A stretch of 58,831 nt of DNA, filler included, from Sphacelaria rigidula (lineage: Eukaryota): NCBI GenBank assembly GCA_964200075.2. It is 4 parts of 4 records of this genome, joined end to end, with 100 filler letters (N's around TTAATTAATTAA, not from the genome) between each part and the next. Parts side by side here need not be neighbours in the genome. Positions count along the whole stretch, not along the records: positions 14,737 to 29,372 come from CAXNAA020002133.1; positions 29,473 to 44,102 come from CAXNAA020002134.1; 2 more parts are not named here. One strand, written 5' to 3'. This document shows positions 1 through 58,831 of this stretch, in pieces (the stretch's first letter is position 1; every line of letters begins with the position of its first letter). The position numbers and the translations under genes are program-made. Below the pieces are notes generated by a model, which had not been told where the DNA came from, did not search any database, and saw only the letters and a list, made by a program, of their open reading frames with translations.

Positions 1-44
1 GTCCGGGCGGGGGGGGGGGGGGGGGGGGGTGGGGGGGGGCGTAC

Positions 45-548
45 TCATTCGTTGCTTGCCTCAGTCATTTGACCGTTCACCACGCATTCCTTTCGAGACG
101 GGGCACCGTTCCCACTCCTAATAGAGACACCTCCAACATTTGGGTGTTCGTCACGTTTCTTCTCTACGTACCACAAAAACCTTTTACAAATCTTATCCCC
201 GTCCTGTTTCGCCGTCTGTGGCCACCATCCATCTCCTAGTATAACCATCGTTTTCTTCCTACTGCCGAATGCATTAAACGATTTCTTACCACCTTCGTTC
301 ACGCCCCGCATTCCCCCCTCTAGCACGTCCCGTTCCTCCTTGTATAGATCACATTCTGCCACTAAATGACTTTTGCTCTCTATTGCTTTGCCACAAGGGC
401 GATTCTGTGCACCTAATTCCACCTCCTCTCGACTACTGATGAATCTCTTTCTTCTTTGTAGCAGGTCCAGGTTCCCGACCCGAACTCGCAGTTTCCAATT
501 TTTCGCCGCGTTCATTGGGATATGCAAATATATTTTCATCAACAACAC
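45..548 (-). mobile_element. Non-LTR (LINE-like) retrotransposon 3' remnant: C-terminus of ORF2 with a degenerate CCHC-type knuckle
   Basis: The ORF contains KLRVRVGNLDL...RPCGKAIESKSHLVAECDLYKEER, resembling the LR.G...C..C...Es..H....C..Y...R tail of LINE ORF2. It ends in the shared terminal motif and a long G/C homopolymer (about 11-39). No RT core is present. Confidence 0.65.
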
Positions 549-873
549 ACGGGGGGAGGGGCGGGGGAGAAGACACCAGATCTAGCAAAATACAAACATC
601 ACCATGCTACGTAGGCGCGACCAGCACACAGCAAACCGTTGGATGGAAGGCTAGCTACATAGAGAATCGATACGGTACGCTGGTTGAATAAGAGGGTATT
701 CTGCTGATTTCCCCATTACCCCGTTGTCTATTTTGATCCGCACTCGAAGAGAACCGCCTCTACTCTGATTACTACGCAGTTGAATACCAGCCTGTGATGT
801 TCTTCAACGCCGAATAGGTCATAGCAATTCAACATTTTTTTCGTGCCATATTGGCTTTCGAACCCATGTGCAC

Positions 874-975
874 CTTTCTTGAAACGCGCTGGACTCTGAC
901 TAATCTTGATCCCAGCATGTCCCTTGTAACTTTGATCATGCTCCTACTATGAGCTGGGCCAGCTTGCAGCGGGTC
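874..975 (-). CDS. Tentative further XPO5-like exon (DPLQAGPAHSRSMIKVTRDMLGSRL...)
   Basis: cag...AAG|gtgcac, phase 0. MIKVTRDML weakly recalls the exportin-5 LR.LTR motif expected next, but the acceptor is weak. Confidence 0.3.
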
Positions 976-1029
976 CTGATGCTCGACCAGCTTTGCACGA
1001 CCCGTTTCCACGAGTCAAAAACTAAAACT

Positions 1030-1510
1030 CATGCGGATGATATGGCACACAGATTCTTGGCTGACGGATTGTTCACTTTTGGGACGTTTGACCCATTTGT
1101 TGACCCTCAAACGGGGAAAATCGCCAACACAGGTCTCGGACACTTTGCATCACCCCACAGAGAGGAGCCTAGCCAACTTTTCAGATTCCCTTGGCTCCAA
1201 GGTTTCGAGAGTGGCCGCTGAACAATAATCCGGGTGCTATAAAATCCACGGATCCCCACAGATTATTGGGCAAACTGCCGTATGTTGGCGAGCACAGACT
1301 ATTGCACACGAATTATCATTCAGCGGCCAATCTCGAAACCCCAGAGTCAAGCGAATTTTAAGAGTAGGCTAGGCTCCCCTCTGAGGGGTGATGCAAAGTG
1401 TCTGAGACGTGTGTTGGCGATTTTCCCTGTTTGGGTCAAAAAGTGGATCAAACGTCCCACAAGTGAACAATCCGTGGGCCAAACATCTGTGTGCCGTAAC
1501 ATCCGGCCTT
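1030..1510. repeat. Degenerate long inverted repeat (arms ~1030-1230 and ~1310-1510), foldback/MITE-like, intronic
   Basis: The reverse complement of 1030-1230 (cagcggccactctcgaaacc...ggctaggctcctctctgtggggtgatgcaaagtgtccgagacctgtgttggcgattttcccc) aligns with 1321-1510 (cagcggccaatctcgaaacc...ggctaggctcccctctgaggggtgatgcaaagtgtctgagacgtgtgttggcgattttccct). Confidence 0.85.
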
Positions 1511-1623
1511 ACGCACAAAAATTATATCGAGACACAAAAATGTACTGCTGTAGCCGAAAGAAGAAAAAAGACCCATCAAATTAGAGCCAGTTCAAGATTG
1601 TGACAAAAAATCCAAATGTAATG

Positions 1624-1747
1624 AACCCCTTGGGGACCCCCGTTGACTGTTATTGTTTTCGAGAATCGGCATCATTCTGACTCGAAAATGACTGAAAATG
1701 ATGCCGATTCACAAAAACAAAAATCGACAATAGGTTTCAAAAGGGTT
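1624..1747. repeat. Short hairpin/palindromic element
   Basis: ttgttttcgagaatcggcatcatt ... aatgatgccgattcacaaaaacaa are inverted, with outer aaccc/gggtt. Confidence 0.7.
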
Positions 1748-2217
1748 ATCTCAACAAATATATTCAGTCATATTGTTGACTACCACGGCCAATTTATGCG
1801 TGTTGACAAATAAAGTAGAACGTACGTGTGAAAGTGCAGCTCAAAAGCTCGTCAAATAGGGCGGTGACATTGGATTTTTCTGTGACACCGTTGCATCGTG
1901 CTGTGTAAAAAAGCTGGTATAAGAACTCCCACGAGGGCGGAAGGTCATGAGCTCGAATGCCGGCAGATGCCTTTTATTTTTTGCAGTATCTGGTTCTGTC
2001 GTTGAGGTATTATATTATGAAGTATGTTTAATCATTCTCCTTTTCAATTTACACATAGCATACATCAGCACGTTGTCCTGCACTTCACAGCGATATACCT
2101 ACATACAGCTAATTCCTTGAATTTGAAAAGTTATCGTTGGCTAGAGAAATATCTGTTTTTAGGCTGGCCCAGCTCGTATACCTCCTTCGTATCATTGCAG
2201 GTCACGGTATACTGTAC

Positions 2218-2319
2218 CTCTTGTGTAAGCATCGCTCCTCCGTGTGCGTAGACCTGAAACATGTCGGGATTCCTCTGCCGTAGCGCCTGTGCCCCTGCGC
2301 TGTCCGGCGACCAGGCAGC
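2218..2319 (-). CDS. XPO5: XPO5-like exon (AAWSPDSAGAQALRQRNPDMFQVYAHGGAMLTQE)
   Basis: tag acceptor, GAG|gtacag donor, 102 nt; supplies the conserved W after RLS. Confidence 0.78.
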
Positions 2320-5300
2320 CTAGCCAATCCAAATTTTACACGAGCCAGGACGGATGTAGTGTAAAAATGATTGTTACCTAGGGCCGGGAACTGAAGCAGT
2401 GGACTCTACACTCTGCCAGTACTGCTCGTGGCTGGTAGTGGCAGCGTGTACTGGGAAAACAGTAGCCAGCACTGCCGCTACTTTCCCCTCTACGTTCGTC
2501 CCTGTATGACGCTTCATTATTTAATGGAACCCATGTAATTGCCCAACAAGTGAAGCCAAATCGCGTGGAAACGAGCCTCAGGCGGGGCTTCGGTGCGGCA
2601 GTAGTGTTCACCACTTGGTCGATTAAAGCCTTCCCGGAATTTTATTACTTGATATGAGTGTAAACACCGATATTTGGATCTTCAGAGGGGCTGACAGTCG
2701 CAACTGCCTCTCGCGTGCGCAGAACGCGTTTTCGTCAATATCGGCGCCGTTTTGAGGTCTGCCAACGCCACACTTCACCTGGGGAACGCTTCACACACCC
2801 CTCGGTCGAGGGTTCTCGGCATGCCTTGGGTTGCGGTTAGGATTAGGGTTGGCGTTATTGAAAAAAAGGGCTTGCGAGAAATTCCGTCATCGACCCAGTG
2901 GTGAACACACCTCCGCTGCGAAGCCAAGGTTCTGGCAGCATCCAGTGCATGTACTGGGTACTGAAGCAAGCACATGGAATGTACTGGCCGGCTGCGCCAG
3001 AACTCAGCCCCACTATTGCTCCGAATTATACCAAGAACAGTAGGAGTCATGCTACCACGGGGGGCGTACTCATTTGTTGCTTGCCTTAGTCGTTTGACCA
3101 TTGACCACGCATCCCTTTCGAGACGGCGCATGCTACCACGGGGGGGGGGGTGTTCTCATGTGTTGCTTGCCTTAGTCGTTTGACCTGGGCCATTTCTTGC
3201 ACGATAACACTTCAACTAATTGTTGGAAACAGCAACTTTTGTTCGAACGCGCTCTTGGTACCAACAAGGCATATTCATACCGCTTGGCACCGCTTTCACA
3301 TCTAGGGCAGAAATGCGAGTGTGCTGGATAGTCTGACACATACACAGGAGCCCCTGCTCGTGCGATCACCCCCCCCCCCCCCCCGCCCCTATCGTGCTTT
3401 GTCTCGAAAGGGATACGTGGTCAATGGTCAAACGATTGTGGCAAGCAACAAATGAGTACGCCCCCCTCCCCTATCGTACTATGACATGCAATATCATGAG
3501 TACACCCTCCCCTATCGTGGAATAATTCATGGGTGAACGGAACGTGAGAGCTAGACAACCGCTCGTATGCCACAGCTACACGCACATGCATCTCTCCTAC
3601 ATGGGAAATCATCAATCAAATATAGCTTGTAACTCACGCTGAGCCTTGGCATGAGCGTTTTGGTGAAGGCGGCCATCACGGGTCGTACGTGAGAGTCCAG
3701 CAAGCAAGGCGGGCAGAATACGACGTACTTCTCCAAAAAACGGACGCATAATCCCGGAAGGTGCCTGTTCGAAAAAAAACAAAAAAACACACACACAAAC
3801 AGTGGTCGTAGATGATGACAAGAGGTTGATGGAATGGCATTTCGGATCACGGCAATATCGACGTTACAATCCAGACGACTACGTGTTCGAAATTTGAAAA
3901 ACAGCATCCGTACGAGCTGGGCGGGCCTAGACGCGGATTCAAGCTCTCGAAGCAGTATCTCGTCGACACAGACGAGTTGGGCCTCTCTGAATCAAGTATT
4001 AATCGCCCATTGAGAGGAAGGTGCCCATCTGCTCAAAAGTCTGGGCCATTTTTTCATGTCAATTGAACCCCGTGTCTGGTAATTTGTACTGAATACCGTA
4101 CGGAGATAGCGTTCATACTCAAGTCTATATGAAACCTCCGGACGATATATACAGCGGATGATGACGATTTTTGGTGTGGAGATTTCCTGGAGCACGGGGA
4201 GACGATCGGTCTCCTCACCTTCGCCTACTTCGATATCTACCTCGAGGTATGGCACACAGAAGTTTACATACTAAAATCAATACATTACAAGCAGAGGCAC
4301 GGAATGCACCAAATCTGGATATTTTGTCTGAGTTTTGAATTTTGTTTTTTGAAATTTCGTAAGGACAATCGCTAGTGCACACAATGAAAAAAGAAGAAGT
4401 TTTTATTCTTTAGATTTCACTTTACTTTTGTTTTCCTATTTCCAATGGGAGTTCGAAGGGACAACGGACAATTCCAATAATTTTCATTCGAAACTTATCA
4501 TGGAGAATCGCGAACGCATGCCGAAGAAGAAAAAAAAACGGCCTTCATTTTCGTTCAGAGAGGTATGGGCGTTCTCGTGAAAGTATGGTCATTAGTACAG
4601 GAAAACGTCCTAATCAAGTGAAGAATAATAAAATCAACATTTCTCACTTTGAATCATTGTGGCCTAGCGAGGTCCCACACAAATCTCAATACACAAGTAC
4701 CAAACCTGGCCGGTAAGCGGCCTGCAAAATATTGTTGCGATTTTAACCGGCCCGGTTTTTGAAAGGCCCATTCGCTTCTAATACTCAAAGCTGGACCCTA
4801 AATTTTGGTATCGGCAATCAATACGGCACAATAAAAAGATATGCATGGACCCAATTATTTTTTTCATGAGTTCCAAGACGATAATCACTTTTCAGGTTTC
4901 AGCAAAATGCCGTCAAGACATGGGAAGAAAAAAAAATGAGTCCATGCATACTTCTTTTTTAATATGCCCTATTGATTGTCCATACCAAAATTTAGGATTC
5001 AAATTCAAGTATTAAACTACGAATGGGCCTGCAAACTCCAAATCCGTTCCTAGGCTGCTCCAGCTCGTAGATATTTCAACATTTCACGGCGTTGTGATCC
5101 TTGGTGGATTGTGGCAGTATCCAACCGCGGACGACGTTGCTCAAGTATGTTTCCTGTATAGCTTGTGTAAGGGATACGTGTTTTAATGGTGACGGTAGAG
5201 TGATGCTACAATAGAGGGGAGGGGGGGATACTCATGATGTTGCATGCCATAGTTTTTGATCTCGCATCCCTACGGAGTCGGGACGGAGCACGCGTGTTTT

Positions 5301-8300
5301 TTCGCCGGACCAGGCTCGCAGTCAATCACCAAGCGCGAAGCGCTGTGATGCGTGGGGCGACTCGCATGAAGGATGAGCTACATCCCGCAAAGTTTGCAAT
5401 CGCATGGAACAAGCGCTGTTGCTTGCAACGACGATTTGAGGTGAAACTTCGTGCAAGAAATGGCCCTAAATACCCTACCCCCTATCGTAGTAGCAGACGG
5501 TACTGGAAGGCAAGCCCATGTCTGTGACCACAAGTCGGACAGGTGAGGTCAAGGTGCAGAAAATCAGAGATAAAATAGTGACAACATCAACTGCAGAGCT
5601 TTAGTTGATGACTGAATTTCGCGCATTAATTGCTCTCTGAGGAATGGACGTACCTAGACATACCTGAAGAAAATAAAAACAGCAGCAGTCGACAGAGGAA
5701 GCTCGAGAGGAGGGAGTGAAATACTGAAAACCGAGAAACAGAAGAAAACAAAAGTAGATGCTCAGCCAAAAACGAAAGCAAAATATTAGTGGAGCATGAC
5801 GTCGGGTTATGGCAGCACCGACTGCGCATCTCCGTAAAGAGCCAATGCAAACGGCTGAACAAGGCATAAGAGTTACTGGATGCGATATACGAGACAACAT
5901 TCGACATGCCTGTTCTCCACGTACTCCAGGCCAGCAAGCAAGCCGTTGATGATCACATCTTGCACTTTATCGGGAGAAACGGCCACGTATAAAACCCCCT
6001 GCCGGCAGGCTAGCCCCAACAAGTTGTAGCACACCGTCCGCAGCTGTAAATCATACACACAAAGGAGCGAGAGTATAGGCAGCATGAGGGTTGAGAGTAT
6101 GGTCAGAGTACAACGCCACAACAACAGGGTACCGAAGGTCTCCATATCGGCATGAAGACACGATTGTCAAGGTCGACACTTCAGTGTTTGACAGCCACAC
6201 AAGGGCATGATTATCAACCCGACACACTCCTATCAGCACAAAAATAAAGCTCGGGAAGATCGACACGTCGGTGCTTGAGAGCTTTATCTTGACCATTCGA
6301 TCGCTCACGTTTGTTGAATGGGTATCAGTAGGTTTTACGATGATGGGATCTACGATACAGCAGCGGCACACCTGTGCGTCATATCGAGACGATAACATGG
6401 CGCAGGATTTACTACCGAATTTGGGGTGTCGGGGGACATACGTGATGTACTCGTGATACACGGTCGCCTATCTCGCCTATCGAGTTCACTGCGCTTGGCA
6501 CCCGCAGCCACAAGACTTTCTTGTAATAAATCGCGGTCAGCCCTGGGTACCTGAAGCATCCAACATGATCGCCTACGTTTGTTGAACGGGCTCAGATTCC
6601 AAGAGCTTTCAAGCACATGACGGCACATCATGGAGAACAAACAACACCAAGGAAGCCAGACGAGTAAATGTAGATACTGTTTTTTTACAACAAAGACTAG
6701 AGGGATACAAATGTATCACAAACTGGTGATAGATTGAAGAGTCGGACGTGGAAATACTACATTACCATACGTGAGGCAGCGCTGGTTCTGCTTGTCTTTC
6801 CAGACTCGCTTATGCTCACGAATTTTGAACGCTGGGCACTAACGAAAAACATTTCGTCAAAAACGATGCATATGACTGTACAGAGTTACACCCCCTGGGG
6901 AATATGTGGTTGATAGTTGCAGTAGGGCTGTACTTTACTCGGTACAACTGTCCTAAAGCAACTATTGCACGCCCTGGACAGAACACAATCAGTAGTTACA
7001 ATAGACAAAAAAATGTACTGCGTAAAGTATAGGCCTGCTGCGACTATTGTGGCGCGCCGACAATAGTTGCAGCAATAGCTTATACTTTACGCCGTACATC
7101 GTCTACTGTAACTCTTCACGATATACTGTCCAGCGTGGGAAGTTTTGGCCACGTATTGTCCAGGGTGTGCATAACTACCCGCGGCAGAGTACCCTACTCC
7201 TCGAGTCTAGGCGAATACACGTGGTTCGGTACAATACACTTTGGGATAATCTCCTCGTATGTCGAGGAGATAACCCCGGAATTCTAAATCTTATATAGAG
7301 GAAGCATACAGGTCATTTCCCAGTCGTCGCTAAGGTGAACAGGTTTCAAGAATCCTCAACGGGGATATGTAAATTTACCGCTTTCACGAAAAAGTATCCA
7401 CACCTTCTCCTACTTGTCCGCCGTATAGAGGCTCTTCTCAACAGAATCAAGGTCAGCCACCAAGCAATCTCGTCACGCTGGAAACTACTCGGGGGTTGTT
7501 CCATACCCTACTTAGAACCTTACTGAGGAGCCCCAAGAATGCTTCGATACATCAGGAACGTTCTCTCCAGACGGAAATAGAATAATCTTCAAGGTGAGCA
7601 CTCATGACTGCTGAAATCTTGGAGGTATTTCACGGAAAGTGTGTTGGAGTTCAGCGCGTTCAGCACTTACATCGTGCAGCATCCTGCACCATTGCGCCAC
7701 CAGCGTCAGGTTCTGCAGGTCCTGCGGTGTGACCTCGTAATCCCCCGATTTATTTTTCCGACGATTTTGTTCGCTCTCCTGAGACGGGATCATCGCCAGG
7801 GTCGCCCTGGTGAGCCAAAAAACCAACGCAGATGATTAACCCGAATCACACAGCACACAAAATGACGTCACCTCTCAGGGGGTATAGTATCCTCGCGTTC
7901 GAGCACGGCATATTCGGCCCTTTCATGTTCTTGTTGGATTGATATCGGAACGAAAATTGAGGACCAACAGCAACATAAACCAACAGTAACGGTACACCAC
8001 ATGACAGCACCAACGCACGTTAAGTCAGGAAAAAAAACCATAAAAACGACGGATTTCGAGATCGAGAGACACAAAACACGGGACGGGCTGCACAGTCGGC
8101 CCCACATCGAACCGAACGGCGGATTTGAAAAAAAAAACAGGAGCCACGATCGAAAAATGTCATACTTCAGAGACACGCGTTGCCTCTACTGGACGTACTC
8201 TTGAATTGTATTTGTCTGTAATTACCCTACCCTGTGGACAGTGTAGTGTTGCACTGCATATTCGGTCCTCTCGTATTAGTGAAAAAAACACCTTCGTGGA

Positions 8301-11300
8301 TCCGGGTTAGTCATCAACACGTACTGTAAACGAGAGGTTCCGTGTATTTAATTCACCGTCGGTGCGTGTATCCCGTTACCACGACTGGATTTGTAATCGA
8401 TCACGTCACGTCATTTGCGACAACCAACCGATCAATCTGTCACATAGTGAGTGACCCATGCTCTGTAACTAAGGAGGGAAAGATGTACGTGCGCGCTACC
8501 CCGCAATTGCCACAACTACGGCAATGTTGAAAAACGACAGCTGAAAAGGCGACGTTCCGAAATTCACAGCAATCCACGGCATTCCAGTCCACTTGTAGCA
8601 CATGTATTAAATGTATAACGTCAGCCAGCAGCACACTGTCAGCTAGCTCAATGCATGGGCACTTCACAAACATGATCACATTGACATCCGCCAGCGACTG
8701 GTGCGATCAGTGTGGATTTACGGCACAAAGCCATGCGATTCGAGTGTCGACAAACTCCAACGGCAACAGCAACAGCAACAGCAACAGAACACGCTCGGGG
8801 GTGGAAAATAACGTGACTTGTGATGGGAGATGGACTTTGGTCGTCCTAAACTCACCTGGCTACGGGATGACTCAAAAGCTGTTGTCGTGTAGGGGGGGTC
8901 CATAGTAGATGCACGCATCGAATCTGCCCGACAAATTAGGTGTGAAGAGTGTCAAGAGACGCCAAAAATGTGGCGAACGAACTGGGCGATATCGCGGCAG
9001 CAGATATTCTCACCAAAACTACCTCATTGGGACATGAAAAAAAGGGCAACAACGGGACGAGTAGATACTGTACAAAGAGACGCGTACACAAGGGAGCTGG
9101 AACACGACAAATAAGTGACATCGTACGACATGACTCTTCCACAACCGCACACAATCGTGGCATGGAACCATTCCATCCCCCAAAACAACCCTACACTGGC
9201 ACACTTATCAAGGTAAAGTACCGCGCGTTAATCGTAATCTACGAAGCCGCTTTGCACGGGAAATGGGGAAACAACCTTGCACGGTTCAGCTATTCATGGA
9301 TTCAGGGTTTTGCCAACTTACGCGATACCGCGCAAAATATCCGAAAACCGCAGTGACCTCGGTTTGTTGACGGCGACACAAACACCGACGACGGCCCTGC
9401 ATATTTCTCCCTCTCTCACCAGGTTGATGATGTTAGGGAGAGCCTGAGCCCAAGCAGTAGCAATCGGATTCACTGCGCTGAGGCCAGACAAACCCGCCCG
9501 CACCATAGCATCCAGGTTGCCCCTGAACGACTTGTCATCCCCCACCGACACCCTTTGTGCTAGCCCGTGCAACACAGTAAGCGGAGCGCGCAAAGTCTGG
9601 AAAGCGGTGGCAGCCTGCACCGTACGAGGTGCTGTCGGGGCGTAAGCCGTCTCGTCTACGGGAAGGTCCGGAGTAATTCCAAGTCTTGAAAGGAAAGTCT
9701 GCCGTGGGTGTGCGAATGGAGAGGGTACGGGAGAGCAGGTCATCATCTCTGTGCAGGAAGTCAGTGCGAGGGTGATGCCGGGCACGTCTATCCAGCGAAT
9801 GAATCGTCAACTTTGGGCGCGTATTCCCTACTCGACACAACATCTGGCAACGCCTGGAAAGCTGTTGTGCGCCCTACAGATGGTTGTGCAATGTGCTCTG
9901 ATATTCCAACTGAGCGGCACTAGACGACACGCATTCCAAAGAGACGCATTGACGTGCAGTGAACTCCTCACCACCTTAGCAACAGGTTTCAGCCTTCGAC
10001 AACTCATCTACCGGACCATTTGTGAACCTCACCCCTCACGCGCGAGGCCGCCGTGCGGAACAGGATTGCCGACCGACTTTCAAAATTTAGTCAATCCCGG
10101 CGCTATAAAACCCGAAATGATGAAACTGCAGAGCGGCGCGAAAAAACACAACGGAAACCAATGGAATTGCGCGGGAAAATCGTGCCAAAAAGTACGTCCG
10201 CTTTGCGGCCCTGGATAATTTACCGGCATAATATTACGCTTGCTCATTCATTGCGATCTCTTTGTTCTAATTCAAAATTCTACAAATTTACAATTTTTGT
10301 CATCAAAGCTGAGCAAAAACTGACTGCTTGCAAGCACCACCCCCCATGACCGCAGAGCGCGTACCTCGTGCTTCCTAACCCCCGACTGACAGAATTAGGG
10401 ATGTTAGCGATAATCCTAAGGATATCCATTCTTCTCATATCAACACTAGTCCTCTTGGGCTACATTTGGTCAGGGATCAAATCGAAGAGGTTGACATCAA
10501 CTCAAGGACGTTGTTGTTGACGCACATGGATCGCCTGGAGCATGACCGTTCAGCGAGCCGAAATTAAAGGCCTAACTACAGAAGGGAAAAACGACCGGAT
10601 TTATGAAGCGAAAAGTAAGAATCTTCGACGGCAAGGCACCAAGAGCGGTTTTGCATCATGACACTAAAATACTGCAACGGTCACATGATATATCAAGAGC
10701 ATGCCCTCACCTCCGGGGAGCTAACCGCCTCGGTTACGTCGTTTCCTGTCCACACTGACATGGGCTCCTTGAGCATATCCAGAACGAAAATCTTCCGCTG
10801 TTCGTCATCCTTGACGCTATTGCTTACTACCACCTGACGCAGATCAAGAGGATAGTATTCGCACCAACCATGGCATCGCAGGCAGGATGTGTTCAGGATT
10901 TTCCGCCCAACATCGTCCGCAAAATCAGCATTTTAGAATTTTAATAACACGATTTATCAAGTTCGCATGTAGCCTGACAAAGCGCTCCGTTGATGATCTG
11001 TTGCACAGCGACTAATTTTGTTGGCAGGTGAGTTGTTCTGTCTCATAGTGGGTTCTTGAGCGATTCCAGAGTACAAAGAGGCCCGCAGGGCACCGCATGT
11101 ACAAGGCGAGGAACACGGCTGCGCACCATCGCGGGGACCACCTCGTCCACCGTCATATGACGAATGGGATTCAAACTAATGATCGTGCTTAGGCACCTGT
11201 CGTAAAATTGGTTGATGTAACGTTTTCGGCAGTTTGCGATCTTGAAATGAAGTTCCGATATTAACTTCACCCACATCACAAGGCACACGAGGAATCTCAG

Positions 11301-13580
11301 CCAGGAGGGGAAGGGGCGGAAAGGGTGCTGTAGGCAACGTGTGTGTTGGCATAATAAAAATTGGCGTCAATGTGAGCAAAACGCACTCTGGGCAAACAAA
11401 GAGCACTCGGCACTGTCGGCTCTTTCACAGATCCCGATATCGGTGTTGAGTCTAAAATAAAGTCATCAACCATTTTCTACGGCACATGCGACACCTTCAT
11501 CACAAAGTACAGCACCTGCCATCACGGACTATTTCGACCAGCGTCGCTTTGCTATTACAATTTCTCGCAGTGCCTTCCGACGTGTCTACACTAGCTTCCG
11601 AATTCGAAGCTCCACAAGCATCGCGACATCAATCGAAACACGTGGCAGGAGTTTGACTGTTGCTTACAACCGCGAAACGTGCTCGAAACAAAACTCGCCT
11701 CACTATTTATTATAATACGTCAATTGCTATTCTGCACACCCTAATTTGTGCATGCTGCGGTGAACCAAGTACCGTTACGTCACACAGCCTGTCTCGAGCC
11801 CAACACTCTCATTCCTGGCATCAGCGCGCACGTGCTCCTACACTAAACCAGATTTCTAAACTAAACATCATCGCGGGGTTTATTAACAAGGAACATCGAC
11901 CAGTACGGCACCCAGCGTCTTCCAACAACGTGAAGGACAAGGTACGATCACGTAGAGCCGTGCACAGAGCATCCGGATGACAAGAAAAAGAAAACAAAAA
12001 GTAGCACCAGACAGGTGCTCCCGCTAGCTCGACAAGGCGACTGTGGACGGCCAGGCTACAGCTACACCCCGTCAACATATGGAGCTTCTGGGCATGTGAA
12101 ATAACATGTACAGCGACTGAACCACGACGCCACGATTTGTTCACGGCGAACCCTGGGCTATGGACGAGTCCAATCGAAACCTCCAACGCCTCAGAGTTTC
12201 AACACGTGTCTCGACTCCGCTCACTCCCAACGTGCTGGGACGTCATTCCCCAAAAGGGTCTATTTCAGTCCTTTGTCTGCTGCCATCGTAGCACATCGCT
12301 ATGATCTTACCAGAAGCTCAAGAAGATTCGTCCGGACGGCCAGGCTAGGTCTGTTAGTGTTGAGAACGTTGTTAACCCTCTGGCACAGACCTCCCAAAGC
12401 CACCACCAGAACAGAAGACACGTCCGTGGCCAGAGAAACCAACGTCTTCGAGGCCGCTTGTCGCACTGACTCCACCTGCTCTCGAAAACAACAGGCACAA
12501 GCATATTTCAGGTGACGGATGGGGTATGGCAAGGGAAGAACGACATACAAGAGCACAAGCAGTGTCCACCCCCTCAACACGAGACACATAGGCAGTCAAA
12601 CCAATCGACGTCCTTAGCGCCGCCTGCCGCACCAACTATACTGTTTGAAGGTAAAGGTGGCGACAATCGGGAGCATTGTAGGTTCCGTGAAAAATTATAC
12701 CATGCCGATTTTCACGTCACTGCATAATGATGACACGACGCACCGAAGTTTTTCATGAGGGTTGTTTACGTCAGATCGATGGCGTGACAACGTCAGCGTC
12801 CCAAAATACCCGTTGACAGACGGTGGAAATTAACTCGTACCCAAGACATAGCATGGTACTCGGCCCATGAACTCATGTCGCAATGAAGACACTCATGTCT
12901 TCGCGAACATCTCTACGTTCGATCTTGTGTCCGTTTTCTTGGATGTAGCGAAGTCTTTGGTGGGAGAGAAACATTCGACGTAGGTTGGCTAAGAATGTAC
13001 GCCATAGCGGGGTACGACTGGTGGATACTTCAGACACGAAGCTGGATAAACAGCCCTCTTTCAAGGCCCCAGATGTGAGGGATGGACCATGAAAAAACGA
13101 TAATCGGAGAGTATATCAACGTCGACGACTGATCCATCAATTGTCCAAGAGAGATAGAGAACTAGAGCATCATGTCATTTTCCAAACATGACACTTTTCG
13201 CGTGTGTCATGAGCTTTTTAATTGATAATCCAACACTCCGCCGTCTTCCTCCAATGCGCCATGTCTTTGTTTGACATATTCCACGAGCTAAAATCTTGAG
13301 CCGTGGTCACGCTGAGGAATGCTGCGAAAATAGATGGGCAGGTCATGACACACCCTCTTGTCATAATCCATGCTTGCTCACCTCCGGGCTAGCGATGACG
13401 GTGGTGACGTTGGGCATCGCCGCCAGATTGATGGACGGGTCCGGAGCCTCGAGCAAGGTGAAAAGCTTATCGAACATGATCTGCAGCATGCTAGACTCGT
13501 GGGCGAACAGCCTCCGACAAGACTCCAACTGCTCGAATCGAACGGAAGAGTTTTCACGGTGTCGGCTCGCGTCAGAGGTT
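2218..13580 (-). CDS. XPO5: Exportin-5/HASTY-like karyopherin, internal part (9 exons: 13580-13382, 12475-12311, 10833-10711, 9698-9420, 8923-8856, 7806-7671, 6043-5910, 3764-3638, 2319-2218); 5' and 3' exons not located
   Basis: All exons are flanked by AG and GT (one GC donor), and splice phases chain into a 1333-nt stop-free frame. The peptide follows recalled exportin-5 motifs in order: MFDKLFTLL; VRQAASKTLVSL; LLELLVVVSN; NP..TAWAQALPNIINLIRCVHLLWTP; CYNLLGLA; ENRHL...FLEKYVVFCPPCLLDSHVRPVM...PRLSAAW. These compare with human XPO5 VFSKLF / VRRHACSSIIK / LMEALVLISN / NLLALIRTHNTLYAP / CFHILGKA / VKPLVLFCPPEHY...RLSQKW, recalled from memory. Confidence 0.88.
2650..2860 (-). repeat. Dispersed repeat with telomere-like (CCCTAA-type) motifs, copy 1
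   Basis: The reverse complement aaccctaatcctaaccgcaacccaaggcatgccgagaaccctcg...gcgttggcagacctcaaaacggcgccga...aaaacgcgttctgcgcacgcg...tcggtgtttacact matches 57377-57610. Confidence 0.8.
3050..3520. repeat. Cluster of the shared terminal motif (GAAAGGGATGCGTGGTCAATGGTCAAACGACTAAGGCAAGCAACAAATGAGTACGCCCC): two tandem minus copies (81-bp period, 3050-3185) and plus copies (3402-3520)
   Basis: Direct sequence similarity with 40-100, 43288-43342 and with variants at 5201-5252 and 36544-36594. Confidence 0.85.
3638..3764 (-). CDS. XPO5: XPO5-like exon (HLPGLCVRFLEKYVVFCPPCLLDSHVRPVMAAFTKTLMPRLS)
   Basis: Long pyrimidine tract + cag, AGC|gtgagt donor, 127 nt, phase 2->0. Confidence 0.9.
4764..5030. 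mobile_element. MITE-like element with ~95-bp imperfect TIRs (AGGCCCATTCG...CGAATGGGCCT)
   Basis: Arms are complementary throughout (ctaaattttggtat/ataccaaaatttag; caatcaata/tattgattg; tatgcatggac/gtccatgcata). No clear TSD. Confidence 0.8.
5201..5495. mobile_element. ~295-bp non-autonomous element with degenerate terminal inverted repeats (TG...CA); partial second copy at ~13690-13810
   Basis: tgatgctacaatagagggg versus the reverse complement of cccctatcgtagtagca. The internal ggacggagcacgc...tttcgccggaccaggctcgca.tcaatca...gcgc.gtgatg.gtggggcg is repeated at 13705-13790. Confidence 0.65.
5910..6043 (-). CDS. XPO5: XPO5-like exon (LRTVCYNLLGLACRQGVLY...GLEYVENR), ending at a GC donor
   Basis: cag acceptor; donor AG|gcatgt; 134 nt, phase 0->2. 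Confidence 0.82.
6890..7180. mobile_element. Palindromic MITE-like family, copy 1 (others at 55560-55748 and 58631-58770)
   Basis: Central hairpin tgtactgcgtaaagtata...tgcgactattgt / acaatagttgcagca...tatactttacgccgtaca; shares caccctggaca...aatagac...gtactgc.taaagtat.ggcct..tgcgactattg with the 55.6-kb copy. Confidence 0.8.
7671..7806 (-). CDS. XPO5: XPO5-like exon (ATLAMIPSQE...VAQWCRMLHD)
   Basis: cag acceptor, GAT|gtaagt donor, 136 nt, phase 2->0. Confidence 0.85.
8856..8923 (-). CDS. XPO5: XPO5-like exon (IRCVHLLWTPPTRQQLLSHPVAR)
   Basis: cag acceptor, AG|gtgagt donor, 68 nt; phase 0->2 exactly bridges its neighbours. Confidence 0.88.
9420..9698 (-). CDS. XPO5: XPO5-like exon (TFLSRLGITP...NPIATAWAQALPNIINL)
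   Basis: cag acceptor, CTG|gtgaga donor, 279 nt. Confidence 0.88.
10711..10833 (-). CDS. XPO5: XPO5-like exon (VVVSNSVKDDEQRKIFVLDMLKEPMSVW...SSPE)
   Basis: cag acceptor, GAG|gtgagg donor, 123 nt; absent from the ORF track. Confidence 0.9.
12311..12475 (-). CDS. XPO5: XPO5-like exon (VESVRQAASKTLVSLA...RTNLLELL)
   Basis: cag acceptor, CTG|gtaaga donor, 165 nt, phase 0->0. Confidence 0.9.
13382..13580 (-). CDS. XPO5: XPO5-like exon (xTSDASRH...QIMFDKLFTLLEAPDP...IASPE)
   Basis: cag acceptor, GAG|gtgagc donor, 199 nt, phase 2->0. Confidence 0.85.
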
Positions 13581-14636
13581 CTGCACTATACTGAAGGATA
13601 TGAAGAGTTGGCAACTGTTTCAAAGCAGCGTGGAGAGGAGGCGGCGCGCATGTTCTTCCATGCCGTAGCCATTACACAATTGACTTCGCATTCCTACGAA
13701 CCCAGGACGGAGCACGCCGGATTTTCGCCGGACCAGGCTCGCAATCAATCATCGAGCGCAAAGCGCCGTGATGTGTGGGGCGCATCGCATAAAAGGTGAG
13801 TCGCATCTAGCTAATATTGTTCGGCCCGTAGTGTATTGAACATCTTGCATGAGGATAACAACCTACGATGAGTTGCTTCGTTTTCTGGTATCGGTGATTC
13901 CAGAGAAGCAGTCACATGTCACGCAATGCATCATGGCTCCCACCGTGAAGGGGACGCGCGCGTGGGGGTGGAGGTGGGGGGTAGATAATGCTCTTGATTG
14001 ATCGGTCATGTTGTATAAACTGGTCCGCTGTAAATCTAGCTGCGGTCGCGAGATACTAGATGAAACATGCAGAGTAAACCGCACGATAAAAATAAGTAAA
14101 TAAAATTTTCTGTACGCGTTTGAAAGCCGGGTGTAGCTTGGAATGTTGTACGGTGTACGGTCTAATACCACCCCGGCCAATTTACGAGTCAAACTCGATT
14201 TTCTGCAGCAAGACGAGGGTCTGCCCGCACTGCGACAGAAGTTCCCCATTTTCCGAAATATGTCGACGAGGCGTTGTCAATGACACGACTTTCGACGGCA
14301 AGTATTTTCTTCCGCACTTGACGATATACAAAAGATTAGGGTTCCTACAGTCCCACGTGACACGCTGCACAACGTACGACATGGCTCCCGCCTCCCCGTA
14401 GCTTCCCGTACGACATCCTCATCATTTGAACACCTCGTAGTATGATCATCCCCTTGGCGCGGTTTTGAGCTTCTTTACTTCGCACACCATGGTATATCTC
14501 GACCACCACAACGGCTACCGCAAAAAAACGCGACCGAGCAAAAAAAAAACTGTAATACGGTTGCCTAGGGTACGCAGAGAGGAGGGAGGTCGACAGCGCT
14601 ATTGGCACGCGAGGCAAAACCCTAGAGGGAGAACGG

Positions 14637-14736
14637 NNNNNNNNNNNNNNNNNNNNNNNNNNNNNNNNNNNNNNNNNNNNTTAATTAATTAANNNNNNNN
14701 NNNNNNNNNNNNNNNNNNNNNNNNNNNNNNNNNNNN
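14637..14736. other. Assembly gap: 100-nt N spacer with TTAATTAATTAA linker
   Basis: An identical artificial spacer occurs three times in the window. Confidence 0.98.
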
Positions 14737-17700
14737 TAATGAAGCGCACGATGTATGTGTCGGCCGAAACCAGGTTAGCGGAGTGGGTCTGACCCAACCA
14801 CCAGAGGTTGTCGCTGCCTTTGAACCAAAGGTAGCTGCCTTTGAGCAGAAGTCGCTGGTTCGCGAAGAACTTCGTCTTACAAGTCTTGGTGGGTACAAGT
14901 TCGTAACCATCGGCGACGAAGCGTGGTCCCTGATTACGGTGAAGTTCGCGGGCTGCTGCGCCACGACGCATGTTGCGATATTTCTTGTTGTGAGCCAGAT
15001 GCTGATGTTGGGATTGCGTCCAGTAAAGGAGGATTGCACGGCGGTGCAATTGCAGGTCGATTCGCGTTCCCAAGACGCTCTCCGAAGACCGTGCAAGTGT
15101 GTCTAATACATGACAGCGATTTTGCCACCTCAACCACGGGTTATCTGGTGGCCGGAGATGGAGGACACGGTCAATCGAAGGGGCTGTTCCGTCACGTCGT
15201 CGATTGTAACGTGGTAGGGCAGGAACTTGGGCGAGTAGCTGTTGAGAACATACTGTGTGAGTCCGGCAGGTAGGTACTTGGGCATGCCACTTGTATCATG
15301 CAGGCTCGTGCAGGGTTTGCATCTGTGCACGGAGACGCGGGGCTTGGTGTCTTTGCCCTGGAAGTCGTGAGGCAAGTCGAGATAGAGCAGTTTGTCACCA
15401 ACGGGTTTTTCATCCGGTGATGATGACAATGATCCGACTGTCAGGATCTCGAATGGTCCTGTCCAATTGAGGGACATTTTTGTCTTGAAAATTGTTTCGT
15501 TGGCTGCCTTGCTGGTGCCTTGGCGGATGATCGACAAACTGTTGTAGATGCAAACCCAATCACCAACTTTCTAGTTGAGGCGTTTGTGCATGAGGTTGTA
15601 GAGCAGTGTTAGATCTCTCTAGGCGCGAGGCGTTGATAGCGTGTTGTTCGCGCACGAGGGTAAACGCTTTGCGTTGGCGCGTATGCGCTAGCTCGTGGTA
15701 GGATATCTGATCCTGATCCAATCCTTGGTGGCCGTCGAACGTGTGTCCCCCGAACACGGTGATAGGCAACCGAGGGTAACGTCCAAGATGAAGTTCGTTC
15801 GGAGAAAAGCCTGTGGCGGCGTTAACCGAGTTGTTGGAGGACAACATGTTGTGCGAGCGATGTAGGTCCCAGTCATTTTGGCGGTTATTGACAACCATAA
15901 AGAGCATCTGGGCCATGGTGTGATTAACTCTTTCGGTACCACCGTTACCGTTCGGGTGGTAGACGCTCGCGGCAATTTTGTGGATGCCCAGGAGCTTGTA
16001 AAGCTTATCAGAGACATCTGAGCGAAATTGCTGACCATTTTCTAAAAGGAGTCGCTTCGGGCAACCGTAATGCTTAATGTAATCGTGGACGAATATGTCG
16101 GTCGTTCCGGCGGCAGTGAAATCTGCGGCGGTTACCGCGTACATGGACGCGTGGCGGCTGAAGCGGTCAGTGAAGAGTAAGATGTAGGTGTTGCCGCGAC
16201 CTGTGGTCGGTAGAGGGCCAAAGTAGTCAAAGAACACAAGGTGGTCGGGCTCGTCGGGGAGTCCCATAGAGAGACGGGCCAGCGTACTGTTTGCCGTGAA
16301 TTTTCTCGGGCTTGGCATTTGAAGCATCGCCAAATCCAGAAACGGGTTGAAATTTCCATGCCAACCCACCAGTAGAAGCGTTCCAAGAGCGCGAGAGTGC
16401 GGGTGATGCCAAGGTGGCATGACAAGTCTGTGTGGCAGCCTTTCATGACCCAGGGGCGCAGTATTAATGGCACATATTATATGCGCGTCGGTTCGTCATT
16501 GAGTAGTCGTGCGGTGCGTCCCGTAGTTGAGGCGGCAACTGCGCCCGTCAACGGAGTGGGCCGACGCACGAGTAGTTGCACACCTTCATCCGTAGTACAA
16601 AGGGTACCTTTACGCACGAGCTCGTATACGTCAGAAATAACTGGTGGTGGCAGTGTGCCAACCGGGGCCAAAAGTGTGGATGGAAAAGGAACTGGACAGT
16701 CGACTTGTAAGTACCGGATGGCTGCGCGACATAGCGGTTCTGCGTTTTGTTCGCGAACCCAATCGCGGTGGAAGTAGCTGTCGAGAAACTCGCGTAGTTG
16801 ACCTTCCGCTGGCGAGCCGACCAAACGTGGTGGGGCAGGCGGCGGGGAAATAGGCGACGGGGCGGAAATGCTGACGTCAATATCTGTCCCGGAGGCAGGA
16901 GCTAGGTCGTCAGCACCGTGCTCGGGAGCGGTAAATGTTGGCGGCGCCGTGGTAGGCGGCGGGGCTGTATTAGTGCGCGACGAAAATTGTTCATGGCGCG
17001 TGGTGCACGTTGCAGGAGTTTTCGCGGAGCATAGCATGCTGGTCCATGGAACTTGTGCTGCGTGGCTCGTGGGTTTTTGTAGGTGTTATCGGTGGCGGCG
17101 GGGCAGTCGTTGTGGTGCGGGCGGCAGACCGAGAGCGCTTGTTGTCGGAGATCGGGTGGATGACTGGGGGTGTGTCCGCGAAGAGCTTCGCGCGAGTACC
17201 GAAAGTGCGGAAATCGACAAAATCGGAGGTAGTGGGCTTTAACCCACCCAAGACGGCGTCATATGGCAGAGGGCGAGGTCCTCCCATATGCATACCGGTT
17301 TCCGGGCACTGGGGATCGAGGATGTAAACAGGCGTTGAAAAACGTCTAATCGCGTAAATTCCGGGTTCATCGGGTTCCGTTACACGGCAAGCCGGGCTGG
17401 AATCTACGGCCGTAGGCGGTAGAGGTAGGCGAGAAAGAAGATCAGCGTTCCCGTTGGTTTTGCCTGGACGGTGCTTAATGGTGTACTGGTATGCTGTTAG
17501 AAACTCCAACCATCGTTGTACACGCGGGTTGTGTTCGCCAACCTTGGCGAGTTGTTCGAGTGCTACGTGGTCTGTATAGATCTCAAGGGGCACGTGAAAC
17601 AGATATTGTCGAAGGCGCTCGATGGCCCAAGTGAAAACTTTACCTTCCAGTTCTAGCGAGCTCGAATTAGCCTCGTTGGGCAGGGTAGCCCGGCTGATAT

Positions 17701-19800
17701 GGAGGATGGGTCGGACGGAGCCATCAACCGCAGGTTGATTCAAAACTACTCCAAATCCGTTTGTGCTGGCGTCAGTGTGGAGTTGGAAAAGGCGGGAGCC
17801 ATCTTGTACTGCCTCCCAGTCAGGAAAGCAGAGTACCGGCTTCTCGGTAGGCGTCTTGAGCAACTCGCGGGTAATATTCTCCATTTGGTTGTGAAGGAAA
17901 ACACGGCTCCTTTCTTGAGTAAGTCAGTAAGGGGGCGAATCCGTTTAGATAAATTCGGCAAAAAATTGGGGTGGTAGGATAGCCCGCCCAACAATGAGCG
18001 AAGTTGAGAAATGTTAGTTGACATCGGCACATCAGTCATCGCCTTGACTTTGTTTGTATCCGGATGCAGCCCTGCTGGCGAAATGGAATGCCCCAAGAAA
18101 TCCAAGTCAGTCGCACCAAGGCGAGCTTTAGATGGAGGCAGTTTCAAATCGTGCGTGCGTAGGCGAGAGAGAAATTCTCGTACAGTGCGTAAATGTGCAA
18201 TAGGTGAGGCATCGAAAGCGATAGCGTCATCCACGTGCATGATGATGTGGTCGAGGCCCTCGGTGACGTGTTGCACCTAGCGCTGAAAGCAATCCGGGGC
18301 AGTGGCGGCGCCTTGTGGCATCCGAAGCCACTCACAGAGTCCGGACGAGGCACAAAAAGCCGTCAGTGGGGCTGTGTCAGGGTGTATAGCATTCTGAAAA
18401 TATCCAGAAGCGAGGTCGAAGGTGCTGAATATTTTGCCTTCGCCTAAGGAGTCGAAGACTTCATCAATGCGGGGAAATGGAAGTTTGCCGACTACAGTGA
18501 CGCGGTTCAGCCGTTGGTGATTCACGGTTATGCGTATGTTTCCATCCTTTTGGGGGGCTACCACGAGGGGCGAGGCCCAAGGAGAGGAGGAATGTTGGAG
18601 TAATCCCGCTCCCAAATACGCATTCAAGACGGTGTTAACTTTCTTCGTAAGGGTCGGGTTTGTTCGGTATGGCCGAGAAGAAATCGGCGAGACACCGGGT
18701 TGAAGGGTAACCTTAAAGGGCAGTGTTTTGCAGTGCCCAAGATCCGTCTTGGATCGGGAAAATCGGTCTTGGTACTGTAGCAGGACATTGCTGAGTTCTC
18801 GGGTGACTGCCGGTTCCCAGCCGGGCCCATGAAGGTCAAAATTGATGTCGCGCATGTGTGGCGGTAGTTGGTCCCATATGTGCAAGAAACTATTAATCTG
18901 GTGATAAGCGTTGAAGCACTTCAGCAGGAGGATCGGAATTTGACTGGGCAAGATCCGCGGTGTAGACCTGAGGTGGAGTCGCAGAAGCGAGATCGAAATA
19001 GGGTTCATCGACACAATGGACTGACTCCGCCGGAGATGTGGCGTTTGGCGCGGCAGGCTCTCTTACGCACGTCTCGAGTGGGATGTACATCAGGGGAGCG
19101 GTGGCGATTCCTAAAACATCGCCGGGTTCCAAATTAGCATGACCCGTAAGAGGGAGGAGTTGTTGTCCCGCCGACAAAAAATGTTCTGTGTCGGCTGGTG
19201 CGCCAGTACGGAGTAACATTTCGGCAAGATATTGGCCTGTAAGTGCTGGTATGCCATTTCGGCGAACTGGTGCAACTTCTGAAAGTTGGGGGTCGTCGGA
19301 GAGTGTAGTACCGACGCTACCGTTGTATCGTAGGTGGTAAGCATCTCCGGTTGCTTCAGGATTCTTCTGGTAAGCCAGGGCGCCGTGGAGAGTACCAAAG
19401 GGCTCGAGGTTGAAGTCTCCACGAGGCGTGGAATGTGGCGTTAGTGGTGGAAGCGTGCGGTAGGTGCGTTTATTAAACCGCTTATAGCTATCTCTGCCCA
19501 ATAATATGGCGTGATGCATTGTGCTGTCGGGGACAATGTATGCCCAGACTGCCAGGCTGGCAGATCAAATGGTGTGGTGAAAGAATTGTACACTGAGACG
19601 TACGGATTTATGTGTCGTCAGTGGTGCGGCCGAATCACCGAAATCGCCCCATACTCGAGGTTTGGTGGTGGTTTCGCAAGCTGAAGTAGCAGCGCCAGTC
19701 TGTTTCATGTGTTTCCATGTTGATTCTCGAATAAATTTTTGCGGCTGCCGCTGTCCAACAAGGATACGCATTTCGGAGGCGTGATAGCGTTTGGACCGGA
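14737..19800 (-). pseudogene. pol: Gypsy pol (protease, reverse transcriptase, RNase H, integrase, chromodomain-like C-terminus), disrupted
   Basis: ORF fragments 19565-19816, 18893-19519, 18277-19014, 17746-18276, 16991-17884, 16477-17037, 16132-16473, 15560-16420, 15130-15537 and 14737-15133 concatenate in Gypsy domain order. Confidence 0.95.
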
Positions 19801-21030
19801 GTGGATCGCAACGCAAGTAGTGAAAGTGGCCGGATCTACAGACACTTAACCGCCGACAAGATCCGGACCGTGTTCCGGCAAGGTAAACTGGTCAGCATCA
19901 GCGGAGCTGACAGGAAAAACGCACGGCGGGTGATCCGCCGGTGGGTCAGATGTCTCACCAGAGAAAGGGGTGGACGGTAGTTATTTCCAGGTGTGGCACG
20001 GTCAGAGTCACCATTGGCGGTTTCGTAAATGATCGTCTTCGGTTGGCAGGGATCACCGTCCAAGGGGGATCCAGGATGTGCGGAGCTGGAGTCATCGATT
20101 GAAGAAGTAGTGCCGTCAGAATTATTTGAATTTGTTTCTTCCGGAATACTTGAGAGAGCCGTCGAACTCAAACTCGTCGCCTTTTGGAGAGATTGAGGTC
20201 GAGAATTTCGCTCGAAAGAGGTGTACGTGATGATGCGCGCGCATCCTTGGGGGCATGCTTACAGGGCTTGCTCTTCCGCCGTGACAAAGGTCGGGGAACT
20301 TCCCAAACATTTTGGGATGAAACCACAACTGCGTCCAGTTGCGTGGATATGGGGTCAGCATTGGGGCATGACGGAGCGAAACTTGTGGGCTGCTTTCCGT
20401 AGGCAAGCTTGGCTGTTGGGTCATAGCCGAATATATGTTGGGGCGGCTGTTATTAGAACCGGCCGAAGGTAGGTCCGTGCGTGTTGAAAATCGCGGGGAA
20501 GGAGCTCGATCCAACTGATTGGGAATTACATTATCTGATGTGGTCAAGTTCAAATCAGCGACACTTGGGTCAGCTGAAAAAGGCTCGCTATTACCTGTGC
20601 GTGTGGTCGCTGAGGGAAGTCTTTGCCCTAGGGACTGGCGGTTGGTCTTCCCACACCTCAGACTTATACTCGACACTGAAGGACAAAGTTCAAAGCCGGG
20701 TGTAGGCCTGAGTCGAGGGGTGACACAACTGGTACGCGGTGTGTGGAGGGGTGAAGACGGGGGTCGATATGAACGGCCGTCAGATGCACTCCTGCATGGT
20801 GCCGGGGGAGCCGGGCGAACAATCTTAGTCGCGGGCTCTGCGGGCTGTGTTGGAAATTGTGTGGAGGTTGGAGACGGGGGTCGATTTGAACGGCCGTCAG
20901 TTACGCTCCTGGATAGTGCCGGGGGAGTCGAGTGAGCAATTTTAGACACGGACTCGGCGGGCTATGTTGAGAAAGTCTTCGCTCGTGCTATCGGCGGCGT
21001 GGAAGATCGAAGAACGCCGGCGTCGGCACG

Positions 21031-24000
21031 TCATGGATCTAAGCGATCCCTAGTGAAGGTGCCAGGGTTTCTGGTGTTGGGATTGGAGCTTTGTGTCGGT
21101 CCCGTCCGCTGGTGTCTATCAGCGGGACGTGTGTTGTCGCGAGAATTTCTATCATTCTGGCGAGGGTTTCCGTGATTGTCGTTTTGTCGGCGACCGCGAT
21201 TAGACCTTTTGTTGCCACGTTGGTTCGAATTGTTACGGTAATTTCGATTAGGTAGGCGGTAGTCGTGTATGCGTTTTTGCCATCGGCGCCACGCGGGTTC
21301 ATTGTCATGTACTTCAGGATTCATGAGATCAAAGGCATTGATGCCTGGACTGTCGCAGTCGCGCATACTGTGGCCTTGAACACTACAGTTGATGCAACTG
21401 TTGGCATGACTGCTGAAGGCCTTGCTTCTAGCGGAAGACGAAAGCCGTTGTTGAAATCAAATAAACATCATCCCAAGTTTCCTCGGAAAACAGCCAACCA
21501 TCAAAACTCGCGCTAAATGCATCTCTGGTACTCTGAACATGCATGACTGAACCAGCGACCGAGTCGGGGGTCCAAAAAGCGCGAGACGAGCTCGAATTCC
21601 TGCCGCGAGCCCCCTGGGCATGAGCGGAGGACACAACCGAAGGTTGTGAACTCCCAGACGTAAAAGGTTTGCCACGTGTGGCGGGCGTTAGATTACCCTC
21701 TTGGTGTACAAAAGCAGACCACATGGTATCAACGAAGGCGTAAGGCACCTCGTGATGCGCCAAGACACCCGGAAACAACGACGGCATCAAAGCCGGATAC
21801 TGTTGAGCAACGCTATTGCAAACGTAAGTCTGACACATTGCATCGCTCGGTCCGTTCTGGCGCCCGACACCCGTCGTACGCGAAACCAAAAGCTTAAATT
21901 CGCGGAGATAATCCGCGAAGAATATATCAAATGCAACGACAAAATAACTCAGCCTCTGGATGGCGCTGGCCTGGTCACGTTTGTCGAAATGACCAATTAA
22001 ACGCCTCTCCAAATCAGAGAGTATTACCGGGCCTGCCTTCCCCTTGGCACGGTCCGGATCCATCTCGGCGAGGAAGCCGTCGAGAATCTGCGTTAAAGAA
22101 GCAGCGAGGTCGGGAGAGCAGCGGCTGATGGATCGATGCAATGCTTTGGGCAAGGGAGTCTGCCAGCCCTCTACCCAGTCGGAATCTTCGAAAAGTTGTG
22201 TGCCAGTCGCATCCGCCAAGTGAAGGATGTTACAAACAGTACGGCGGATGGACGTGATAAGGGCAGAAGTAAAATGGCTCGAATCTTCGTTTCCCGCAGA
22301 TCCATGGTTTTAATGTGCCAGAGTTTTTTCACATCTATCTGAATATACTGTCTCTGTATTGCAGCTACTCTGGCAGACTCAGCTCTATCGGTAGCTGCTT
22401 TTTTGCTAGCTTCGGAACGTTCTTTGTCAGCCGCAGCGGTTGCTAAGGCGCGGGCTGCAGTAGAAGACAAAGGACGGTCGGGTGTGTCCGTATCGGATAA
22501 ACCTAAAATGCGGGCCGAAACATCAGGCAATTTAGGAATCACTTGCCTGGGGGTCGCCGGACCCGGGGGGGGAAGGTCTCTACCAGGCCGGTTCCAGCCA
22601 GTTGCGGAAGAACCGGAAGAGCTACCTCCAGATTCCTTGCGGGGCTGGTTGCGGGGGTTGCGAGGCGGGCGCTTCGGTCCGGAACCGCCCGAAGAAGATT
22701 CTCCACTGCCATGGCGGCGGCGTGATATTCCGCCATCGTTGTCGTCGTCATCTCGCCGGTGGTTTTTTTTCGGGCCCCGGCAATTGGTGGTTGCGGGAGT
22801 CCACCCATCTTCATCTTCGTCTCCGTCGGCGATGGTGGCGCCGGGATAAGTGTTGTAAGCGGCGCGGAGCGCCGCAAAAAGTCTGGTGACCGCGTCAACG
22901 TACGCCTGGTGTTCCTAGTGATCGCCAATGGCCATGTGGAGGACCAGTTGGCCCAAGGTGGGCACCGATACACCACCTTTGGGAAAGAAGCCGCCTTGGT
23001 CCACGTAAACGCCAACGGCGTAAAACATTTGCTGCGAAATAAGGGCCCATGTGTCGCGGGAGCAATGAAGGTGATTGCTGCAATGGAAGGGGCCGGTATG
23101 GGCGGCCACGGAACGAGAAAGCCACTCTCGTTCGTGGGGCGCCAGTTGCAAGCCTTGGGCAGGAACGGTATTCGCCACCGAGCTAGCTCCACGAGGTGGT
23201 GGTGTTGGGGCCGTTGTCGGGGCGGCAGCGGCCGCAGCATACGACGTATTGTCGGACTTACGTGGTATTAGGAAAATCGACGTGTTGGTCGGCGGCTGGC
23301 GGGGAGCGCGACCACCGGGCGTGTTGCCGATGGACGGGGGAAAGGCCGGATGGTAGGAGAGACGGGCTTCCGACGTGGCCGCGCTTTGAGCAGTTCGGCG
23401 GACATGCTCCTCGAGGTCCTTAACGCGTTGCTGGGCCGCCAACGCAGCAGTGCGGCCTTCTTGTAATGCGCTTTGGCGGCGGACTTGGATGCCTGCGCCC
23501 GGATAGCCTGGCGCTGAACGTGTAGATGCTTTGAGGCATGTTCTTTGGCTAAGACGCGTGCAGTAGCAGGGTCGGCCTCCCTCTGCTGCTCCAGGATGTC
23601 GTTAGCCAGTGCCGGAGCATGTGTGGCGTAATCCTTGATAAGCTCCGGCTGCTCCGCGCGGGGGCGGTTCCGAAAGAGCCTCAAGAGGAGGCCAGTCGGG
23701 CAGCGCTCGTCGCCGAGCGGAGGGAGATCCTCCGCGGATGGGGGCTAGCGCATGGAAGCATCCTCTACCGGGCTAGTGGTTGGACCGCTATCCGCGTCGG
23801 TGTCGACTGCGGACGGGGCGGCCACGGGTGTTGGGGCCGTGAGTGTAGTCTGCGTGGCAGAAGGCCCAGCGGCCAAGGTAGTGGCGGCGGCGGTGGCAGA
23901 TGTTACGGCAGTAGTTGCTGCAGGAACGCCAGAGGGCTCCGTGGTCCTCTTGGCGACAGCGGCAGCGGATCTTGTGGTGTCCATTGTTGAGAGTTGGCGC

Positions 24001-25556
24001 TCAAGTGCTGTCAATCGTTGTTGAAGAGAGCAGATAGTCGCAGCATCGGAGCGGGACAGTGCTTCGCGGTCAGTGCGGGGCCGTTGGTTTTGCGATGAGG
24101 TGCGGCCGGACCCTTCAACTCAGGATTCCAGAGCCGGTGACATGTCCGAAAATATGTTTTGGATATCATCAGCATGTACAGTGTTATCATTGCGTACATG
24201 ACGGCGGCGTGACAGATGCGGAGCAGGAGAGGTGCGCGCGGGTGGATAATAGGGGTTTTCGAGCGCGTGTGGACGCGCGAAGAACTTGATATGTCGCACA
24301 AATCATCCTCGTGAGTACGTTCACGGTTGGCATTCACCGGACGCTTTGGAGCGCGCGATGAATTGGAACTGTGACGTGAACTACCGTCATATTTGCGACC
24401 ATGAGCGACGTTTTTCGGGCGTGTCGAAACGCGCGATGAATTCAAGCTTTGCTGGGAGTTGCCCTTAGAACTGTCAGAACGGGAGACGTGGTCGTGACGA
24501 ACTGTCGGTGTGCGGCGCCGGTCAGAAGCGCGAGTAAGACTCTGGTTTGACGTTGAGGAGGGGTAGGACTCATGTTCGTTGAATTGTCATGAGTGACAAA
24601 CGGAGGACGCGATGTCTCCGATCGGGGTGCCAAACGTACGGGCTTGGGCGTGGCAGGTGCAGAAACATCATTGAATTGCACGTGAGCAGACGCCGATTGA
24701 CCTTCGAGCGTGGCCTGGCAGAAAGCCGTGAATGCCTCGATGAGAGCTGAAGTTGGCGAGTGCGGTGACGCCGATGAAGTGCGATGCAGAGTTTGCATGG
24801 CAGCATGCATGGCCGCAAATGCGAGCCCGACATTGGACTGCGCAGTAGGGCGCACGGGACTACCGAGAGTCGTGCGATGGGAGTCCGTAACGAAAGCAGC
24901 CCGCGTGACAAATTATCTTGCTCCAGAAGCGATGCGCTTCGTCGGGACAGAATCGTCTCGAGAGTTGTCAGCCGTCATGCGACGGGGTACGGAAACATTC
25001 CGCGTGGCAGAGTCTCTTGCTCCAGAAGCGATACGCTTCGTCGGGACAGAATCGTCTCGAAAGTTGTCACCCGTCATGCGACGGGTTGCCACGGTTGAAG
25101 CAACCGTTACAGGGCCAAGCTGGATACGTGTGTCCAGGGGCAACGACTCAGCTGGGGGCACAATCCTGACTGCGGATTCCACATTGGGATTCGGAAGAAC
25201 AGGGCGCAGCGAGGGGGGCGCTACGGAATCCACGGTTATGGGTTCACTGACATGCCGTCAGGAACCAATGACTCAGGCGGTAGCACAAGCCTGTTCTCTG
25301 AGTCCGAGTCGGAACGTGAGAGAACAGGTCGTGGCGTCATAGTCTTGTCTTCAAGCCTCGAAGAACGAGCATCGCTCGAATGTTGGTCTTCAGATCCAGA
25401 AGATCGAACAGCGCTCGCATACGTGCGGCGATGAGTTGAACGTGAAGTGACACTCATATTGAAAGATTTCGAACCGCCAATGGTTTGACTCCGTGTCCGA
25501 CGAAGCGATTGGTTTCCCAATTGAGGGGAAGAGCCAGCGTTATTTCTGTGCGACAT
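21031..25556 (-). pseudogene. gag: Gypsy gag, disrupted, with a long low-complexity N-terminal region
   Basis: Core fragment 21428-22219 followed by the CCHC knuckle and an N/R-rich tail (21031-21366). The upstream S/T/A/P-rich ORF fragments are on the same strand up to the PBS. Confidence 0.7.
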
Positions 25557-25619
25557 GATGATCGTACGCAGCTTGTGTGCTTCAAAAGGCAGGGGCAGTA
25601 TGTCTGGTCTGCGGGCTCT

Positions 25620-25640
25620 AATCAAAGGAGCGTGTCACCA
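25620..25640 (-). promoter_or_regulatory. Putative primer-binding site (TGGTGACACGCTCC...)
   Basis: TGG-starting motif (complement of a ...GTCACCA tRNA 3' end) directly upstream of the gag region; the cognate tRNA was not identified. Confidence 0.55.
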
Positions 25641-26304
25641 AGATATACTACGTGCAACGGCCGAAGCTTGTATCCGGATATACGGGATACTGAAGCCTAA
25701 TAGCGCCTGGGGGGACCTTGGGACCTGATTTATTTGAGTACTTTTATTCAAGCGAATTGCTGTATGTAACAACTATGTCCGGGGTCTGCTTAAGACAACT
25801 TATTTAAGTTGTGGCGGTAATAGCTATCAACGGAGCTCGGGATTGCGCGCAGAACAGACGTATGGCGTCGAAGAAAAGCGAGATCCAACTGTCTGTAGTA
25901 GCGTTGGTACGTGAAAGTCGTACAACTCACACGTGTTCCGGGTGTAGCGTCACGGGCAGACTATAGGTGTATTGTCCCGGCATAAGCTGAGAAACGACTG
26001 GTGGTGTTCAATGAAAAATATGTTTTTTTGATGAGCACCAAAATCGTGCAGCGTGGGGCATTACAGAGCTTGGGATGTAGACCGCGAGATCGGACTGCGT
26101 AGTGAAGGACGAAAGCTTGTTACACAACGGAGTTGAGGCAACGTACGTATGTGAAACAAAGGTGAAGTTGTGCACAGCAGGGGCAACGCTGAGGGCGGTG
26201 CCGAAAACAAAGAAGTGCACAGGTAAGGGGCACTGGTTTCGAGTGCTGTCTGCTCCAAGTGAGTACGTAACGTAGGTTTGGAATGTGTCAAACGAGTATT
26301 ATCA
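25641..26304 (-). repeat. Putative 5' LTR (~660 bp)
   Basis: Starts TGATAATACTC and ends GTAGTATATCT (imperfect inverted ends) next to the PBS. There is no second LTR in the window to confirm it. Confidence 0.4.
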
Positions 26305-28199
26305 CGACGAAACCGTCCCGGAACAGTTGATTATTATTTGTTCGAAAGGGGGTCGATGAGAAAAACTTGCAGTTCGTTGTGAGGTGTATTGTTACTCACC
26401 ACGGTGATGTACAGCGCTGCTCTATAGCTGTGCGAAGTACACCAGAAGAGAACAACAACAAAGTAGCTACAAGCAACGAAGCTAAAGTGCCGGAACGGGT
26501 ACAAATCTCGTGTCCAGATGTCCGTGGTCACTCTCTGGGAGCACGGGTTGTACTGTTCAGTGTTTTCGTGAAGAAAAGATACAACAGTCGCGTACAACCG
26601 ATACTAAAAATATGAGAGCAGCAGATTGCTGACTTGGCAAGGAGCTCCGGTCAGGGACAGCGGCTGACTATGAGCAACAGTCCCGTTCTGTAACAAACCT
26701 GTAGTAGAAGACTTCTCCTGGTAGAAGGAAGGGCAATGAAACCAAATACGCGAGCCAAGGATGGCTGGGCGCGTGGTCGTGCTGTACTAGATCACCAAGG
26801 GATGTTACGTTGTGCGGTCCGAACGTACCACCGTGCAACGTGCAGGTGTATCTATCACAAAAAGACAAAACAAAAACACAGCAGGACGAGACTGGCGTGC
26901 GGTGCGCGTTGACCCAACGTAGCACAAGATGTGCGGTCAAGCGTTGCAGCAAGCGGCGAGCAGCAAGGCACGAATACTATGTACGATGTAGCGTACAGGT
27001 GGGAAGCTTTGCAGGAGCTAACGACTGACTATCTAGCAAACGGCTAGGTAGATTTGACTACGAAAATCCCAAAAGCCGCAACGTGAAATAATTCGACAAA
27101 ACCTACGGTACGCAGCTCAACAAGCGGGGTTTCAATCGATGCTAAATAGGAAACGCAATTGCAACACAAAAGGAGCTCCTTCGTCAAACGCCAAATGCAA
27201 TAAGGCTGTTGTGCTGTTATAGCAAGGACACAGCCTGCAGTCCAGGGTACAGGCTCACAAGGCAAGTGGACAACAGTCAGGCTGTCACAGCTCTGCACAG
27301 TGCTGAACACAGGCTCAGCACAATATGTCAGACGAGTTCTCACGCGATGGTTCTTCACTTCTTATTGGTTGTCTTGTCTCGAACTTACAGTATCTAATCG
27401 ATCAATCCAACCCAAACTAGTCAATAGGTCTCACCGATGCTTAGACTTCTTTTGCTGGAAAGCAGTAGGGGAGCGGTAGGTAGTGAGACGGTAGGGGAGC
27501 CAGATCTGCAGAATAGCAGATCTGGCTGTCCCCATCTCTACCATATACAAGCTCATATTCGTCCCCGACCAAATCTGAACAGACCTGCAGTCTTGAATAC
27601 TGGAATACCCGAAATACCGAAAGCCAGACTCGACAACGGGTCTGAAGCGGCATGACAGAAGGCTAATATGCATCTTCATGACAATCGCGAAAATCGGTAC
27701 ATGTTGCTATGCCGGGCGACCTCTATGCAGACGTCAGCCAGTCCAGTAAAGCGACGAAAGCTAACTATGGTCGGGTTTGCCTGCCGTACTGCCGCCAGCG
27801 TTGCTTGAAAGCCACAAGACCTTTGAGGTTGGCGGTTGATGGCGTGGGTGTCAAATGCAACGACAAGTGGTTGATCATAGAGCACCCTTGTTCTTCGTGG
27901 GTTCATATCTCGCCCCAGGTGGTGATGCGTGACCTCGTCACATCGGAATTATTTCTTGAAAGCTACTGTACCCAGGTGTTCACGCAGCCAGCGCGCGTGC
28001 TTCAGATTGCAGCATGGACGCACCCCTCTGCACCACGCTCGCAACGGATTGATCACTACGACAGGAATATTTTTTCACTTCGCATGCCAAGAAGGTCTCC
28101 ACAAATGTTTGATGTCTCAAACACCCCCCTCAAACTGGCGTCTCGCACGCTGTTGTCGTTGGGCACCCAGAGGATCGCTCACATACATGTCGGGTAAAA

Positions 28200-31100
28200 T
28201 CAACGATGAATAACACCCCCCAAGTTCAAATTGGATATACCTGTTGTTTTCGCCGCAGCACCGTCCTTGCTGGCATGTGTGTGACAGAGAACAGTAGTAG
28301 CGGTGACGGGAACATTGTCCTATTTTTCAACGACATGTGTTCAGGGCACAGAGGGGCGTCCTGTCCAAAAAGAGAGGCGGAGAGAAATCCATCTTCGCAT
28401 CAGCCACAGGCAAGAAGAGACGGAATCTCTCCGCACCTCGATGTTCTGGCACATGGAACATTGGGTACATGCTGGTAACATCGATGACGCCAGTCTCTCG
28501 AGCGATTGGTAATCGCCGAGCGAGGACACACAGAGGACACGGGCGAGGAGCTTCCTCTCTGGCGTTGCTTCTCTCTCTGGTGATATCGTCATCGATAAGC
28601 GTGTACACCGCACTCGTTAGGTGCACCTAGCTACAGCTGCTTGACTGCTGCGGACATATGAGGGGGAAGATGGCTTCGCTCGGTCGTAAGTGTTTCGCGT
28701 CATCCCTGCAAAAAAGAAATGCCACTTCAACCTCATTTTTTATATGGACCCCATTTTTAAGGATCCTCTGTTTACAGTAGTAATGGGCGGTCTAACTATT
28801 CATTTTTTGGCATTTTGTTTATTTTTCGTAACTAACGATTTATTTGGGCTCTTTTCGCTTGCCATCGCTTATCACATTGGGTATCTGAAAATATTTTTAT
28901 CCGCTCCACATTCCAAGAAAAAAATATATATATGCATTCGATATTGAGTGACTTACGGGCTGACCGGTCATCGGAGATCCTGCCACGTCTCAGCCCAGAT
29001 TCTTACTCTTTTGTATTTTGGGTCGATCGGGCCTGTCCTAATCATGTTTGTAAAGAAAGGTACATTTTCATTTTTTCGAAATTCCACCTACTTATTGCAC
29101 CAGAGCCGAAAAAGTGTGTTTCACTGTCGATAACACCCTCCTGATAAATGGGGTATTTACTCGTATCGACTGATAACACTAACTAACACTGACTTGGGCA
29201 CTGTGTTCCGAGGATGATCTGTTTAGTGTACCAAAATCTGCCGATGCTAGCAATTTCGAGTTATATCAAAGAGTACGAGGAAACCCCCAAAACACCCCTA
29301 AAGAACAAATTGTGCGAATTGAGGTTTAACTTCGAGATGAGGTTCAAGCCTAAAACAGTGCTTTCCCCACACNNNNNNNNNNNNNNNNNNNNNNNNNNNN
29401 NNNNNNNNNNNNNNNNTTAATTAATTAANNNNNNNNNNNNNNNNNNNNNNNNNNNNNNNNNNNNNNNNNNNNTACCCTATCCGCGCTCGTGTGGCGGATA
29501 CCGACTCAGATGTGTCTACCCTGTTTTCAGCAACATCGATGCCGCGGTTGCACCTGTCGCGAACCGTGCAGACCGTGATACCTTGGATACGATGTCCGTG
29601 TCGATTCCAGGGCCGCGGGACTGCAACGGCGATGGTGCCCATCGGATGCAAGACTTCCAGTACCTTTTCAACGAACCGCCTGAAGTATCCCTTGTTGTCA
29701 TCATTTGTCGTGCTCAGCATTGTTTTTTCGACATCGATAGAGACTATGATAAGCTTCGGCGGTCTCTTCACAGGGAGTGGCTCTTGTTGGTCAATTAGAG
29801 CGCAGTGGCGGCGGAGTAGATTATCCTCGTGTATGCTCGTGTGATGAGCCCTGTACAATATCACGTCGCAAGCACGCAATAGCACCGTCAGTTTTCCTTC
29901 GTTGCGCACTGGTCGTCCGCACGTCGCGGGGTGTAGCGTGTGTTCTCTGATATAGCTTCTCCCGAGAAAGTGGTTGGGTCGGGGGGGGCAACAACCAACA
30001 CGTAAGATCGATATGACAAAATATCCTCCTATTGTGCAGATTGGAATATTCATGCTTCTGTTTGTTTTCGTCCATGTCGAGTAAACAAGGCCCTCCATGC
30101 ACCGTGGAATCGAACATCATGTGGTGGATAGCCATTCATTGTTTGGCTGGCAGTTTTGGGCTGGTGTTGGGGTGGGGGCCAATCCGGCGTAATTCTTCGG
30201 CGTGCGTCCCACTACGGTGGCTAAGCTGGCGGCTGCACCGTCAGGTTTTCATAGTCGAGCAGTGCGCGAGGTTGGACGAAAGACAGGAGAAGATACAAAC
30301 AGCTGCGCTTGACAGTCCCAGTATCGCATGTCGACTGACTTATGCATGCTGTCACAACCGTCGTCCAAGGGAGCAATCTAAAGGTAAGCTTCAGTCGACG
30401 ACACAGTCTCCACAACGGCAACACATCCTCGCACCTTCTGCTTTTCACGGTGGGACCGGCAGGGGGGAGCATTTGCCCTGCCTGTGACGATTTCTTCCCC
30501 TTCCTTTTAGGATTCCCTCCGCCTCCGACCCCGTCAGTTCTGTCCCCTTTCCTCTTCTGGCGCCCCGGCTCGTCCTCGCAGACAAGGCAGAGACGTCGCT
30601 TCGTCTCGGCAAGAGATGCATTCTCGGATACGGGTACAAGCAGCTCACAGAAGGTCTGGTGCTTCATCCCGCAGTGTACGCAATGGTGTCTGCCATTGCG
30701 AAGACGGCATGAAAGTGTCGAGCGGTTGGCGGTCTTCCAGGTAGGGTGATTGTTGTTTCAATCATTACACGTGGCGATCTTAGAACGGTAGCATTGTACT
30801 TCAGGAGGTCAACTGGTGTGCTCGGCACCGTAGAAACGGCTTGCGTGTTGATTCATGCTATCCCTTCTCACCTGACGTCTGATGATGGGTCGCACGAGGG
30901 ACATAATTCGTCTTTGCGGCTGCCCTCAGCCGGTCGTTGATAATCGCTATCATCCTCCTCCGATTCACCAGCATCCTTGTCGTCGCCTTCCTCGTCGCCC
31001 GCGTTCGCCAACTTCAAGCGAGCGATGGTGTTGTTGGCGTCTCACCTCTTCCTCCAGCTATCGTTGTACCGCCTCAGGGTCCCTCTTTGTGCTTTCTGCG

Positions 31101-31200
31101 AAGACGGGCCGTGGTTGAAAATGTAGGTGAACCACCTCGTGGAAATGTTTCACTTATCTCCTCATCACGTGGGTGTACCATCCTTGTTGTGCCCATGACT
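28200..31200 (-). pseudogene. Decayed spliced gene encoding a PHD-type zinc-finger protein (exons ~31200-30872, 30689-30435, 29850-29664, 28626-28437, 28240-28200)
   Basis: Four consecutive GT-AG introns with matching phases (2,2,0,1). The spliced peptide reads ...GDEEGDDKDAGESEEDDSDY...CPSCDPSSDVR|HHCVHCGMKHQTFC-x20-CLVC...KRKGKK...R|AHHTSIHE...FVEK|VHLTSAVY...CPLC...HR|GISNLNLGGVIHR*. This is C4-H-C3-like spacing with the His position shifted or mutated. The first exon has in-frame TGA codons. Confidence 0.68.
29373..29472. other. Assembly gap: 100-nt N spacer with TTAATTAATTAA linker
   Basis: Artificial spacer. Confidence 0.98.
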
Positions 31201-31329
31201 GGCATGCGCCAATTTCGCGCGTCGCAAGTCCGTTCTGCGCGATTTGGATTTATTTATCACAGCAGCATGTCCGATCCACCTTACGTTTGTATCGTCTCGG
31301 CGACCTATCGCCCGAATTACTCAGTATCC

Positions 31330-34324
31330 TGCCCGGAATATGCTGCGTTTTGGTGCAAACATCCTGTATGAAGTGTGACAAATGTCCCGATGTGTTTTCT
31401 CACGACCGTATTGCTGCAAAGACGGTATTCGGAGAGTTGTCTCTTCCGAGACCGCAGGAGGTGTCAAGGCATATATCGAGTTACTTATCGCCCTTCTAGG
31501 GTTTCTGTCTTGAGCCGGGACGCCATAACAAGTACGTGAGTAACTGATTCCTTGAAGATCCATTCATGTTGCTTCAGTGGTGCATATGACTTCTGCTTGT
31601 CGTTGTTGGCGATCACCACGTCTGGCAGGGGATACGCGGAGCGCCAAAAAGCTAGGGCAGTACTTGTGGAAGGGCAGTTCGTGGAATTCTTCCTGTCTCC
31701 CCTCACAATCGGAGGAGGTCAGTCCCTGCTCTCCCACACGATGTGCACGCACTCATGGCATTCGTGAGCCAGACGCTGCCCGCGATGACTTGCGCACCGC
31801 GGGGGACTCAAGACACTCGGCTATCTTGCTTTCTTATCCGAGCGATCTTCTCGGGAGACCTTTTCGTATCCCGACCGAGAGTAAGAGATGAGTTGTTACG
31901 GCATTCCTCGTGGCCAACAACCCCCGAGAATACTGACATTCGCGCCCTGACGCCGTCGTTGCTCGCCGCTGTGCAGGGAGCAATCTTATTTGCACTTCAA
32001 TCCACCTCGCGCTTACCCGATTATTCGACTTGCACGGCACCGGCGACACATCAACTTACATCGATGAGCTGTATCTGCAACTCGACAACTGTGTTGGAGA
32101 AAAGAAGAACCATATCGTGCTGGGATACGTCGGATGTCTTGTGGCCCGTGGGACAATCGGCCGCGTGGAGATCAATTTCATGATGGTAGGACATACCCAC
32201 ATTATGATAGACAAGGTCTTTTCGAGGTGCGTCTGGATTATCCTTGCAGACAACAGTGACGTGTGGAAGGAATCATCTTGCTTTGTGTCACGGGAAAAAA
32301 TGGCCGTTCCTTATACGAACCGTAGTGAATCCAACCAAGACCTTGATTTTATCCAGTACACGAACCGACCCACCCATCACAAGACACGGTGATGGTTACA
32401 TCATCTACCCGCGACCCCGCTGTTTCTCCCCGTGACCACGTCAAACTAGATTGTAATTTATCCGCGAATACGACGGGGGGCAAGGAGACACCATCCCCAC
32501 CGCACTGAAAGGGATGAAGGAAATCGTTCGCCTTCTACAGTGATACTGCAGGCGTGAAACCGCACCCATCACTCAATACTCCCGCCATATTTTAGACTTT
32601 TGTTTTCGTTCATGTTTTGGTATTTTTTTCAGACGAGATATCTCACTGAACGAGTACCTCTGCTGTTGTTGACACGGGTCGCACAGGTAATGCTTTGCCT
32701 CCACAGACGCGGTGGGCAAACCTCTAAGAGCAGATGAAATATCGCCCCCGGCAGCGATATTCCACGCCGACACGGTGTCCAGATATATATGCGATTTCGA
32801 CGCGCCGTAGGTGGACTGGACGTGAATCCACGATGATCCACAGCACACGTACTTACGCTCCAAAATTCCATAAAGGTCAAACAAACCGGCCTGATTTCGT
32901 ACTGGCATATTCAGGGATATGTTTTATGCGTACAGCGAGGTGGCGATGAGAAAACATTTAGATGTATATAGCAAGAACCGACGACAAAATGATTGGAATG
33001 TTTTACCGGGATTTCCATTCACTGCAAGGGAGTTTGCCTGTTCACCAGAAAGCAGTAGGCGGAAGCGTTTCGCAAGGCATACAAGGCACTGGAGGTGTTC
33101 ACCACCACTCTTCGCTTCCTCGGCAACTTTAAAGGAGCTGTCGGTGGAGGTGGTCGTGTGCTGCCCATTCGTGGCGTGACTCAGCCCCGTTCATTCGAAA
33201 TCCGCCCAGCGAGGACGGAGCAGGTGACCGTCGGTATGAAGAAGCATATGCAAGCTACAGTCTTCACGGGAAAGACGGCCGCCGGGATCTACGAGGGAGC
33301 CCCTCACCCGCTCTTCCGCATGGGTGTTCCAGATCTGGAGTGCGCACCTGCATTCGACCTGAAGGAGGTGGATGCCGCACAGCGAGATAACATACTGGCT
33401 CGCTACAACGCCGTCCACAGTCGGCTAGCTGCCCCCTACCCCCTCGGTGCGTTGCACCTCCAAGCACCCCAAGTGGTGACACTGTATCCTGATCGCTGTG
33501 TACTCTATTTATTTTGTTTTCGCTGCGGACAGCGGGTCCAAGTTTCTCACCCTTATTTCTCATATCATTTTCCCCACCGCAGAAGCGCATCCGAGCCATG
33601 AATACCTCGGATGCACTGCCTCCACCCTCCCGTGCGACGCGCAGATTTCGACAAATAGCAGGCCGTCAAGGACGACATGGCGACGTCCCACCGACTTCTG
33701 GTCGCGAAAGGCTCAGTACCGTGGAACCTTCCGTGTCATTGGTTCAAGCGTAATGGCATGCAGTCATCTGGAGGGTCACGGGAAGAGAGAGCGGGGGCAG
33801 ACGGGGATGTTGATGTAGTCGAGGGGTCTGTGGGGGGGCGTAAGCCGCCTGTCGGTGAGGATCCGGGAAAAGGTGGTGTCGATAACTTAGTGCTAGGTAG
33901 CGGGGGCGACGGAGATGGCCATTCAGCAGGGTATGTTCCCTCGTTCGACAAGGTACATTTTGTTTTTTTTCTCGGTGACAAAGCTCCGTTTTTGGTGGGT
34001 AGGGTTACGGACAAGCGCGAGGGGACCGATTGCGAAGCAGAAGTTCAGACGCGCTGGTGGTCGCCGGCCACCTCCGCCATTCGAAACAACGCTTCTGCCT
34101 ACAACATCGGCGAATACCGCAAAGGAAAAATCGCAGCAGATTACAAGACAGTGGGAAACAGTGAAGGGTGTACAATGGGCAGTAAGAGCAAGAGACGAAA
34201 GTTAGTGCCGGACGTAAAGTGGATGCAAGCAGAGCTGGTTGTCGCTTCGTGCGAGAAGCCAAACGTTGGTGACAGGATTCCCCAGCCAGTATTGGATACA
34301 ATGGAGAAGAAGGCCAGGGGTTGA
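31330..34324 (+). mobile_element. Decayed intron-containing DDE transposase of the Sola1/DUF7869-like type
   Basis: Diagnostic block ELYLQLDNCVGEKKNHIVLGYVGCLVARG...EINFMMVGHTHIMIDKVFSR (32060-32227, followed by a gt donor). Upstream: CMKCDKC (31365) and GAYDFCL...AVLVEG...IGGGQSLL (31578-31740). Downstream: IRGVTQPRSFEI (33170) and PFLVGRV...VQTRWWSP (33985-34065). Stops and frameshifts present; TIRs not found. Confidence 0.75.
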
Positions 34325-37300
34325 TGCGTAGCATTCCTGTATTTTCCTCATCGCAGCAGTCGCGGAAGATTGGGGGCTTCGACTATCGTCGTGATGTCGT
34401 GATTCAGCACGTGAGGCCTCGGGTTGCCCGGGTGGATCCCTAGGTGATCTGTTGGCGTGCGACCAGCATAATCAAGGGCCCATGCACCCGTGACGAGGTT
34501 GATCTATTTCTTGCCAAGAGTTCCTCCCACACTATCGCCCGTTGTAGGGCTGGTGTTGTGTTGAGTGGTCCATTGCAGTGCCATGTATGCTCGAACCTGG
34601 TAAAATCCGCACGGATATTAGATATCATTGCCTTCTCTAGAACGCGTTGTCACAATATTCCATGATATCCCATTTTTATATCCTGATTTGGTATGTGCTC
34701 GTCTCCGGGATAGTGAAAAGCTACTTCTCTCCTCATGCCCGTCAGTGACGATCAGCTTGACGCCATATATTTTCTGCTGGACACGGGCTCGAGGCACCAC
34801 AGTGAGAACATCATAGACAATCAATCGCTCTCCCGTGGACAAATTGTTGAAATGGTTCCCGCTTTTTCTTCTGACCATGGTAAAGTTTGACGCCGTCCGT
34901 CGCCCGCAGCCAACCAGGGATGGGCGGCATGTGCAACCACGGACGCACTTCCTACTCCTCCCCAAAATAACACATCAGGAGCGTCGTGCGGTACTCTTGA
35001 GGGCTTTTCGCTATTCAACGGCTAGGGTCTTCAAACCTCATTTCATTGATGAACCTCATTTTATAGAATCCCCTGTTTTTTGTAGTAGCTTGCCACTGAG
35101 GCCCTTGATATCCCCGAGTGGGACATCGATGTGTAGCTGTAAACACACGCCAGTGATGGAGGCAAAGAGAAGCACACACGGAATGAAAATTGGCAAAGTT
35201 AAAGCGATTTATCAAAGACATTCTCAGTCAGCGCTCTACTCAATCTCACGAAAACGCTGTTGAGGGAGTAAAATGTCGAATAAGGACGAAAAGGAAATTT
35301 GCAGGATTTTTTTTCTTTTGCTGTAAGAAGCGGCCTTAGACCGCGAGGAGTCCATTTGAATCATGAATACCCTTCTTAAGTGAAATTGATGCCGGTTCAA
35401 TAGATGACCCACTCTCGCTGCCCATGTGTTGACACCGGTGAATGCGTTGGTCATGTTCTTTATTGCCCTCATGTTGGCGAAATTTGGGTTGATTGATCGA
35501 CTGATTGATTGATTGTGACACTTCAACTGACCTCCCAGGGATCCAGCAGTGGTCACATGATAGGCGTATCCAAGATGAAACGAAACTGAAACACTCGCTG
35601 AAGAAAAATGGAGGAACAGAACAAGTAGAACAGAAACAACTAGTACACGAAGATGTAAAAACAAAAATATTAATAATGGCGTTTCTCTGTCACACGGCTT
35701 CAGCGTACAAGATCTTGCGGAGAACCACACGCGTACCCGGACGTGAAAAGCAAAAGACCGTGGAAAGGAAAATATTGCAGCTCATCTACTACAAAGCGCT
35801 CTATTTAAGGTATGGGCTTTCTCATCTTTGAAGATGCGCAATGAAGCGAGATACCACATTGCTCTGGCGTACACCGGCAGGTGAAAGTGGGCATATCCGC
35901 GGAATGATTTCATGTGGGAGTATTTGGGATTGGGTAAATGGGTTTTGACTACCACGGTTTGCACAAGAGTACTTACTGTTTGTGTGTGGTCCTTCGGTGG
36001 ACGGGTCTTGAAATATTGTGTGCATGGGTGCAGAGCAACCGCTGTGGCATGGTTGCTCAGTAAAGTAGTCGTGCATGTTGATTCACTTCCTCTGTCTTGA
36101 CAAGTCAATTGCTTGCAACTGGATTTATCGTCGAAGCTCATGTTCCGCGGCGCGGCGAGCTGACAATGGCATTTCGCCTGCAACGCGAGGTATGCGCAAT
36201 ACTAGTACTGTATAGAGAGAGGACATCTGACCAGCGGATCGCCGTCTCGTGGAGACGGGGATCGATACAGTCACCGCGGTATGGCTTGTGCCAATCATGA
36301 AGCTCGAGTGTAAGTCGAAAATATTGAGATTTGAAACCATAACCAAGCAATTGATCTACCCCCATTTTGTCGACACCGAGGTACACTGAAAGGAGCAAGC
36401 AAAAAAAGGATATGTATGTGCTATACTACTATGGCAACTTCAACGAGTACTACAGGCTAACGATACATGTGCATGCCCCCTCCTCATTACTCCACTGGTT
36501 ACAGTGTCGTCGCTGGCGACCCCCCCAAACCCACCATTGCGAGGTCAATGGTGTTAAGACTATGGCATGCATGATCATGAGTACACCCAAACCCACCATG
36601 ATTGGTGGCAGTTTCATGAGCGGTGTGCTGCTGTTAACGACGCCACCACGTGAGCCCAAACTGCCAGCTGCAAACCCGAAAATCTCGGCATGTCAGCACA
36701 AACCATGCCTTCACTATTTGCATGGTACATTTCTGGTGAATGTGATTGCCGCACAACAAGCATCCATCAGCGCTTGGGAGCGGTGTGATAGATTTTGTCA
36801 GCATTGTTTCTGCCTTCCCACAGAACTGCAGCACAGGCGCCGGCCACCCCTATTCCAAGTGCAACTACCACTGCGGCACGAGTGCACTTCAAGTTACTAG
36901 CACGGTGCCCCTGGTTGGACTGATCACCATTGGCCATGAACAGCTCCTCAGCATGGGGTTTGTGATCCCGACTGCCAAACCTCCCGCTGGACGGAGCAAA
37001 GGGAAGTCGACTTAGACGGGTGCATTCCGTGGGGTCTTCAGGAGGGTCGACGACCGTTAGTTGATTTTTCGGTCCGATGCCTGTTTTGAGGAACTCGATG
37101 CTCGTCTGCAGGCAGGATTGGAAATAAAACAACAAAATACGGCACTTTGTTGGTTGGTACGTCCGGCGAACAATACGTCGATCACATCGTGTGATTTTCC
37201 TGTGCTTGGGTTGTGCGGTTCACATCTCAAGAGTTGTTTTTGGATGGGGACTTCGACTCCGCCCGTCTTGCATAATCGTCAGCAATGCTCACACTCGCGT

Positions 37301-39269
37301 ACGGAACAAGAAACCTTTTTTGTTTTCATCCTGATCTACCATTCACTACGCAAACACACACGCTTGCGCACACATCTGACAGCAACGGTTTCTGCATTGT
37401 TTACTTGACCGAGCGTTCGCCCCAGTGTACGCCGTAAAAGCTGTTGTTATATTTATACATGGTACCTTGATGTGTACTAAACTAGACACAAACGCTTGTT
37501 TGAAATAAATGTCTCGAAACTCTATGCTTTGTGACTCGATCGGTACGAAAAAAGATCGCTTCTTTTGTGGATTCACCTCGATTGCATGGGCACGGGCCCA
37601 GTCCTTCTCAAAGAAAATCTCGTGGTACGTAGTCGAATACCGTATCCTCCTGCAGTCCTTCGCCAACCGGCAGAGCTTGCTGTTGCCATCATGTTGAAAA
37701 ATATGAAAAACGCAAAAGCAAGGACGAGAACACAGTGCGTGTCGACGATGCACCAGGCTGTGGATAAGTGCAGTGCTTCAATGTTTAGACATCTGGCCCA
37801 TTGCCGTTCTCGACGTATACTTGATTGAGCGACTGAGGGCTTCTCCTGCGTTTTGCGACGTTAGTTCTTTTCAGGAAAGAACAAAAAAACGTGTTTTCGC
37901 CATATGTCAGTGTCGAGCGAACGCCGATGCCATCTCGAACAGCCAAGCTTCTCGGCAAAGAAGCGTCATGGCTACCGTGGCTTACGGGGGATATCAGACG
38001 CGAAATGTTTCGACTTCAAGTTTTGAAAAAGAAGTTAGAAGATTTTGCATAAATAATTATGGCCTAGTGCATGTTCCGATTCGGGTGTCTATCGAGCAAA
38101 ACCTATTTCCCGGCATCGTTACATTGAATCTACGTTGGTACAGCTGTCGTGAAGGATATGGTATCATATGCTGCAGAATATAATATTATCAATGTCTTCA
38201 TCCTCGTACAGTCATCTACTCACCTGAGAGAGATATTAGCCCCGTGGAGAACACCCGCAGGTGGACACCCGAATCTGGTGTCATGTTTCAGGTAAAACAA
38301 ATTCCGACGAAACAAATGAACACCCCCGGGCTGCCGCGAAGTATTCGGCATACATCGAACGTGTGCGAAGCTAGATTTTTGGAGCTTGATCCGCGCCCGA
38401 CTATCGACTTACATTTCCCGCATGTGAGGAGACGAAAGTCGGTGTGGGGTTTGTGTAGGAAATTGAACCACACTGGCCGAGAACGTATGAACCACGCACG
38501 GACTACAGTGGTGTGTGCTGGTAATATCCTGTTTCATTCATTTTTTAGCACAGACGCTCTACTGTGCTTCATGCCCATCGGCCTGTCCTCATGCATTTTA
38601 CCCGAAGATGCGCCCTTTGGAGACTCACGAGAGTTTTTCAAGAGCGCGTACTGCGTTGCTCTTTAAAATCGTCAGTGTACGAGTAAACAATCTAGCATAC
38701 TGCTTGAGTCGCGTGCACGTCAAGGGCGACACGCGCACGCTAACCCTGTCCCAGCCTTTTTTCGTACCATACGGTTTCGCGTCGAGACGTATTGTTGTAT
38801 TCCATGATGGTTTGAGATGCGGCAGCTTGGTGGATGAAGAATCCACCCGAGACCTCAATCCGGGGGTATCTAGACACACAATATCTCGAGTAATTGAAGT
38901 TCAGTACGAGCTGGGTCAACAGTGTATCCCGCATTTACAAGTACCACCATAACTCGTCAAGTTTACTAAATCAGTTCGACTTGAGCATATCGCCGTGAAC
39001 TACAGGTAATGCACGGCACCGCAGCTGGTCGACTGGCGAAGTTTTGGCGATGATGTTTTTGTCCTGCATTGAGTACCGGGAACGTCTCATGTCGTTGAGT
39101 TATAGCGTGTCTGGAGACGTTTCCTTTCACGAAATACGGTGAAATACATCATCGCCAAAACTTCGCCAGTCGACCTGGAGACGTTTCCTTTCACGAAATA
39201 CGGTGAAATTACGGTAGGGAATTGCGCCGCACAGGCACGCGTTGACTCACACTGGTACGAGAAGTGCTG

Positions 39270-42200
39270 CAAGATGGCATCAAGGTCGTCAACAGCTCCA
39301 TCATGGGAGAGAACCGATTCCTCACATAGATGAAGTCTTCGATTCCCTAGGCGACGGGAAAATATTCAGCACCTTCGACCTCGGTTCTGGATTTTTCCAG
39401 AATGCCATTTACCCTGACACAGTTCCATTGTGAGCGATCTGTACATTTTTCGGGCTCTACGAATGGCACCGAATGCCACAAGGCGCCGCCACTGCACCAG
39501 ATTGTTTCCAATGATGAATGCAACGTGTAACTGAGGGCCTCGAGCATGTCATGATGTACTTGGACGATGATATCGCCTTCGATGCCTCTCCTACGGCGCA
39601 TGTCCGCACTTTACGAGAGTTTCTTTCTCGCCTACGGACGCACGATTTGAAATTGTCCCCTTCCAAAGCTCGCCTTGACGCGACTGGATTTAATTTCCCG
39701 GGTCGTTTAACTTCATCAGCCGGCCTACACCCGGATACCAACAAAACGTCAGGGCAATGATTGAAATGCCCATGCCTGCCAACATTTCCCAGCTTCGCTC
39801 ATTGTTGGGTGAACTTTAATACTATCTCAATTTATCGCCAAATCTGTCCAAACGGATCCGTCCCATTTTCGACTTGCTTCGAAAAGGCGTCGCATTTGCC
39901 TTCACTATAGATTTGGAGACTATTATTCGCGATTTGTTAAAAACGCATACTGAAAAAAACGATCCTCGGTGTTGCAGACTGGGGTGCAGTCCAAGATGGC
40001 TCTCGCCTCTCCCAACTGCACACAGACGTCTCCATCGACGGGTTTGGTGCGGTGTTGAATCAACCTCAACTTGATGGCTCTGTCCGACCCATCCTTTATA
40101 TCAGCCGTGCCACCCTGCCAAACAAGGTCGACTGGAGTCCACTAGAGTCGGAAGGCGGAGTCATTATTTTGGCTATAAAGCGCCTTCGAGTTTATTTGCT
40201 CCACGTGCCTTTCCAAATTTACACGGGTCACGGAGCACTCGAACAACTCGCCAAGGTAGGCGAATGTAATCTGCGTGTGGAACGCTGGCTGGAGTTTCTG
40301 ACAGCTCATCATCAGCACACTGTCAAATCCCGCCCAGGCAAACCAAAGGGGATGCTGAGCTTCTCTTCTGCCTGCCCCTTCCCTCAACGGCCGTAGACTT
40401 CAACCCAGCTTGCCGATTAAGTGAACCCGATGAACCAGGTGTCTACCCAACCCGGCGTTTCTCAATGCCCATTTACGCCCTTGACCTTCATTGCCCAGAG
40501 ACGGGTATGCACATAGGCGGCCCTCGCCCCCTACCGTATGATGCAGTCTTGGGTGGGCTAAAACCCACAGACGCCGATTTCGTCGATTTCTGCTCTATCG
40601 GCCCCCGCGCGAACATTTCAGTTCCGCCGCCCCCCATTATTCATCTCATTTCTGACAATACGCTCCCTTGGTCTGCCGCCCACGCCAACCCCCCCCGCGC
40701 CACGCCGCCACCGACAACACCTACCGCTCCCTCGAGCAACGTAGAACCGGCTCCCCGCAAAAGCGCACCATGAGCCTCGTCAACACCCGCCACGCGCAAT
40801 GCACGCAACAAGCGCCGATCGCGTTCTCCGGCGCGCACTACTTCGACAACGCCGCCCTCCGCGGCACCGTCAGTGCCCACCCCTTCTGATGGTGGAATGG
40901 ACACCTCCGCCCCTGATCCCGATGTGGATATTGACGTTGGCACTTCCGCCCCGTCCCCTGTCCCACCTCTCGCTGAGCCACCATGCCTGGTCGGCTCTCA
41001 GGCGGAAGGTCAACTTCGCGAGTCCTTTGCCAGTTACTCCCATCGTGATTGAGCTTGTGAACAACACGCAGAACCATTTTGCCGCGCTACCATGCGCTAC
41101 TCACAACTTGACTGCCCTGTCCCTATCCCGACCACTGTTCTGGCCCCGGTTGGTACGCTGCGACCACCAAACGCTCCTGGTGTGTATGATCTTGCACACG
41201 TAGGTACTACGTTTACCACTGATGACAGTGTCCACCTGCTTGTCCGACGCCCCACGCCCCAGCCGGGTGCAATTTCAGACGCGACAACTGAAGGTCATGC
41301 ATCCCTCCTCGATGATTAACCCACCCGGATAAATGTCCCATTTTTGATGCGACCGTGGGTCATGAAAGGCTGTCACACTGACTTGTCTTGCCACCTTGGT
41401 GTAACGCGCACACTAGCGCTACTGGGGCGTTTCTAGTGGTGGATGGGTATAGATGTGTTCACCCGTTTATGGATTCGGCGATGCTTCAAATATCAAGCTC
41501 GCGAAACTTCACGACAGACAATACGTTGGCCCGTCATTACTGTCGCACTTCCCAACGTCACTGGTTACCTCGTGTCTTTTTACCAATTCGATCACAAATC
41601 GTGGCAGTACGTACGTTTTACACTTCACTGACCGCTTCAGCGGTCATGCGTCCATGTACGTAGTCACCGCTGGAGACTTCACAGCGGCAGGAACAGCTAA
41701 TACCCTCGTTCGCGACTAGATTAAGCATTATCGTTGCCCGAAACGCCTTCTCTCCGATAACGGTCCAAACGTTTGCTCCGACCTCTCGGACGAACTATGG
41801 AAGCTCCTGGGCATTCACAAGATTGCCACGAGCGCCCACCACCCCAATGGCAACGGTGGCACTGACAGAGTTCATCACACCATGGAACGGTCGTCAAAAC
41901 GATTAGGATCTCCATCACTTCTCATATCATGCTGTCTTACAAGAACTCGGTCAACGCCGCTACCAGTCTCGCTCCGAACGGGTTATATCTCGGACGCTAT
42001 CCCCGATTGCCCATCACCGTGTTTGAGAGAAACCCCTTCGATGGCCACCAAGGCCTGGATGAGGATCAGACATCCTACCATGACCTGGAGCGTGCACGTC
42101 AGCACAAACGTTTCACCCTCGTACGTGCTCAGCAGGCTATTAACGCTTCGAGCTTTGAGAGGTCCGACTCTCTACAATCTGATGCACAAACGCCTTACTT

Positions 42201-43240
42201 GGAAGGTTGGCGATTGGGTCTGGGTTCACAACAGTCTGTCGACCATCCGCCAAGGCAACGACAAAGCCGCCAAAGAGATAGCCTCAAAGACTCAAATATC
42301 CCTTCATTGGACAGGGTCATTCAAGATTCTGACAGTAGGGCCCTCGCCATCTTCACCTGCTGGCGATCCTGTTGGCAACAAACTTCTTCATCTCGATCTC
42401 GCTTCGTGATTGTCAGGGACATGACGCCAAATCTCGCGTCTCTGTGCACCGTTGCAAACCTTGCATAAACCCGCATGACACTAGCGACATGCCCGAATAT
42501 CTGCCTTCCGGTCTTCCACAATACGTGCTTAATAGCTATTCGACCAAGGCACCGCCTCATCACGTTACTACTGACGACGTGACGGAACAAACCCTCCGGC
42601 CAGCCGTGTCCCACATCTCTGGTCAACAGATCGCTCGCGGTCGAGGAGGTAAGATTGCTGTCATGTACAAAGCTCACTGGAAAGGCCTTCGGAGAGCGTC
42701 CTGGGAACGTGAATCCTGTCTTTAGCTGCACCGCCGAGCTATTCTCCTGTACTGGACACAACCTCAGCAGCAAACGCTTGCTACCAAGAAACACTGCAAT
42801 ATGCGCCGCGGCGCAGCAGCACGCAAACTCCACCATGACAAAGGCTTGCGCTTTGTCGCCGATGGCTATGAATTGGTAGCCACCAAGCATTGGGAAGACA
42901 AGATCCGCGCGAAACAGGAAGTCCTCCCTAAAGGCGTCTATTTGTGAAACAAAGGCAGTGACCACCTCCGGTGACTGGGCCAGACCCACTCCACAGACCT
43001 GAGCGCGCCTGACACGTATATCGTGTGCTTCATCAATGATCCTGGACCCGTGCAGCTCAAGCTCCGCCTAGAGCTATATAGCACCAGTCCATCCGCACCA
43101 CGAGGATCTTGGTGCCTCCAGCGGCTCGGGTCCCAAGGCCCCCGCCGCGAACTCCAACACAATACCGATCGCACATACGATGTCAACGCACAGCTTCGAG
43201 CTTTCACATATCCTGTTCCCCCCCACGAAATTTCCTTCTT
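39270..43240 (+). mobile_element. pol: 5'-truncated degenerate Ty3/Gypsy pol (RT-RH-IN-chromo-like), same family as 14737-26304 in opposite orientation
   Basis: PHIDEVFDSLGDGKIFSTFDLGSGFFQ, MMYLDDD, VRPILYISRATLPN, YLGRYPRLP, WTGSF, KAHWKGLRRASWERE; collinear with the minus-strand copy. Confidence 0.95.
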
Positions 43241-44030
43241 TTTTTCTCCCCCCATCGTACAAACCCCCCCCCCCTCTTCTCCGTGTTGAAAGGGATGACT
43301 GGTCAATGGTCAAACGACTAAGGCAAGCAACAAATCAGTACGCAAGTGTCACAAATCAGTGGTATAGAGCAGCGGTTTAAGGTTTGTGTGTGTATATATA
43401 TAGCAATTACTTAATTTATATTTTTTGCCGTTGAAGAGCCTCGGATGCAGGTGCACTTTTTTCACTTGGTTCTAGAGTACGGCTGAACGGCTTCCCCACA
43501 AGCTCTGAGAGGCCAGCATTTGCTCACACTTGATTTTATAGTACGGCGAACGGGGTCATTTCGTTCTCTCAAGCTCGGACACAGCAGCATTGCATGATTC
43601 CCTTTCAGGAGGTTTCGGGAGCATCGCTCCCACGGCAGTGCTCTGCATGGTGTTTTCCGTCTTCTTTCCTCGCCATGGCGGTAGACGCTTCGTGCGCCCA
43701 TGTCACACCGCACACAGGACTGTCAGAATCGTTCCCACAGAGGCTCTGAGACAGGTGCACTTTTTCATTTGCTTTTAGAATACGGTGAAACGGGGTCTCT
43801 TTGTGACCCTTTGACCGTCGGAGATGCCACCTCTTATCGTATACAGGTCACTTGAAAATTGAGTCGCGGAACGACTCTCCGTCCAACCTCAGCGCACACC
43901 GGAAGCATGTTGTGATCTTCCCCGCATGTCGTTCCCTTTTCCTGTCTATGCTGCTGCTTTTGCTCTGCCATACATGCGTTTTTTCGTCATGAGGTGCCGG
44001 CTTCTATTTTTCATGTTTTAGTCGGTAGAC

Positions 44031-44102
44031 GGTCGCTCTGGTGGCTCAGTTGGTAACCCCAAAACCTTATGGCGGTTGGGTCGTCGGTTCGAACCTTAGT
44101 GC
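44031..44102 (+). mobile_element. tRNA-derived SINE head (truncated by the gap)
   Basis: A box TGGCTCAGTTGG and B box GGTTCGAACC, with no valid anticodon arm; copies at 56489 and 58773. Confidence 0.7.
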
Positions 44103-44202
44103 NNNNNNNNNNNNNNNNNNNNNNNNNNNNNNNNNNNNNNNNNNNNTTAATTAATTAANNNNNNNNNNNNNNNNNNNNNNNNNNNNNNNNNNNNNNNNNN
44201 NN
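44103..44202. other. Assembly gap: 100-nt N spacer with TTAATTAATTAA linker
   Basis: Artificial spacer. Confidence 0.98.
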
Positions 44203-45159
44203 CCCCCCCCCCCCAAGAATGTCTATCTCGGCGATTCAGCACCGACTTCCGACGGAACAAGTGGATTGTGGCGCCTCGAAAAGACTTGCTGTGTTTTCTT
44301 AAAGGATCCCAGCACGCATTAAATGCCGGTGAATTACTGGTTCGATCCAACCTATTATATTAGCATGTATACTTTACTCTATCCAACCTAACGTTTCATT
44401 TCACTCGCTTTTCGTTTTTACCTTCTATATCGTTATTGTCTGGTGTTTTTTGTCAACAGGAGCGAGATGAAGTAATCGTCACTATGGCCGCCGTGGAAAA
44501 GGAAGAGAGTTCTCTACTTCGACAAGCTTCGAGAGATCGAGCTCTTCCTGCAGGTGCGATCTACAGATGGCTGTCCGAATAGTGTCACCCGCTCCTTACT
44601 TGCTCTTTATACTCCGGCATTATAATTGTTTTGTTCACGAGCTCGTGCAGGGATTGAGCAACTGGATCGTTTTGTCCACCCCTGCCTCTATCGTACTCGG
44701 TGTGTGTGTCGCCATCACCCAGCTACAGTAGCGCCATGTTGACCTTAACGGATTTTGTCAAGAGTAAGAATCGCCTGCCATTTTCGATCGCTCTACAACA
44801 GTTTCGACCGCGTTTATGCTCCAGCTATCTAGTGTTGTCTTCATTTTGCGAACGTAACAGCAATGAATAACCAATCGTGCGTCATTTCTCGGATTGTCTT
44901 CTAACGGTACTCCTGCTACTGTCTGTATACTCAATTTAGCTGGGCCGGCCTAAAACTGAAAAACCTTCCACCGTACATATCTCGCATCTCAAGAACCACG
45001 GCGACCGATCGCCAAGTATACATATTCCTGTGATCGGGAGATCGCCTCGCGTGTTCTCCGACAGCTCTTCATGTACTCAAGGGAACTCACACGAAGTGAA
45101 AGATCGTGTGCAGAAAATATACTGGGCCAAGTACCGGGAAAACCGCAGTATAACAGGCA

Positions 45160-46845
45160 GAGTGTCACGGTTGGGGTGTAGAGAACGTACGTCGATCCCC
45201 GCCATATACTTTTATTTTTTCTTAAAGTGTATGCTTATGACTTTCACCGTCGAGAGAGTGAGGGCGTGAAGAGAGATAGCTGGGTCAATCCCGTGAGACC
45301 ACGGCTTCGTCTCGGGGAAGGGGAGGGGCTAAGAGTGTCACGAGGGAACAAAAAGCTAGAGTTCCAAGGGTATGTCGAAAGAATATTCCTGAACACGTAT
45401 GTCCCAAGGTCGCGAATTCGAGTTTTTGAGGGGGAGGGGAAGGAGACACCCAGCCTGTTGTCCCCTAATTTGTTGCCGAGGCGTTGGCCGGTGCGGTCAG
45501 CTACCTTCTATGGAGATACTTGGCATGAATACCGCTGAAATGACGGACACACCGCCCCCCCAAGCCCATCACTTGATATGATTGCGTTTATGGGATCATG
45601 CTCCGTGTCATGGACCTAGAGTACCTATCAGTAGTTCGGGAACGTTTGGCGGGGCGTACGATAAAGTTACTACTTTGGCTGCAGGCTGTCGCTACCGTGC
45701 GCTCGTGCGTATACATGTGTGAGGGTGGCCGGTATCCGAGGTCATCGGGACAGTAGAGCGAGGAAGGAGCAAAAGCAAATATACGAACCTCGCGAAGCCC
45801 ACCAGTCTTTTCGTTTTTTCAGTGTTTCTTGATAAATTCCTTCGATAAGATTGGCGAGAAAAACGTTTATGGCAATTTTCGAAAAATTGGCCTCCGGGAG
45901 GGGGTGAGGGGCTTCGTGTCCGGAAATCTTTCCCGACAGACCCTTGAGTGTGCCGATGATATACCACGTCAAGTAGTGCACGCGCCCAAATATTCGCCAG
46001 GAGGAAAGTGCCGATGCTTGTGCCATGTATGATTGCATTGACGGGGTGATGAAATATCTTGACGTCTGCGCAGCGTGACGTTAACTACTGAGTCGGCGGC
46101 ATCTGCATGCACGAGTCCCTCACTCCTGCCAGGCGCGTTGCACGTTGTGAACTACACATATAATAGCACTCCCCTGGCTGCTACGCGTCTTTTCGGCACA
46201 ATAATATGCTGGGAACTTCATTGTCTCATCAGAGCTGCCGTGCGTAAAAAGTCGGCAGCACTATCTTCTGCAGTGTGCCACTTCTGTTTGCAAATCTCGC
46301 AAGGATATTGCAACGGGTTCGGCACCAGAGAGATCCCCGAAAAATATTGTTCCGAAAGGGGATTTGGTGGCCAAGGTGTTGCAACGTGTTGTGCAGGAAG
46401 TACGACGCACCTGGTGGAAGTTCAGGACTCGTGCATATAGATACCGTCGACCCAGGTAGGTAATTTCTCGCTGCGCAGACGTCAAGATATCTCATCGTCC
46501 CATCAATGCCATCATACGTGGCACAATCGCCGGCACATTCGTCCCGGGGAACATTTGAGCACGTGATGTACTTGACCTAATATATTGTCGGCACAGTAGG
46601 TCTTTTGTTTTGCTGCACTTTATTGGCACACGCCTTTTTTTGTTTGTCACACTCTAAGCCCCTCCCCCTCCTCGGGACGAGTCTGCGGTCTCTATAGGGA
46701 CCAAACCATCTCCCCTCACGTCCTCAGGCTTTCGAGAGTGGGAATCATACATTCCGAAGGAAAAAATATGAGTACATGGCGGGAATAGAACCCCCATTCT
46801 CAACACCCTGATGGCGACAGTATGACCAGTAGACCACCGGTGGAG
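45160..46845. mobile_element. Composite foldback element: outer arms ~45160-45340 / 46648-46830, inner arms 45950-46076 / 46469-46594; outer arm has a tRNA-like end
   Basis: ggggaggggctaagagtgt vs acactctaagcccctcccc; atatcttgacgtctgcgcagcg vs cgctgcgcagacgtcaagatat. The tRNA-like end (ggcgggaatagaaccc...tggcgacagt..gacca) recurs at 55225-55295. Confidence 0.75.
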
Positions 46846-48850
46846 GGCGGATAACGTGGAGGCGCGAAAACGACGATGCGCGGCTCAATGTTTCGAATTT
46901 TCGGGGTGATATTTTGACACGAGAGAAACTGCACCAAGACCCATCCTGTCACCGCTGTCTTCAATTTTTTTCGCTCCCTTCAAGCGATGTAAATATCACC
47001 CAAACAAATTTCATCGCCCGAAGTTGGGGTGGAAACACGAAAAAAGACGGCGGTAACAGGGTAGACCTAAGTGCTGTTTGTCTAATGTCAAAACATCACC
47101 CCGAAACTCGAAAGCGTCAGCCACGCGTGGCCTGTGAACTATGGCGACAGAGCCTTGGCTGGCCCAGCTCGTATTTTGTTCTGGAGTCGATTTTTTTGTT
47201 GAAAAACAAAAAGTCATACAGGAGTCGTATCGTATTCGTGTAGCGGCGAAAGTGCACTGTGACGATGGGTGATGACTGGAACCACGAGACACGAAAACTA
47301 TTTAGAGCAACAGAGAGCGAAGCGAGCTCCCGGAAAACGCCTCAGACACTCTGTAGCGGAGGGCACGCAAGTAAAATATACTCGCATGTACAGGAGACGA
47401 CCTTCGGTGCGGAGAAGAACGTGCATACACTTGGAGCGTTCGCCTTGGAGCAATATTTTGATGGTGTGTTTTACTCGATGCGTGAGTGTGTATCGGAAAT
47501 GTGCTGTCGACGAATAGACGGGGAGAAAAATCGGGGAAGAATAGGCTGACAAAGGAATACCTTGAAATCCTGTACAGGCTGGTTGGTCCTACTACGTGGC
47601 AATCGAAGTGTTACAGGCGATTTTTCGCTATTGCATGCAGCGGCAGTATGTACGTGTGCTGTATGCCTCCCCTGGATACAAGGGCAAGAAACGGTCAACG
47701 TGCCAACGCTCTCCACTGAACACAGTCTACTAGATGCTGCTGATGGATCTGCTGTTCCACGACAACACTACAGACAGTGTGAAGCAATACCACCAACGCA
47801 TGAGGGGTCAGGCAGGCGGTATAGGCCATGAGCGAAGTAAGAAGCACGATGATTGTGCCCATGTTATCTATGGTTGAATTGTCACGACCAAAATGATCAA
47901 TACGGCTAGACAGCGCGAAGTGGATTGCCTGTATCCCACGTGTAGGGTAACAAAGTGAACATTTTGATAGCCGTGATTGGTCAGAATGGTAACTCCGCTT
48001 CCCACGGGTCTCGTTCCTGGCTGATGACTTTCCGTGGGAAGCTTCCACACACACGTGGTCGACTTGGTGAGCTTTTCGTCTGTTTCGCGAACAGGCTCGT
48101 ACCCCGCTGTCAAAAACCATCCTCCCCACCCCCTGGAAACCCACGGATATACCTGGACTGTCAACCTGTAAAACTGTTGCGAGGCGACGCTCGCTATCCG
48201 AGGGTTGATCCTACAGATTTTTTTTTGTTGATTACTCTGTCTGTTTTGATTGAATTTGGGAGGGGGAAGGTCCGCCCTTACATCCGGAACAGTAAAAAGT
48301 GAAAACTCCCCAAGGCATGCCCTGAAGGATTTCACACTGTCGACGCGTATCTGTCCGTTGTCACTTTTTTACGCCCCACCTCTTGAATCTCGAAGAAGAA
48401 ATCCGATGACATGTGTGTTTATTTCCCGAGGGCTTTGAAGATCCCGCACGCTAGTTAGTGCAGACGCTTTCCCAGGTATGTGTGTTGGGTGTGCATGATT
48501 TTTGGGCGACGACGAATTGGGTGTGGAAACAGGTACTGTCCCATTTATCCGGCCTCGGGTGCCAGCAACGGCGACGTCCATACCGAATTGCAGGTCAATC
48601 GAGTAAGAGCTCGTTTATGTTGATTTTTGTATGAAGCCGTCCCGTAGCAGCCGCCATCGGGCTGTATCGGATATACAGCGGCAAAGTGCGGGATGTTGGA
48701 AACCCCCGAGTGATCGCTGCGGCAAGGCGGGGTACTCGGCGGTCGTTGCACGGTGGCACCGGAGGGCATCTTTGCACACGCCGGACGGGCACGAGTGTGC
48801 CTCGTGGCACTCGCACTCGTCGGGCTGCTCGTTGGCCATAAAAAATAATA

Positions 48851-49675
48851 GGGCGAGCACTCGAGTCATTGCTTGTTATGAAAAAAAATAATAGGGCGAG
48901 CGCTCGAGTCATTGCTCGTTGGGGAAGAAAACGAACAGGCCGAGCACTCGAGTCATTGCTCGTTGTGGAAGAAAATAAACAGGCCGAGCACTCGAGTCAT
49001 TGCTCGTTGTGGAAGAAAATAATAGGGCGAGTACTCGATTCATTGCTCGTTGCGAGCACTCGAGTCATTGCTCGTTGTGGAAACAAACTAATAGGGCGAG
49101 CACTCGAGTCATTGCTCGTTGTGGAAAAAAACAAACAGTGCGGGTACTCGAGTCATTGCTCGTTGTGGAAACAAACTAATAGGGCGAGCACTCGAGTCAT
49201 TGCTCGTTGTGGAAACAAACTGATGGGGCGGGTACTCGAGTCATTGCTCGTTATGGAAACAACAACAACAAACAAAACAATCAGGGCGAGCACTCGAGTC
49301 ATTGCTCGTTGTGGAAAAAAACAAACAGGGCGGGTACTCGAGTCATTGCTCGTTGTGGGGAAAAAATCAGTGGGGTGAGCACTCGAGTCATTGCTCGTTG
49401 TGGAAACAAACTAATAGGGCGAGCACTCGAGTCATTGCTCGTTGTGGAAACAAACTAATACGGCGAGCACTCGAGTCATTGCTCGTTGTGGAAAACAAAT
49501 AAAAGGGCATATTCTCGAGTCATTGCTCGTTGTGGAAGAAAATAAACAGGGCGAGCACTCGAGTCATTGCTCGTTGTGGAAACAAACTGATGGGGCGAGC
49601 ACTTGAGTCATTGCTCGTTGTGGGAAAAACAAATAGGGCGAGCACTCGAGTCATTGCTCGTTGTAGAAAAAAGTA
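48851..49675 (+). repeat. Minisatellite: 19 copies of a ~44-bp unit GGGCGAGCACTCGAGTCATTGCTCGTTGTGG + A-rich linker
   Basis: Counted directly. The core is nearly invariant; linkers are ~13-14 nt and recurrent (aaacaaactaata several times). One unit lacks the linker and one has an expanded linker. Confidence 0.97.
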
Positions 49676-52600
49676 ACGACTCGAGCACACGAGCCATGCT
49701 CGTTGTATTTTGAAAACAAAATCCACGGGTGCACCCGTTTCGACGAGTGATGACTCGTCCGACGTGTGCATGTTTGTTCTGTGTTTGGCTGCCGCTCGGC
49801 CTGTTTGCTCCAAAGACACTTTTTTGAGGTGAAGTAGTTGAGGCAGGACCAGCCTGTATGTAGTACAGATGGCGATGACGCTTGCCTCGCCTCGTCTCTC
49901 GTGAATTTTGTTTCGCTGTAGACGTGATATTTTCACATGTACGAACGTGTTCGTTTTTGTCATTTTCTGCCCGTTTTTTTCACTAGCTTATCCAATATGT
50001 GATGGCGATGACAGAACTACGAGACGGAAACTGGGGAGAGTGAGCTGACGAAGAACGCCTTCGAAATTCGGTGCGCTGCGGATGATGACCATGATGCCGC
50101 TGCTGCTCCTGCAGAGGGAGGGAAACCGCTGGCCGCTGGCGCTGGTCAGGTGAGCAAGAACTTTCTTGTATTTTTGTTTTTTGCTGTGGAGGCAGGTGTA
50201 CTTTGCCCTTGCTTTTTATGTTCTGTTTTTACGTGATTTGTTGGGGTTCCACTGTTGATTCAGTTTTGTAGTCTTGGAGCATGACGTATGCTTCTTGGCT
50301 GCTGTGAGAGTCGCGCAGTTGTGTTGAGGTTGATCGGTCGTCGAGCATTGGTTGCTTCGAACTTGTCTCATTTTTCGTTTTTCATGTCTGTTCAGCTGTG
50401 TTTCGTCGTCGCGGTGTTGCGCAGTTGCTTGCCTGCACTTGCTGTTGATGGCTAGCGGCAGGTGAACACAAGCTGTGGTGTTTTTGTGGTCTGTTGGGAC
50501 GGAGCATTTCCTGTTGCTGTGTTGTGTGTTGTGGTGGGAAATGAATACCACGACGTACGACTCTTGCGTCGACTCCTCCGGCCAATGCCCACCGTGCGGG
50601 TGTGGTTGTTGTCTCTGTCCGATCGTGAAGTCGACTCACACGTGCTGTTTCTTCGATTATGTGGGGGTGAGATTCAGTACCTGAAGAAAAAAGGACGAGA
50701 TCGGGATCACGGACCGATACGATACCCTGAGTCGACTCGTACGATGAGTCCGGCAAAACAAAAGGGAGGCTTTGGACTGGAGGGAGTATCACGACCGATA
50801 TGATTACGAGTCGTGACTCACCCGACCGTAGCCTAGACTCCAAAATCAGCCGATGTTCAAAGCGTTGCTAGTTTGTTGTGTTGGCCGTCCGTCTCGAAGT
50901 TTGCGTCGTCGCTTGGGCTCTTGTTGTCTCTGGACTGCTTCGGTGCCCTTGTCGCCGCTGGAGCATACAGTGCTTGGATGCTCGTGTTTGCCGTATCCGA
51001 ATCTTGAATGTTTCCCAAACCCATGTCTCGTCCATCTGCGTTGAGGCGAGTTTGACCGCATGATGAGCGGGGCATCCGCAGTTGTCCCGCGATCGCGCGT
51101 TTTGGGCGCCTCTTGTACTTTCGCTACCCACTTTGTTGTTAATCTGCTCACGATGACCCTTGCTATTCTTTTTGTTTTCCTGCCACCAGTCGACTGTGTT
51201 GGATTGTTGAAAGGCATTGAAGTGTTTTTGTTGGAGCATCATTGACTGTGCCAACACTTTTGAATTTGACGTGGCTTGGCGTGTGAGTCTGCGCTTGTAA
51301 TACTTTCGTGACGAACCGTTGACAGATGCGAAATTTGATATTCTGCTCCTCGATTTGACGCCATGCTTGGGCGCTTTAGGTGGGAGGAGCCGAACGGGAC
51401 GATATTCTGGATGTAGACGAACCGGTCGACGTCAATGGAGTCCGGCTTTCCGACTAGGTCACTGTTTATCGCTACACCAACATATACACCCGTACCCTCC
51501 GGTTGTAGGTGACGGAGTACAGGGCTCTCCACAAACTCATGTTCGGTATGCTGCCCGCGTGAGGATATTCCCTGGGCGTTTCAGTCTTTCAAGGACGGCT
51601 TTGTCGGGAAGTGCGGCGAAGGTTGTGTCATTGTTGATAGTGATGTCTTGTATGTCGCGTAGTTAAGGCCGTCGCTTAAGATGTCAGCAGAATCGGGAAC
51701 TTTCAGGAGTACGAGTAGTGGTGCGCTGTTCGTCTCTTCTTCCTCGGGAAATCAAGGATGAGAACACCAACTCCTCGCGTGGTGAACTGGCGAGTGTATA
51801 CGTGCTCCGTCTCATGACGATATATGCGTGGCACCCAAATGCGTGGTGCACCTTGGATTTCTAGACATGGCACGAGCATACGAATGATCATGGTTTGCCC
51901 TCCGTTTCCGCGAGAGGGATCATGGATCTGGTGTTCTACGAGACATGGGTCTTGATCGTCGTGCACGGTGGATGAGGCAGAGAGTTGCGTCCTGACAAAT
52001 GATGGGTGCTTCGAAGTTAATTGTAAAGTGGGGCTTCACGGCCGGCCGAGTCGTCACAGCACGGCGCTCGCGAATCACTTGCTCTCGGGACCTGATGGCG
52101 CCGGGCTGGGCTTGAGAGTATTAGCTTGTGGGGCCGTTGTGTCAGGCACCTCTGTACAGGCAGTTGTGGAGTTCCGTAAGTAGTGCTACTTGGCACTGGC
52201 ACTCTGAATCTCCCACTGTATCAAGACATGAACAGAATGGCACTGGGAGGGCAATTTGATCTGTTGCAGGCAGGAGGTATTGGATGGGTATCGTTGGTGG
52301 ATCGGGGCCACCGCCTGTTATTTTGTTTTGCTTCGAATGGCGAAGGATCGCGCAGCTCCTTGCGTGTCGTGACCAATGCTAGTTTGGTGCAGTGTGTGGT
52401 CAAGTCTTTTTCTGTACACTGGCGAGCTGTGTTGGTCCGATAACTTCGCTTTTCTCGTCTTGCTACTGTACCTTCTCTCGTGCTTTTGCTCGCGGCACAC
52501 ACGTTTTGCTTTTCCCGACACTGAACGGCACGCTTCGTCGGAACACCGTGATTTTTCTCTTGTCTGTTGCTCGCGGAGACGTTTGGAGAGCGGCGTGCCA

Positions 52601-54909
52601 CGTGTATCTTACGGAAGAGAAGCACTTGATGTTTTCCATCGTGGTAGTGGGCGATTTTTGGTAAGGGTATGCGCGGCGTTACCGCCATTCGGTTCATACA
52701 CGTAGTAGGTACTTTTCTTGTCCATTTTTTCTTTCTTGTTGCCTCGGCGGCCACTGGTGGCGGCGTGGAGACGTCTCTCGTGTGTCGCTCACGGCATCTA
52801 CCCCCTGCATGCGACGCAAATATCCTGATGTTGACTGACGCTAGCACATGAACCTTGTTTTTTCGCATGATTTCTTGCAAGTGTCTTTCGCCGCGCAATC
52901 GGTTATAATTCGACCACATCTTGACCTGATTGGGCTGGTCGCGTGTCGGCGAAAACTCCCTAAGACGATCCGCTCGGAGTGTGTCGGCGACATTGCAAAT
53001 CTCGTGTCGAAACTTGAGGTCCCAACTCGATAATATGAGTTAAACGCGGCGACGTTCAAACATTTTGCGCCAGGATCGCTGGGCATATGATATTACATAT
53101 TACATAGAATGATGAGATTCGGCGACAACTTTGCAACGGCGATGAATCATGGAAGCAGACGCTAACCGCCTTTCTTCTCACCTCGGAACATTTGTTTTTC
53201 TCATGCGAAACTTTCAACACAAGAACCCGACGGAAGTGAAATACAAACACGGTTGGGCGAGTTTCACGACACTAACTTGGCGAATTCCCAAGCTGGATGG
53301 CGGCTCGTGACGGCCTTAACTTGCCGCATTGCATTACAACGATATACTGTAGTCAGATCACCCGGACTTGGTGCTGTTCCAAAATACGACCGACAGCCAA
53401 ACACGGGTTGACTTTCTGTGCCGGCCCAGTTTGTAGCCGTCTGCTGTAAGAAATTCCTATTTGGGAAACTTCGACTCGACACTTTCGAACGAACAAAACC
53501 CGACCGAAGTTAAAGTTGCGTGGAATTCTTGAAGCCACACTTGATCAGTCTGAACAGCTCTGTAGTTGTGATTGGCGCTCAGTTATGTGCCATTTTGAGC
53601 ATTAGGTTGCATGTCGCCCCCACTTTGTTGGAGAGGACTTTTTCGCAGAGGCCGTGTTTTGTCGGGATGACAAACACCAAATTGAGGATTTAGTTTGGTG
53701 TTTGATCGGCCACGCACTCCTCCCCCTCCCCCGCACTGAAGCAAACAAATTCAGACAAATAGAGCTCTCCTACTACACGAAACAAGTTCAGGCAAACCTG
53801 ACCATTGTCACACGTGTTTCATAGTTCCGATCGTTTCTTGAGCTGTTGGAGTACTCTATTTTGTTGAAGAGAAGCAATGCTGCTCGTGGGTTCTCGTGCT
53901 GTGTTGTGGGCGAACCTCGGCACCCTCGAGGGGTGGTGAAATGATACAGACACGACCATCACTTCGTGCTTTGTAGTCATTACCCATCTTGGGTGCTGGT
54001 GCTGTACACTGTAAAACGCTGCTCAGATTGCGTCGTGTTGGGTGATGTCCGAGTGGTTCGTGCGCCTGGGACTAGTATCCTGTTTCCGCCCAGCACTTGC
54101 AAAACGGCTGAGCATTGCTACCGAAGCTTTTACTCCCATTTCCGCATCGGGAACGATACGGTGTGGCCATCACTCGCGGGCATTTTCGTCGGAAACGTTA
54201 GTTCCGCCAAATGCCGAGCCTTTTTTCGCTACGTTTGCGCCCCATGAGAGCCCAAAGACTGCAAATATCGGGTCAAATGCAACTATTTGACGCCGTTGGG
54301 CTCTGTTGGAGTGCGAAAGTGGGAGAGTTTGTATCTGACATTGGGAGTTCGTCATCGACAAAATCCGCTCTTTAAGGGTGCCGTGCCTACTAGCAATGGC
54401 GGCGTGGTGTATCCCAAATTTCGCAGAAATGACTCGTGGTAAGTCGAGTCGGCTCTTCCTTCGTTTTGGGCAGATCTGGGTGCACGCGATGTGGCTGAAG
54501 ATAATATTCTACAAGCAAGAATTACAAGAGAGTTTCGGAGGCACGTATTGTATGTTATCAGCGTACAAGATACATCATCGTGTACAAAGACTTTCCAACA
54601 CTCTTTTTCTTTGCCTGTACAGCAACACGCAGAACTCGAAACGCTGAGAGCACTTTTTGTTTTCCCTCACACCTCGAACCCCTCGTCTTCCTCGGGATGA
54701 GCCCGTGGTCTCAAGGGATCAACCCGTCTCTCCCCTGGTAGGTGCCCTTCATTTTGATCTCGCGGATTGGATCGGCAATCTCGCACCGCGTCAACTCACG
54801 TCACACAAACCCAGTCGACAACTTTTGTTTACTCCACAGACGGCCACTTGGCTACCTCCAAAACTCCTCCAGGTGGGTACACTTTTCGAGCCTACAGAGC
54901 AATGAAACG

Positions 54910-55135
54910 CCTCCGGAGGGGTACGCAGCTCTCCGGAGGAGATTTTTCGGTTTCCTCCAGAGGGATTGAACACCTCCGGAGGCTTATTGTTGCCTCCGGA
55001 GGGCCGCGCATACCCCCAGATTCCTCCGGAGGGGTGCGCGGCCCTCCGAGTTGGTAGAGTCTGGTTACCTCCCGAGGGATGGAAGGTCCCCGGAGGCTTC
55101 TTTTCCCCCTGGAGGGCCGCGCATCCCTCCGGAGG
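54910..55135. repeat. Cluster of ~11 copies (5 exact) of the palindrome CCTCCGGAGG
   Basis: Copies start at about 54910, 54929, 54954, 54973, 54993, 55023, 55044, 55068, 55087, 55106 and 55126. Confidence 0.85.
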
Positions 55136-55559
55136 CATTTTGGGGTGCAGCCGAATGGCGTCGTGTGTCACGTTCTCACGCTTTCCACGGTGGAAATCAT
55201 ACATTACGAAGAAAAAACCCAACGCATCGGGAGTCGAGCCCCCGTTCTCTCCACCTAATGGCGACAGTCGGACCATTATCACACCACTGGGGCGCGGCTA
55301 TGCGAATCAAAATGACAAAAACCGAGCACACCAAGCAGCTGGGAACGCCCACGCTTGGGATAGTCTTCACCGATGTCGCCTATAGGAGGCGCCTCATGCA
55401 GTCTTGAAGCCAGCTATCACGCGCTGTATAGCCACGTTCTTTTTGACAGTTTTGGGACTGATTCGGGGGGGGGGGGATCATCGCGGCATCACTCGTGAGT
55501 AGCGAATAACGGATGACGAGATTCGACGCGGGTCGAGTTTGCTGATCCAGTCTGCTATA

Positions 55560-55748
55560 CCACTGGAATTTTTCACACCCTGGACAATATATAGTCAAAA
55601 TATGCAATAGACGAGAAGTGTACTGCATAAAGTATGGGCCTATTGCGACTATTGCCGGCCGACAATGGTCGCAAAAGGCCCATTCTTTATGCAGTACACT
55701 TCTCGTCTATTGCCCGTATATTTCCCAAGGTGTGGAATTTTCCCACGA
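55560..55748. mobile_element. Palindromic MITE-like family, copy 2 (best preserved)
   Basis: gcaatagacgagaagtgtactgcataaag / ctttatgcagtacacttctcgtctattgc is a perfect 29-bp inverted match inside a ~190-bp palindrome. Confidence 0.88.
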
Positions 55749-55954
55749 ATTTTCGTGTATCACATATAGTTGAGCGTATACCGTCTACCGAGATATGCCG
55801 TAAATCAACAAGGCAAGCCCCAACAAGCAAGGAGCGGGCCAAATCTGGTGGAACCCGCGGTGTTCCTCAGATAGTATGGCGCACCACGAGTGTGCTGTTG
55901 ATTATATTGTTGATTGCTGTACCTCATGCTGTCCTGTGTCTCGTGGCGGGCCAG

Positions 55955-57172
55955 AATATGTACGTGGGGACATACCTTCGAGACGTGCAGGTGGTGGCTC
56001 AGCCGGGGGAGAAGCTGAACACGGCCATCGCGTGGAGCGCTCTACGCAACGTTGAGTTTCTCGTCAATGGGAGCAGGTAACACCGCGTTGAATTCTTGTC
56101 TCATGAGTCTTGGTGATGATGTTTTGTTTCTTGCCTTCCTCTGCGGGCTGTGTGATTTATGGGTATGGGTGGTACGCGCCTTGCACTCTGTGACCACGGG
56201 TTCGAGCGATCGAGGTGATGTGGCGAACATGATAATTAAACATAATAACGAGGCATAATAATAAGACATAACTCGCTGTTCACTTTAGTGTTGATTTTTC
56301 CCACCAGCGATCGTTTTTTGTGTGTATGTGCAACTATTAATAGTACTACGATGTCTTTGAAGAAGTACAAGAAAAACAAAAGCTGTCGTGTCTGTTTACT
56401 TCACATTCTTCTTCAGCGAGTGTTGTTTACATTTTGCTTTCATCTCGGGGTTGTCTATTATGCGCATAATGACACGGGCATAAAAACTGGTCGCCCCGGT
56501 GGCTCAGCTGGTAACCTCGAAACCTTCCGACAGTTGGGTGAAGGATTCGAATCTCGGTGCCGTCACACGATCTGGGATGTTTTCTCACACAATGCCCAAC
56601 AGTGGAGAGCGACTATGTCGTGGGTACACAAAATTTCGACTCAACGGTCGACGAGGGAAAAGGACTGCTGAACCCCTCTCGCGATAAACAATGAGGCGAG
56701 CACCGCAGAAGGAAGGTGGGGTACTAAAACGAAGGAAAATAAAAGGTGCAGACTGGCGTCCAGAATAGACGGGATGACAACACAACACGAAACAATGATC
56801 ATCGCTGGATCCTTGGAGGATCACTCAAAGTGAGACACCAATCAATCAACCAATCAATGAATTAACCAGTAAGACACTGCTCGCGTACCCTTCCTTCTGC
56901 CGGTCGTTAAAACAGGGAGGAAAGACTGAGAAAAGAATATAAAAAAACGAGCAGCATGTGAACGGTGAATAATGACTGAGAGTATGCTTACAACTTACTA
57001 CCCGTTTGTGGGCGTGTGTTTGTGTGCGTAATTTTGCCTGCTCCATCAGATGTACTATCTACACGGCCATGTACAGGGAGCACTCGGTCGTGGTGAAGCT
57101 CATGCGGAAGGACGTGCAGGACGCGTCAGCGGTGCGGCGTGAGCTAGAGCTTGAACTTGAGCTTCTCCGAAG
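55955..57172 (+). CDS. Protein kinase (TKL-like), two internal N-lobe exons: 55955-56076 and 57050-57172; the gene continues beyond the window
   Basis: cag...AG|gtaaca and cag...AG|gtcagt with matching phase 2. The spliced peptide NMYVGTYLRDVQVVAQPGEKLNTAIAWSALRNVEFLVNGSR|CTIYTAMYREHSVVVKLMRKDVQDASAVRRELELELELLR contains the I.W..L lead-in, subdomain I (degenerate Gly loop), VxVK (II) and the alphaC Glu (III). Confidence 0.85.
56489..56690 (+). mobile_element. tRNA-derived SINE-like element in the kinase intron
   Basis: ggtcgccccggtggctcagctggtaacctcg...ggattcgaatctcggtgc head shared with 44031 and 58773; the 3' boundary is approximate. Confidence 0.7.
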
Positions 57173-57376
57173 GTCAGTTGCAACCCCGTTATGTGGGGGT
57201 ATTCCGGAGTGCCCGGTTTCGTGTAACGTGACATTTTTCACGTACCTCCTGCAGTACTTGTACAGTGCTCACGGGTTGGGGCGCCCAGGCGATAGCACCT
57301 CAGTCAGATCCTTCCTTTTCCTCGACGCTCATCTTTTCGAGGTGACTTGTTTGTGCAGGTGCTGATGTATTTCGAG

Positions 57377-57610
57377 TAACCCTAACCCTAACCCCAACCC
57401 CAACCCCAACCCCAACGAAGACATACCGAGAACCTTCGGGCAAGGGGGTGCAACGTGTTTCCTAGGCAAAGTTTGCGTTGCCAGACCTCAAATCGGCGCC
57501 CCAGGCGCCGATTCAGACAAAAACGCGTTCTGCGCGCGCTAGGAGCACGCCAGGAGCATGGACCCCTCCAAGGATTCGGATTTCGGTGTTCACACTAAAA
57601 TCCACTACTG
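57377..57610 (+). repeat. Dispersed repeat with telomere-like (TAACCC)n/(CAACCC)n array, copy 2
   Basis: taaccctaaccctaaccccaaccccaacc... followed by ~190 bp homologous to 2650-2860. Confidence 0.8.
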
Positions 57611-57944
57611 CACCTGTCCACAAACCGGAAATTTCCGAGAACTATATGTCAACTACCGAGTGGTGGAGTCTACTTATCTTTTTGTATTGTTTTGGAAACA
57701 CTCCCGGCAGTGTCTCGATATCCTAGGTAGGTCTCATAATCCAGACTAGTCTCGTTTGTGTGAAAAGGTCACGAGTCTTTGACATACTGCAGTAAATGCC
57801 CGGCGCCCCAGTGGTCTAAATTGAAATGGTACATCGATAATAGCTTTGTTAGATCTGCCTCATGTAAGGAATAGCAGTGACGGTACTGCAAAAGGTGGGT
57901 CTACGTCTGTGATCACGGGTTTGAAAGATCGGGCTAATGTGCGG

Positions 57945-58050
57945 GAATAATGATGATGATGATGATGTCAATGATGATGAGAATAATAGTCAGTAATGCA
58001 TAAATTATAATAGTGACAACAACAATGATAACAACAATAGCGACAATAAT
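57945..58050. repeat. Degenerate trinucleotide microsatellite (ATG/ATA/ACA)n
   Basis: Seen directly; (TA)n also occurs at 58577-58601 and (CAACAG)n at 8764-8788. Confidence 0.85.
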
Positions 58051-58630
58051 GCGAATATCGATACCTGGTGATGAGCCACGGCTGACGCGCAGGGCAGGAG
58101 TGCCGCAGGTATCAACACAGATCTCGCGCGTGTGGAGGTTTTGAACAAAATGAAGGACGAAAATGATCCTGACGATAACCATAACTTGTTAGAACACGAT
58201 GCGTAAGCAGGTGGGAACCTTCAACCTCACGGCTAACCGTAACCACCATGAACGAAAATAAGCCTCATCGTGTTTCCCCCATCCCAGCAGCGCTAAAAAC
58301 AGAGGAGAATCTATCTCAAAGAAGCAAGTCTAGTTTTTTGTTGGCGTTGAGTCTCATGCGTGCTTCTGACGTTCGGCAACTTGCGTCATTGTCGTCTCGC
58401 GTCTTGTGTAAAACGTCTATCCCTATCGGGCGGCGGACGTCATGTACACTACAGTGCAGTACATGGACATCCAAGCTTTGCGTCAAATTGAACACGCGTC
58501 TTCTGTATACAGTACCGCCTGTCCCTGTTGGGCAACGAACGTCATATATTGCATATACTGCATTGAAGCACATGGATATATATATATATATATATATATA
58601 TTTGAGCCATCCACACTCTGTATCAAGTTC

Positions 58631-58831
58631 ACACACTGGGTAATATGTGGTCAGTAGATACAGTAGACACAATGAACTAGGTAAATTACAGGACTATTGC
58701 AACTATTGCAATAGGACCGACAAGAGTTGCAATATGCCCATAATTTACCGAGTATATTTTGTGTCTAGAGCCGGTCGCCCCGGTGGCTCAGTTGGTAACC
58801 TCGTAACCTTCTGATGGTTGAGTTGGGGGGT
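58631..58831 (+). mobile_element. Palindromic MITE-like copy 3 (58631-58770) interrupted by a SINE head (58773-end)
   Basis: Inverted pairs tagacacaa/ttgtgtcta and ggtaaatta/taatttacc, then ggtcgccccggtggctcagttggtaacctcg. Confidence 0.7.

Follow-up and report, generated by a model that had tools for sequence, protein, structure and literature searches.

Two genes lie back to back on opposite strands in the window, the 58,831-nucleotide stretch of Sphacelaria rigidula DNA analysed here: a spliced gene for a zinc-finger protein and a gene for a DDE transposase. Do they belong to one transposable element, and what kind of protein does the first one encode? A preliminary description had proposed a two-gene transposon whose second gene, with five minus-strand exons, four GT-AG joins and a C-terminal CPLC, encodes a PHD-finger chromatin reader. 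The layout of the sequence bears on this model directly. The window is made of four contigs of 14636, 14636, 14630 and 14629 bases, placed largest first with 100-base linkers between them. All three linkers have the identical format N44 + TTAATTAATTAA + N44, and the one at 29373-29472 separates two independent contigs, so that 29473-34324 forms the left end of a single 14.6-kb contig. Because the proposed gene model crosses this linker, its 3' half is a concatenation artefact, and because everything to the left of 29373 is another contig, at least one of its four "phase-matched joins" spans the artificial join. The stretch holding the 3' exons (28200-29372, minus strand), with CPLC at about 28540 in the ORF 28327-28626, belongs to the unrelated neighbouring contig, and the CPLC exon is thus ruled out as the C-terminus of the finger gene. 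A profile search of the ORFs 28327-28626 and 28341-28616 gave no Pfam family. Gene models, repeat pairs and synteny arguments that run across the N44-bounded linkers in the windows of this assembly are void. Fragments of LTR retrotransposons were also seen, an RT_RNaseH domain at 39941-40393 on the same contig as the two genes and rve/RT domains at 15563-19062 on the neighbouring one.

To the right of the linker, a minus-strand spliced gene occupies 31095-29582, and three of its exons were mapped. A 1090-nt contig (X6 record 17) matches the window in three blocks, 29581-29849, 30434-30689 and 30872-31096, with about 95-97% likeness, and at every junction the sites read cag-exon-gt on the minus strand once one-base ambiguities are resolved. 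Of the gene structure first described, three exons and two canonical GT-AG introns are therefore joined in a probable RNA, whereas the 3' exons fall beyond the linker. Exon a (30872-31095; X6 record 17 and X7 record 24) encodes an acidic patch and the first Cys pair, CPSC, and contains an in-frame TGA at 31042-31044. An intron of 182 nt (30690-30871, GT..AG, context gtgaga..ggcag), whose joint is present in X6 record 17, then splits the zinc finger. Its acceptor is 30691-30690 according to this contig, which supersedes AG 30735-30734, a candidate chosen by eye. Exon b (30435-30689; X6 record 17) supplies the finger part RHHCVHCG...C...CLVC followed by a basic run resembling a nuclear-localisation signal, and the next intron, of 584 nt (29851-30434, GT..AG), is again joined in X6 record 17. 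Exon c (29582-29850; X6 record 17; donor GT 29581-29580) has an open frame with a DxExT-like stretch. The spliced product of X6 record 17 contains the acidic patch (16 D/E among the first 45 residues), the intron-split Cys/His finger and the basic run (10 K/R within one 40-residue stretch), all as first proposed.

The transcript extends beyond the mapped exons at both ends. Past exon c, 70 nt of it are without mapping, and the genomic contig ends at 29473. On the other side, the X6 and X7 contigs (records 17 and 24) end together at 31096, where an acceptor AG is found at 31097-31096. Since the RNA-like contigs break at this acceptor, there should be at least one further exon upstream of exon a; the 5' exons, 267 nt of the RNA-like contig, gave no mapping within 31097-35500. 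The promoter may lie inside the transposase gene or beyond it, or may be absent here. A second copy of the finger exon occurs elsewhere (P0001/P0152), with 75% identity across exon b, likeness that ends at the donor and all six Zn ligands of the exon kept.

The ligands of the finger are arranged as C-x2-C-x9-C-x2-C-x4-H-x3-C-x19-C-x2-C, with the intron falling between the first Cys pair and the other ligands. Judged by this pattern, it is a cross-brace Cys/His zinc finger of the FYVE/PHD type, with eight ligands and a length similar to these fingers. The PHD consensus is C4HC3 with H-x2-C and a conserved Trp ahead of the last pair, and FYVE domains carry R(R/K)HHCR and RVC motifs. The C4HC3-like character noted earlier holds in part: with the RNA-supported splice applied, the ligand order is present, but the spacing, H-x3-C, is one residue too long, and inspection by eye showed no Trp before the last pair. 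No PHD or RING family of Pfam matched exon a, exon b, the read-through ORF or the homologue P0152 at E values up to 10, the finger being scored exon by exon and never as one piece as a result of the intron split. FYVE gave the only profile signal, which stayed below threshold (14.4 bits; exon b 12.3, P0152 16.6; cut-off 27.8) and spans profile positions 22-63 of 67. By eye, H-x3-C and RHHCxxCG appear to fit the FYVE signature better than the PHD one, as the RHHCxxCG stretch and the R-L-C-x2-C end resemble R(R/K)HHCR and RVC. Unlike FYVE, the finger is without one Cys of the third pair and has Val at the basic position after the third Cys. In the Atlas, PHD clusters appeared at ranks 7 and 17 with scores of 0.79 and 0.78, below the meaningful level. 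The identification as a PHD finger and chromatin reader is thus not borne out by profile matches.

Exon c may belong to a different domain. The Atlas gave a lead to NIF/HAD phosphatases with a score of 0.84 and the ten best matches all in one clan, a result also reached by a third of shuffled proteins. Searches of Pfam, PHROGs, NCBIfam and PDB gave nothing for this exon. Its motif D-V-E-K-T compares with DxDxT of HAD phosphatases of the NIF or FCP1-SCP type, and the putative domain would mostly lie off the contig. It is conceivable, although we consider it unlikely, that the finger protein is an expressed, conserved and nuclear accessory of Sola-1-like giant transposons of brown algae, in which a FYVE/PHD-type finger is coupled to an FCP1/SCP-like (NIF) phosphatase-like domain. 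If so, the transposon would encode a factor that works on the element's own transcription machinery or chromatin, a solution different from that of the ParB-methyltransferase accessory protein of Ectocarpus.

The plus-strand gene is a DDE transposase with introns, as the preliminary description had stated. It matches the Pfam family DUF7869 (PF25273) with E 7.7e-21 and 75 bits against a cut-off of 26, over profile positions 36-114 of 192; homologues link blocks A and C to the remaining profile positions. Block A (31480-31717), the upstream part of the catalytic domain, was found by tblastn with P0017, P0016 and P0004; it contains an in-frame TGA at 31537-31539 and is followed by a donor GT at 31718. 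Block B (31977-32226; AG 31975-31976, GT 32227-32228) is the DUF7869 core matched by Pfam, with the motifs DNCVGEKKN and GHTH. The similarity of its relatives stops at ..VFSR, which suggests a conserved exon end. Block C (33010-33472) matches P0004, P0055 and P0034, with 60.6% identity to P0004 residues 101-237 across 32996-33406, and has an in-frame TAG at 33056-33058 and GG in place of the acceptor AG at 33008-33009. Block D (33662-34324), assigned to the C-terminal exon from homology and by-eye similarity, is the longest open frame (221 aa, stop at 34322-34324). It matches residues 307-344 of the Ectocarpus model P0034 weakly (E 2.4), with collinear likeness at the exon start by eye, and abundant RNA-like contigs are about 91% alike to it (records 5, 21 and 28). 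The blocks follow the order of the spliced model P0004, with 60-67% identity, and the intron positions are common to annotated brown-alga models.

A total of 1238 relatives of the transposase were found, and DUF7869 was the sole family in all 26 long ones scanned. The nearest named relatives are from Sphacelaria, Choristocarpus, Ectocarpus and Undaria. Nothing recognisable was found upstream of the DUF7869 domain, and the N-terminal third is absent. Two in-frame stops, the loss of an acceptor and the absence of the N-terminal part make this transposase copy dead as read from its sequence. The TGA at 31042-31044 in the finger exon agrees with the earlier remark that both genes are similarly decayed. 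DUF7869 is, we assume, the Sola-1 transposase domain, so that the family is probably what TE curators call Sola-1; the links to that superfamily are indirect and run through the brown-alga relatives and the Ec32 family described below. A literature search by the name DUF7869 found no paper.

The recognisable parts of the two genes are separated by a spacer of 384 bp (31096-31479), larger than the 100-200 bp first estimated. Word depth was measured in two DNA runs of separate studies, with contigs of 96% or more likeness to the window, and reached 375-622 over the finger gene and 304-558 over the transposase, where summed contig depth is not copy number and the DNA contigs of these runs are about 200 nt long. 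The introns and the spacer were covered in the DNA runs at a level similar to both genes, the spacer bins (31081-31482) giving 725-796 in runs X1 and X4. With bins of 200 bases, a junction one 31-mer wide that separates two independent repeats would go unseen. Because this high depth is similar over genes, introns and spacer, both genes lie in repeated DNA; the finger gene is therefore something other than a single-copy host gene. Runs X6 and X7 gave a different picture, with 0-1.1 in the spacer bins, 0-3 over spacer and introns together and 9-35 over the exons, whereas all parts were equal in the DNA runs X1 and X4. We conclude that the finger gene is spliced and transcribed, the RNA nature of X6 and X7 being a guess, and no listed run is recorded as RNA.

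These data are best explained by the decayed remains of one copy of a brown-alga-type DNA transposon family of high copy number. The finger gene, which is repeated about as often as the transposase and lies 384 bp from it on the opposite strand, would most likely be a passenger or accessory of the same large element, like those of the giant Sola-1, KDZ and EnSpm elements of Ectocarpus, and the two genes would move together; we hold this reading with moderate confidence. The finger protein may be a factor that the element makes to bind nucleic acid or protein in the nucleus, and not a histone reader. That both genes form part of a single element is plausible, with equal depth as the one indirect line of support. 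This contig begins at 29473, inside the finger gene, so the element's left end must lie outside it. Between 26000 and 37000, 36 inverted pairs were found; the best one outside the linkers is 36 nt long with 72% agreement, none makes a convincing pair of terminal inverted repeats, and no target-site duplications were found. No close copy was found in metagenome, viral and prokaryote collections, and the DNA contigs, only about 200 nt long, showed no other copy in which the two genes lie next to each other.

The finger gene might instead lie in a different repeat, a nested or abutting transposon or a multi-copy host family, and merely neighbour the transposase with no role in its element. This is possible, though we doubt it. 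The accessible part of PMC12477816 describes nested unrelated TEs fixed among copies as common in giant brown-alga elements, and equal depth is expected in that case as well. The LTR-retrotransposon fragments on this contig and its neighbour point the same way, as do the 5' exons, whose position disagrees with a simple head-to-head pair. The finger gene, or any PHD, FYVE or RING domain, was also missing from the distant DUF7869 sequences examined (0 of 8 metagenome loci, 0 of 23 of their scanned ORFs and 0 of 151 DUF7869 proteins, the two homologues of the finger gene itself being the only carriers among 153 proteins), relatives too distant to decide. Against such a chance neighbourhood, depth is even over finger gene, spacer and transposase in two DNA runs, and the finger gene matches no known TE protein family. 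Very unlikely, in our view, is a two-gene transposon whose second gene encodes a histone-reading PHD-finger protein with a role in guiding integration or countering silencing. The C4HC3 ligand order with its RNA-supported splice, the Atlas PHD clusters, the acidic patch and basic run, and the co-repetition with the transposase are compatible with such a reader, but the profile searches returned sub-threshold FYVE only, the H-x3-C and RHHCxxCG features lean to FYVE, the CPLC terminus is an artefact and the protein runs on into another domain. It is extremely unlikely that the spliced contig is a processed, retro-copied DNA version of the finger gene and the window locus silent; the guessed kind of X6 and X7 leaves room for this, whereas their contrast between exons and introns, set against equal depth in X1 and X4, is an RNA-like pattern.

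The locus as it stands is a dead transposon copy and opens no new question. The existence of accessory genes in giant DNA transposons of brown algae is known, and their function is unknown for almost all of them. If the linkage holds, the finger gene would add one more type of passenger gene to these elements.

Among known systems, the full-length PF25273 proteins are the relatives of the transposase itself: block B matches the profile, and family members show the other three blocks, A, C and D, in the same order. These proteins are 800-1400 aa long and their domain begins at residue 330-710, whereas the frame of the window copy is broken twice. PIF/Harbinger elements, in which the second gene is required for transposition, resemble the arrangement proposed here in having two separately transcribed genes, the second for a nuclear protein without catalytic motifs. 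They differ in transposase superfamily and in the partner, a Myb/SANT protein and not a Cys/His finger. The Ectocarpus Harbinger genes are tail-to-tail in the accessible part of PMC12477816, in contrast to the divergent genes of the window.

The same portion of PMC12477816 describes the giant Sola-1 element of Ectocarpus, Sola1-1_Ec32, a family that its curators assigned to Sola-1 on the strength of blastp against a Repbase entry. It is 21.5 kb long, with 1989 copies listed for Ec32 and ends of the form AACCG..CGGTT, a 282-bp imperfect TIR and a 4-bp TSD, and it carries an additional gene and has an accessory gene whose strand is opposite to that of the transposase. Many giant families are described there as having transcribed accessory genes and pseudogenised transposases. 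Similar to the window, Sola1-1_Ec32 is from the brown-alga lineage, the Ectocarpus model P0034 being among the relatives of the window transposase, and, as far as that text goes, it combines, at high copy number, a DDE transposase with another gene that is transcribed from the opposite strand. Its accessory product, in the same text, is a 1104-aa protein with ParB-like and DNA methyltransferase parts, whereas that of the window is a zinc-finger protein.

Three spacers, each made of 44 N + TTAATTAATTAA + 44 N, interrupt the window (14637-14736, 29373-29472 and 44103-44202), and the pieces between them measure 14636, 14636, 14630 and 14629 bases. Because these lengths are nearly equal and descending, and the spacer carries stops in all six frames, we infer that the pieces are independent contigs of a fragmented assembly which were sorted by length and then concatenated. 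The feature under study (28200-34324) crosses the second spacer, and in a length-sorted layout the contigs flanking 29373-29472 are unlikely to be neighbours in the genome. The C-terminal CPLC which the preliminary description assigned to the finger gene sits in ORF 28327-28626, across the linker on the other contig, and Pfam gave no family in either of the two ORFs that hold or overlap this stretch. The 3' half of that five-exon gene model is most likely an artefact, and any feature crossing an N44-TTAATTAATTAA-N44 linker is suspect. The contig left of 29373 is mainly an LTR-retrotransposon remnant of Ty3/gypsy type (rve, Integrase_H2C2, RT_RNaseH and RVT_1; minus-strand ORFs between 15563 and 19062). 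A Ty3/gypsy-type RT_RNaseH fragment (39941-40393, plus strand) also lies on the contig of the transposase and finger gene. Of the window's 123 ORFs with 110 aa or more, 113 lie outside the feature, and a family was found in 6 of these. The 10 inside it were scanned apart (8 of the 10; 33267-33665 minus and 33480-33815 plus were left out).

Parts of 29473-35500 were recovered from five public sequencing runs of unknown or DNA kind and from four guessed to be RNA. We mapped X1 and X4 (DNA-like, from two studies) and X6 and X7 (RNA-like, the RNA kind being a guess) on this interval. Record 17 of X6, a contig of 1090 nt, maps as 29581-29849, 30434-30689 and 30872-31096. These blocks carry 9, 11 and 12 differences, so the record derives from a sister copy and not from the window locus. 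After resolution of a one-base ambiguity at each jump, the minus-strand exons are a (31095-30872), b (30689-30435) and c (29850-29582), each flanked by cag on its 5' side and by gt (gtgaga, gtgcga and gtatca) on its 3' side. The 267 nt past 31096 and the 70 nt past 29581 of this record map nowhere in 29473-35500, thus the finger gene has at least one further exon on each side. Apart from the contig's last 108 bases, the downstream exon cannot be in this contig. Record 24 of X7 likewise breaks at 31096, so the 5' exons must fall beyond 31097; they lie inside the transposase, past it, or are missing from the window copy. The divergent arrangement is therefore more complicated than the preliminary description had it.

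The cover of X6 and X7 was about 9-35 on the finger exons, 0.25-2.4 in two intron bins without other repeats and 0-1.1 in the spacer 31081-31482, whereas that of X1 and X4 was flat over exons, introns and spacer. This argues that X6 and X7 are really RNA. Within the second intron, 30076-30276 reached an X6/X7 depth of 122-184 as compared to 0.25-2 in the flanking intron bin; an unrelated expressed repeat or small gene may reside there.

A single TGA (31042-31044) interrupts the otherwise open frame 0 of the joined finger exons, and 3' of it lies an acidic stretch (16 D/E in 45 residues). Because no in-frame ATG occurs from this TGA to the finger, either the TGA is a nonsense mutation in the window copy or coding starts in upstream exons that mapped nowhere; the nonsense mutation is favoured. 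The putative zinc ligands follow C-x2-C-x9-C-x2-C-x4-H-x3-C-x19-C-x2-C; exon a supplies the first pair and exon b the others. The acceptor at 30691-30690 places nine residues between the first Cys pair and the second. Likewise 3' of the TGA, a basic run has 10 K/R among 40 residues. Thus the acidic patch, the basic run and the intron-split finger reported from the sequence were all borne out by the RNA-supported splice of exons a and b.

The PHD identity given to this finger was not supported. Neither exon a nor exon b, nor the read-through ORF, nor P0152 (a homologue of exon b) showed a PHD or RING domain in Pfam searches that scored the split finger in parts. The sole Pfam signal, to FYVE, covered profile positions 22-63 of 67 and scored 12.3-16.6 bits, where the cut-off is 27.8. 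The RHHCVHCG stretch and the R-L-C-x2-C end resemble the FYVE R(R/K)HHCR and RVC motifs. Together with the sub-threshold score, this likeness suggests a candidate cross-brace finger of FYVE/PHD type. Exon b scored at best 0.81 in the protein-language Atlas, to bacterial hypothetical proteins, which is not meaningful. Exon c had no family in Pfam, PHROGs, NCBIfam or PDB, and a PDB sequence search with exon c and P0152 gave 0 matches at E up to 10. In the Atlas, exon c reached NIF/FCP1-type HAD phosphatases at 0.84, a score often reached by shuffled sequences, and by eye its D-V-E-K-T after a hydrophobic run stands at the DxDxT position of these enzymes. A phosphatase-like exon c would be a lead only. 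With the accessory gene of Ectocarpus in mind, we also considered a degenerate N6/N4 DNA methyltransferase for exon c and dropped it, as it had no profile support.

A single homologue cluster was found for the finger gene, P0001/P0152, whose source is an ENA contig of 568 bases. This cluster matches exon b at 75% identity, keeps all 6 zinc ligands of that exon, and its similarity stops exactly at the exon b donor site. No finger gene was confirmed among 226 pattern matches in metagenome contigs or 597 in viral contigs. A word-indexed search gave no longer relatives of either the finger protein or the transposase (82 and 609 candidates; weak evidence). Within the window, tblastn of the spliced finger product found its own exons only, and self-comparison found no second copy of 27000-36000.

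On the plus strand, ORF 31937-32392 matched Pfam DUF7869 with E 7.7e-21; DUF7869 is probably the Sola-1 transposase domain. A full HMMER scan gave 1238 relatives, 44 of them below 1e-10. The nearest are fragments, 52-67% identical, and those named belong to Sphacelaria rigidula, Choristocarpus tenellus, Ectocarpus sp. and Undaria pinnatifida. A brown alga, or an organism close to one, is therefore the very likely source of the window. P0004, an annotated Sphacelaria model, is collinear over 31657-31734, 31973-32227 and 32996-33406 at 60-67% identity, and the match of P0017, another relative, carries block A back to 31480. With GT-AG sites taken into account, homology gives block A (up to 31717), block B (31977-32226), block C (33010-33472), where GG replaces the expected acceptor AG, and block D (33662-34324), for which the Ectocarpus model P0034 gives weak support (E 2.4 and exon-start similarity by eye). 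The introns between the blocks are predicted from homology. Of 16 aligned relatives that extend to the end of block B, 15 lose similarity at ..FSR or ..FSQ, which fits a conserved intron there. Besides the lost acceptor, the gene is damaged by TGA at 31537-31539 and TAG at 33056-33058. The domain starts at residue 329-712 in 13 long relatives, and nothing recognisable lies 5' of it in the window copy. The transposase was absent from the viral contigs and prokaryote genomes searched, and metagenomes gave 8 distant loci only (30-49% identity).

A single-sequence fold of block D was unusable (mean pLDDT 31.3). Its 33899-34090 part has a hydrophobic-F-F..APF.VG.V...V..WW.P stretch in common with the C-terminal part of P0034 (E 2.4; by eye), and may form a small domain, rich in beta structure, that belongs to the transposase itself. 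Over 33797-34806, X6/X7 contigs 960 and 1032 nt long and about 91% alike extend across block D and some 480 bases beyond its stop. Their depth of 218-262 is 10-50 times the cover of other exons; a sister subfamily seems to express this region strongly.

A short repeat at 34900-35300 is extremely abundant: its summed depth reached about 140,000-240,000 in X1/X4 and 3,500-14,000 in X6/X7, as compared to about 500-2,000 for its neighbours. It has more than 100 contig variants, with many loose ends at 35034-35189, and showed neither an Rfam match nor a clear inverted or tandem arrangement; it could be a MITE or a SINE-like element. In one DNA contig, 35261 is joined to 32553, so in other copies the repeat lies inside the transposase intron too.

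In X1/X4 contigs at least 96% alike to the window, word depths were 439, 428, 375 and 622 for the finger gene and 429, 356, 304 and 558 for the transposase, second intron included. Spacer bins had a summed X1/X4 depth of 725-796, like neighbouring bins. Similar high depth on both genes and the spacer rules out that the finger gene is a single-copy host gene in syntenic position, an outcome which the preliminary description had named as a refutation. The mapped DNA-like contigs (4716 and 5248) are mostly 90-95% alike to the window, which points to an old and large family.

These depths fit one repeat unit of finger gene and transposase. Equal depth is also compatible with two repeats fixed side by side, a reading we consider less likely. 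No second locus with both genes was found in the window or the metagenome loci. The 8 metagenome loci hold single long DUF7869 ORFs, with a best finger-product match of E 0.11. The scan there took in 23 of the 63 ORFs with 120 aa or more and omitted locus L007, which is nearly identical to L006; 8 of the 23 carried DUF7869 and none a finger domain. Rfam gave 0 matches on 29473-37000. Of the proposed two-gene element, co-repetition and a published precedent speak for the general idea; the PHD identity was not supported, and the 3' half of the model fell away. One repeat unit is the more likely reading. The window locus is itself dead, one copy of an element of a known kind, and has a probable passenger gene.

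Our literature search found no paper naming DUF7869, and nothing on Sola1 motifs or PHD second ORFs that bears on this locus. Giant KDZ, EnSpm and Sola-1 elements are described in a transposable element survey of Ectocarpus, and transcribed accessory genes and pseudogenised transposases occur in many of them (PMC12477816). Sola1-1_Ec32 is there a 21.5-kb element with a 282-bp imperfect TIR, a 4-bp TSD and 1989 copies, whose accessory gene lies on the strand opposite to the transposase and encodes a ParB-like and DNA methyltransferase product (PMC12477816). This accessory gene is a precedent, in the same lineage, for a Sola-1-type element with an opposite-strand second gene (PMC12477816). On the same description, Sola1-1_Ec32 and the window locus share a second gene on the strand opposite to the transposase, but that gene is ParB-like/DNA methyltransferase in the former (PMC12477816) and a putative zinc-finger gene in the latter.
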